DNA of 64,000 bases from Oculina patagonica (lineage: Eukaryota). The notes beneath the pieces are model-generated. The model was not told where the DNA came from. It saw nothing but the letters and a program-made list of their open reading frames with translations, and searched no databases. A program made the position numbers and the translations under genes. The stretch lies in contig NC_135760.1 of assembly GCF_052425735.1 (NCBI RefSeq), forward strand, positions 26,722,001 through 26,786,000, given 5' to 3'. Shown here in pieces: positions 1-64,000 of the stretch; position 1 is the stretch's first letter, and each line of letters opens with the position of its first letter.

Positions 1-2176
1 AGACGCCTCAAATTCACTAATGAAGAATGGAGGATTGCACATACAGAAATCAAACTCTTTAGTGTCCTCACCTTCCAAAGGTATTTTGAGAAAACTGTCA
101 TTGGTGACCTCTTTCACTGTAATGAGAGAGCACTGGATAAGTATGAAGTGTAATAGAGATGTCATTGAACCATTGTGAGGGGAAAATGGCAACAACATCC
201 AACAAATGTCTTTGTAGCTAGACTGCAAAACAGTCATTTGTTTCTCTGAAGATGTTGGAAAAGGCGCTTATCGAAGGCGTGAAGCGCAGATCGTCTTGCA
301 AGCCTTGCATGCCCGCACATATTTTACCACACGCCATGCCAGATAAATCGATGTATTTGCTTTGAGTTTTGATTGGTTCACTGGCCTGTGTCTGTCTGTG
401 TCCGTGTTTGTTGGCCAGAGTGATAATGAAAATTCAAGTCATTTTGGTTTTATAATACTTGACTTTTAGTAGGTAGAGTAATTATTAATTAATATTAACA
501 CTGATATTTGCCCTACCACTTATGTAACTTTCTAGGCCATTAGCTTTGACATTTTCCTTTGCATAAGAGGCTGATTGCTCATCCACCTCAGTTGCCAAGA
601 AATGCCAGTTGTTGAGTTTTGCTCCCAGCAGAGGATAAATACAGGATGCTCCTGAACCTAGAAAGAATACAAAAATTAATGATTGCTGTAGACTTTGTAC
701 AAGATTGTAGTATCAAGCCCAGGGGGGGGGGGGGGGGGTACTCCGGCTTGTAAATGACGGGGATAATCAAATGGAGGCAAAACTCTGGACCCAAAAAAAT
801 CCCTTAGTCTTCCGACATAACCCAAAAAAATCCCTGGACCAAAAATAGCCCCCCAAAATATCCCTTGTCAAATTACCCCTAAATTGCCAGGAGGGGCAAA
901 AATATAACACAAAGAAAACCTTAAAAAATTGAACGCTCGTGTTTGTTTATTTATCATACCATAAATACGACAAGGCCGTGCCAAGGCACTTAAGTTCGTT
1001 TTTAATACCCAAAAAAATCCCCTATTTAAATCAAGTCACCAAGCCAAATTTTCCAACCCAAAAAAATCCTGGAATCGAAAATTTCAAACCCCAAAAAATC
1101 CTTTGATCATCCCCGTCATTTACAAGCCGGAGTACCCCCCCCCCCCCTGGGGGGTCAAGCAATATGGTATACAAGCCTTGGATCATCGTGTTTTATTATT
1201 GGACAAGACACTTAACTCTCACAGTACCTCTCTCAACCCAGGCACATACATGGATAGTGGCAAATTAAATGCTGGGGGTAACAGTGGGATGGACTAGCAT
1301 GCCAACCAGGGAGCAGAAGAAATACTCAGAAGTTAGTGGTTCGAGACATTGGCGCAATGTATACTTAAAATTAGTTTGTGGTTTTCAGGTTTGCTAGCAT
1401 GTCCAGAACTTTATTGTGAAATTCCTGAAAAATTTTAGTTGTTCATGATACTATTCTGAGTTTGACAATAAGCCATCTGTCAGGCAAAACAACAAAGTGA
1501 CCATGTGGCTAAACATGACTAAAGCAAAAGGATGCTATCTAAATGAGATCGGTGTGAGACGTGATAACCAAAAGCATAAGCACTAGGTTTTAAATGTCAT
1601 ACTTATACTCAATTACATACTCAAACTCCGTTCGAATTCTGACATTCAGGTCCCTATTAACAATGCCCATGAATGAGAGGATTGCGTGACACTTAACGCT
1701 TAAAATTCCAGTCACTTACTTTGGACAGTGGTGATAACACTATTAATCTATCCAATCTGAATGAATGATTTTGAATGTTCCCCCACCACATCCATACATT
1801 GATAGAAATACAATTTTTACAGCATATAAAACATTTTAGTCCTACCAATATCGAAACCACGAACTATTGCGTGACGCTGGGTATCAGATAGACAAGCAAG
1901 TAGGTCCTCAATCCATAAGATGTAGTTAAGACGGAGAGGAACTGTAGGTATCAATCGATCCAAGGGAATGCTGAGTTTAAGACCGAAGTCGTTTTCTAGC
2001 AAAGCGCAAGTCAATGCTCGCAGTGCTTCGGGATCTTTGAAGTTTACAGAGAACTGTCCAGCTTTAGTTTCCTTAGCAATCTTCCGAAAGTAATCATATT
2101 TTTCGGCAAGTATCTTGAAGTCAGGTGGAGACTTTCTGTAAATGTTCCTTGGGTGCATTAGGTCATTGAAGGCCAT
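1..2176 (-). CDS. METTL16: U6 snRNA/MAT2A m6A methyltransferase METTL16, 5' part (exons 2176-1846, 657-517, 116-<1; continues beyond window start)
   Basis: Spliced translation MAFNDLMHPRNIY...PDF...LIPTVPLRLNYILWIEDLL...GFDIG|SGASCIYPLLGAKLNNWHFLATEVD...|...FDFCMCNPPFF; contains the SAM-binding DIGxGASCIY and catalytic NPPF motifs; GT-AG junctions keep frame. Confidence 0.95.
718..1151. mobile_element. MITE with CCCAGG(n)TAC...GTAC(n)CTGGG termini, in METTL16 intron 2
   Basis: Inverted termini gtactccggcttgtaaatgacgggga / tccccgtcatttacaagccggagtac; flanks gtatcaag / gggtcaag resemble a degenerate 8-bp TSD. Confidence 0.8.
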
Positions 2177-3460
2177 ACTTTATGCTGTCAGGTCAATGAA
2201 ACAGTGAAAAATCACACAAAGAACGAATGAGCAGTGTGCCGCCATATTGGACGCTCTAAGTAGGAGACTGGAATTTAGTGTCCAGATTTCTTGCAGTCGG
2301 GGCTCCACTCGGACAAAGCGCACTACAAGCCCTCCCCCGCCACCCTCCGAGTTTATTTCTTTCTAAGAGGGAGACCTTATTTGAAAGAGGAGATGGGGGC
2401 TTATGGAATCTGTAAAGTTGCGCTCGCTGCCTTGCTCCTTTGTTAATCGAACTCTCAGGTGGGCAGGTGGAGGAGATGGGGCTTTTTTTAATCAAAGCTT
2501 TCACGTTTATTAAAGTACACAGGACAACTAAGCAAAATATTTCAAAAACCTATTTACAATTGTCGGTCGATTTTTCTGAACAGCAAGCCTGCGGTGAATG
2601 CCATCGCGACGCTGGAACCTTTAGCTTCAGCGATTAGCTTGGGATCCTCTCCGGGAATTTTTTTATAACGTTTAATTTGACTATTGTCAACCTGTTGTAA
2701 GCAAACTATATCTTGTAGTCGAACGCTCTGGATGTCGTTGAAATTAAACGCAGAAAATTAAGCTTGAACCATCAAAATCGCTATTTAAAAAAAATGCGGT
2801 TTGCCATAATTTGTTGTTCGTATGCTTTTCAATGTTCTAATCGATCACATGACAGCGGTTTCCTTTCATTGAAATAAATGGGCGACCGTAAAATGTAAAA
2901 CGGTTTGGGCGATTTAAATAACGACAATAACTCAACGTTGTTTTGTCTACCATGATGGACAAAGGTGCTTCTCTATCACGAAACAGTTGTATCCACAATT
3001 TTGAGAAAAACTGAACTGATACCTTAAGAACTAAACTTCCTAGTCGAATATATACCATATGTCTAGATTTTATAACTTTTTATTAAGGCAAAATCTAAAA
3101 CCTTTACCCGCACAAGTAAGAACTTGCTATTATCAGAGAGCCCCGGGAAACTTAATAGGTTCGACAAGGTCAAGGACAATTCTGAATTCAAATCATGCGA
3201 CAAACAAAACGTTGACTCAACGTTTTGTCCAGAGGCAGTTTTTACTGTAAAACCGCAATTCTACAAGCAGGAAACCTTATTGGATCCATGCATCTGTAAC
3301 TCAGGATTCTATAGAAAACTGAATCAAAAGCCTTTGTTCTCTGTCTGTTAGATTCCATAAAATTTGCCTTCGCTTATTTCCATGCTCACTTATACGCCCC
3401 GACTACAACCTAAACAGTTCTCAAGTCTATAAAGTGAACTTACGATAAGTAATTAATATA

Positions 3461-6400
3461 ATGGTAAGTTCTTCCATGGATAAACCCTCGATGGAAGATA
3501 CAACTGGCACTAAGGTTGTATTTGATGGCGGATCCAAATCTGCTAATTCTGTATCGAAAAATCATCCTCGAAGGACCGCGTTGGTCATAATTGGTTTAGC
3601 AGTTCTTCTATTCCTTGTAGCTGTAGTTTTGTCAGCTGCTGGGTATAGGCGAAGAGAGAAGGAAAGAACGAAATCTTCCACGTGCTCTGTTGCTGAAGTG
3701 AACTTGGAGCAGGGTGAAATACTGATGTATGAAGTTGAACAGAAGTTAGAAATACGAGGCGGAGACGTACAGAAAGGTACAGTTCATACCCCGGGGGGGG
3801 GGGGGGTACTCCCTATAATGGCCTATACGGGGAGGCTCCGCCCGAAAGGGGTACCTTTTTCAGGCTTCAGGTATATAAAAGGGTAGGGATTTCACGAGTT
3901 TAAGTATATGAAAGGGTATGGAAATCTGTCATTTGGCTATTTAAAAGGGCCTTTAATTAAAATATTTCGAACAGACGCAATTTATGGCTGTATTATTTTA
4001 ATTTATTAAGCGCTACATAAAAATGACAAGAAAACGTCCTATTTTAAGTCCACGCCATGTCTCTTAGGTATATGAAAAGGGTACCTTTTTTCAGTTAAAG
4101 GTATACGAAAGGGGTACAATTTCTGTCAAAAATGGTATATAAAAGGGTAAGGGGTTAGAACTTGGGGCGGAGCCTCCCCGTATAAATCTTTTCTGAGTAC
4201 CCCTCCCCCCCCCCCCCCGGGAGTTCATAACGAAAAAACTTTTCTTTCTATACTCATATATAAAAGGTATCGTGCTCTTTTCCTTTTCAACTTATGACGT
4301 TTAGTTATGTAAACTTAAATTATTTGTATATTTTATATGTATTGATAAAATTTCAAAGGAATCCCAATCGGCTTGCTATACAGTCAAACGTGGGTCAACC
4401 TCGTGTTTTCGAGTCTGTCTGTTTACTACCTGTAATCCATCATGATTTCCATTTTCGCCATCGCTAGACATCCTGACTTCCTAACGGGTTCCATTCGCTA
4501 TTCTAGTACTGTTCTACAAATTCAAAACATTTTGGTCTGTACTTCAGTTTTTAAGTGATGCAGGGTTTTAATTAAATATGACCTACTTGAAATCATGTTC
4601 CAAATCGACTCGGTGCAATAACCAGAATCATCAATTATCTGGAAACACCGAAAGTTCACTAGTGAAAAAAATTAATTTTTAATTTAAAACAGCCGGTTTT
4701 GGCCGCTTTTGCCAATAAAGAAAGGAGCATAGGCTATCATACATGTTGCTGAGCGAATATTACTTTATGGCTCTTGGTCTCTTTTTCACAGTCTCCCTCA
4801 TACCACGAATTAAGTCTAGCAAATCTCTCTTTCTAATTGCGATATGTCTACACCATAGAATCTTGTCCGGCCATCGCAATGAAGTGAAGGCCGGGTATAA
4901 ATTAATTACAGTGGAACCCCGTCAAGACGAACCTCTTTATAACGAAGTCACGGTACAACCAACGATATTTTTGTAGCCTCCAGCGTAGCAGACGCCTGTG
5001 TAGTTTTTGGGTGCGCATTTGAGAAACACGAAACTCGCGGTGCTTAAGAAGCCACGCGTGGCCTTCAACCCGACCAAAGTTACTAACAATAAAATGTATT
5101 AAATAATAAAGATGGTAAATTTTAATTTTTTAGAGCGCCCAACCGGTATCTGGGAGGCCATGGGTTCGATTCCCGTCGGGGACTCAGAATTTTTCTTTGT
5201 CCCATGCTCGTGTCATGTAGAACATCTTATCTTTAATAAAATGTATGATAAAGACCCCGGTACATCTTTAATAAAATGTATGACAAAGACCCCGGTACAA
5301 AGAAATCTCGTTATAATGAACATAGTTTCAAAATCGATTCCGAGTCCCTTGGATCCTTGGTATTTCGTTCTATCGGGGTTCCTCTGTAGCAATATCTCAG
5401 TTTTTTTCTATTCCTCAGGTACAATCATTGCAATTGTTGAAATCCGTGTTCTTAACAAGACATCAGAGGAGTATTGGTTCCTAATGAAGATCAACATCAC
5501 TGTAGAGGGTGACAACGTGGGTAATATGGGCGGAGTGAAGTCAGGGATAACAGATTACTTTCTCATCAAACTTAAGGTCACCTCAAGGTAATTAACATGT
5601 GGTTTCCGGTCGCAAAATCAATTTAACCAAAACGGGAAACGACTTTTAATTCGTGTCACTTGGGAGGTTCGGGTAATCAAGTGTTCGAGACTGAAATAAA
5701 AAGATCATGTTCTACATGCACATCGTAAGTAAATAATCTGTGATTTGAAAATATTGAATGAAAACCTATTCGTTATAGGCAGTTCACGGCCTCTTTATTT
5801 TTGAACGCAAAATCATCTCGAGAAAAAAAGGGTGAGAGTGAAGCGTGAGGGGGTACCCCTCACGATAAAATAGAATTAATTACGATAAAATAGAAGACAC
5901 AGCCGCGGTGCTGTGCTCCGCTCCGCTGCGCTGCGCNNNNNNNNNNNNNNNNNNNNNNNNNNNNNNNNNNNNNNNNNNNNNNNNNNNNNNNNNNNNNNNN
6001 NNNNNNNNNNNNNNNNNNNNNNNNNNNNNNNNNNNNNNNNNNNNNNNNNNNNNNNNNNNNNNNNNNNNNNNNNNNNNNNNNNNNNNNNNNNNNNNNNNNN
6101 NNNNNNNNNNNNNNNNNNNNNNNNNNNNNNNNNNNNNNNNNNNNNNNNNNNNNNNNNNNNNNNNNNNNNNNNNNNNNNNNNNNNNNNNNNNNNNNNNNNN
6201 NNNNNNNNNNNNNNNNNNNNNNNNNNNNNNNNNNNNNNNNNNNNNNNNNNNNNNNNNNNNNNNNNNNNNNNNNNNNNNNNNNNNNNNNNNNNNNNNNNNN
6301 NNNNNNNNNNNNNNNNNNNNNNNNNNNNNNNNNNGTGGAAAGAGACTTGTCTTTTCCTCTTTCTATCAAACCACAAGTGCGCATGATCGGACGATTTTAA

Positions 6401-8905
6401 TTGTAAAATTCTATAATTGTTTAAGTTTAAATTAGTCGAATCCACATTTGTCCACATTTATGCTTGTTTGCTTGTTTGTTTGTTAACAGGTTGAAGTCGA
6501 CGCACGCAAATAATGAAACAGCTGAGTCGTTTGAACTGTACGGACACCAAAAAACCGATGGAGATTTCCTTCGTTATGTGTACAGCATCGTTAACCAGCT
6601 TCTTCCTGCTGTAAAACAGGATCTTTACGAAGATGTCGATGGAAAGAGAGTCAACCCAAAAAACGAACTAAACCCTGAGATTTCTCCATTGTTCCCTGGG
6701 GCCGTGAAAATGCACAGAAAGGCAAACACATCGGACAAAACCGCAGTTTTGATCGAGAACCATTTTAACCGTACTGATCTTGTCAACGTGTCATCTGAAA
6801 TTGATTTGGACATGACTTATTCTGACTTGATGTTCATTAACAAGACCAACGGAATGGTAACAGAAAGCCGCGCGTACTTGTCAGAGCAGCTAAACTTTGG
6901 AGAACCAATCCACAGCAAAAGTGGTTTTGACATAACAAAGATGAATGTAACGCTGCTAAGTAAGATTACACTCATTGAAGACAGCCCCAGCAGCAGTCAC
7001 CTTGCAGACGCGGAATTTGCAGCTGTTAAAACCCGTGCATTTGTTAAGCTTGTCTTGCCCAAATCTGACGCATATTTTACCCTGAACGAAAAGCCAGTTG
7101 AAGCAGCAAATATATGCCTTAATTCGAGTGGTAGTTCCTTCAATGATTCAGACTGCTCTAACACCAACACAACAGGGCCACATTCCACTGTAAAACGGAC
7201 ACGCAGAGCCGGCCGATTCACCCGTAACAGATGGAATGGCTTAAATAAACAAAATCTTCGCGCCACTATTAGAAGAACACCAACACTTTTCGAGAAGAAA
7301 GTGATCGGAATAAACGTTAAAGGAGAAACAAATGTTTGGCTTACGCCTAAACACCGGCATCGCTTCGAGGTGGGCGTTGGCTTTACGCTGCGATTTGGCA
7401 GTCTTAGCGTTGGGCTGTTCCATAAACGGTTCAACGATCAACAGATTAAGAGGGGCAGTTTTATCAGGATAAGAAACAAATGGGAAAAGAGATTTGTAAG
7501 TATCTCTATTTTGTATAAAAGTGTAATGACTAAGAGCAGCATGGGGTGACATGAAAGCTGTGAAAAGTTAAACTGGTATAATAACATTAACATGCAAGAG
7601 ACAACAAGGAATTCTTGTCTTAGTGATTCAGCCAAATTTTCACAAAGAATCTATGGCTAATTTTATCATCAGACCATATACATTCACTGAAGATTTATGC
7701 CTATAAAAATAGCTTTAGGCTTAAAAACCTTCCTTTCGATCTTTAATGGACCTTTTTGGTGATATGCCGTGTGGTTATACTCTTTTCATTCATTTCATTA
7801 TCTCTAGCTTCATTTCCATTTTGTTTTGTCGTCCCTTTCTTTATTTTCGGCCAAAACCCCTTACCACTATTTGATCACGCCCACGGTTTGGGCGGGATGT
7901 TGCTACGGAAACAAGATCTTTCCTGATAAGGGGATGTGTCAACTATCTGAATGCTCGTATCATTCCCGGCCGATTGGACAATCTCTTTGGCTACTTGCCA
8001 CATTAAACGCGATTTTTTTCCGCAGGCCGAAACACTAAATAAACTTGTTTTTCTCAAGACCATGCTGTTGTTTCAATCTACAGGCTATTGAGGTTCCGGT
8101 TTACTTCCTCAGACTGGGTGTGGAGTTTAGTCTGTGGATTCCAGTGGACATCACGCTGAGGTTTCCTCACAGGGAAAACTCGCTCTCTCCACCAAAGCTT
8201 GCTGTAGAGGTAACAGATTAAATCAGATTTTACAGTTCTTTATAAGAAACCTCTTAATAAAAATATTTTGCGGCCAAGAAAGCAAACGCATTTTAAAAAC
8301 ATACTGAGGAACCTTTAATCTTTAATTGTAATAACTTCCATTAGAATACTAATCCGGCAATGGTACAGGCCAGCGGCTAGCAAAGACAACAAAAAATTAT
8401 CATTACATGCAGTTACAAAGTTTTGATATTTTCTTCGACTACATAATTACATAAGCAAACTACAATTCCCCAAGTTTAACCAACTTATAGTCCGTTTTTA
8501 TATAATTATCTCTGAGTTAAGTTATCTTTTAGTGCTTATGCCTCGTTTAATTTACCTTTCGTTCAGATCGAGCCCTCGGTTGCCGTGACAACCAGTCTCG
8601 CAGGCTATGTATCAGTCTACGTTCTTCGCGCGGGAGTTTATGGCGATGGAACCCTGGTGCGAGGAAGCCTCCCTGTCAAGCTGTCGTACCGCGCAGACCG
8701 TTATCCAGGAAGGAAATGGTGCCTAGCTCTTTCAGCAAGGATGACTGCCATAGAGCTTGAAGCAGGAATTTTCTATCAATGGATTTCATGTAAATGGTCG
8801 TGGTTCTGGTTTAAATGTGATTGGGGCGATCGAAGCACTCTTTACCGTTTTGGAAAATGGGCCGCTTATAGATTCAACTGGAAGCTGTTTGAAACTTGCT
8901 TCTAA
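3461..8905 (+). CDS. Uncharacterised type II membrane proprotein, paralog 1 (exons 3461/3476-3776, 5419-5587, 6490-7495, 8084-8209, 8567-8905; ~646-651 aa)
   Basis: All junctions GT-AG and frame-preserving (phases 1,2,0,0). TM segment ALVIIGLAVLLFLVAVVLSAAG; motifs AEVNLEQGE, RVLNKTSEEYWFLMK, QLLPAVKQDLYEDVDG, INKTNGMVTESRAYLSEQLNFG shared with paralogs 2 and 3; RTRR cleavage site. Confidence 0.88.
3789..4221. mobile_element. MITE with CCCGG(n)TAC termini and perfect 8-bp TSD, in paralog 1 intron 1
   Basis: TSD agttcata at 3781-3788 and 4222-4229; inverted subterminal tatacggggaggctccgccc / gggcggagcctccccgtata. Confidence 0.88.
4909..5386. mobile_element. Tc1/mariner-pogo-type MITE (TA TSD) with a nested SINE fragment
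   Basis: ta|cagtggaaccccg ... cggggttcctctg|ta; same family as 46522-46697; tRNA B-box gggttcgattccc near 5162. Confidence 0.65.
5937..6334. other. Assembly gap (run of N) inside paralog 1 intron 2
   Basis: Continuous N characters. Confidence 1.
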
Positions 8906-10200
8906 ATGACTTAGTATTGCATGCAGACCTATTAGTGTCGCTAATTGCTGCCTAAGGCCTTATTTGACGTAGTTCAGGGCCCGGTAGTTTATTCTGAAAA
9001 TGTTGGCATCTGGGGTGTCACGTAAAGTGTATCCCCAGTGTCTGGAAAAGCGTTGCGTGACATTGCATATAAGGAATAAATAGATTGTGCTCGGCAACTT
9101 TTGAGCAACTTTTAACGTTTTGAGCAACTTTTTGTAGTACCAGCAACCTACGGCAACTTTTGCCTCCCTTGGCAACTTTTGAGCAACAAATTGATATAAA
9201 ACCGATCCAAACCATAAAACTAGGTTTATCAAAACTGATTTTATTAAATGTGTGTCACAGAGGCTTATGGCATCGGAATCAGAAGAAATATCAGACGAGG
9301 AAAATGGAAATAACTCTAGAGAGCTAGCAACTTTTCTAAATTTTGGTGGCAACTTTTTGATATTTAAGCAACTTTAGAGCAACTTTTGGGAATATTGTGA
9401 AGCACCTTTTCCTGAATTTACTAGCACAATCTATTCATGCCTATTTATGCATATGACGGCTGCGAATGAAGGAGGGTATGACCTGGTTCTTCAAAAAGCG
9501 AGTTACGCTAATCTCAAATTCCAAGCTCTGTTTTCACAACCGGCTAGTTTTAAATGACAAATTAACTTTTTTTAAAACATAAAAATATTAGCCTGCATTG
9601 CAGACGAAACTAAACTATCGAGGTTTTGTGACACGTCCGGCCGCGACGCAGGCTAAAAAATATTAGTCAAAAAAGGAAACTGAGGAATAATCGAGAATTC
9701 TGCTTTAGCTTTAATCCTGATTTCAACAACAGAACTAATTAGACAGCTGCAATTAATGTTCACACCTATGTGGGTTAATTCGGGGAGGGGAATAATCTCC
9801 GAAAATTGGGGGTGTGCGGCGCTCTTTCTAAAACCCTAACCCAATGTCAGACCTTACCCAAAAATTGATACCCCATTTTCATACCAGACCCTACCCCAGC
9901 AGGAACTGCGTCGGTAGTAGTTTTTTTTTTTACAAGAATTACAGCTGCCGACTTCAGTGCACAAACCATATCCTATTTCAGACCAAAACGGTTCAAAAAC
10001 CATACTCTTTAGCGCCGCACATACCTGTATAGCTTATATAAGTGAATACCCTCCCCCCCCCCCCACCCCCACGAGGGTAATGAACTAATGCCGTTACAGT
10101 TATGTGACAATAAAGATTGGTTTTAATGCCAAAATTTGTGTTTTTCTGGACCTTTGATTGAGCACCTGAGAAAAATAACAGAAAGTGTTAAAACGTGTTT

Positions 10201-10460
10201 GGGAAGCAGGGATGGCGCAGTGGTGAGAGCGCTCGTTCTCACTACCACCGCTCTCACGGTTCGAATCCCGGACCTGGCGACATATGTGGGTTTAGTTTAT
10301 TGTTGGTTCTTGTCTATCCTCCGAGGGTTTTTCTCCGGGTTCTCCAGTTTTCCTCCTTCCACAAAAACCAACACTTCTAAATTCTTATTCGATTGAAATC
10401 CGAGAGCCACAGGTTTGTTAGTCGCAAGACTATTGAGTGCAATCCTCGTAAAATAAAGTC
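10201..10460 (+). mobile_element. tRNA-derived SINE
   Basis: A box tggcgcagtgg, B box ggttcgaatccc, followed by the common SINE body gggtttttctccgggttctccagttttcctcc. Confidence 0.8.
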
Positions 10461-11439
10461 AAGAATTTAGCATGGCAAATAATACGCAAAGAGTTCGTGT
10501 TTTCACCAATTCCACACGAGCAGTCATTTTAAACCGCAAAACATGTCTTACAACTTGCGCAGTTCATGAAAGAAGCCAACTGTTTTTCACAATCAAATTA
10601 ATAAAGCCGGCGCGTGATTTAGTAAATATTAAATATATACGATATACAAGAAAATAACGTAAAACGAAGAATAATGATTATTTTTGGCAGGCCTTTTATT
10701 CGTCTTTCCACTTAACGAAAATCACACACAATCTTACAAATAATGGCTAGTCCTTTATAACAAAGAACCACCCCCTCCACTCATGATCATTTTCTTTAGT
10801 GATCGTGATTTACCTTGAATTAGGCCTATTTGATATCTATTTATGATTACTTTAGAAACTTTTACTTTCTATCTTTATAATATAGTCACACGCAAACTCA
10901 AACACACAAAGCACACACTGTAGTTATAAGCTGATGTCCCTGTCTCTGAAGTAGACTCGAAGCGAAATATTAGAATTTTATGTGACAAACTAAAACTAAA
11001 ACTCCATACCTTTGCTATGCACTTGGATTAAAACACGTGAACGAAGGGTCACAAACTTGCCGCTAGGTGCGTCTGATCGAGGCAATTTGAAAGAGCCTTT
11101 TAACTAAACTACCTAAATGATAGTTTCCCCAAGAGAACTCCTAAGTTTTTTTATATATACTTCAATACCCTTTCATATTCCTCAATTCAGACAGAGAAAA
11201 GTACTGCTTTCGGACGTGGCCTCTCCTCTCCTCTCTCTCTCTCTGGTTAAGGAAGAACCTTAATTCCCGTGTGGCTATTAAACTTACACTTTTTTTCGCG
11301 GTTACATCTTTGTGAGTACTGTACTTTGGCTGAAATTTGAATCACATCGATATCTTCTGCATTAGTGTTTTTGAAGTCTCTTACTTACGGAATTAGGAGT
11401 TAGTTTCACTCATCTTGTAACTGAACAACACCTAATTCT

Positions 11440-11650
11440 CTGACGTAAAGTGTATGAAATAATTCATATATGTGAACTGCAGGTGAGATGTAAAGTGAAA
11501 AATTCCTCGCAGTGAATTACAATTAAAGAAATTGCAAAGAAAGAAACCAGAAAAAATTCTGGCTTCAAGGGGATTCGAACCGGTGACCTCCGCGATAAGG
11601 GTGCGATGCTCTACCAACTGAGCTATTGAAGTCACACATTGGGGGTGAGG
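11440..11650 (-). mobile_element. tRNA-derived SINE-like repeat
   Basis: Minus strand tagctcagttggtagagc...ggttcgaatcccc followed by a non-tRNA tail; related copies near 47890-48020 (-) and 51550-51665 (+). Confidence 0.7.
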
Positions 11651-11901
11651 TCTGTTGAAATATTGAATACCAAAATTGCATTTCTTACGATAGCGTTTAT
11701 AAGGTTAATCCTCTATGAATTAGTTAGAGGGTCGATATAAGCCCCCCACAAACCCCTCCATCCCCTCCACCCCCCTCCCCCCACCCCCCACTCATAACCA
11801 GCCAGTGTCTAATGGGCATATATTTAACAATTATTCACCGAAGTGGAGGTGAATTGAAAGACAAATCCCTTAAGATCAAAACGAATTAAATCTTAAGAAG
11901 C

Positions 11902-14900
11902 TCAAAAACACAGATTAAATGCGTCGTACGATATATCGATACCATCCAATTCACCAAATTTTTTGTATACCTCCCAGTCTGACCATTCGCATAACGGCAC
12001 CAACCAAAACCCGAATAAGAAATGCGTCCAATGTAATTTGCACCTAAAGCGTTGATAAACAGAACTAGCTGTCAACTTCAAAGCAGTAAAGTGAGGGCGT
12101 AACTGCATGCATATTCCGTCCAGTGATGCGTCGTCATCATTTAGGATTCCTTGGTACGTGAATGAGAGGGGTAAACTGACTTTTACGATAGTCCCAGTAC
12201 CTCTCGCTCCAGCTTTAGCAGGCCATACTTCCGCAAATCCTGTGATTGCAGCCACGACCTCTCCGATTGGCTTAATCTAAGAAAAAAGGGACATTTATGA
12301 TTGTCAGCCGGTTTACAATCCAAGATCACTGTAGTTATTACAGCCATTACAGATAATTTGATAACAGCGAAAGCTATAACACTTCTCACAACTCACTTTT
12401 TCCATCAAGCTTTGTATCGTGTTTCATACAGGTTTACTCGTGGAGAGAGTAGCGCTGATGAGACCGTTTCGGCTCAAAACAGACAGGTATTGTTCTTTTT
12501 ACATTTCTTATCCCCGTCGTTTACGTTTTGCAAGTATATAGAACCGATTAGAACTCCAAGTCATTTCTCAAGTGAGCTTGGCTATTATTCACAGCTTACT
12601 TTGGCTAACAATTTGACCTCTAAATCAACCTAAATGAAAGAAATCATTATCCACGGATAACTTAGAGATTGATGCTAATTCTGTAATAACATTATCCTGA
12701 ATAGTCGATCAAACAATCAGTTACTCTTTTGTTCAATCCGTAAGTCAAACAGCTAATCTTTCAGTCAGTTTTTTTTTTTTTTTTTTTTATTGATAATCAA
12801 CACTTTACAAAATTAGAAGATAAGATTTAACCTATACTTATGTGCAATAGATTTTTACTTTACAATTTAGTTTCTCAAGGTTTTTTTTTTTTTTTACACC
12901 GTATACTAAAACATACAAAATTATAGGTACAACAGGAGTATTCTTTACCTACCTAACTTTTTATTTAGACGTTTTCTCAAATGCTTTCCATTTTTTGTTG
13001 AACACGTTAATCTGATTTGTTAATCTTTCAGTCAGTTAATAAGTCAGTCAGTGTCAGTTAGTCAGGCAGACAGTCAGACGGTCAGTCAGTCAGTCAGTTA
13101 GTCAGACAGACAGTCAGACGGTCAGTAAGTTAGTCAGACAGACAGTAAGACGGCCAGTCACTCAGTTAAATAATCAGTCAATTAGTTAATCAGTCAGTCA
13201 GCTAGTCAATTAGTCAGTCAATCAGTCAGTCAGTCAATCAGTCAATCCGTCAATCAGTCATTCAATTAATTTGTCAATTAGTCATTCAATCAGTCAGTCA
13301 GTCAATCCTTAAATCAATCAGTCAGTTAATCTTTCAGTCAGTCAGTCAGTTAATAAGTCAGTCAGTCAGATAGTCAGACGGTCAGTCAATCGGTAAAATA
13401 ATCAGTCAATCAGTTAATCAGTCTGTCAGTTAGTCAATCAGTTAGTCAATCAGCCAGTCAAACAGTCATTCAGTCAGTTAATAAGTCAGTCAGTTAGTCA
13501 GTCGATCAGTCAGTCAGTCAGTCAGTCAATCAGTCAATCAGTCAATCAATCAGTCAGTCATTTAGTAAGTCAGTCAATCGGTCAGTCGGTTAACATCAAA
13601 GTCAGTCAAGCAATCAGTCACTCACACACTCACTCAGTCCCTCAGTCGGGAAGTCAATCGAGTTACCGTAATCAAACAGTGAGTCGGTCAATCAGTTTGT
13701 AAGTGGGTAGGTCAATGAGTTAGTCAATCGGTCAAGTCAGTCATTCGGTAATTCAGTCAGTACATTAATTAATTCATTCGTTCAGTTAGTCAGCTATCCC
13801 CAGTGAGCTGCAGTCAGTCAATTGATCAACAGTATATTTCTTTTTACCTCTATAGCTTGACCGCCATCCTTCTTGGGAAAGTTAAAGTCAATAAAGATTT
13901 TAAACTCCAGCTCGAATTCCACACCAAGAATTACGTCATAGACGAGAGTTTCGCGAGTCTAAGGAAAACAGAAATGGCGAGGTTAGCATAATTTAGCTGC
14001 GCCAATCGAAAGAAAGTGAAACTGTGGGAAAGCCTTTAATCCTGGCTGGGTGGTGAATAAGAGAGAGGTGGGTGGGAGTGAGTAATAGTAATAGTAATAG
14101 TAATAGTAATAGTAATAGTAATAGTAATAGTAATAGTAATAGTAATAGTAATAGTATATCTTTATTGCGCCTTACTCTCCAAAGGGAGGTATTGGTCTGT
14201 TTACAAAGGTTTTGTCATTAACTAATATATTTAAGAAATAACAAAGACTAGATTCTTATACAATTGATAATGTAAATGTAAAATTGAATCAATTATAACG
14301 TTCATTATGTTTGTAAGTTAAGAAGCTCTTTCCTTTTTTTGAAACATAAAAAAAAGTCTGTCTCCGAGCCAAGTGGCCCATACAGCCGGAGCTTATCCCG
14401 GTTTCCGTAGCATTAAGCAACTGAGAGTATTGCTACTCCCCCTGGATGGGATGCTAGTCCATCGCAGGGATTACCCCCTAAAAATGTATATATTTACCTA
14501 CTATTTTTGATGTATTTTTATTGTCAGCTCAAAGTAAGTAAGTGAGTATGAAAGTAACTTAGAAGCCCGGGTAAAAACATTATTCAGTTTAAAGAGTGTG
14601 GCACATATTACAGTTTACTCAGACGAACAAGTGACCCTTATTTTTGGATATTGTGGAAATATAATGAAATTATAATAAGTACTTTATAAATTGTTAATTG
14701 ACTCATAAAAGCGGCACACATCCTTACCCAACGAAAACTCTGATAAGTAACTTTGTCAATCATATGATAGATGCCCGAAGCTATTATTCTTTAAGTATAA
14801 TGTTGAAAAAGCGTTATTTAAAGTATACTTACAAATTTTTTATTCCATGATTCTGTAACTGCATTTTCGGCGTTGGTTCCGGCCTCCCAAGCATAGGTTC

Positions 14901-17900
14901 GGTGTAGGACCTCAACAGCAAAATCCCCGAATTTAATGATTACTTCCACTCCTATTTCCAAGGCCTCCTTAACTCTCGCTTCCACCCAAACTTTGCCTCC
15001 TCCTGATATGTCAATTCCAATCACCTCTTTATGAAACAATTTGATTCTCTTCGTAAATGTTTCTGATATACTTCTTTTATGTCTGGTGATACTTCCATTC
15101 ATTGAGCTTGATGTCGGTGTGGAGTTGTTCTGAGTCAGGTAAGCTGAGTCATTACATGACGGCTTGTGACCTGAATTAAAGGCTTGATCAGCATTCTTAG
15201 CACCTGACACAGTCAGCCTCACAAATGACTGAGTTCTAAGGACTTCGGCCCCCGCAAAGTAAAGGGCATCGGTCTCGATAAGGGTCACGTGACTAAAAAC
15301 GGTTATGTCCATCATGGTGACATCAGAACCACTTTTAGTGCGAATGGGTGTTCCAAAATTCATCTGCTCTGACAAGAAGGCGTGGCTTTCTGTTACCATT
15401 CCATTGCTCTTGTTAATGGACGCTCTGTCGCTGTACGCCATATTCATGTCAATTGCTGACGTAAAGTTGACAAGATCTGAGCGATTAAAACGATTTTTGA
15501 TGAAGACAACGCCCTTGTCTAATGTGTTAGCCTCCCTGTGCATTTTAACAGCTCCCGGGACTCGTGCAGATTTTTCTGGGTTCAACTGTTCCGACTTCTC
15601 TCCGTCTACATCTTCGTAAAGATCCCTTTTCACGGCTGGAAGAAGTTGGTCAAGTATGCGGTACATAAAACGAATGAATTCCTTGTCAGTAGTCCTATTT
15701 CCAAAAAGTTCAAATGATTCTCCGGTCCCATTTTCACTGCGTGGAGTTTGAGAGCTAAGGGGAACAAATTAAATTAGAGTCGAAAATGTTCATGAAGACT
15801 ACCATTAACCTGGCAGATTATTTGCATTGTAAATGTGCGTGAGTTTTTGCGTCTCAAAAGTTTCTTAGTCGAGAAAGTGACGTGCACAGACTTTAAAATA
15901 TACTGCAGAAATAATTGAATTGAACTAATGGTTACAATATGTTTTTTCCAAGTTAGCACTAATGTGGTTCTAGCATCGCCGTAAAGCGCAATCTACAAGA
16001 TGAAAGAAAACATTCGTAAACTTCCATCATTCCTTTATCAGTTTAGGTCTCTGTAAAACTGATTTGAACTCAATGGCATCCAAAACATTATTATTTAATT
16101 GTCAGAGTCTTAAGTACTGCTATGCAAACAAACAAACAAATGTTATAAATATGATTTTTTTAAGACTCGATTCCAAGTCAGTAGAGCTTTTTAATAATTG
16201 GCCCGATTTATACTAGAGACGGATGATCCGTCTGGACGAACTTGCATTTTAATTAGGCGAGCATTTTTTAGTTCGTGCGATAATTCGTCTGTGTATAAAT
16301 ACGGGCAAACAGACGGATTATCGGTCCAGACGAGCTATCTTCATAATTCGTCTGCCAAGACGAATTATGAAGAAGAACTAAAAAATGCTCGCCTAATTAA
16401 AAATGCAAGTTTGTCCAGACGGATCATCCGTCTCTAGTATAAATCGGGCCATTCTAAATCGTTCGAAACTGATGTGGGGCTGAAATTAGGAAAGAATCAA
16501 ATCAACTGAATTGATCGAAGAAAAAATCAAAGTACAAGTTACTAAGACAAAAAGACCCCCAAGGATTTAAAATAAAGAAATAAAACTTAAGGTACGTTAT
16601 GATTGGGGAAACAAGGTTAAACTTTTACCTTGAAACAACTTCTAGTCGCACAAGAAAGTAGTCCATTATCATTGTTTTCACTCCTGGTATATCCACATTA
16701 CCAGCCACATAAGAAAGATTGACTTTCATCAGAAACCAATATTCGTCTGCAGTTTTGTTAAGAACTCGGATTCCTACCACTGCATGGATTGTACCTGAAA
16801 TTTCCAAAATTTTTATTCAGAACTAATTCTTGGAGTTTGATCCAAGATAAAGGAGCGATTGTTCGCTAGGAACATCTAAAACTGGTTCGTAGAATTTTTT
16901 TAACTTTGCAAAAAGTTTTATATTCTTGGTTTTTCATGTTACGTCATAAAATTCTGAAATCAAAATTCACTAGGCCTGCTCAATTTTCGTTGTCATTAGG
17001 CGAAAGATAAACTAAAAATATATGTTTTTGCAAATTTCCAAATCGATAGTGTCATTCGTTTTTTAAAACAGAGCACTTTGAATATTGAGTTCTCCGTCGT
17101 ATGTGACTCAAGCTGAGTGCCGTGACATACCGTATTTATTCGATTAAGCGCCCAACCTCGAATAAGCGCCCATCTCGAATAAGCGCCCACCCTGAAGGTA
17201 GGAAAAGTTAATAAGCGCCCAGCCTCGAATAAGCGCCCACCCCCACCCCACAAAAAAGGCTAAGTGCAGAAGAGGAGTTAAAATTGACTAAGTACTACTA
17301 AGAGACTTGCCCAAAGACCGATTTTGTTTTTAGTATTTTACAGAAACTTTTATGGAACAGTTAAAATTCTGCTTTGGTACATCTTCACGTTTTGTTATTA
17401 CTTATTGTTTTGTTAAAAAATCAACTTACTATTTGCTGAAAATGGTGAAAATTTAATAAGCGCCCAGCCTCGAATAAGCGCCCACCTCTCAAGGTCCAAA
17501 AATTTAATAAGCGCCCAGGGCGCTTAATCGAATAAATGCGGTAGCTGTTTTGTTTGAAAAAAGGCCTTTACTTTCCATTTTGTGCAGATTGAACATTTCA
17601 GATATAATAAGTGGTGTTTATGTGAAAGTGTACTAGCTCTTAAGCCAAGGATAGCCGCTGTTGTAAACAGAACTGAGTTCCAGATGGTTTCTCTGACATC
17701 ACGGCGGCCATTACTGTGTCCCTCGGAAGGACACAGTTATGGCGTCTCCATACTAAAACTTTATAAATTTGCGTGGAAAGGTTCGGCAAATAACTCGCGA
17801 ACGGTACACCGTACAGACCCGAAACTTGGAGAAATTGTTTATCTATTTATCATCTATAATATTTGAAATTCATAGCTTCTGTAGTTGAATGGTTTCGAAT

Positions 17901-18668
17901 TTATTTTTTGATTGCGTGACAGTGAAAACCAGCAATAAAATTTTCAATAATATAAAATGGGGGTCATCGAGCTCGTTTTTGAGTTATAAGCACTAAAAGC
18001 CAAGATTAAGGGTGTTTTAGCAAGCCATACTGTTGCTATGGTAACAAGTGAGGTCAATAAAATAGCCAAAACGTATTCACCAATCATTAGGAAGGCTATA
18101 TTTTACATTGCTGCTTGTTAAAGAGTAGTTTTCTGAGTTTTCTACAATATAACAATTCAGTTTTCGTAAACAAAAAATCCCTGCATGACTGCACGGTAAG
18201 AATGTAAACAAAGACAACAAAGCGTGGCATGCACAATGAAAGTGAAAGGTAACGAGAAAGCATTTTGTACGTATTAACAATGAACTGCAAAGGAGTGTGC
18301 AGAATATATCTCAAAACTTGTTGTACGCTTAAAATGCGTTATCAAGAGTTCAAATTGAAATCAAAGCACTAAGTAACTTGAAAAAATAAGATACCTTTCT
18401 GTGTATCGCCCCCTTGTATCTGTATATCTTGATCCACTCGATACGTCAATGTTTCACCCTCTTCCAGATTGACTTCTGCCAAACGATTTGAAGAAGCTTT
18501 GCGGCTCAACGTGAAATACACAGCCACAGAAACCACTGCACCCAGTAACAGAATCACAGTTAAGACACCGATAATAGCGATTTTAACATTACGAGAAGAC
18601 CGCTTCGCATCTGAAGCTTTGGTATCGCTAAACTCCACCTCGGGTTCGGGTTTCATGTTGTCAGCCAT
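11902..18668 (-). CDS. Uncharacterised type II membrane proprotein, paralog 2 (exons 18668-18395, 16794-16629, 15754-14833, 13958-13848, 12276-11902; ~615 aa)
   Basis: GT-AG junctions with phases 1,2,0,0 as in paralog 1. TM IAIIGVLTVILLLGAVVSVAVYF; RLAEVNLEEGETLTYRVDQ, RVLNKTADEYWFLMK, DQLLPAVKRDLYEDVDG, INKSNGMVTESHAFLSEQMNFG; furin site RHKR. Confidence 0.9.
12771..13020 (-). mobile_element. 5'-truncated non-LTR retrotransposon 3' end (L1/Tx1-like) with poly(A) tail and 17-bp TSD
   Basis: Poly-T at 12769-12788; TSD taatctttcagtcagtt at 12754-12770 and 13021-13037; minus strand ends INVFNKKWKAFEKTSK*, resembling L1/Tx1 ORF2 C-termini. Confidence 0.7.
13028..13825. repeat. Degenerate (TCAG)n/(TCAA)n microsatellite array in paralog 2 intron 4
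   Basis: About 800 bp of cagt/caat/tagt tetramers. Confidence 0.95.
14081..14155. repeat. (AGTAAT)n hexamer repeat, probably the tandem-repeat tail of a minus-strand LINE 3' end
   Basis: Perfect agtaat units; on the minus strand they follow aataaagatat. Confidence 0.85.
16200..16450. mobile_element. Palindromic MITE (PIF/Harbinger-like) with 3-bp TSD
   Basis: ggcccgatttatactagagacggatgatccgtctggac / gtccagacggatcatccgtctctagtataaatcgggcc; flanks att/att. Confidence 0.85.
17130..17541. mobile_element. Tc1/mariner-pogo-type MITE (TA TSD) with aataagcgccc subterminal repeats
   Basis: ta|ccgtatttattcgattaagcgccc ... gggcgcttaatcgaataaatgcgg|ta. Confidence 0.85.
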
Positions 18669-18740
18669 GGCGCAGCTCGAAAACGTCTCTTTTCTTCTTA
18701 ATCCTCCGGCAGATGAAGTTAGTGGAGTCAGAGAGGCTCT

Positions 18741-18815
18741 TTAAATAGGATTTGTTCCACCAAAGGAATTGCCTCCAGGCTAATTATTTCCAAAGAAAAC
18801 CCACACCCTTTTACA
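18741..18815 (-). promoter_or_regulatory. Putative proximal promoter of paralog 2
   Basis: Minus-strand TATTTAA ~75 bp upstream of the ATG; the block aligns by eye with 42833-42900 upstream of paralog 3. Confidence 0.5.
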
Positions 18816-20051
18816 AAATCCCGCGATCTAAGGACTTCTTTCCGGCAATTTTGATGGTGAAACAAATAGCTAGTGAAAATTGGGTAAAAATAAAAAACAA
18901 AGTACTTGTTCCACTACGAAAATTGCCGGCTTCTTCTAAAGTGCGATATAGGTACTACATTGGACTTTGTATCAACGTTATCTAAGCATTAGAATCTGTT
19001 TTCCGGTACGTCATTAGCCTTCACAAAGCAACGCACACTTGGCATGGCCGCCAAATGGTTTGCTTCTTGTTCCTGTTTACCAAATAGAAAGAAATTGACT
19101 TTATGTTTGTCATGTCCACTTACTGATACTGATCAAACGGTTGCAAGTTTTGTGACTCATTGTTAGCCCGAAGTCGGTAATTTTCTTCAGCGACAATCAA
19201 CTGTGAAAGCCCCGTACTTTCAACTGTAAGACTTTTTAATTCTATCCGGCCAACAAAATTATGAAGTAAAGGTTAGCCCGAGAATAAAGATGTGTCTTAA
19301 AGCTCCAGCGCACAGAACTGATGTAGTCTAATAAATCAGTATACATGATATATGTATATACAATTCTGCCGCCAGAACAAGTTCGGGTTGTATGCTTGAC
19401 TAAGGATGTGTGAAAATTCAAGATAAATGAAATGCATCAAGGACCTAAATTCAATGCTACTTTATTCATTGTCCGTTAAATCTTCCTGTTTACGTCGTCC
19501 CTAAAGCTTGTTTGATCAAACAATTTACCTCAAAAATACAGTATAAAGTTCAGTATTGGGACAAGCCGAAAATGTAATTTTTTTGCATCATAAGCATGCG
19601 CACAGAACGTTATATCTATTACAATTAAATATGGGCTTCTTGCATTAATGACAGAATTATAGTCGTCGACCAAATGGCTAATCTCGAGAATCTTTTTTCA
19701 GTTATTTCTACAGTTGGCCGTGCAGACCAGGCGTATCTATTTCGGTCTTTTAGTTATACTTGTCACTGACAAGAGTTACATGATTGACTCATGTAAAATA
19801 CGAAGCTGTAGCTTAAAAGCCAAATGGATGGTACAAGGAGGCACTCCAAATAGGAAAAATGCATTGAAAGGCTATTACAGAACTCGCTGTTAAACTTAAG
19901 TTAACGGAGCTGGTTCTAGTGTATTTGCCTGCCGAATTACGAAAATTAAGGTAGTAAGTAAGAATTTTGATTATATTCGCTTATATGCTCCAAGTACCAC
20001 TTGAGTGACCAAGGTCACGCGATACAGCGTGCTCTTAGCCGTCTCGTGTTA

Positions 20052-20095
20052 TGCCCCTGATGAAGGTTGGTTTTGTTCAATCGAAATATTGGGCA
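20052..20095 (+). ncRNA. Minimal type I hammerhead ribozyme motif (Penelope-type pLTR remnant)
   Basis: tgccc-CTGATGA-a-ggttgg..tcaatc-GAAA-tatt-gggca: stem I tgccc/gggca, stem II ggttgg/tcaatc (with G-U pairs), palindromic aatatt stem III. Confidence 0.65.
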
Positions 20096-20769
20096 AGAAT
20101 AAATTTATAACATCAGTTCCTAGCTGTTTGATCAGCCCTGTATTTCAAGTTTGTTTATTAAGTCTACTGCTGATCCTGATCTACACCAAGATCTGGCTAC
20201 AATTTGCTCCTGTTTGTCATATAGTTACAGAAGACACCTGTTTATTGTTCCTGATTAATAAACAGTTACTAATTACATCTTCCTGTTGCCGCACTAGCCT
20301 AAGTGCCATTCTTCAATAACTTCCCGTTATTAGTTTTCGTCGTAGAAGACCTAACATTAATATGGCTTGAAATGAGCCCCCTTCTCTGATAAGCCTAGCT
20401 TACGTAGCAGGCGCCTGTGAACTTTTTGGGCGCACATCTGCAAAATGCAAGAGGCGCGAGACGGCCACGCGAGGGAAATAAGAAAGAAGGGCGTTTTTCT
20501 TTTCCCCTCGCGTGGCCGTCTCACCATCTCGCGCCTTTCGCATTTTCCAAAAACTAAGCAGGCTATGTGCTTTTGATGTCAGTGTTTGGTTCAAACCTCC
20601 CGATTTTGACGAAATTTTCAAACCAAAATGGTCTTGTAAAGATATACTTATTGAAAGCATTAAATTGTGACCCCCCCCCCCCCCCACCCCATCCTCATCC
20701 ATACATGATATGGTTTACCACCCCTTGAAGTTTTAAAACTTTTTCCTACAATACTTTAAAGGTCTCTAA

Positions 20770-22430
20770 TAACACGGAGCGCTGTAAACTAAGGTATAGT
20801 TTAGACTTCAAGAAAATTAAACAGTCTTTTGCTCCTATTTCGATTAATAGTTTAGATCTAGATTTGGTCAAGAGTGTTAAGATATTAGGTGTCACCATCA
20901 CCGATACGTTACAGTGGAATAACCACGTTACGAAAATCATAAAGAAGGCAAACAAAAGATTATATTTCATCAAATTACTAAAAAGAGCTTGTGTCTCAAA
21001 AAAGGTCATTCTTAACTTCTATTGTACCTGCATAACTACAGCTCAAGAGTATTGCGCGCCGGCTTTAAGCTGCTTTTCACCATAGCCTTCCCGCCAACCT
21101 AAGCAAAGCAACCATATAGAACGTGTACAGAAACGCGCCCTATTTATTATCGACCCACACGCATCATATCAGGATAACCTATCATGTTCTAATCTAATTA
21201 TGATAGGTAGATAGTAGCCATCAATTACACAAGTTCTTGCCACAGGAAATGTAAATACGTATAACCAGGTGCGATTATGGCTCCTTGTATAACTTAAGAA
21301 GTCAATGTCATTTTCAAGCATATAAGTCGGGGTGGAAGAGGAATTATTGTAACTGACTTATTCATTATTCCTTCACATTTTTTACGACTTATTCATTATT
21401 CATTTTTAGATTTTCATTGTTATTCATTATTCCACATTGCCTAAATTAAGTGACAGTTCATTTTTTATGGGGTGGGGAGGGGACCCTCCCTGGTCATCAC
21501 ATATTTTCACCCTGCCCCCACCTCCCTAGGTAATCTTATTTTGTTTTATTTGATCCCTCCCCCCCCCCCAAAAAAAAAGCAAATAATGAGGAGTAAAACT
21601 TATCAAGTTAAATTTAGAATATCAGACAAAATTGCAGTTTAAGTGATAACCCAACTACTGCTAGTGTATTAATTAACTAGCTATTTGATGTTTGTTACTG
21701 TGTGTTAGCTTTGTTTGTAACCAAACAGTTGGTGGGATCCACTTGATGCTGCTCGGTACATAAAAAATCGGGGGTTCCAGGGGCATGCTTCCCCGGGAAA
21801 ATTTTTATTTTTAGAACCCCAGAAACCGGCGCTATTTTAGGCATCCTGGTAGAAGTTTTGCACTATTATAGATGCCATCATACAACACTTAAACGTAATA
21901 ACTTTGAGTGTCCCCTCCAAAACGCATGCTCATCACATGCTCTTCCCCTTGAAGCCATATTTTTTGGCCTAGCCCCTTTAAATCCCCCCATCCCACCCCA
22001 TAAAAAATAATCGTTCCCTAAAGTATGGGTGCATGCATCATAAAATAATGCAAACATATCAGATTCACTCAGATTCGACCCAGATCTACACTTTTCAGAT
22101 CAGATAAGAAGATGATGTTTGAGCACGTTGAATAACCGCTTCCCTATCCGCGATATTCATTATTCCTTTACTGAAAATGACTTATTCATTATTCCAAGCA
22201 ATGAAACCTTAAATATTCCTTATTCGTTTTCTGTTTTAGCCCGTTATTCATTATATAAGGCTCGAACCAACCGTTTTAAACATAGCTTTTTTCCCTCTAT
22301 GGCAAATTTTTATTATAGTTATAATAGATTTTAATAGTTGTATCATATATGTTTTTTTACATAATCTATCTTTTTGTATTTCAGTTTGAGATTGTTATGT
22401 AGAAATATCAAATAAACTATCTATCTATAT
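20770..22430 (+). mobile_element. Degraded LINE (CR1/L2-like) RT C-terminal remnant, split by later insertions (including a MITE at ~21450-22020)
   Basis: VKILGVTITDTLQWNNHVTKIIKKANKRLYFIKLLKR...EYC, IERVQKRA in a shifted frame, then ARTNRFKHSFFP and an aataaa + (ctat)n tail. Confidence 0.8.
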
Positions 22431-22696
22431 TGAAAGATTTTTTGTTTTGTTCCTTCTTTTTAAACCATCGTTTGAAAAGATATATCATCCATGACATCCG
22501 TGGGTATCGGGAGTCTGTTAATTAAACTGGAAAAAAAGCCCCGGTAACACATCCATCCACTGAATAGCCAAATACGTCTTTCTGCCAACTATAGAGTTAT
22601 GATGTGACAATAGCGAAACATCTTATGACAAATTTATACCACTAACATTTAGCAGTCATGTAATGAATACAAAACAGCACTGCAGTTAACCTACTG

Positions 22697-22786
22697 TAGC
22701 ACTCCGGTTAGCCCAAGTAGCGTTCCGGGTTAGCCTAACTATCATTCCGGTTAGCATAGATAGCTCTCCGGTTAGCCTGCTTTGGC
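22697..22786. repeat. Four ~21-22 bp imperfect tandem repeats (tagc..tccggttagc)
   Basis: tagcactccggttagc, tagcgttccgggttagc, tatcattccggttagc, tagctctccggttagc. Confidence 0.75.
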
Positions 22787-23777
22787 ATGGGTTGCTTGCG
22801 GCTAGCTTTTATAATAGGGTTAGGTTTCTATCCAAAACAAAATGAGGATTCTGGCAAATGGCTTAGTGGATAGTGTTCCCGCTTGGCATGCTGTTGACCT
22901 GGGTTCGAAATCCTCTTCGTCTCAACGTTTTTTAATTTGCATTGATGCGCGACTTCAGAAATCAAAACACCCGCGAAAACGTTTCCAAGATTTCCGTCAA
23001 TAAAAATTTTGAAGGGTTTTCCGACAACGTTTCTCGCGGGCGATCACGAAAGTGAAATGGCGATAAATAAATTTTATTCCGTAGCCAAAACTCCTTAAAA
23101 TGTTTTTTTAAAGTGCAGGTTAAACCATTTTGTGCCAAAAAGGGTTTTGCTAGACCGTCAGAATAAACACCATAAAAATAAAAGGTACAGAACTTTTATG
23201 TCCAGCGAACCGTGAACGTTTCGCAACATTCCGTCTTGCCACTGTCGGCTTTGTAAAAAATAATTTTTTTTCGTTTAGTTTAATTCGGTTTCCAACGCAA
23301 AAGCCTTGAAATTGAAGCTTAAGTCTCGAAACAATCGTACCAAGTTTCTGTGAGCTTCTGTAGTCTTCTTTTTGACATTTCAAACTTTGATGACGGAAGC
23401 CTCGGCTTGGAAACGTTTCCGCGGGCGGATGTTTTGATTCCTGAGTCCCGAATCAATGCAAACGGTGGAAACGTTTTTGATTTTTTTTTCCCGCAATTTT
23501 TTCTTTATGCGTTCCGGGTTTCAGTATTCCGGCGTTCCGGCATTCCAGCGTTCCTTCGTTCCCGCTTTTAGCACAAACCCAGTTCAGCCAATCACAACAC
23601 TTCGTTCATGGCGGGAACATTTGGCGGTACACTTTGTGACCCCTTTGTCGGCGATTCGTCTGAGTGCTAGTGATAAAAGCGATTTGTTTACAGTTATTTC
23701 ATGTGCTTCGCGTCTTTTTGCCAGTTTGAAAACCACTTGCTTCCCGACCAGATTGGTGATCGATTTTCGTCTGCGAC

Positions 23778-26700
23778 ATGGAAGAGCAATATGTCGCTTT
23801 GCTCCAGAAGATTGTGGCTGAAAATGCTCGTCTCAGAGAAGCGATAGAAGCGCGAGACAACGAACAGCGGCAGATGCTTGAAGACCTTGCTTCCAAAATA
23901 GAGGGCTCTAATTCAGGAGCCGGGCAGGAAAGATCGAGTAGGAAAAGAAGGAGAAAGATCTCTATTCCACAGCATTGCCGTGTAAGTATAATTACATGTA
24001 TTTCTGTTTGTTTGTTCTGACAGAAGTATATCACAGGTGATATGCTTCTGGTTCTGATCAATATTGTTACCACAAGACTGATGACTGCATGTATTGACTC
24101 GCTGATAGGCGATTGACTTTAATTGGGGAAACTGTAAGATCCCTGTTTTCTTTGCTCCTTTAATTTAGTTTGATGTAAAAGAGAATGCCAAGAAGAAGAA
24201 ACAGGAGATGAAAATTCACACATCTCAACACAGGGAGACCACAACAGTTGAGGCATTGAATGAATTTATTTAGTATATACTAAAAGAGTGGATAGCGTTT
24301 TTGGCGTGCGCTGATTGGCTACTCAAACTACGAATATCCTTTGCTATTAAAAACTAGCAATGGTATATTGCAATTCCTGAGTTTTGATTGGTTGACAGAG
24401 AATGATATATGAGCTCATATACCATTGGCCGCAAAATGATAGCCGATTCACATCAGCGAAAACAGCTGGAGTGCTCAAATATTGCAATTCTTAGGGCGTT
24501 TTAAATAAAACAATTATTCCACTCGCGCTTGTTGCATATGAGATCATTATAGCCAATTCGGCGCTATGCACCTCGTTGCCTATCTACCATTTCATATCCA
24601 TTGCGCGCTCGTGGAATAATTGTTAATCATTATTCAACACATGCACGTGCTGCCCATATATGGTCAAAATGTTAACGCTATCTGTCATCCTTACATATCA
24701 TATTCAGATATCCTGCGATATACATAGGTTGCGAAGATTCGTCCGAAATTTTGTAAAGCGGTGCATAATTACAGTTTTTCTATCTGCAAATGGTGTTTCG
24801 TTGACAATTTGTTTTTGTTGTTGTGGTCTCCCTGTGATCTTACACATCACAATAGCGTTATTGCACTGACCATGCCCAGTAAATCTTTGTGTTCTTGCAA
24901 CGTTTGACAAGGAAAAGGCCAGGGTCTCTGTTAACGACATTATAATTTGTTGGGGAGTGAGCATCACACTTCATGAAATTTCAAAGTCAGTTCATGTAAA
25001 CTTGGATCCTTTGTTACTTTCGTTCTGTTCTGTGCTTGTGTGGCAGTCATAAAATAATAGATTGTTTGCATACCTGTGCAAAGACTTCTGGCAGTTGTAG
25101 TAAAAATAGCTATAGCGTAAAGTTGTGCTTTTAAATTTCCTGCATTTCACCACTTTGAACTACATGAGGTCAGTGTGTTGCCGCTATTGTTAGAAAACAG
25201 AGATTCTTTTGTATGAGACAATTTGGCAATGCAGTCTGACGTCATAAACTTCAAATTGGAAGCGCAGGGGAAATTTACAGTAAAAGCCATAATCTTTTCC
25301 CTTTATGGTTGTAATTAAATGTATTTTTCCCTTGTCCGATACAATTTGTAATTAAGGAAGTATATCAAACCACTCAATGTATGTTTGGGAATTTGTTTTG
25401 GATAATTCAGAGATGAAGAACCCTTGCTGGCCCACTTGATGTATAAATTATTATTGTGTAGCTCTGACAAAACTCTAGTTACTTTCTATGTACAGTTTAT
25501 GTGCTGACAACAATGATGCTTTCTTTGGGTCTCAATGCCAAAACCCAGCAGGGGCACATTTTCTGGTTCCCATCACACAACTTCTGTTGCTGTATACTCT
25601 TTGGGCAACTAGAAATACAGCTACATGTACATGTGCATAGTAAGCCAAAGACTTCATCTAAAATTTTGCAGGAAATTTTAAGTTTTATTGTTTTCCTTAC
25701 ATGTACTTTTACAATGTACCTATTTTTTTACAGCAAGACTTCAGAAAGATGTACAAAGCCCTTAAACAGAATGAAGCTTTTGAAGGCTTTAAGTTGGATG
25801 AGAGGTAATGGCCTTTTAAAATATCTACATGTACAACTTATCCCAGGGGGGTACTTGCAGTATACATGGCAGGGGGGGGGGGTGTCCGACGGAGCTTCAT
25901 ATTGGGAACCCAAAAAAATACCAGAGCCTGAAATTTTACACCCAAAAAAATACCTGGCATCAAAACTTTCTACCCCAAAAAGTACAAGACCTAGCACCTT
26001 GATACTGATTTATTCCATCAAACAGACTTTAAGACCTAAAAAAATACATGACAGATCTCTTGACCCAAAAAAATACTGAGGGTGTAAATTTTCAACCCAA
26101 AAAAGTATGTCGGACCTCCCCGTCATGTATACTGCAAGTACCCCCCTGGGAAACTTATGAGTATAAGTCCAAATGCTGAGTCACGTGAAAAACATATACT
26201 TACATTTTATTGTTTGCTTGGAGAAAAACATGCTGTTCATGAGAAGACCTGGTGTACGGAAGGCCGTGGGTTTGACTTACAGTTAGATCTTAATTTTTAC
26301 TTTGTAGGACATTGATGACTGTTACAAACCTAACCATGAAAGTAATGATTACAACTTTTTTTTAGCTTCTTAGCTGAGGCCAACCAGGATGCCACCAAAA
26401 CAGTCATTGAAGCAGTCGTGGCTGAACATGGTGGAAGTGATAAATGCCCCTGGTCTGTGGCTGAAATGAAAGGTTGGTAATTAAACTTGTAGTTGTCTTT
26501 GTTTACTAGTGCTGCCGAGAAAGATTAATGAACAATTTTACCTGTCCTGATGATATACGAGATACAGTATTGTATGAAAAAGCAGAGACTGATATCAATG
26601 ATAAAGGTGTTTACACCTTTTAAGAGTTTTTGAGAAAATATCAGAAAAATCCAAAAGGACAAAGGACAACAATGAATAAAAATCAATAATGTGGATCATT

Positions 26701-28710
26701 TTTGATTTCATTGATTGGTTACTTACATGTAAAAGTTTAGTGGAGCTTCTCAATGAAAAATCAAGACCATATCACAGCATGCAAAGAGTAAGTGTCTGCC
26801 TGAGTAAGTGTACAGTAAGTGAACTTAATCCTTCACTTTCCTGACAAGGGGTATAGAATGGTAATTTCGAGACTTTGCAAAACTGTGAGATCCTGGTTTT
26901 AAAATCCCAAACCGAGACTCTACTTCTAAAAAACTGAGACTGTAAAGTGTGGAGATTTCAAGGTACCGTAATGGTACTGATTAAGTTCTTAGCTGTTGCC
27001 TTTAAAGCTCATAGCTAAGAATAAGTGGAGTGCCAATGACTATCTACAGCGATGTATATTTGCTGAGTCTCTTAGCTTAAATGTTTGGCTAGTTTCCCAC
27101 TTATTATGTGCCGTGTTGGTTATTTACCGCTTCTAACAGTAATATAGTCAGCGTCTGTATTTCAATTTAAGCTAAATTTGCCCTCCAGAATATAATATTT
27201 AATATAATTATAGCTTAATTTCGAGTACAAGATTCCGAGATCCAAATTATTAAAATTTGAGACTCCAAGACAAGTAAAAATGCAATTTCTCAAAATGAAT
27301 ACAGAAGGAAATTTAAAATACTTGTCAAAGGGTCCAAAGGGTCCTCCCATTTCAAAATACATACCTGTACACAAATACCAATGGTACATCATTCGCTTCT
27401 AAGGTGCTGCTACCACTTACTTAAAAAGTCTGTGTGATGCTTCTGCGAGGGAAAAAAAAGGCAAGGTAGAGGCTCACAAAAATATTTGCAGGAAGCAAGG
27501 AAGAATGAGAGAAGTAAGATGTTTTCATGATGACAGATACAACTCAGATACCTCACTGTACTGTAAATAAAGTAGTCGTTTATTTCGTGTTACTGTGTAC
27601 AAACAGTATTTACATGTACAACTCTTGATGCAATGCATACATGTATTTATGGTTGTCCTACATGTAAATGGGGGAGGAGCTTTTTACAATCCCATCAATT
27701 TAAACAACAAATATATAAGTAAAATACTCCAATACTCCAAATATATAAGTAAAATACAACCCTCCAAGTTTATTTTTTTCGTTAGTGGCCATTTGGCCAC
27801 CAACTGCTCAAGTTTGGTCGCCAATGAAAAATTTTAGTCGCTAAATTAAGCTCACGCTTTCAATCCTTCTTCTCAATTTTAGTTGCCAGGCTGGCGACTT
27901 CATTTAAAATTTAGTCACCAGCTCCAAAATTTTAGTCGTCATGGTGACTAAAATGGTCTTAACTTGGAGGGTTGCTATATTCTAATTATTGAAGAAGAAA
28001 TAAGAAATCATGTGCCTTTTAAGTAGGTGAATATGTTGTGGTTCAAATTTTATTTTCCTTTGATTTTGGGTATGGTGAATGAGTTTTAAACAAAGAAAAA
28101 CAAAATTTGAACCAAGGATGAAACTGAAACAAAACAAATAATTATTTCATTAATTAACCTGTTGTATAATTATGCTTTGATTGCCTAGAAAATTCAAAGG
28201 AGGCTTTCGACCTTAAGGACTATGCCATGGTCTGAGGAGAGGAAGGCTGCTATCGAAATGGCTGTGGGAAGCACTTCCTACACCAGCTCAGATGAGTCAG
28301 ACTTTTCTGAGGATGAAAACAGTGAAAGGGTCCTTTCTGGGTATCTTGTGAAGAAGTTGCCATGGGAAAGGAAAACATTGACGAAAGCTAAAAAAGATCT
28401 TGATGATGCATACAAGAAAAGCCTTAAACCAAGGGCAAGGGTGAACCTGGTGACAAGACGGGTTCATCCAAGGCCATCAACACGGTGCCCACCGACTGAT
28501 GTTCTGGAATGGGCAGTCAGGGTTCAAGAGCCAACACCCTCCTCTGACACCAAACCAGCTGCAGCCTTCCTCCAGTGCCCGGATTGTGACAATTTCTACG
28601 CATACCCCATCTCCAAGGATAGCAAGTCCTTCCCCTCACACCCTTCTTCCACCATCCTCAGCAACAGCCCACAGCATGTGTCCTCAGACAATGGCAAACC
28701 TGTCTTGTAG
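23778..28710 (+). CDS. C14orf93-like protein, probably a transposon-associated accessory gene (exons 23778-23981, 25734-25804, 26366-26472, 27404-27513, 28189-28710; ~337 aa)
   Basis: Frame-consistent GT-AG model. N-terminal coiled coil, basic NLS-like RKRRRK, then YTSSDESD...LVKKLPWER...LDDAY...RPSTRCPPTDVLEWAV, the motif series typical of C14orf93-like proteins. Confidence 0.72.
25842..26150. mobile_element. MITE with CCCAGG(n)TAC termini and 8-bp TSD
   Basis: cccaggggggtacttgcagtatacatg / catgtatactgcaagtacccccctggg; flanks caacttat / aaacttat. Confidence 0.85.
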
Positions 28711-30227
28711 CACAACAGTTGCTCCATCAATCCACCCGTGATTGTTCTTCAAGAATGACAACTTTGTTCCACAGCACAAGTTCCTCAACGACTGAAACTC
28801 CATCCACCCGCACTCATCCTCCATCTACATGTACCAGTGCCCATCCTTCAACAATGATGACTCCACCCAGCAGTACCCATTTTCCGACAATGGAAAGCTT
28901 ATCCTCCGGTGCACTTCCTTCAGCAACCTGTTCCCTTATGCCAGATTACAGTTCAACTTCAAGAACTTCGAAAACGAATAAATCCTTAAAATCAAAGAAG
29001 GACAATGCCCATAGGCGTAATGCCTCACCAGAGTATTAGTTCCTAGAGCAACGTTTCCTTTCCTTTTTTATTTTTATTTTTTACCAGTTTCAAAAGATGT
29101 GTCAATAAGTTTTTCAATTTTAGGAGATTTAATAACATGGTTTTCAATCTTGTTGATTATTCTGTTACATGTGATATTTTGTACAATAACGTTTTCAAAT
29201 TCAAATATAAGAACAAGGTTTTTGAGTTTCAGTTTTCAAGTGATATAAAAGGTTTTACGAGGGGGGTGAATAGGTTTGCCGATCGACCGATTTAGCCTTA
29301 AAAAGCGTGCGGATTGTGGATTTTTGCAAAATATTGAGCGGATTCGCGAATTTCGAAAATACAGCGGATTGTGGATTAGCTGAGAATTTTGGAGTGGATT
29401 TTGGACTTTTCATTTCAGGAAGTTCGGATCGTGGATACTAAACGACGTTCGGTTCACTTTGGTCGGTCTTCGACGGTATGTTGGCGGAATTGTCGCAAAA
29501 AAGCAATGAAAAGGAACTTCTTGAAAAATTGGCATGAAAACAACATTTACCGGTACTCTCCGTTAGAGTGAAAGTATACCACACAAAGTTTTCAAGTAAT
29601 GTGGATTCGGATTTGAACGAAAATAGTGACAGATTGACGGATTTAGCCAAAAAATAGCACAGATCGGCGGATTTGCATACCCCTATTCGCCCCCTAGCCT
29701 TCTTTTACTAAAGAGTTCTGTTGGCATGTTGTTTCACCAGTTTATTATGGTGTCAGAACATGGTTTTCAATTTTCTATTCTTGTTACAGTTCAAGTTATA
29801 TTAGAGCAAGGGTTTCAATTAATTGATATATAAACAAGAAAATTATTTTTTTCCAATTCATGTGTTTCTGTTAACAATGTTTTTAAGTGATATCATAACA
29901 AGCCTTTCAATTTTGTATTTTCTATTAGACTTATTTTCAAGTAATACCGGTAGTAGAGCAAGGTTTTCAGAATATTTATATCACACTATTTTGAACTGAT
30001 TTAAGGTCAAATTTTACAATTTTTTTTATTAAATGACATGTAGAGAGGTTTTATAATTATAGAGCAAATTTTGAACAAGACAATTCTAGATTGAACATCT
30101 ATTTTATCCTCTTTTTTTGTGGGGGTCTCTCATCTCGTGGCAATTCAATCCACATAATTATGAGTCCTTAACGGTGTCCATAGGGCAGCTGTACCCAAAC
30201 ATTCTTTCAACTTTACGCCAATGGGCC

Positions 30228-30640
30228 CAGGGCTGCAAGTAACAATCGGTCATCGGACATTCTCTATTTTCCAGTTGCCCATAATACACTTTGTTTGCCC
30301 CCCAAATTTTGCACAAACTATTGTTTTCAAATTCTCTTGGGGTGACTGCATATTTCCAAAACAATAGTTTATACAAAACTTGGGGGGCAAACAAAGTGCA
30401 CTATGGGCAATTGGAAAATAGAGAATTGGCCGAACAAAAATTGTTTATGTCCGACGAAATCCCAAGTGTGGTCGGACATGATATCCAGACAATTTTTTGA
30501 TCGTAAATCATTTTACCGCAACAATGAAAAAAAATCAACCTTTTGTTTTTAGTGATGTCCGACCAAAATTTGTCCAACCAAGATGGTGTCTTAGTAGGAC
30601 ATTTGTCCTTTCAAGTGAAAAAAAATTATTTGCAGCCCTG
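30228..30640. mobile_element. hAT-like MITE (CAGGGCTGCAA termini) carrying a nested palindromic MITE (30259-30426)
   Basis: cagggctgcaa / ttgcagccctg; inner attctctattttccagttgcccata / tatgggcaattggaaaatagagaat; no clean outer TSD. Confidence 0.7.
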
Positions 30641-31076
30641 CGCCAAAAATGCGTGTAAATCTGGCTTAAAGACGCACAGCGCTAACGTCCTCATAAAATC
30701 CAGCGATCGAGGCAACATGTCCAGCGCGAGACTCTAGGAACTCGTGTGTGTGAAGCCCTTCCTGAGATACAGGGATACGGCGCGCGAGACATTCCTTGTT
30801 CATAAAATTTGTCTGCTCTCGAATCGTCAGCAACGACAAAACCAGCCTCTGCAGGCGGATTGAGGCGTCATACCATGGACAAGAGGAGAAGTACAATCAA
30901 TGTTGTATATAGAGGATAGATAGATGACATGAACTAATATTCCAAGCACCCAATATAACTTTTAAAAAATAATCCTTAAAATTTTAAGGACAACATCGCC
31001 GCCATATTTAATTCAAAGTATAGCATAGCCGCTGGGCAAAGTGGCTCCAAAAAGGCCGAGAGAGATTGGTGCCCAC

Positions 31077-31331
31077 AGAAATTTCGCGAAAGCTCGAGAA
31101 GCGCGTGGATTGCGCGAGTTCCCAAAACGTGAACATTCTACTAGATTCTAGCAATGCCCAGAATGGTGTAGAATCGACTAAATGTTCTAGAACACGAATT
31201 CTAGAAAACTCTGGATATTTCTTACCGAAAATATAAGCAATTTTATTGGTGGATCTCGATCAGAATGAAGTCAGCACTTTTTTATTTTTAGAAATCTGAT
31301 GTAATGTGTTTTTGGAAAGGGGGTATAAATA
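31077..31331 (+). promoter_or_regulatory. hsp70 promoter: clustered heat-shock elements, inverted CCAAT and TATA box
   Basis: aGAAatTTCgcGAAagCTCgaGAAg (31077-31101), GAAcaTTC (31131), TTCtaGAA twice (31185-31206), attggt (~31245), TATAAATA (31324). Confidence 0.88.
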
Positions 31332-31425
31332 CAGGCCCGTTTCACAACACAGTCAAATTTTGCCTAACTAAAAGTTTACTCAGCAAGAAGAAAGACAAAA
31401 AGAATTTCATCAGAAGCAGCTGAAG

Positions 31426-33324
31426 ATGCCAGTCAAGTTAGCTCCCGCAATCGGAATCGACCTTGGAACAACTTATTCCTGTGTTGGTGTATTTCAACAT
31501 GGCAAAGTTGAAATCATCGCCAACGACCAAGGAAACCGAACGACTCCCAGCTATGTCGCCTTCACTGAGACGGAACGTTTGATCGGCGACGCTGCCAAGA
31601 ATCAAGCAACGCTAAACCCAAGCAACACGATCTTTGATGCCAAGAGACTGATCGGCCGTAAGTTTGACGACCCCGCAGTACAATCAGACAGAAAAAACTG
31701 GCCTTTCCAAGTCATTAGTGAGGCTGGGAAACCTAAACTCCGCGTACAGACCAAGGGAGCGTTAAAAACTTTTACCCCAGAGGAAATCAGCTCCATGGTT
31801 CTGACCAAGATGAAAGAGACAGCTGAAGCTTACTTAGGTGAGACAGTCAAGGATGCAGTGATCACAGTACCAGCTTACTTCAACGATTCTCAGCGACAAG
31901 CCACAAAAGACGCTGGACTGATAGCAGGGCTGAATGTCAAGAGAATCATCAATGAACCCACCGCTGCCGCCCTCGCTTACGGCTTGGAGAAGAACCTCAG
32001 CGGAGAAAAGAACGTGTTGATTTTCGACCTCGGTGGGGGAACTTTTGACGTCTCTGTGCTGACCATAGATGAAGGATCGTTATTTGAAGTACGCTCCACG
32101 GCTGGCAACACACATCTCGGCGGTGAAGATTTCGACAATCGCCTCGTGGATCATTTCGTGCAAGAATTCAAGCGCAAGTTCAAGAAAGACCTCAAAGGTA
32201 ACGCGAGAGCCTTGCGTCGCCTGAGGACCGCTTGTGAAAGAGCCAAGAGAACCCTGTCATCTAGTACACAGGCCAATATAGAGATCGACTCACTGTCTGA
32301 CGGAATTGACTTCTACTCCAAGATTACCCGCGCGAAATTTGAAGAACTTTGTATAGATCTCTTCCGTTCATGCCTGGAACCAGTGGAAAACGCACTAAAA
32401 GATTCAAAGCTTGACAAATCACAAATCCACGAAGTAGTTCTGGTCGGAGGCTCTACAAGAATCCCAAAAGTGCAGCAACTGCTAGAAGACTTCTTCAATG
32501 GCAAACAGTTGAGCAAGTCAATCAACCCAGATGAGGCCGTGGCATATGGGGCAGCAATCCAGGCAGCAATTTTATCCGGTGACCAGAGTTCCGAGATCAA
32601 AGATGTCTTATTGCTCGATGTTACACCGCTAAGCCTCGGGATTGAAACCGCTGGCGGAGTGATGACCAATCTAATCGAACGCAATGCGCGAATTCCAGCA
32701 AACGCTTCAAAAGAGTTCACAACCTACTCAGATAATCAACCAGCAGTCAACATTCAAGTATTTGAAGGCGAGCGGGTCATGACTAAAAACAACAATCTAC
32801 TGGGACGATTTGATCTGACTGGAATCCCCCCTGCCCCGCGCGGCGTGCCAAAGATTGAAGTCACTCTCGACATCGATGCTAACGGGATCTTGAACGTTTC
32901 CGCCAAGGATAAGAGCACAGGAAAAACCAACACTATTACTATCACCAACGACAAGGGGAGGCTGTCTAAAGCGGACATCGATCGCATGGTAGCTGAAGCT
33001 GAAAAGTACAAGGAAGAAGACGAGAAGCAGCGTGAGACCATCGCTGCGAGAAACAGCTTGGAGAATTATGCCTACAGCGTCAAACAAACAGTACAAGATC
33101 CAAACGTTGAGAACAAGCTGAATTCTGACGACATGGAGACGGTGAAGAGCAAGGCCCAAGAAGTGATCGATTGGTTAGACAGGAATTCAATGGCAGACAA
33201 AGAAGAATATCAAGAAAAGGAGAAAGACCTGCAAAGAGTGTGTTCGCCAATCATGAGCAAGTTACATGGACAGCAGCAGACAGGCAGCACTTGCGATGGA
33301 CCCACAGTTGAAGAAGTTGATTAA
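31426..33324 (+). CDS. hsp70: Cytosolic heat-inducible Hsp70 (intronless, 632 aa)
   Basis: [22 protein letters not shown] and [14 protein letters not shown] signatures; C-terminal GPTVEEVD; no GGMP repeats; DEGSLFEV insertion typical of invertebrate inducible Hsp70; HSE promoter; aataaa at 33590. Confidence 0.98.
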
Positions 33325-35114
33325 CTGTAAAATTTGGACTTTTACATGCAAAGTTTAAAGTAAGAAAGTAGTTTGTAAGCGAGAATTTCAAGCGCATGTA
33401 TTGTTTCTTTTACGTGCTTTTCGTAAGATTATATTTTATCAAAGTATTTGCAATAACAAAGTAAGTAACAAGCTGAGAATTTTAAGCACACATGTAAAAT
33501 GATTTTTTTTTTGACGTTTTACATATCCCCAGTTGTTAAGTAGGATTGTATTTTAGTTACACCTTGGAGTGTCCGCAGTGTTAACGCTAAATAAAGATTT
33601 CTGATACCTAAGTTCACGCTCTGATTCACGCCTGCATTATGCTTTTATGTCGTTTGAATAACGTCCGCCAAGTTTTTCCAGGTTAGGGAAGACCCAAACA
33701 TGGATGAAAGGTTGTCCCTGATAGGAGTGTTACCCTCACCCCGAGCCGGCCATCTTTTACCGCATTTTATGATAAAAGTTGTGTTCCTGCTGACAGAGTC
33801 AAAACTTGGTCCTTCCGAATTCGTGCATGCTCTATATGTCCCTGATATGCGAGTCAAACATATCCAAAGTTGAAAAAGAAAACAGAAACACTCTTCTCGA
33901 TATAAACAGGTCCTAAGTTGAACTTGAGTTTGCAGGGTTCAGGCAAAACTAAAATGTGTCCTTTTTTGGCCGCCGCTTTCTCTCTAAGTTTACCCGGCTT
34001 CCTTGGAAGCATTTTTACCCTCGTTTTCCCTTAGCAGAAGGCCCACCATTACCTCACATCCTAAAGAGAATTGTGGTAGTCCCGCGAGGCTGGCAAATCG
34101 CAAAAATTGCGAAAATAAAATAGAGATGGGTACAAACATAACTAAAAATAAACCAATTTAAAGCAAACATGCAAGAAAACAATAAGTCACTCAAAATGAC
34201 GGAAGTAACTAAAATAACATGTTGCATACAATTTTTTTGCTACAAGTTTGTTACGTTTTGCAAGCTTGCAATTTCCTGAACCCAATGCAAAGTATTGCTT
34301 TTTTCAAGGGTGTAGTAAGTGATAAGTTTAAAAAAGCTGCCTTTATACAGTTCATCGACCAATTCTAATACAAGCATCGATGTAACCTCGGTCATACGTT
34401 CTTTTAGGCAATCACGCTGTCTTTCGTCAAAAGCCAAAATAGGGTCTGCAATTTTTCAAAGCAGGGAAGTGTCAAATGGCGCATCCGCCCTGTTTATTTA
34501 AAAAAGAACACTTTCAGTTTCAGAAAGGGATAGCGCAACTTTAATTGAATCATAAAGGTACGCAAAACAATAAATAATTTTTTTGGTAGGCTTTATTCAA
34601 AATCACACCCAATCTTACAAATACAACATCTCTTTGATATGGACCTCCTCTAGTCCCCTTAAGACTACAGGTGTTACAAAGTCATTTCATGCTCTCTCCA
34701 GAGATCGTAATACAACCTTCTCCGTGAATTCGGCCTTTTTATCTTTTTTTATTTTTTTTCATCATCCACACATGATGAGTAGCTTCAGCTCAGTTTTTTT
34801 AGCGATAGAGTATGACTGAAACATACGTAACTGGTATAGCTGCTCGCCAAGCTTATAACCAATTTTTTGCTCGTTCGTTTATTGTTTTCTTTTTAGTTTT
34901 GTTTTTTGTTGTTGTTTTTTTACGTAACATATTGTTGCACACTAACATGTACCTGAAGTAAACTGTCGTGTCATTTGCCAGTGACAAACCCCCGATGTAG
35001 TACCGGTGAAAAATAAATTTCTTTCCAAACGAGTTCACCAATAGCGAAGCGCGTGAGTGACGTCACGACTCAGACAAGACTCAGAAAAACAAACCGAAAT
35101 GATGGCGGACAATT

Positions 35115-35188
35115 TTCCTAAAACACTTTCTAAAGCTGGTGTTCCTAAAACACTTTCTAAAACAGCTGGTGTTCCTAAAACACTTTCA
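35115..35188. repeat. Three ~27-30 bp tandem direct repeats
   Basis: ttcctaaaacactttc x3, separated by (a)gctggtg. Confidence 0.8.
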
Positions 35189-35925
35189 AAAAGCGAAAAC
35201 TTCGCCTAGATTCCTTCTCTTTCTCTCAGAACACGCTGATGTTTTTTGAGCCTCGTGGGGGTTATATTCGCAAGTTTACTTCAAGGACACGTAAGAACAG
35301 TTCTATAGCAGACACACACACACACATGCTTACTAGGATTCTTTCACTCTAAAAGGTTACAAACAAAGAGAAGGGCAAGTTGTTTACTTTGGGTCTGGAT
35401 TGGCCGGATTTGACGGAGAATTGGTCAAAATATTAATTGTCAACTAATAAATGACGCCTTTTTAATCTGATAACTGAGATGTGTCCTTATAGCTGGGAAA
35501 TGAACTGAAACTTCCACCACAAACAGACGCATACTAAATTGGAAGTTTCCTTTTCTCGTAGATCTCGAAGGAAAAAAATTTATACTTTCCACGGTGCCGT
35601 CGGAAGTAAAAAATTGTAGAAGAGGTGTTCTTATAATGTTGCTCTTTCTTATTATTCATCGATGCAGCAAGAGGGGAAAAATGAAAAAATACTTATTTTG
35701 ACCAAATGTATTGAACTAAATGTATTTCTAGCTACTTATTTTGACCAAATGTATTGATCTAAATGTATTTCTAGCTAATTGTCGTTAAAAGAGCTACGTT
35801 AAATTCTAAACTATTGAGGAGGACAGTTGATAATCTGCCGTAATCATAATCAACCTTATTCTTCAGTTAAATGTTTTTACCGTGATGTGATCATGGAATC
35901 GAAGGGATAAACAAAACATATTGAC

Positions 35926-35963
<38 letters not shown>

Positions 35964-36222
35964 CATTTTTGTATAGAGGTGAATAGGTGTTCAGTCACCT
36001 CTCTTTATGGATGGACCATTATTTTTCTCAGTGAAGGTGCGCTGGTAAATACGAGATAAAATCACATTCCTACTCAAAAGCTAGGATTTGGCATCAAAAG
36101 TCACGCAAAGGGGCAGAACCAGAAAAATATATATTCAGAGCATCAGCTAGCTGTGCCCATCATCACCTTTAGATCCTTACACCCCCTCAAAAAAATAATG
36201 GTCCTTTCATAATAGGGATGAC

Positions 36223-38400
36223 CTAGATTGGGCACTTGCTGATGATCTCCCATTTCTTTTTAATAGCAGACGAAGTTCCGAATGATTTTATTGTCTTCTT
36301 TTTAGTCCATTTCCACTTCCAAGAAGACCAGCTCCAATACCTCGTCTGATAGTAAATACGAGCACTTAACTTCAAAGCTGTCAAGTCACAGGAAACGTCC
36401 AAGCACCACTCCCCTTCTTTGTATGACAACGTCGCGGGAAGCGCCAGTTCAACCAATGTACCACTTCCATCTATACCACCCTTGGCAAGGAAGATTGAAG
36501 CATAGCCATCGATGCTTGCCGTAACGTCCGCATAAGGTTCGACCTGATAGAGATTAAACAGTGTGAGCGTCAACATTATACTGTAAAACATGCACTGCGA
36601 AACAGCCATGATAATCTTGTTGTTTCAAGGTCTTAAAAAGATTCATCGACTTTCAAGTCTGTGGATTAACATTTGATCTTGTACAGCATTACATATTTAC
36701 TTTATTTTCTCGATTAAACTCCCAGGTATTTATTACAACATTGGCCTGGTGGACCCGGTGTTTATCTTTTTATACCTCGAAAAAAGACTTGAGGGGCTTA
36801 TCTACAATTCCACCTTGGAGATCCTGCGAGAAAAACAGTTTGCGCCTTACTTGAATTATACTTGGACGACATCAATTCGTCACAAAAAATACACCAGTAT
36901 TTGTGATTAATGTCTCCCCTGCAGTATATAGATGTGGGTTTTGACTTCGCGGATTCCAAAATCTTTTAGCTGTACTCTGCATTTCAGCAGCATTGATTAA
37001 CTCACACAATATTGTATTTTTATGGACAGCGGATTCCAGATTCTGGCAGATTGATTGGCAAGAGAAACTTCAACTTAGGTCTTTAAAAAAACATTCAAGC
37101 CTAGTGACAACGGCTCACACATGCTTAATTACCTTTAAACCAATCTTTGGAGGATTAACAGAAATCTGGTCAGGAGGGAAGCTTAACGTAACACCGACAG
37201 TGAGATCCAGGCTGAAATCAACGCCCAACCACAGCACAAATACATAGAAGCCATAGCTCTGAGGAGTGACAAGCACAACATCATTAATACAGTATTTTTC
37301 AAATAATCACCCCCCCCCCCCGAACATAAGCCCTCCCAAAAGCACCCCCCAAAATATCGGAAGTACAAAGTCTTCCGATAATAAGCCCCTCCAAATATAA
37401 AGCCTATATTAACGATTACCTAAGCTGTTAAAGAAAGATAGGAGAGCATATTGTTTTCTATTTTATGTTGCTTCACACAATTTTTCACACGCAACATTGC
37501 TTCAACATATAAACTCAAACACTCAGTTGTACTGCAAAATTTCTTACGACAATAAAAGCACCCCCTCCCTTCCTCCCCGAAAATAATCCCACCAAAAAAT
37601 TTCTTTGAACAATATAAGACCTGGTCGTTTTATTGGATTTTACGATTTGACAGCTGATGATATACTAAAAGCTGCAGAGTTGTATCTGTTATAGGTATCT
37701 GGTATTAGGTATTTTGCAACAAAAACTAACAAATTTAAAAAAACATTCTGAAAACATGTTCTGATTAAAACATGGTTGACTCTCCCACTGAAACTTCGAT
37801 GGAAACATGTGCATTAGGGGGTTGACAGTAACTGTATGCTCGTAATTTTAAGTATTATGTTTCTTGATGTGAACCTCAAGAAAGAGACTGCGGCTGTTAT
37901 GCTTTATGAACTAAGTATGGTAGCCAGAAACACTATTCTTGAAAATTAATCATTTTAAGTACTAGAGGTATTTTAGTCGGAAGATAACAACTTACGATTG
38001 TTTTTCCCTTCGTGAATTCCCTTGTAATGACCTCGCCGCTTGTTAGGTCTCGTCCTTGGAAGCTTTCGAAGAAGATTTTTTTCCAACCGCTAGAACCAAT
38101 TTTGATATAAAAGCCAACTTCTACCTCCTGAGAGTAGGGTTCCAGGTACACGCGACCTTCTCCTTGCACATTTATTCCAACCACCTTCTTCTTGAACACC
38201 TTAAATTTTTCTCTCAATGATGGCAAGTTGCTTGCTTGACTCCATGCTTCTTCTACATCTCCCGCTGCTCTTCGGAACTGGCGTTTAGCAGAAAGGGATG
38301 ATGAATTTGTCGAATTGTGCAGTTCGCCATAATAGGAGCCGTTATTCGGAGACATTTGACTTGAATTAGATGGAGTCGAACCGAAATTATCATTGTCATT

Positions 38401-38436
<36 letters not shown>

Positions 38437-41400
38437 GCTAACAGCCGTGGATTTTGGAACAACTAGTTTCACAAATAAGTGGAAAGTAATAGTTTCCGAT
38501 TCTTTTTTCCCGAAGTAGAATGAGTTGGTTTGATCAATAAGCGAAACTTGGCTAAATAAGTGTATTTTCATAGCGGTAATATCGAAACCATCTTTAGTAT
38601 GAATTGGTTCTCCAAAGTTCAGCTGTTCAGACAAGTACGCGCGGCTTTCTGTAACCATCCCGTTGCTCTTGTTAATTAAGGCAAAATCAGAATATTCCAT
38701 GTCTACATCAATTTCAGATGAGACATTGAGGAGATCTTTACGATTAAAAGATTTGTTTATGAAAACTATGTTTTTATCGGATGTGTTCGCTTTTCTGTGT
38801 ATGTTTACGTCTCCTGGGAGTATAGGCGACTTTTCAGGGTTTAGTTGTGAACCTGAAGGCAATTTCTGTCCATCCACGTCTTCATAAAGATCACGTTTTA
38901 AGGCTGGCAGAAGCTGATCCAGGATGCCGTACACGTAATGAACGAATTCTGCTTCCGTTTGACGGTTTCCATAGAGTTCAAATGGTTCATTGCTTTGTCT
39001 GAAAAAAACAACAATTACATATAGCATTGACGCGTTTTTTTTCTAGTTTCAAAAATGGAATAACAGCTCGCCATCGAAGGGATACAGGGATTGTTTTAGA
39101 CCTACTGGGAACGGAGAGTGGAAGGGATTCAGAAGCCCGCCTGCTGTAACTTAAAAAAAACTGCTTCTGCTATAGTCGCTAAATTAACACAGGATGGTGT
39201 ACTCTTCAATTCCAATTACTAAACATTATGCTTCTTTCATCAGTATTTCCATCAAGTTTGAATGTATAACCACAAAACTTAACAGCTACGTATTTGATAA
39301 CTGATGTCTACTAACACATTGACATATTTTAGATCATCCATCTTGAATTCTTTAAATTGTTTTTTTTTTTATTTAGTAAAATAACTTACAAAATGAAGAA
39401 TCTGAAGTGAAATGTAAAAGTTTTTTGCCTATGGTAGAACGTTTTACTATACGAAAAAATTAAAGAGAAAAAATACATAAATTTTGAAATCAGTTGAAAA
39501 AATCACTCTTCAGAGGCACAAAATGCAAAGGAAAAAAAAATAAATGACTAAATTTAATTCAATTGTCAATGTATTAGCACTGTTGTGTTAGTCGAGGACA
39601 CAGTAAATAAACAAACAAATATACAGTTGCCTGATGCTACTACGCTTATCATAAAAACAAACATTTTATACTGCCTTGCAAAGGAAATTAAAAATAAGTC
39701 ACACACTGTGTACTCTACAAAACTCCACTCAAGTTTTTTACTCTTGTTAAAGGCTACAGATTTTATGAAAAAGTTCCATTTGCAGACAAATTTCAGGTGT
39801 ACCCCGGCTTTAATAAGAATATTAAATAAACAGAAATATTTATCAAGAATTGGTGTTCGACCTCTGAACTTGAGATTATTTTTTATCATCAATATTTTCC
39901 TTTTTCTATGCATATTAAACCTCCATTGCGTGTTTCAGATTACTTTGGGGCCAAAAATATAGCAAAAAAGCCGTGCCAGCCGCCAGCAGAGTATTAACTG
40001 TTTTAGAGCCAAAATAATAATTTGTAGAGTACACAACAGGTTGTAAACTAATTTTAAGATATATTAAAAAGCATTTTAAAACAACTAAAAGTCGAAAACC
40101 TATAGGACTCGTTATAGCATCAATACATGTTAACCAGAAAATGATGAATGTTGACATTGGGGATAAATTGTTTTCTTCCCACTGCTACAAAGTTAACTGA
40201 TTGCTCTGCTCTAAGAACTATGTCTTAGGGACTACCACACTCCATGTTTCTAACAGCATATATAACTGAGAGCCTCGGTGGTTTACAAGCTGAGAAACAT
40301 TTAAACTTTAACTGACAACAGAAAAAAAATCCGAAATTTTACTGACATATTGTGTCTTAGGGCCGAATCGCACTAGCGGACAAGTTTTAAATGTCATAAC
40401 ATTTTTTACAAAAAAAAATTGTCGCGACAAGTCAGAGACATTTTGAAGAAAACAAAAGGTGTAATTATTAGTACAATAGCTCTGCACGTGCTTCTGCCAT
40501 CCCTGTACATTTCTCAGCACGGCCGTCTTGGGCAAACATCAAATATGCAGTACAACGCGGTAAAAAAATCTAAAACAATTGGCATTTAAAGTACGCGTTC
40601 TCATGCAGTAGAATAATGAGTCGTCTCAAGATAACTTTTTCTTTTCTCATTCTAACATTTGGCCGAAACACTTCACTTATAAATATGCTTTGCCTCTCGC
40701 GAAAAGATTTTGCGGCTGGATTACGATAGTGAGAGCCACATCACGGTGCATACTATCCCAACAACTTTTGAGTGCGTGTTGTTTTTCGGTGCAATTTGGG
40801 CCAAACACAATAGCCAATCAACAACGTATTGTTATCTAGCATTACGAGGGGCATGGGAATGCGACTTGTCATGAAAAGTCCTGCCTTGAGGCAGGACTTC
40901 GGCCCCTTTGATGATTTGTCCGTTTTGACAAAATTTGCCCTTGTCCAACAAGTCGTTCGCACTTGTTTTTGCAATTGTTTGACAACATCTATCGCGCGTG
41001 CAACGCGGACCAATCATAAGACAACTGCTTCTTTGTTTTCCTGAAATGTTGGACAAGTTCTAGGTCTCAAAAAACGCTATCGCACTTGTTTTCTGTGACA
41101 AGTGACACGTTAATGATGAAATCAATCAATTGTTACAAAATTTGTCCGCTAGTGCGATTCGGCCCTTACCGACAACTTACAAAAAGTGAATTAAAGACAA
41201 AACCTCGACTGACAAATGGTCAAACCTTTAACCACAACTGACCCACATATTGAATTAAAACACGCAACATTAACTGAGATATATTACAAGTATACCACAA
41301 GTATACTATACCTTGACGAAATGTGAAGTCTCACCAGGAAGTACTCTGCATGCCCCTTTGCTTTCTGATTCAAACCTTGAACATTGATGTTTCCATCCGC

Positions 41401-42769
41401 GAAAGTGATGTTGATTTTCGTAAGGAACCAATACTCGTCTGAAGTCTTGTTAAGGACCCGGAAAGAGACTATGACATGGATGTTACCTGCGGCAATAAAT
41501 ACGTTAGTTAAATGATTTAGCATTTTGCTAAAAAAATAGATAACATGGAGAGTTTAATAGATAGATAAAAATAAAAAGATTAAGAAAAATGAAAAATGAT
41601 TAACAGTATTAAAAGAAAATAGATAGATGGATAATTCTCAAAGAGCAAAACAGTTTTTAAATTAATTTTGGAAGGTATATCCCGTTTTGGTATTTAAAAA
41701 TCCACTTCCCCTTTAACTTGATCAGTTCAAAACTCATTCGTGAACCGATTGCTGTACATGTGTAACGGAAGTCTTGTCAAATAAGGGCCTGTTTACAAGC
41801 AGGTAGGGTAACCCTAGGTGCTAGGGTCGATAGCCCGGGTTACAAGCAAAATTCGCAGGTAGGGTAACCCTACTTAGACATTCCTATCAACAAAGAAACT
41901 GTATCACCCACTCGTAATTTATTTTTGCCCTAAAAGGGACATTTTTTAAACTATGGAAGTCTGCAGAAAGTCCCAACTTTGAACTAGATTGCAAAAATGC
42001 AATCCACGGATTTTACAAAACCCGCGGAAAATTCGATCTTCATGAAGGGAATTTGTTTTAGTAAAATGTTCGATTTTTATACTTGAGGCTTTTCTGATTT
42101 CTCCTGTAATTTAAAATTGCCCAGTGACCATTCACACAATGATTTAGTTCATCCTGGGGAATTTAAAATTTTGATTCGTTTGTCAACAGAAACATCCCAT
42201 AATTTCCGAATCGAAGTGAAATCTTTCAAAATGTATATCTTCACATCGCGAGCTTAGAAATAAACTGCAAATATTAATGTATTTTGTTTTCCTTATTGTC
42301 AGAAGGTGACTGCGGTTTAATAGCTTGATAAGTAAAACATTTAATATTAAGTCGACAAAGAGACCAGCCAATTCTAGAAGAAGGAAAAAACTAGCCAGTT
42401 CGAAAAAGCTTTACATGAGGATAGGGCAGAAAAATGTAAGGGATTGCACGAAACATAAGTTTCAAGTAAAGGCATTCACAATACAATTGTTAAAACAGAA
42501 GTTGACTTACTTTTCTGTACAGTTCCTCTTTCTATTTCTATGTTCTGATCCACGCGATACGTCAGGGTTTCGCCCTCTTCAAGCTTGACTTCTGCCAGCC
42601 TAGTTGGAGTAGTTTTTCTCAGGACGAAAAACGAAGTCACAGAAACCACGGCACCCAGAAACAAAACCAATGCCAAGACACCAATAATAGCGATCTTAGT
42701 TTTCCGAGAGGAACGCTTCTCAGCTAAAGCTTTGGTATCACTGAAGTCCACCTTCGGCTCGGGATCCAT
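36223..42769 (-). CDS. Uncharacterised type II membrane proprotein, paralog 3 (exons 42769-42511, 41486-41312, 38998-37996, 37258-37133, 36543-36223; ~627 aa)
   Basis: GT-AG junctions with phases 1,2,0,0. TM IAIIGVLALVLFLGAVVSVTSFFV; RLAEVKLEEGETLTYRVDQ, RVLNKTSDEYWFLTK, DQLLPALKRDLYEDVDG, INKSNGMVTESRAYLSEQLNFG; poly-Asp linker; KRQFRR basic site. Confidence 0.9.
40360..41165. mobile_element. PIF/Harbinger-type non-autonomous element (TTA TSD)
   Basis: tta|gggccgaatcgcactagcggacaa ... ttgtccgctagtgcgattcggccc|tta. Confidence 0.88.
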
Positions 42770-42832
42770 GGCGCAGCTTTAGAACGCTCAGTTATAGAGC
42801 GCGGAGAGTTAGAACCTCTATAAAACCTCTAC

Positions 42833-42900
42833 TTAAATACCATTCCACACACCAAAAAAATTGCCTTGAGGCTGATTTTTCAAAAGGAAAACCACACCTT
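42833..42900 (-). promoter_or_regulatory. Putative proximal promoter of paralog 3
   Basis: Minus-strand TATTTAA ~65 bp upstream of the ATG, with GTGTGGTTTTCC further upstream; homologous to 18741-18815. Confidence 0.5.
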
Positions 42901-45383
42901 GTTCCACGATTCTGCATTTGAACAACTGCTTTTCGTTTTCTTGAGTAGCTGAACAAGTACTTTGTTTATCAACTTTTTAACAAGGAAAAACTTAGTGCTG
43001 CCGCAACTGCAAACTATCAATTAGTACATTTGCCGAATTCAAAGAAAGATTTTTAACAAATTGACTTTACATTTACATCATTAATAAGTGCCTCTGCCAC
43101 TTGTTTCAGAAAATTTGAAATTTTACTTTTTACCACTAACTTACTTTCTTCGCGAAAGAGAAAGAAGCCAAACTTTTCGGGGGATGTTCTTTTCTTAAAG
43201 TAAAGATACTGAAAGCTCGCAGCTTTATAGAATCGGAAATGGTAAATGAGAAGCGGCGAAAAAGACAACAGGAAATATTTCGAACAGTATATCTCGTAGA
43301 GTATAGATACTCTGCATGTTTACTGAAATTCTCGTAAAAAGAAAAACAAGAAACATAAGTTTGGGCCGCAAACACAAACGCAGACAAAAACCTTAATCTT
43401 TACTACATCTGAAATCATTCAACTGACAATTCATTTAAATTATGGGCCCAGCCAGAGAAACTTCTGAAACTTTGTAGTCTACTGAACGTTTATGTTCGCC
43501 TTTTTTCCAGTACGGAGAAAGGTTAAGTCGATCCACAAAACTAACAAACGTTATTTCGATCGCTTACAATAGTTTTAAAATATTAAAAAACAGGTTAGTT
43601 CTACAATTAACTAACGATATTTGAAACTTGTACAATAATTTTAAAACATGTCCCAGAATGGCCACGTCAAACCGTTTCCTTTCTGCATGATCGCATAATT
43701 GAACAATGAATAGCTTCAATTCTCTTCAATTCAATTGTAATGTATTTCATAGTAGTACGTTATGTCTTCCTGTTTACAAACCTAAACTTGTTTGATCAAA
43801 TCTTTCCCCTTATGATAGCATTCTAGTTTAGTAGTGGGACAAAGTAAGTGTACCTCTACTACACAGAAGAATATTCAACTATCAAATTTAGGCTTCTTGC
43901 GTCGATAGCAGGGTCACGCGACATAGCGTGCTCTTGGCCGCCCCAATCGGTGATTTCAGCTTTTCCGTTATTGTTCCTGGTTAACAAACAGTTACTAATT
44001 ACATCTTCCCGTTGCCATTAAGTCTCGTCCTTCAATAACTTCCCGTTTTAGTTTCCGCTCACGAAGGCCTAACAAATGAATTCAAAACAATTATAGTCAT
44101 TTTTCCCGCGTCGCATAAACATTAAACGTACAGCTATTTTTTTTTCCTGGCAACGAACAATTCAGCAACACCCTTTTAATCACTTTATCTGAGTCAGATA
44201 AATTTCAAGTTGCAAAGCTTGTAATTATAATCTATTCATCGGCACGGATCGCCATAAACTTCTTTTCATGTGACGCACATCAAGTTACTGTCCAATCATT
44301 GTTCATTTTCTTTATTCTCATTACCTTTCTCCTCGACAATGTACTGTTATTGTAAAGAGAAATTAGCTCTTGATCATTATAGGACGAAAAATCATGGAAC
44401 CGTGTAAACGTTTGTTTTTACATTAATTCGTAAAAATAGTTAAACAAAACCTGCTCTACAGTTTCTCAAGAAATGAAGCGTAACAGTGCAAAGATCATCT
44501 TGATAGTTTCCTTCTTTTTCTCTCGTTGTTTAGAATTACGACTCAAGCCTGAAAGAATGAAGGAGAAAACAAATTGTGACACCAGGGTATCATTCTCGAC
44601 TACTCTGGTGGCCTAATGGTTTGACTCCGGATCTAACAATTCGGTTTCGAGTGCTGGACGGGGTCGTTGTGTTGTGTTTTTGGGCAAGACAGGACACTGT
44701 ACTCTCCGGCACGACCCCTCTCTTGTTACGGAAGCCTTACAGAATGCTAGGAGTAAATCTGCGACGGACTATAGCATTCCATCCAGAGGGACTAGCAATG
44801 CTCTAAATCACTTCTTGCTACAGAAACCGGGATATGCTATGGCAGTGTGGGCTAGCCAGTTCCAATCAGACAATGCAAGATGTTAGTTTTTGTGAAAACC
44901 GGAGGTTTATCACTTTCTCAACTTTTCTGATTGAACGCTTCTCACAGACGTTTTTAAAAACTCAAAATTTATACAAGACTTAATTCATTGCCTGAAACCT
45001 GTGCGGGTTCTGCAGGGCGAAAGCTTATAGCGCTTATTTGAACATAAAAGAAAAGCCAATTCGGTTTACTTTACCTGGTCAAGCGTGTCTGATACCGGTT
45101 TTCAAAGCCAAAGGCCCTTAAACTCAATTGTAATTTATTCATAATCCGTTATATCTTCCTGTTTACGTCCCTAAAGCTTGTTTGATCAAATCATCTGCAT
45201 CAAATCTACCTCAAAAACCCGATCAAAAATACACGTCAGTTCAGTATTGGGACAAGCCGAAAAGGTACGACTTTTTGCAACATTCACGGAGTGCTATATT
45301 GAAGCATGGGCTTTTCCGTTTATAATTGCATTTATGAATAGTCATCGTCGAGAAAATGACTTATCTGAGTGTCGTTTTAGTTA

Positions 45384-45614
45384 GGGACGGACCATTATTT
45401 TCTTGGAGGGGGGGATGAAAAATTTTCCTCTGCAAACCTTTTTTTAATTTTATGCACCTCTGCAAACATTTTTTTTCGAAATTCTTACTATTTTTTGTTA
45501 TACATATCGTGTTTGCAAACAATTTATTTTGTCTTTCCAGGCCCTGCAAACAATTTTTTTCAATATTTTTCTTCCCCCCCCCCCCCCCTCCTCCAAAAAA
45601 TAATGGTCCGTCCC
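45384..45614. mobile_element. PIF/Harbinger-type MITE (TTA TSD)
   Basis: tta|gggacggaccattatttt ... aaaataatggtccgtccc|tta. Confidence 0.85.
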
Positions 45615-46521
45615 TTATTTCTACAATTGGCCGTGCATATTTTTTTCGCATTTTAGTTACACTTTGCACTGGCAATAACATTGAACATTAACAGATTAAG
45701 TTATACATTAATAGCTACAATAAATGGTTGATATAAGGTGTGTTACTATGTTAAATCCTAACAACCTTCAGGCGTTCCAAACAGGAAAAATAATTTTGAA
45801 AGACCCTGAAAGTCAGGCAAAAACTCGCGGCTCGCTATGCAACTGAACTTATTTCCGTTGAGCCCCACTTCTTCTTCCCCGGAAAAAAATTCAAAAATTG
45901 GACACCCCTTAAAAAGTCTTGCTGTGTGGTTACTCTAAAATAATCGTACTCAGACTTCTTCACTACTAAACCATTATAGTCCTCTTTTGTGTATGGAACA
46001 ACAAGGCTTTTTGCTCGTATGTGCAAAAAATAAACAAAGTAACAAATCTTACTATTAATTGTTAAGTTTTAGACCAGTTCGTTGTTTAAAAAACTACTTG
46101 AGTCTTGAGTACCTTTTCCGGTCCTGATTTAATGTCACTATATCGAGGCCCTAGAGTCACACGATACAGCCTGTCCTTGGCCGCCTCAGTGATCTTTTCC
46201 GTTATTGTTCCTGGTCAACAAACAGTTACTAATTACATCTTCCCGTTGCCATTAAGTCTGCTCCTTTAATAACTTTCCGTTTTGGTTTCCGTTTACGAAG
46301 ACCTAACAAATGAATTCAAAACAACTTATTATTTTCCCGCGTCACACGAACATTGAAAACATGCAGTTATTTTTTTTCTTGTTAAACGAATGAGTCAGTA
46401 ATACTCTTGATTGACCGAAATTTTAATCACTTCATCTGTAACAGATAGACTAAGTTGCAAAGGAAATTATAATTTTAATCTCTTCATTAGCAATGATCGC
46501 CATAAACTTCTTTCGATGGTA

Positions 46522-46697
46522 CAGTGGAACCTTGATATAACGAATGGCCAAGGGACTGGCAAAATATGTTCGCTATATCGAGGTTACATTATATCGAGGT
46601 TCTTTTCCATATATGTTACTATTACTGGGGCGAAGAATATCGTTCGTTATATCGAGGACTTCGCTGTATAGAGGTTCGTTAAATCGAGGTTCCACTG
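46522..46697. mobile_element. Tc1/mariner-pogo-type MITE (TA TSD)
   Basis: ta|cagtggaaccttgatataacgaa ... ttcgttaaatcgaggttccactg|ta. Confidence 0.85.
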
Positions 46698-47451
46698 TAA
46701 GTGTTATGTTTAAAAATTTAGTGGCACGTCACATTATAACCTGAGATCATGCCCTCCCTCCCTACTTACCACTCATCTTTGCAAGGAAAAAAACGCCTGA
46801 TCGCAGGTTAGTCACATTACTGTCCCCTTATCATTTTTAATATTCATTTTTAATATTCTCATTACCTGTCTGCCTGTCCGCGTATGATAGTGTGACGAGA
46901 AATTAGCTCTGGATCCTTCTCTAGAATTAAAGGATGACAAATCTTGAAACGGTGCGAGCCTCTGCTTTTTTATGAATTGGCGAAAAAAGAGTAAAAAAAC
47001 AATCTGTTTCACAGTTGTCTCCATAAATGAAGCGTATCTATGCAAAGATTCTCTTTCCGTTTTCCTTCTTCTCTCGTCCTTCTAGCTACGCAGACGTTCT
47101 TTGGACTCGTGACGAGTTCAAAGATCGTCTGCGTAGGAGGCTACTATCCTTGCTGCTTTCGTCTCGTCTTTTTCTGACCAGGATATCCTATCGAATATTC
47201 TATCTGCTAGCGATATCTCATCCCCAAACCGAGAAGCCGTCAGTTTTTGCAAAAGACTTATGTTCCACAGGCAGCCCAGGCCCTCTGCAAAGCCATTTCA
47301 TGGCGGATTATGCTTGTGTAGCAAAACTCAGGAATGCACAACTCTCTCCGCTTTAAATTCCGCTTTAACCTGGCTCCAGGGACACACAGACCTCAAAATA
47401 AGACAAGACAGACACAACATAATTAACTTCTACTTCATTCTCTGAGGAGAA

Positions 47452-47725
47452 TGAGGAGGAGAATGTGCTGCCTTTGTAATTACATCTGCAAATGGTTAGA
47501 CATTCTAGTCTTCTCGGAAAAGGACGATAAGCCGTAGGTCCCGTCTCCTGTATCTTCAGTCTTATGATCACAGGGGACGTTAAAGAACCCACACACTATT
47601 CGCAAAGAGTAGGGCACGAAGCTCCCGGTGTTGTGGTCTGGCCTTGTGTAGTAAATTACAGTATGTGTACAGCGCATTTGAACATATATATATGAAAAAT
47701 GCGCTATATAAATTCATTATCATTA
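47452..47725 (+). mobile_element. 5'-truncated SINE with a Nin/Deu-type central domain and L2-like tail
   Basis: tctcggaaaaggacgataagccgtaggtcccgtc...gacgttaaagaacccacacactattcg...aagagtaggg; tail cagcgcatttga...atgcgctatataaat(tca)n. Confidence 0.65.
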
Positions 47726-48099
47726 AAATTAGAGTAAACTATGCATTTTCAAACATTGTCTCAAAATTGATTGAAATTCTGTCGATTTTCATCTAATCAT
47801 CCGTCTCTGACAATTTATCTTAAAGAATGCCGTTGACGGATGTTTTTAAAAAGTAGATGTGTCCATGAGAAAAATATTAGCCAGACAGTGACACCGTAAG
47901 TAACTTGGAAAAGTTTTTCGAGTTCTACCAACAGGAGTGGAACCTATGACCTTCCGCACACCGGTCGGTCGCTCTACCACTGAGCTGCAGGAGAATCGTG
48001 GAAGCTCGGCCATATAGCTAGGTGTGTCTAGATGTGTCTACTTCGTCGCGGATTAGGCGAAAATATATGAAAGAGTGAAGTTGTTATTGAGTAGTGTTA

Positions 48100-48325
48100 C
48101 AGTGCGACGCGCCTTACCGTGGCCACCCAACAAACTTTTTTACAAGTGTCATCTTGCAATATTTTACGTTTTCACTGTGTTTTGTTGATATATACGATGT
48201 AACAAGTATCAATTTGATCGAATTCAACTTTGCAAGGCGGCGTGTTCGTCAAACATATAGTAATATTACGATAAAACACTTGTAAAAACGTTTGTTGGGT
48301 GGCCACGGTATGGCGCGTCGCGCTG
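48100..48325. mobile_element. Tc1/mariner-type MITE (TA TSD)
   Basis: ta|cagtgcgacgcgccttaccgtggccacccaacaaac ... gtttgttgggtggccacggtatggcgcgtcgcgctg|ta. Confidence 0.85.
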
Positions 48326-49034
48326 TAAAGTTTGTAGCCGCTGAAAGGTGAAGTTTGATCTCCTTTAGTATTGCTCTGGCGACTAAATTCAGTAATTATT
48401 AAGTCGCGGATAGAAATGTAACTGATTCAGTTGTTTATTTGTAAATCCGTTCGTAATAAAAAAAATTCCATCGACGTTATTTGGGTAGCTGTGGTAGAAT
48501 GTCAAAGACAGAAAGCCCTGAGTATTGTGAGCCACCTAATCATGTGTGTACAGAACTTATTATCGCCAATTTACTATGATAACACCATAATACCATATTG
48601 CATCCCTAGCCTGATAAGGTGAGTTTGAAAAAAAAAACCTCATTTGAAAGAGTCTTGGAGAACGATGCACTAAAAAGCTAACTCATTCAATCTCAAATCT
48701 TCCATCTTATCTCTGTAACAGCCACTTACAAACTAAATGATTGCTCTGACTCGAAGCTAACTGTGGTAAATTTTAATAAAAATTAAGCTTAAGCTCAATT
48801 CGGTGTTTGAAGTACTGCTTGAGTGGCCTTTCCGGTCTATTTGCCGTCACGATAAAGAGTGCTCTTATGGTTTGGGTTCAATAGCTTTTCCATTACAAAC
48901 TTGTTTATTGTTTCTGGTCAACAAACAGTTACTAATTACATCTTCCCGTTGCCGCCCTAAGTTTGCCCTTCAAAATATTCCTGTTCTACTTTCCGTCCAC
49001 GAACAACTCACAAATGAGTTGGAAACAACTTAAC

Positions 49035-50546
49035 GGCTGTTCCGAAAACGAGGAGTGCGGAGTGCGGAGTGCGGAGTGCGGAGTCCAAAAATGCGGAGTC
49101 TGTAAAAAAATAAAAAATAAAATAAAATACAAATAAAATAAAAAAAAGTGTGATAAAAAAATTAAAATAAAATGAAAAATATATAAATATTAAACTAAAT
49201 ATTAAAAAAATAATACACATTTTTGCACAGCTTCGCCCGAAGCAGTGAAGCGGATCGTTCAGACCGCGGCCATTTCTTTCTTCAAAAATGACTGCAGTTC
49301 ACGTTTCACGAAATATTAACAAACAGTATTTCCAATTTTTTGGAATCACTACTCGTAAACTTCAAATAACTTTAGTTTCTTTTTTACCAAAGAGCCTAAA
49401 GCCATGTTGCTTCGCCTGGCTTTCCACGAATACACAGTAAACTCTCTAAAAGAACCATCAGCAACGTGGCACTTTCCAACTCCGCCTTTTATGCTAGACG
49501 AAGTTCAAATTAAAGAAAAATGTACAACAACGATACGCTACTCCGCAGCACTTAATAAAAAAGCAAAAAATAAATAAATAAAAATTTCCCCAAAAGTCAT
49601 TTAACCGCCTTTGTGCCGTGGATATCGACATCCATCTGTGGACATGTCATTTTTGGTTGAAATCATGTTTTCAGTGCAAGAATACTAATTCTTTTGATTG
49701 TAAGTTCTTTTCGCTGGGAACTCGGAACCTGGGAACCGTTTATTTCAGGTGTCATGGAAACACGTCTGTGTCAAGGACAATCGTGATAACTGGTAATGGT
49801 TATGTTAAGCTTGCAATAGCTTTTGCTTTTCACTACAAATGACACATCTGTTGCTGAAAAGTAACATTGTATATTTTGATACGGGTTAGATGTACACTGT
49901 CTCGGTTCGTTGTTTACACAAAAAACGCTTTCATTCTCGTGTGTTTCCATACATAGTGCATGGAAAATTCCCTAACTATGAACAAAAAGACAAAACAATA
50001 ACGGCAACTTATTGTCTGGAGATATAAATGTCTTAAGTAAAAAGTGCTGCGGAGTAGCGTATCGTTGTTGTACATTTTTCTTTAATTTGAACTTCGTCTA
50101 GCATAAAAGGCGGAGTTGAAAAGTGCCACGTTGCTGATGGTTCTTTTAGAGAGTTTACTGTGTATTCGTGGAAAGCCAGGCGAAGCAACATGGCTTTAGG
50201 CTCTTTGGTAAAAAAGAAACTAAAGTTATTTGAAGTTTACGAGTAGTGATTCCAAAAAATTGGAAATACTGTTTGTTAATATTTCGTGAAACGTGAACTG
50301 CAGTCATTTTTGAAGAAAGAAATGGCCGCGGTCGGAACGATCCGCTTCACTGCTTCGGGCGAAGCTGTGCAAAAATGTGTATTATTTTTTTAATATTTAG
50401 TTTAATATTTATATATTTTTCATTTTATTTTAATTTTTTTATCACACTTTTTTTATTTTATTTTTATTTTATTATTATCTTTTATTTTTTTACAGACTCC
50501 GCATTTTCGGACTCCGCACTCCGCACTCCGCGTTTTCGGAACAGCC
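49035..50546. mobile_element. Foldback/Mutator-like non-autonomous DNA transposon with ~510-bp TIRs and 10-bp TSD
   Basis: Near-identical inverted arms 49035-49553 and 50042-50546 starting ggctgttccgaaaacg with (gcggagt)n; TSD acaacttaac at 49025-49034 and 50547-50556. Confidence 0.92.
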
Positions 50547-52483
50547 ACAACTTAACATATCTTCCTGCGTCACGAAAACATTTTTTCCTGTTAACCGAGT
50601 GAGTCAGCAATAATCTAAATTGCCCGAAATTTCAACTGAACTTCACCTGCTAAACTAACTTTAGTTGCAAAGTAAAATGGTGATTTTATATCTTCAAGAG
50701 CATCTTTTTGGCCTCGGTTGGGGGAACGGAAGGAGGAGGGCTTGTATGTTCCCTTGTTGTTTTCCAATTGTTTCATAAACGTTTACAAAGTCCCTTTTAA
50801 TAGTAGAGTATGCTTTGTTCGGCCTCAAACAAGTTCCCTTTTAATGAAATAATTAATCGTGTTCCGTTGGCAAACTCTCAAGTAACTTTTAAAATAAATA
50901 AACAGCCCAGCCATGAAACTTTCTACTTATTCGTGTCCATACATGTTCCTAGTTAGCTTAAAATAGCTTAAAATATAAATTATCCTTACTGAATTCCATA
51001 CATTTCTTTTCATGTTAGTTGTGAGAATTTGGTAATACATCAGGACGATATCCCCTCAGTAGTTGACGATTCTCTTTATTCTCATCGCCTGCTGTTTGCC
51101 TGACAATGTATATTGATAAATTGTAAGGAAAAACAAAATAGAAGACACACTGGATTTTAGTTGAAACGAAAACTCGTCAAATGGCTTACATAAGCGGTAG
51201 AACGGGTAGGTTAAACCCATACAATTAAGAAATAGAAAACATTTTCCGTGTTTCTATCGAGTTTAATATAGGAACGCAAGTGAAAGTCTGGAGGAACGAG
51301 CAAGAGCTTCCACGGCTTTTCCCCAAACTTTTACGAGTGTCTCTTTACTCGATAGAAACAGGGAGAAAATGTTTTTCTACTTTAGAAAACACTGCAAGAA
51401 AATGAAAGGAAAACCACTCGTTTGTTTCGATTATCAAAACGTAAACTCTCTTCGATCGCGCCGTTTTTATCAAGTTACATCGAGTTTTAGAAGTACGCGC
51501 GCGCTTTCTTGCAAGGGTTTTCTAAATTTACAGTTGATAGAGTCCTAGCGTCCACGAGTCACCTGTAGTGGTATAGCGTCCAACCGGTGTGCGAAAGTTA
51601 ATAGGTTCGACTCGTCTTGGAAGAACTCGAAATTTCTTTTCCGAGTAGCATGTGTTACTGACTGAATAATCTTTTTCTCTTTGTCAGTTCAACCAAGCTT
51701 ATCTTAACCATATATTAACACTTTTTTAACAACAAAATAGCAGTTCCAAACAAGACGTTAAATCCACTCCACTGCAGTTGTATCAAGCTTTATTGACGGC
51801 TTTTAATCACTTAAACATAACATCACGACTAATTTGTACACACACTGTAAAATACACATCTAAATATCCTTAACACTCTACTAACTTAATCTGTACTTGG
51901 AAATTTGCATAAAAAAGAAAAATATATTTTATATATTACTACAGATAATGTTAGTTGTAAAATGTGGCATTCGTTCTGAGCAAACTTACAATCTCGCCAA
52001 GTGACTTTCTCTGGACCTAAAATCAACGGTCTAGAAGTTGACAATTAACTTAGGGCCAATAGTTTGCTTTTAAAGCTACATTTGTGAGAGGAAACCAGGA
52101 TGAGTGAAAACAGTTTTTCCTTGAGAGACTCCTAAGAACTCCAATATTTTTCTTACTCTGTCAACCAAGTGACATCTTCTAAGAGAACTGAAGAGAAAGC
52201 AAAATCTTAGAGGTAAGGTCATTTTTGTCTCTCATCTCTACCCATAACCAGCACCATTTAACCCTTTCTTTCTTTGTTGCCAAACTTGCCAAACTCATTA
52301 ATTACTATTTTCATTTTAATAATATTAGATTCTTGACGTTTAATTAAGATGAGCAAATTTAAGTTTCAAATTTGGAGGGTTCTTGGAGTGTGACACATTT
52401 CACAACTAAGTAGACACAAACAGAGGAAATAGATCCACTGCTTATGACAATTCTTGCTGTGATTGCTTTGGGCCATTTTATTT

Positions 52484-55400
52484 TCAGTTTAAAAAGAACT
52501 TGTCCACTTTGTCCTGAACTTTGCAGTCTTCACATCCAAGCCTTTTATCCTGAAACACAACCAAAATACAACACAATGTATGAATTGATGTGTACTGTAA
52601 ATTGTCTTTTAATGTATTATTTTCTTGTATGGATTCATTATCTTGTAACCTGTAGCTCTTGGGTTCGATAATATTACTTAAACATGTAAAGTAACCCTTG
52701 AACTACAAAAAGAATGCTTCAATCTCTAGAGAAGTCTCAATGATGTGTCCCTGAGAATCATCCCCGAGCAGTAATAATACTGACAGTCTAATGCACATGA
52801 ATAACTGGTATGTTTTAAAATGTCATTAAAAAGAAATGAGTATACTTACAGTCCCATAGTCCACAATTGTTGGAATTTCTGTAAGTTTGAAGTCACTTTT
52901 TCTGAATTCATTATCAGGTGATTTCCATCTGTTAACAGAACACAAAACATTATTTCAGGATAAATACATGCAAATTGTACATGGTAATAACTCAAATATT
53001 TGTCTGTCACTGACTATTATCAAACGTTTTAAACAACGTTTGTTTGAAACTCTTATAACTCTCTGTTTTGAAAAAAAGCCAATGACTTACAACGGTTACA
53101 TTATGCGCATGCGAGAGTGTCTCACAGAACACGCGTGACATGGCGAAAGCGCGTGATCGCTGTGCAAGACTTTAAATGTCACACTAGCGACTTTTAGATG
53201 TCGGGAATGTCAATATGTTCATTTCCCGCATTCTGGTCCCTTAGAGAATGCCATGCCTCAAGGAAGAGCCTCTTGTGATAGTCCGTCATCCTAGCCACGA
53301 TGGTTGTTTAAAACGTTTGATAATAGTCAGTGACAGACAAATATTTGAGTTATGAATATTCCTGACTGCAATTTCAGTGTTTATTGTATGGTAATAACTA
53401 AGATTCTTTTCGGGTTAGCAGCTAACACTTGTGGTCCACACTTGTTACCATATTGTCATTATAATTCTCCCTGGGTAAGATGGTGTATTGAGTCTTCCCA
53501 GAGTGAAAACAGGGCAAATATAACTATTAGTACCTCTTCTAAACTTATCCCTGATTAGACAGATAAATTACAGTGACTACCAAACACACACATCCCCTCA
53601 AGGCAAAAAGGTGTGGACACAAAGTTTAGTTTTGGTGGATGTCAATCAACTCTATGTAGTGATGTTATTTGTTTAAACACAACAAATCTGGTAATCCATT
53701 GCAAAAGTTATTATGTTTTGAAATTTTGTGTCAGAAATTCATTTTTGCTGCTTGTTTAAAAGATTTTACATCTTCAGATTTTTAAATGCAAAAACCAAGA
53801 ACAGTCAGGCAGTTTGATAAAATTAAGTAATGGTAAAAAAAATTTAATAAGGAAATAACTGAATTGTTTTTAGACCTTAAAGGGACTGTGTCACGGCTGA
53901 GTTAGATTTATTTTATTCAGCTTTGCCAAATACTCGCTATGAAACTTAATGTTTTCAAGAGATTACCTCTGTGGATCTAAGTGACAAAACCACAGCTTCC
54001 TTGCAACCAAATAATTTAAATAATTTAAAGATACAAGCAAACGAGATTAAGTTTGAAAACTGTTCAGCCCAACAATATAAATCCATGAAAAGCCCCTTTA
54101 ATTAAGTGAAAGAGTGTAATTACTCTGGCTTATCTCCAACGATAACCAAAATGAACACCAGGTCAGATGATGCCTTTTGCAATGCAGCTTCTACAACTGG
54201 TTCCGCTGAAATATAAAACAGGATAATTTAATTTATACTGTCTAACTAAATCCTCACGAAATACCAATGCTAAACCTGAGAAAAATATAACAAGTTAAAA
54301 CTTGTCATTCACCATTAAGAAACCTTTAACAAACCTTTTTCTTCCCTGTTTTTTATTAAAATAAGTTAAATACAATGTATTTTGAAGAAAAATTTGTACC
54401 AGTTATATCTTAATTTAAGATCAAATAACTCTAAGTTATCCTTTTGGTGATGCTTTATACAATTTATTTTACTATACTATACACTCAAATGTTTAAATTT
54501 ATAGAATTTGTTCAATCATTTCCCTTCATTTCACTCTATTTTTGTCAGTACCAAGAACACAGCCCCTGGCCTAACCTCTGGCCAAGTCCGATTATTTGAG
54601 CATGCACAGACTGTTTATTATCAATTGTCAGCCAATCAGCTTTGAGCAGAATAAACTCTGAGTCTGTGCACAATGATTGGAAGTCCGTGCATCATGAACT
54701 TTTATCAAATTGGACTTGGCCAGACTCTGTGTCCTCGGTGGAGTCTGGAGTTTGTTGAAATTTCCAAACAGGTTGCCATATACATTGTATTTTGGCGACA
54801 AGTACATAGGAAAGGAGCAAACTAGGCTAGATTTCAACTCGCATCACCCAACTCAACACAAGAGATCAGTGGTGAATACACTCCTTGAGAGAGCGGAAAA
54901 TATCCCATCAACAAGCGCAGGGAAACGCAAAGAAAAGGAGCGTGTGGTTAAAGTTTTGATGAACAATAACTATCCATTGCGGTTTATCAAGAGTTGTGAT
55001 TCTCATCGCAAAGCTAATCGCTGTGTCTCAGACAGCAGCGACACTCCTAATGATGCCGCAACATCGTTTGTTGTTCTACCCTACGTGAAAGGCGTAACTG
55101 AAAGAATCTCAAAAGTTCTACGCAACAACGAGGTCAAAGTTGGCTTTAAACCACTTAACACGTTACGCACACGCTTTCCCAGACCGAAGGACAAACTCAC
55201 AACATTCCAGTCTAGATGTGTAGTTTACAGAGTTAACTGCCTTGACTGCAGTTTTACCTATTATGGACAAACGGACAGAGCATTAGTTACTCGAATTAAA
55301 GAACTTTAAAGAGCAGTCCCTGTTTGCGACCAGAATGCGGGAAATGAACACATAGACATCCCTGATGTATATAAGTCACTTACATAATGTTCATAGTCTC

Positions 55401-57668
55401 GCGCAGCGTTCGCGTGTACTTGTATTAGTCACTCGCGCGCACGTACAAATGTGAAACCGTTAAAAAAAGTTGTTGCTTTTTCTGCCATGTTAAGACGGAT
55501 TCTGCTGAAAGTTCGAGCAATGAGTGCGAAAATTAAGTACCAAAAATCTACTCATTGCACGACAACATTTTGTATACTATTTAAAAGAGCTCATCGAAAT
55601 TCATTTGTCTTAGTGACCCCGCAATTAAATTCTAAAGCATTCTCGAGAAAATTAAAGTCAAACCTCGAAAAAATGTATTAAACGCGCGCCATTTTGTTTT
55701 GAACTGGCGCAAGACATCCGTTTTAACTGAAATAAAGACAACTTCAAATCCATTTTTCTCGCGCGGGGTCAGCTTGAGTGCTAAATTTTTGGCAGGTTTT
55801 TGTTAGCTGTACTAAAACTGTTGCCATGCTAAGAGATCTTTTTGGTAACTTTATTTTTGCCTGTATTGCTCGAAAATTGTGCGGAAACCATCTTAACAAC
55901 CGAAGAAGACCGAAGATTCACGGTCGAAACGTCTTGAGTAGATTATGAGCGTTGTTTACGCTCAAGTAAGTCAGCGTCAGAATTTATAAAGAGCATTAAT
56001 GTCAACTCCTGACTGCAATTTTGGTATTTATTTTTTCGTTTAATTTTGAGCTATGTTAGAACATTCCTCATACTACTGTATTGCCTCATGTAAAGTGAGA
56101 TGAGGTGTCCTTCTTTAATAAAAAACGCTTTAACTTGGTTTTGGCAACCAAAATTTTTTCTAGTAGTGACCATTTTACTAAAGAAAGTCTTCATAAGGTG
56201 ACTTAGAACTGAAAAACCTGAACCTGGAGTACTTCCAGGTGAGTTTTGATAATAAAATGGGGCACCCTGCACAAGAAGTGCACATGGGCGACTCTAATGA
56301 TCATTAACCATACTACATGCATTGCATACTAGAAAAATGTGAGATCATTATTTTAGGGGTATAGAATGGTCTATATCAGAAAATGGTGCATCTTGACAAA
56401 ATTGTAGCCATGTTTTAAAAACTTGGTATCTTAAAACTGGGTCTTGGGATTTTGAAATCTCAGAATTGAAGTGCATCTCAGAGTCTTGCATTTTTGAAAA
56501 CTTGGGTCTTAGAGTTTTGCAAGGCTAGCCACAAGCAAAACAAAATTCTGTGGCTGTTATGGAGTTTAGGGAGTTATGAGTGCATGGTTTATGGTTCAGT
56601 GGTTGGTATAAAAAGAATAGGCAGTTGTAAAGGATTGAAATGCTTCCATTTCACTGCTAGCTTCACACTTGAATTAGTCACAATCTAGCGTAGTCAAGCC
56701 AACTACGTCTTGAGTTCAGCACTTTAAAATAGTGAAGTCTTGGTCTCGGATTTTCAAACAAGAGTCTCCGTATCTTGCAGCAAATCTCAGATTTACCATT
56801 CTATACCCTCTATTGAAATCTAATCACCCAAACAATTATTCATTGAAAACAATAATTTTTAATTCAATAAAAAAGAGGAAAAAAGATAAAGGCTGCAGCG
56901 TTAACCAGGAAGTCTGCAAAGTTAATAACAACAGCTCAATAAAATCAAATATTTAAAACTTCAAATGAGCAGTTTTGTGTTTATCATCTTCTACAGATCT
57001 CTCTGCCTGCAGAGAAATATATTATGTTACATCATGAATTATTCAAGAATTACTGCTTCTACAAACACTGAATATCTCTCTAAGGTGAGGTTTACATTCC
57101 GTTACGTTTCATTGCTTTATACAGTTGATAGAAAATGCATTTAACAGAAAATCGATTTCACTTTTTAGCTTGCCAAATCATCCTTATTTACAAATGTCTC
57201 GCTCCCCAGAAACCATGGATTCCCCACAATGGTCAGTTGGAACCTTGATAGAAAATACCTTCCACTGGTACATGCGTGATGCACTGTCAGCTGATTGTGT
57301 GAAAATAACATTGGGTGTAGTCTGGACTGAGGAGACGTGTATTATAAACGAAAACAAAACACTCGAAGTTCTTAGAACGATTTCTACACCTGATGGCAAG
57401 GGAATTAACAGGATCAATAGTCCTTGACATATCAAGAGTTCTGAATCAAAAATCGCGGACTTTAGTGTAGCATGAGCTAAGCTATTTGGGCAGGAAATAA
57501 CAGGAAAAGTTACAAACCGTCTCGGCAATCTGGACACCAACTCTCGCCACTCTCATTCATTGAGCCGATAAACATCACCATTCTTCTCTTCCCTTCGTGT
57601 TCCTTCAGCGATGTCATTAAATTACTAAGTCCTTCTACTTGAAGCTGCAGTTGCTTCGGTTCAGACAT
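52484..57668 (-). CDS. TXNDC17: Thioredoxin domain-containing protein 17 / TRP14 (exons 57668-57518, 54205-54124, 52928-52850, 52549-52484; ~125 aa)
   Basis: Spliced translation MSEPKQ...GESWCPDCRD|AEPVVEAAL...VGDKPE|WKSPDNEFRK...IPTIVDYGT|DKRLGCEDC...FFLN*; WCPDC active site; GT-AG junctions keep frame. Confidence 0.95.
52990..53350. mobile_element. MITE with ~48-bp TIRs in TXNDC17 intron 2
   Basis: actcaaatatttgtctgtcactgactattatcaaacgttttaaacaac and its exact reverse complement at 53303-53350; TA flanks. Confidence 0.85.
54820..55980 (+). mobile_element. Penelope-like retroelement fragment (RT thumb/linker + GIY-YIG endonuclease start, pLTR with degenerate hammerhead) in TXNDC17 intron 1
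   Basis: LDFNSHHPTQHKRSVVNTLLERA...LPYVKGVTERISKVLR...KPLNTLR...PKD...VVYRVNCLDCSFTYYGQTDRALVTRIKE; hammerhead-like ccgaagaagaccg..cggtcgaaacgtc at 55900-55933. Confidence 0.88.
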
Positions 57669-57857
57669 GATTATTTTGAGGTATAACTCTGGAAGTCCTC
57701 CTCTCTCCACCTCGATTAGCTCCAGTAAGCCTCGTTTGCAATCCGAAACCTCGTTTTCAGTTTTGAGCAATATGTCCCAGAAATCTATTCGGTCATCCAA
57801 ATTCTCGTACCCAGATCTCTAACTGATGGTCACATTTTATATGGCGGTCGGTCGATA

Positions 57858-60800
57858 ATGTCCAGCATTTTTGGAGAGGAAAATGTTAAAAACGAGACGG
57901 TGACAGCAACAGAATTCAAGGTAAATCCGCTGTGAAGTGATCTCTCATTGGTATGGAAACATTTTTGAACAGTGAATTTAAAAAATAACTGGTGGACTCG
58001 CTTTAAAGAAACACATAAAAATGAGGAAAAGTTCACGTTTCCGCTGCATTTCTTGATTTCCCAGTCTTCCACTGTACTGCCTAGTTAAGACTGCATTTTA
58101 TTTTAATATGTTGTTTATTTTTTTACATAAAATAACTCGATCACATCCCCAGAGCCTGCTGTTCTCTTGATCAGCACCAAGAATGCAGACTCCAACCTTC
58201 TGGTCTGCACCAGGGATCAGGACCTCTGGGCTAGACTGAAAGCTTACTAAACAAATCGCCAAATCAGATTGGTTGTTAAAAACTTGTTTATTTCGTTCAC
58301 AAAACCTGACCCATGGGCACACTCTCACCGGAACCAGGATTTCCATATTCCAGTTTTGGAATCATCCAGAGCTTAGCATTTCCCGATTCCTGGCCAGTCA
58401 ATTGGGACGCAGGCCCTCGAAGCCTTGGGATTGTGTGGACTCTGGCCAGTGCTGATTTTTAAGCATGCGCAGAGTGTCTTGGTGCTGGCAAAAAGAAAAA
58501 GCCTGCTCTTGCAACAAGATTGCTTAAAGTAGGCAGCTCATCACTGATCTTATGAAACTGATATCGGATTGGTGTGTGAAAAAGGTGGACTGATGAACAA
58601 GCAACAGTTGATTGGGACCTCCACTCCCCAAGACTGAGCCCATAGTTTGCATCTCAAATTTCAGAGTACCCTTGAGTACACATGGTATTCATTGATAAAC
58701 ATTACAAGTGCTTGCCAAAAACGGCACTTGTTCTCCTGACTGGTGAAGGTGTAAACTCTATGGAATGGAGCGATACATGTTCATGCACAGGTGTCTTGTT
58801 TGTGCTACCCTTTCTTTTTTCCCCATAATTTTGAAATTCCTGAGAATCGTGAATGTAGATTTGTTTCTAATGATACCTATTTGTTTGTTTACTTTACCAG
58901 CCTCCAAGGTGTCTTGAGTTTTTGGAGAAATGGAGATTTTGCCGTTGTAAGTGCGACATTTAAAGACATGATTTAATATTTGTTTTGTTATTAATTCTTT
59001 TCTGCTTTCTAAAAAAGGGGAAAGGGAATTTTTGTCTCACTGAGTGCAATCAGTTTCATCTGTTGCGTCATTTTATTTCTGGCAGCTGCCAAGAACCAAT
59101 TTCATCGTTACTACATCTATGGTAGTATGCAGGATTGTTCAGCGTACTGGAAGGCATTCAGAAGCTGTTCAACATACACATTCAAAAAATCCTCAGAAGC
59201 AAAGGTTTGTGACTGTATGTTTATCAAGTTTGGTACAACACTTGTCTTATTACTTCTCCCTTTATAAATGGAGTGGGAGGCATACACTTGCTGGCCTATT
59301 ATTAAATGCTTAGTGTGCTGGACTCCAGATCAAGTAGTCTGGGTTCAGGCCCTGGCCGGGGCAATGCATTGTGTTTTTGGGCAAGACACTTTACTTCCAT
59401 AGTGCCTCTCTTCCCCCAGGTACCCGTAAATAGAATTTCCCTTTGTCTCTTTTTGCTATGGCAACTGGGATAAGCTCTGGTCATATGGGCACTTTGGCTT
59501 GTATGCAGACTTTACTTTTGAATAAATGTAGTGTCTGACTCACTTTTTACACTATTATGTTAGAATGAAGCTTGTCATTTTTCTCATGGGGTATTAATGA
59601 GTACAAACCGTGTTAGTACATTCTCTTTTTAACTAGGCTATACAGGTGTAATAACTGAAAAAAGAATTGCATCATGAAAAACTCATACTTTACTGGGCAT
59701 GGTATACATGTAGTAATGTTGTACCCTTACTAGAGATAAGAAGAGTAGTGTTCACGTGTGACTGAGGTTTTCTTGGCAGTATCTTGCCATTTTGTTTTTG
59801 TTTCAATAAAATGTTGATAAAGTAGAATATATCAGTTCAGGGGCAACTTTAATAACTTTAATTCTGTATTTTTATTTGTTCAGGAGGTAATGCTAGAAGT
59901 CATGAAAATTGATGAAATTAAATTTACATCATCTTCAGTGTGGGAAAAGAGAGAGAATCCTGGTGAATATTGGAATGGTAAAGAGTAAAAAGGTTCCCAA
60001 AGTGGGTTATTGATGAGGATAGGTGATTGATTCAAGAACTGAATAACTTGAACTGTGTGGAAACTCTAAAAAGAAGAAGTTTGTTGGTGAACATTAATGC
60101 TGTAAAAATTACCACGTCTGAAAGTCTAGTTGTATGATAGACTGCAAGCAAGAAGAGTTGAAATTGCAAGACTGCAAGCAGAATTAAGAGTTGAAATTAT
60201 GCAAATGAGGGAAACAACGAGGAGGTAATGGGGCAAGGCAGGAAAAAACCGTTCTGTGTCGGCACATTTTTTCGCATTGCATGCTAGGAAAAGAAAGAGA
60301 CTGCTCGCAGTCTAGTTGTATGAAGGATAAGGTAGCATCGTATCATTAGAATCACATGAAATGGAAGCCAGCAATAGCGTTAAAGAAAACCATCTGCCTT
60401 CCAATCATGGTGGACTTCTCTCCCATGCCTAAAGTTATTGCCTCTGATGCAACTTTAGGCTATTGTAGCATAATCAATATCAGTCAGGAAATTATATAAT
60501 ACTTTGTTTATGTGTTATTTATTGATATTATTTGAGATTTGATCTTTATTTTTGAGAGTTCATTTGACTTGCTGTGCAGTTAAACCTCTTACTTGCATGA
60601 GCAGGTACTCTGGTAGTCGGCAAATACAGATGGATTTTTACCTGTTGTTTGCAGTGTAAAACAACGGGCAAAAATTCATCTGTTATTATGATAAATTATG
60701 CCCACTAAGAAATAGACTGAAACTAGTCAGATACGTAAATCCAGAAAATTCTGTATCTGGTTTACATATTATACTCAAATTAAAATAATTTTAACTTCCA

Positions 60801-61981
60801 TTGTTATTCATCGTGAAGTGATAGTGATAAAATGTTTCAATCAATGTTTAATATCACTTTCACATCTTTCCATTAGGATTCTCAATACATGTATTGCTCT
60901 TGACCAAAAGCCGAGTTAATTGCCAATAAAATTTGTTCTTTGCAATTCATCTTGGCTCTTTCATAGGTTAAGAAAATTAGAAAACCAAGATGTTCAAAAC
61001 TTGTTAAACATGTTAGCACATGGTAACATCACAATCACTGTAAACATTGTTTGTTTTTTTTAAAAAAAAATTACATTACTGTATACAAGGTTTGGTGTCA
61101 CATTCAATTTTTTTTTACAAATCTCTGATTTTACCATAATTTCTACAACTCAGTGGAGAAACAAGTGCCAGTTAAGGGCAAAATCTAATTGCTGAGAATT
61201 GGACAGTACAGTCCATCAGCACAATAATTATTGCTAAGCAACGTAACTTTTATAGCATTTTTGCATCATGCTGACATGACAATGTTCTGAGTAATTTTGA
61301 GTGCCTGTGCTATTTTCTCATTTAGATGATAGGAACTGACAAATTGGAAAGCTTCAACAAAGATTTGCCAAAAATGACACTTGTTTCCCCAGCTGAACTA
61401 ATAATAAGGTAGATAGTCAATGTTAACTTGTTACAGGTTTAAACTTAGTTAGTTCCCTTTCTAAATATATATATCAAAAATATGTGACAGGTGTTTAATT
61501 TAAAAATGACTAGTAAATTACACAAAGACAATGTAATATTAAACAATGTTTAACACTGAAAATAAAATAGTATTTCAGACTGTGATTTAATCACAAGGTT
61601 TTCATATAAATTTAAGCCAAATGCAACAGGCTGCCACATTTCATTATCGGTACATATACATCATAATACAATTCTTCAAGGCTCAGGGCCAGACAACTGG
61701 GGGGAGATATGACGTTAAAATAAGTGCGATCAGCTTAACACATATTCCTGTTGAAAATGTTTATAACTTTTCCAAACTGATTTTGTTTGTTTTATTTTTG
61801 TCCGAGTTTCCCCAGTTACAGGATTTTCAAGAATAGACCCGGCCTCCTTTTTTGCATGGTTCTTACCCAGATTTTGACTGCCTGCTTGGGAAAGGGTGGC
61901 CTCGTACTCAACTCCAAGAATGAATTTATACACCTTATTCCAAAATGGCAGAAAATACATTATTCTTTTGTCTTCATGTAA
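57858..61981 (+). CDS. Unidentified small multi-exon gene head-to-head with TXNDC17 (tentative exons 57858-57920, 59884-59977, 60580-60604, 60967-61022, 61333-61408, 61822-61981; ~157 aa)
   Basis: Frame-consistent chain of GT-AG exons with polypyrimidine acceptors: MSSIFGEENVKNETVTATEFK|EVMLEVMKIDEIKFTSSSVWEKRENPGEYWN|...|RLRKLENQDVQNLLNMLAH|GTDKLESFNKDLPK...; the 25-bp exon and the 3' exons are uncertain; no family recognised. Confidence 0.45.
59305..59520 (+). mobile_element. tRNA-derived SINE remnant (related remnants at ~1165-1330, 14360-14480, 44600-44865, 63065-63290)
   Basis: gtgctggactccagatcaagtagtctgggttcaggccctggccgggg...ttgtgtttttgggcaagacacttt; tail gtatgcagactttac. Confidence 0.7.
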
Positions 61982-62208
61982 ATTAGCCCTTATTGCCACA
62001 TTCGCATCTGCAGAATTCAAGAGAAACTTTGGCTTAAAACTAGACAATGAGGGCCAATTAAAATGTAGACAAAAGAATAATGTATTTACCAGTACTATAT
62101 ACATGTTTTGTAACTAAAATGTGGTTTAGCTAAACAGCATCATGGCTTGGAGAAATGGCTTATTATCTAAAAGTCAAACGATTCCTTTCTTCGTGCTTCA
62201 GGCATGGG

Positions 62209-62337
62209 TCATCTGAAGGGGAAGTACCTCTCTATTAAATAAAGTGTCTCAAACACAACCTGCAATAGGAACCAGATGATTATTCAATGCCTACTACAAA
62301 AAATAATCTCTTACATGTAAAACATTTGTTTTACTAC

Positions 62338-62369
<32 letters not shown>

Positions 62370-62413
62370 TGAGCAAATAGTCAACAAGGCGCAGCCGAGT
62401 TGACTATCGCTCA

Positions 62414-62449
<36 letters not shown>

Positions 62450-63682
62450 GAAACTCTAAAGGATTGCAGTCCAAAACCTACAATGTTGTGCACTTGGAAG
62501 ACAAAAATCAAGAAAATTTACCGCTTAAGAGCTGCGCGCGTGCAACTGTTTTCTATCGGCGAATAGAAATCAGTGGGAGAACCAATCAGATTCGCGGATT
62601 TCCAATAGAACACAGCTGAGTTTCTACTAAATGTTATTATTTTTCCACTATACATAATTTTACCAAATGTGCAGTCAAAAGTTTTAAAGAGAAGTATGGG
62701 GCTTAACTGGAATTTCCAAAAAGGAGGTGGATTCAAACCAAAAACCTATGGGAGGGGTATGGATTTTTCTGGTACAACACAATAAGTAAAGTGTCTATGA
62801 TCTATAACAGAGTAAACAAAGGTTTCATTTCTTAAATAAAAAAATATATAAAATTAATATAATATATAGCTCCATACCTCAACTGCTATAAGTGCAATAA
62901 TTCCCCATTCCAGTCTAAAGGAATGTTTCTCACTGAGGTGTGTCCTTAATAACTCCACCATCTCAGAACAGTGATTTAATTTCTCATTCATCACCTTGTA
63001 AAGAAAAGTGAAACAATGAAGGTGTTATATATGGTGAAGTCACTGCAAATAAATATTGTAAGGTCCAATTTTAAGTCTGGCTTGTGTCATTGGGTTGTGT
63101 TGTTGGGCAAGATACTTTACTTTCATAATGGCTATCTCCACATAAAAACACATTGTTTGGGTACCTGCAGACAAAATCCTAGGGAAGGGGGAACCTGCAA
63201 TGGTCTAGCATCCCATACAAAGGGAGTAGCAAATTCAGGGATGTAGCTAAGAAAACACTAAGCCAGCTCATCAACAAGCCCAACTGGCTTTTCTGGCCTT
63301 GTCAGCTCTAGAAGTTTACCTAAGTCTGATCTTTGTGTTCATGTGAAATTTCAGCCGGATTTGCATTTTGTAAGTTCCCTTTCAGCCTGAGTGCAACTAG
63401 CCAGCAGCTGGCCCTTAACAACATACCTGAGTAATACAAGCAATCTAACCACTTGATTCTAAAAGCCCTATGTTTTCAACATTTGGTGAAATGCTTTTTA
63501 ATTTTAACATCTGCACTATTTCTAAGATTACTTTATGTGACTGAGGAGTAAAATTGTTTACCCTTGTCCTTTTGTGAATGTCCAGGTAAAAACAGGTTTT
63601 ATCATACAAGTTTTCCAGGTTTTCCCGATCCCAATAAAAATCTGGGGTCATCAGAAGGTCAGAGGACAAATTGATCTTGTAC
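62209..63682 (-). CDS. RMND1: Required for meiotic nuclear division 1 homolog, last three exons (63682-63562, 62994-62878, 62259-62209); 5' exons lie beyond the window
   Basis: [31 protein letters not shown]...|[39 protein letters not shown]|[16 protein letters not shown] matches the conserved RMND1/DUF155 C-terminus; GT-AG junctions keep frame. Confidence 0.95.
62340..62443. repeat. ~100-bp imperfect palindromic repeat (related hairpin at ~24509-24624)
   Basis: aacaattagactac...ctatgagc...tagtcaac / gttgacta...gctcatag...gtagtctaattgtt. Confidence 0.75.
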
Positions 63683-64000
63683 CTGAAATCAGAAAAAGTG
63701 AGTCTCATCAGCATGTACAACACAATCATGTTAATGTAAAAAAGAAAAGCCTTTTGACCCAAGTAGCTTGCAGCTCTCTTAAAGTGTAGACTACGCTTAG
63801 CTTAACTCTAAATCTGTAGCACGAAGCAGCTAGAAGTATTGCTAGCAACACATCACTGGTCACTACACCTGCACAACGGAGAACATGGTATACTGTTTAA
63901 CATGTGAGAAATGTCCATCGACTGTGTATAATGGGGAGACCGGGTGCAGGATGGCAGACCTTTTTAGGGAACACCGCAGGGATAAGAAGGTCGCTGTACT

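Follow-up and report, generated by a model that had tools for sequence, protein, structure and literature searches.

Tandem USOMP-1 paralogs of Oculina patagonica are predicted to be membrane-anchored, lipid-transfer-like proteins with a conserved convertase site

Background

The large lipid transfer proteins (LLTPs: vitellogenin/lipovitellin, MTP, ApoB-100 and apolipophorin-II/I) share a barrel that is followed along the chain by a sheet module. In insect vitellogenins and apoLp-II/I, a furin-type cleavage takes place at an RXXR motif beside a Ser-rich linker after the barrel, and the barrel and sheets of a canonical LLTP are packed against each other and do not come apart once the convertase has cut. 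Another group of precursors, those with a BRICHOS domain (ITM2B/Bri2, chondromodulin and the arenicin precursor), have type II topology and carry a furin-type site that frees a C-terminal product with a disulfide-stapled beta-hairpin; this product is a peptide of 20-35 aa.

Since 2013, inventories of coral skeletal proteins have carried USOMP-1 ("skeletal organic matrix protein 1") as an orphan family, with neither a domain nor a mechanism assigned to it, and there was no prior account of how an N-terminally anchored USOMP-1 gets into the mineral. USOMP-1 genes of Acropora digitifera were also reported in tandem, and transcripts of relatives first appear at the settlement and calcification stages. 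In the literature examined on the family, there was no mention of a convertase site or of an LLTP-like fold; searches for papers linking USOMP-1 with lipid transfer, or citing the Stylophora and A. digitifera orthologs by RefSeq accession, returned none. The earlier hint of a connection between lipid handling and biomineralisation is limited to vitellogenin and lipids in skeletal matrices. Here we describe three USOMP-1 genes from a window (the whole stretch of DNA analysed) of 64,000 nucleotides of the O. patagonica genome.

Three tandem USOMP-1 paralogs

The window holds three intact tandem paralogs of 5 exons each, here referred to as P1, P2 and P3, which are 40-43% identical to one another:

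3461 to 8905, plus strand: P1 gene, exons 3461-3776, 5419-5587, 6490-7495, 8084-8209 and 8567-8905; 651 aa
11902 to 18668, minus strand: P2 gene, exons 18668-18395, 16794-16629, 15736-14833, 13958-13848 and 12276-11902; 609 aa, intact
36223 to 42769, minus strand: P3 gene, exons 42769-42511, 41486-41312, 38998-37996, 37258-37133 and 36543-36223; 627 aa, intact

The spliced P1 translation is identical to RefSeq XP_078363157.1 (P0078 in our set), and the splice joints that remove its last two introns (7495 to 8084 and 8209 to 8567) were found in cDNA-derived contigs from three studies. A masked run of N at 5937-6334 falls inside P1 intron 2.

Full-length homology to Acropora USOMP-1 and USOMP-1-like proteins was detected (phmmer E 6e-37 to P0021), with the C-terminal domain reaching E 3e-59 against P0079 and P0080, and BLASTP against Acropora P0079 gave 44% over 636 aa and about 49% within the C-terminal domain. 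This homology places the tandem genes P1, P2 and P3 in the hexacorallian USOMP-1 family. Acropora USOMP-1 (A. millepora USOMP-1; A. digitifera USOMP-1a/b/c and aug_v2a.07084; XP_015758124.1) is homologous to the Oculina paralogs over the full length and, like them, has an N-terminal anchor, an aligned site (RSRR↓A, where the arrow marks the presumed cut) and an outer Cys pair.

A conserved polybasic site behind a signal anchor

No signal peptide was found in P1. Its most hydrophobic segment is a predicted signal anchor, and all of its sequons, its cysteines and its convertase site lie C-terminal of this segment. The resulting order of features is as follows:

3578 to 3640, plus strand: predicted P1 transmembrane helix acting as signal anchor, residues 40-60; with a mean Kyte-Doolittle value of 3.0 it is the most hydrophobic 21-aa window
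3686 to 7060, plus strand: P1 N-terminal ectodomain, residues 76-352, exons 1-3 spliced; LLTP-type beta-barrel by model and fold search
7061 to 7192, plus strand: P1 low-complexity Ser/Asn/Asp/Thr linker with 3 NxS/T sequons
7193 to 7207, plus strand: P1 site KRTRR↓AG, with the aligned site kept in all relatives compared
7208 to 8902, plus strand: P1 C-terminal domain, predicted beta-sheet, 250 aa in three exons (7208-7495, 8084-8209 and 8567-8902), with 0 NxS/T sequons
15073 to 15084, minus strand: P2 site RHKR↓SI, of the form R-x-K/R-R
38269 to 38286, minus strand: P3 site KRQFRR↓AA, non-canonical, with Gln at site position P4 and basic residues at P6, P5, P2 and P1

A sequence-only reading of this DNA had placed polybasic sites here in all three paralogs, and each lies at most 1 nt from where that reading put it. 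The furin consensus that it named fits P1 (RTRR) and P2 (RHKR), at which the site is the single R-x-K/R-R in the whole protein. The site of P3 is polybasic, as had been said, but departs from the strict consensus since Gln rather than Arg stands at P4. In each of the three proteins there are 10-11 NxS/T sequons N-terminal of the site and 0 C-terminal of it. The site sits in the low-complexity Ser/Asn/Asp linker, C-terminal of the signal anchor, and the next 17 residues have pLDDT <50. This supports the view that the precursors are anchored in type II orientation and carry a conserved site of the convertase type, in a linker that is disordered in the model and rich in potential glycan sites.

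All relatives compared, namely the scleractinian paralogs, Acropora USOMP-1 (SRSRR↓A), Stylophora, Desmophyllum and Nematostella, have a polybasic site at the aligned position, with the variants RSRR, RTRR, RRKR, RKKR and KRKR; a fourth, distant Oculina paralog also has it (KRKR↓S). Its position is kept down to 22-27% identity (anemone and distant paralog), at which the linker around it cannot be aligned, and such retention is hard to explain without function. In the O. patagonica genome, at least 25 loci encode a proprotein-convertase P-domain.

Skeletal peptides from one side of the site

Peptides of four A. digitifera members (Adi-USOMP-1a/b/c and aug_v2a.07084) were reported from skeletal mass spectrometry by Takeuchi et al. 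2016 (PMC4890752, S3 table). All of them map C-terminal of the polybasic site, and one, AGNVVPWNEAGHLSLNTER, begins right after RSRR, where an ordinary tryptic peptide would begin as well. In-silico digestion predicted that trypsin would yield 15-17 detectable peptides from the part before the site and 12-14 from the part after it. If peptides were sampled uniformly, the chance that 4 of 4 fall on the C-terminal side, and this in both of two protein groups, would be roughly 0.002; by a rough estimate this rises to about 0.02 if N-glycans hide half of the N-terminal peptides. The one-sided recovery from the Acropora skeleton indirectly supports release of the C-terminal domain, and the conserved site probably releases the C-terminal beta-sheet half of P1-P3. 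In the orthology table of the O. patagonica skeletal proteome, USOMP-1 is entered for Acropora only, with no Oculina member.

Both modules are predicted to resemble LLTP domains in fold

The model of the P1 N-terminal module (residues 76-352; pLDDT 83, pTM 0.81) was matched in VIA to lipovitellin 17-283 (Z 15.5), bee vitellogenin (14.8), ApoB-100 (13.5) and MTP 31-292 (12.7), while the next unrelated match had Z 9.6. These top four matches, all LLTP barrels, cover the whole domain, with 195-222 residues aligned at rmsd 3.9-4.7. Foldseek gave E 3e-7 against MTP, and the AFDB matches were vitellogenin and lipid-transport proteins. As modelled, the N-terminal ectodomain is a beta-barrel of the lipovitellin/vitellogenin/ApoB/MTP type.

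The C-terminal domain was modelled as all-beta with very long hairpins (pLDDT 76, pTM 0.54). Its best VIA match was MTP 615-877 (Z 9.5 over 204 residues, rmsd 8.2), with outer-membrane barrel fragments scoring nearby (Z 7-8.7), and Foldseek ranked MTP (E 7e-5, TM 0.30-0.33), vitellogenin and lipovitellin first. The top AFDB fold-cluster matches were AsmA-like and lipid-transport proteins (E 1e-8 to 1e-10, TM 0.44-0.55). Two AFDB entries match both modules in the correct order, D2VC80 at 32-315 and 590-848, and A0A3S3Q5W3 at 28-402 and 814-1046. Structure and feature searches of the ESM Atlas with this domain returned bacterial clusters and outer-membrane barrels only. The modelled domain thus bears a modest resemblance to the MTP lipid-binding domain and the lipovitellin A-sheet. 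The bacterial AsmA-like and LptD-type sheets are prokaryotic, overlap it in part and share no sequence similarity with it; this likeness is probably a convergent architecture of large curved amphipathic sheets.

No relevant Pfam match was obtained at E up to 10 for any of the exon pieces or for 30 relatives (19 N-terminal and 11 C-terminal module sequences), with none to Vitellogenin_N (PF01347), DUF1943, vWD or the MTP lipid-binding models, and profile searches of PDB sequences gave no match. Beside this null Pfam result, the sole such pointer was a language-model lead of 0.85 to a Vitellogenin_N cluster. The models contain no helical domain, and a low-complexity linker of about 45 aa alone separates the two modules, for which a complex prediction folded without alignments scored 0.01, a value that speaks neither for nor against their association. 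Since the fold searches match both modules to LLTPs, the protein would be a type II anchored, lipid-transfer-like protein that lacks the helical domain. Unlike the known LLTPs, P1-P3 are only about 650 aa long, have a signal anchor in place of a cleaved signal peptide and no alpha-helical domain, and show no detectable sequence similarity to them.

The cysteine pairs and the Trp-rich tip

The sequence-only reading had also described, after each site, a beta-domain with a conserved Cys pair and an aromatic hairpin that follows a conserved YQ. The positions are as follows:

8720 to 8722, plus strand: P1 outer cysteine C591 (domain C190), with its partner C650 at 8897-8899; columns C190 and C249 are invariant
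8789 to 8824, plus strand: P1 Trp-rich hairpin CKWSWFWFKCDW, with the inner Cys pair (domain 213 and 222) bracketing a W-F turn
11983 to 12042, minus strand: P2 tip loop CKLHWTHFLFGFWLVPLCEW
36295 to 36339, minus strand: P3 tip loop YWSWSSWKWKWTKKK, cationic, with the inner Cys pair lost

A predicted all-beta domain of about 250 aa with the aromatic tip after YQ does follow each site, the quoted hairpin strings were exact, and the outer Cys pair (WC/IC, then C near the C-terminus) does not vary across 11 relatives. In the modelled strand register, C213/C222 and C190/C249 face each other across strands. The aromatic segment is predicted to be a hairpin, as had been proposed; in the model it is a beta-hairpin stapled by a disulfide and forms the end of the last long hairpin (P1 DSSP strands 189-216 and 219-224, pLDDT 79-90).

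Tip loops range from 6 to 34 aa, and their mean pairwise identity is 25% versus 58% in the remainder of exon 5. The tip, which had been described as hypervariable, does vary among paralogs but is not hypervariable among orthologs, where the loop can be as conserved as its surroundings, with P1 and Desmophyllum showing an identity of 0.64 in the loop and 0.56 elsewhere. The tips of P1 and P2 are Cys-stapled and Trp-rich, and an exposed Trp cluster, WWSWWWWD, occurs among the tips. Acropora USOMP-1, in contrast, has an Arg-rich loop of 34 aa with a Ser/Thr/Pro-rich tail, and the 07084-type tip of Acropora is a loop of 6-7 aa with no Cys. The P1 tip carries a net charge of about +1, and aromatic residues are missing from the tip of Acropora P0095.

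In composition (Trp with Lys/Arg), the tips are similar to arenicin, tachyplesin, indolicidin and tritrpticin, and those of P1 and P2 share a cross-strand disulfide with such peptides. Unlike these antimicrobial peptides, the tip prolongs two strands of 22-28 residues, and it differs in charge and length from one family member to another. Neither KR nor RR flanks the hairpin in P1-P3, and it is thus not expected to be excised; an arenicin-like excised peptide was rejected on this ground. The comparison with BRICHOS proteins made in the sequence-only reading stands as processing logic, although the product here would be a folded domain of 250 aa. As kinship it is refuted, as there is no Pfam match to PF04089 and the pro-region folds in the model as an LLTP barrel.

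Proposed mechanism and alternative explanations

We propose, with a probability of roughly 0.6, that P1-P3 are membrane-anchored, shortened, LLTP-like USOMP-1 proteins from which a convertase frees the C-terminal sheet, probably a binder of lipid, membrane or hydrophobic matrix. The precursor would be a type II (N-in, C-out) protein with a vitellogenin/MTP/ApoB-type barrel, a glycosylated linker and then an amphipathic beta-sheet module of about 250 aa, and a proprotein convertase would cut it at the linker-end site within the secretory pathway. After the cut the cell membrane would retain the barrel, and the unglycosylated sheet module with its two disulfide staples would be released extracellularly; to judge from the Acropora proteomics, it would end occluded in the skeleton. 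The sheet of the freed module would probably be its binding face for lipid, membrane or some other hydrophobic component of the matrix, with the Trp/aromatic-basic hairpin at the module's tip perhaps serving as an interfacial anchor or ligand contact rather than as an excised peptide.

What becomes of the two halves could differ from this. They may be cut and yet stay non-covalently paired at the cell surface, where they would make up a single receptor or lipid-binding cavity, with the C-terminal domain reaching the skeleton only by incidental shedding. Vitellogenin and apolipophorin subunits do remain together after cleavage, the two modules here are LLTP-like and collinear, and the family exists in non-calcifying anemones; however, the Acropora skeleton yields C-terminal peptides and none from the barrel, and the helical domain that buttresses the LLTP cavity is absent, so that we regard lasting pairing as unlikely. 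We also find it quite improbable that the released sheet is a structural matrix component whose aromatic tip binds polysaccharide (chitin/glycans), mineral or an amorphous precursor instead of lipid. Exposed Trp clusters, of which WWSWWWWD would be one, are typical of carbohydrate-binding surfaces, and relatives are occluded in the skeletal matrix; but Pfam gives no carbohydrate-binding module, the fold matches favour lipid-binding sheets, and anemones have the family with no skeleton. Nor do we give much credence to an inoperative polybasic motif, with the ectodomain shed by other extracellular proteases (e.g. chymotrypsin-like) and the peptide bias due to glycans that mask some peptides and to unequal survival of the parts in the mineral. 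Ramos-Silva et al. 2013 proposed such shedding, by chymotrypsin-like enzymes, for membrane-bound SOMPs; the 10-11 sequons of the N-terminal part would suppress peptide detection there, and the peptide after RSRR is tryptic anyway. Against this stands the single aligned position of the site, kept through very deep divergence in a linker that cannot be aligned.

The suggestion of the sequence-only reading that the released domain is an antimicrobial or pore-forming effector, with the Trp-rich hairpin inserting in membranes, possibly as an oligomeric beta-barrel pore, found no support, and we hold it to be very unlikely. The all-beta domain with its very long hairpins, the absence of glycan sequons from it and the Trp/Arg/Lys-rich tip, which recalls antimicrobial peptides of the Trp-rich and beta-hairpin kinds and has a disulfide staple in P1 and P2, are compatible with such a role, as are weak structural matches to outer-membrane barrels and to MAC, PlyB, perforin-2 and gasdermin pores. 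However, the matches to MAC, PlyB and gasdermin have a Foldseek probability of at most 0.15 and VIA Z 5-7, which is noise level for large sheets, and the lipid-binding LLTP sheets rank above the pore-formers. Pfam gives no toxin or pore-former family, the hairpin lacks flanking dibasic sites, the P1 tip has a net charge near +1 and that of P0095 has zero aromatics; moreover, relatives are known from the skeleton and not from mucus or venom, with transcripts that start at settlement and calcification.

For the USOMP-1 orphans, the preferred reading of an anchored, convertase-split, LLTP-like protein offers a model-based fold assignment (a vitellogenin/MTP-type barrel with a lipid-binding-like sheet) and a defined variable tip, the Trp-rich hairpin. 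It also offers a testable answer to why the C-terminal half alone is recovered from the skeleton, which the conserved convertase site would explain. If confirmed, the LLTP superfamily would gain a minimal membrane-anchored architecture, and lipid handling would be connected with biomineralisation. More tentatively, and with considerable doubt, USOMP-1 may be an unrecognised LLTP branch, tethered, devoid of the helical domain and split by a convertase, in which the freed half carries lipid or docks on vesicle or cell membranes via the Trp-rich tip in the calcifying space. Were this so, lipid delivery would be tied directly to coral skeleton formation, and in anemones the module would have a broader extracellular role in lipid or membrane handling that could include defence.

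Relatives beyond calcifying corals

As the USOMP-1 family is present in non-calcifying sea anemones too, the skeleton cannot be the sole destination of its members. An Oculina paralog (L001) is 49% identical to P0047, and this closeness suggests that the distant relatives found in ENA are anthozoan.

Gene models, transcripts and family

Three five-exon paralogous genes, eukaryotic and with introns, were identified by tblastn of pieces against the window. They belong to the skeletal organic matrix protein family USOMP-1 and are referred to as P1, P2 and P3.

Genes of the window
3461-3776, 5419-5587, 6490-7495, 8084-8209 and 8567-8905, plus strand: five exons of P1 (tblastn)
18668-11902, minus strand: P2, five exons (tblastn)
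31426-33324, plus strand: intronless HSP70 gene between P2 and P3, 632 aa (Pfam HSP70, E 3e-257)
42769-36223, minus strand: P3, five exons (tblastn)

The uninterrupted reading frames of P1, P2 and P3 encode 651, 609 and 627 aa, respectively, with pairwise identities of 40–43%, and the P1 model is identical at every residue to RefSeq XP_078363157.1 (LOC144647255, Oculina patagonica), which assigns the window to this coral. Contigs from three separate public studies match the model at joints 7495->8084 and 8209->8567, with GT..AG ends; as they join the P1 exons exactly as modelled, they are derived from spliced RNA. P1 intron 2 contains a masked N run (5937-6334), at which no coding sequence is needed, since in P2 and P3, whose intron phases are those of P1, exon 2 is followed directly by exon 3. 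GenBank KAL9982016.1 (803 aa) has an additional low-complexity exon, read across the N run, which is absent from the 651-aa RefSeq protein; no such exon was found in P2 or P3. A GC-rich short repeat adjoins the run at 5900-5936.

Exon pieces and relatives gave no matches to Pfam models or to PDB sequence profiles, and exhaustive phmmer against 1.84 billion representatives returned only 57 hits. USOMP-1 was first defined in the A. millepora skeletal proteome (PMC3748352), has several members in A. digitifera, among them a tandem pair (PMC4890752), and is reported from anemones and scleractinians (PMC6824150); the family was already known by name. The Oculina genome holds, besides the three window genes, one distant paralog on a different contig (G000:C9:6149741-6152900; locus L001, 2562-4451, ~4819-5037 and ~5692-5877), with 27% identity to P1 and 49% to the distant relative P0047, and made up of three or more exons, one of them large (629 codons).

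Lipid transfer protein-like architecture

The N-terminal ectodomain of the P1 protein (residues 76-352) was modelled from a 19-sequence alignment (pLDDT 83, pTM 0.81) and aligned structurally, all-against-all, to 48,161 PDB representatives. The four best matches were N-terminal barrels of large lipid transfer proteins (LLTPs).

Structural matches of the modelled ectodomain (protein, matched residues, Z score)
Lipovitellin 1lsh, 17-283, 15.5 (222 aligned, rmsd 4.2)
Honey-bee vitellogenin, 19-324, 14.8
ApoB-100, 42-311, 13.5
MTP, 31-292, 12.7
Next chain, unrelated, 9.6

Foldseek retrieved MTP (E 3e-7) and the ApoB barrel (4e-7), while the AlphaFold cluster library gave the N-termini of a 'Lipid transport family protein' and a 'Vitellogenin'. 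The model thus argues strongly for an LLTP-type barrel.

A beta-domain of ~240 aa had been proposed from the sequence alone; its beta nature held, and its size is 250 aa after the P1 site. The C-domain model (residues 402-651, 11-sequence alignment, pLDDT 76, pTM 0.54) is an entirely beta meander with long strands of 13-28 residues. Foldseek placed MTP first (E 7e-5), with vitellogenin and lipovitellin next. In a second-look alignment, the lipid-binding domain of MTP (615-877) reached Z 9.5 (204 residues), although the rmsd was 8.2, followed by ApoB-100 (Z 8.1), vitellogenin ~900-1135 (Z 7.2) and lipovitellin 784-1066 (Z 6.7); bacterial outer-membrane barrel fragments scored Z 7-8.7. Taken alone, this modelled likeness is only suggestive. 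The assignment is strengthened because single entries match both modules in N-to-C order, namely D2VC80 (32-315 and 590-848) and A0A3S3Q5W3 (28-402 and 814-1046) in AFDB, and MTP, whose N-terminal part and lipid-binding domain match the barrel and the C-domain with the order kept. With moderate confidence, the modelled C-domain may be regarded as an LLTP-like sheet module.

Canonical LLTPs have a helical domain between the barrel and sheet parts, whereas the P1-P3 family lacks it; the family has an LLTP-like architecture and falls short, in sequence and helical domain, of LLTP membership proper. The searchable literature does not mention this fold for USOMP-1, and one structural-proteome paper describes USOMP-like proteins with barrel-like regions that resist annotation.

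A conserved polybasic site and skeletal peptides

The polybasic strings picked out by the sequence-only reading, KRTRR (P1, ~7193-7207), RHKR (P2, ~15072-15083) and KRQFRR (P3, ~38270-38287), were recovered at most one base off. Those of P1 and P2 fit R-x-K/R-R and are the sole such motif in each entire protein; the P3 string fits in part, being basic at cleavage subsites P1, P2, P5 and P6 but having Gln at subsite P4. The surrounding linker is unalignable, Ser/Asn/Thr-rich low-complexity sequence; in P3 it carries, upstream of the site (~38370-38420, minus strand), a 12-Asp run followed by N/D repeats, and in distant relatives long acidic stretches; such relatives have Asp/Glu runs of 20-30 residues within the first hairpins of the C-domain. 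In every relative examined, a polybasic motif (RSRR|A, RTRR|G, RSRR|G/L, RRKR|S, RKKR|S or KRKR|S) ends the linker, just ahead of the first conserved C-domain strand. The topology elements are in place and the site is extracytoplasmic, with the residues following it predicted to be disordered, and the Oculina genome has many convertase P-domain loci. All 10-11 N-glycosylation sequons (NxS/T) of each paralog are N-terminal of the site, and none occurs in the ~250-aa C-domain of P1, P2 or P3, which would suit a surface that has to stay accessible to lipid, membrane or matrix. No mention of a USOMP-1 convertase site was found in the searchable literature.

Takeuchi et al. 2016 (PMC4890752, table S3) list USOMP-1 peptides from the A. 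digitifera skeleton: IGPVCLFFDR, GSTSFLESNT(D/V)VSGR, LVVFPGFR/LIVVTGFR and LSLPLQ(N/S)NSVDPPR for Adi-USOMP-1a/b/c, and AGNVVPWNEAGHLSLNTER, VGVYGDGTLVR, VGLPVTLSYQATR and WCLDLSAR for aug_v2a.07084, which, by its C-terminal sequence, is a member of the Acropora subgroup nearest P1. All of them are C-terminal of the site, and AGNVVPWNEAGHLSLNTER starts immediately after RSRR. This pattern is unlikely by chance, because the N-terminal side is also rich in detectable tryptic peptides (15-17 predicted by in-silico digest, vs 12-14 on the C-terminal side); the probability is ~0.002, or ~0.02 if glycans mask half of the N-terminal peptides. As trypsin too cuts after RR, the evidence of site use is indirect, and it comes from Acropora, not Oculina; the orthology table of the O. 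patagonica skeletal proteome has no Oculina entry under USOMP-1. Takeuchi et al. invoked Arg-X-Lys/Arg-Arg for a ZP protein only and discussed none for USOMP-1 (PMC4890752), and the searchable literature does not mention the C-terminal peptide bias. In the same paper, aug_v2a.07084 is labelled 'Adi-USOMP-10' in the S3 table, and the same sequence 'Adi_USOMP-9 (aug_v2a.20893)' in the S22 figure, so that what is stated on the stage-specific expression of USOMP-9 and of USOMP-10 cannot be safely assigned.

The aromatic tip

The three aromatic strings were likewise located within one base, and the outer Cys pair showed no variation across 11 aligned sequences spanning Oculina to Nematostella. The tip had been called hypervariable, which holds among 20 exon-5 sequences (6-34 residues after YQ, mean pairwise identity 25% vs 58% for the rest) but not among orthologs, which conserve the loop about as well as its surroundings (P1/Desmophyllum 0.64 vs 0.56). 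Its character is kept, being aromatic, mostly Trp, plus basic (CKWSWFWFKC, CRWHWWRFKC, WWSWWWWD, RGWWFR). The distant Oculina paralog has kept a KRKR|S site, extended acidic stretches and the two Cys pairs. Both it and a Nematostella protein have the inner pair but no Trp richness in the loop; thus, the disulfide-closed loop would be ancestral and Trp richness a feature of the scleractinian subfamily.

In the C-domain model, strand 189-216 leads through a two-residue W-F turn into return strand 219-224; beyond a small bulge, residues 228-249 form a further strand that runs back paired with 189-211. C213 lies opposite C222 and C190 opposite C249 (pLDDT there 79-90), a register in which the inner and outer pairs could both form cross-strand disulfides; by this geometry, the Trp-rich segment would cap the last long hairpin as its stapled tip. 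The tip extends beyond the shorter neighbouring strands, and no dibasic sites flank the hairpin in P1-P3. As modelled, the Trp-rich segment belongs to the C-domain fold.

Proposed processing and alternatives

Insect vitellogenins and apolipophorin-II/I have a barrel, a Ser-rich linker, an RXXR site and a lipid-binding part, a layout which P1-P3 appear to parallel. We propose that a convertase would cut at the site in the secretory pathway, leaving the barrel half membrane-anchored and freeing the sheet module, which may bind lipid, a membrane or a hydrophobic matrix and perhaps use its aromatic tip as an interfacial anchor. The tip might instead bind glycan or mineral, and the halves, once cleaved, could possibly still be associated. 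Shedding by proteases other than a convertase would leave the deep conservation of the site unexplained.

The sequence-only reading had suggested that the released domain could be an antimicrobial or pore-forming effector. The support for this is limited to composition and weak matches to pore structures. Such matches are collected by any long-stranded sheet, and we consider this role improbable. With the proposed convertase release of a lipid-binding-like module, a coral biomineralisation orphan becomes directly testable by experiment, while the more dramatic effector role is unsupported.

Other features of the window

Three plus-strand ORFs (25501-26079, 28222-28710 and 54710-55309; 162-199 aa) had no Pfam match. 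Upstream of P1 exon 2, an ORF at 5112-5380 has a 53-aa stretch matching the opposite strand at 47819-47977 (36% identity), possibly a dispersed repeat. Two repeats lie in the P2 introns: a long tandem array of the (TCAG/TCAA)n type at 13028-13696, imperfect (period 8-20, ~70% matches), and, at 14081-14156, a perfect (AGTAAT)12 microsatellite.
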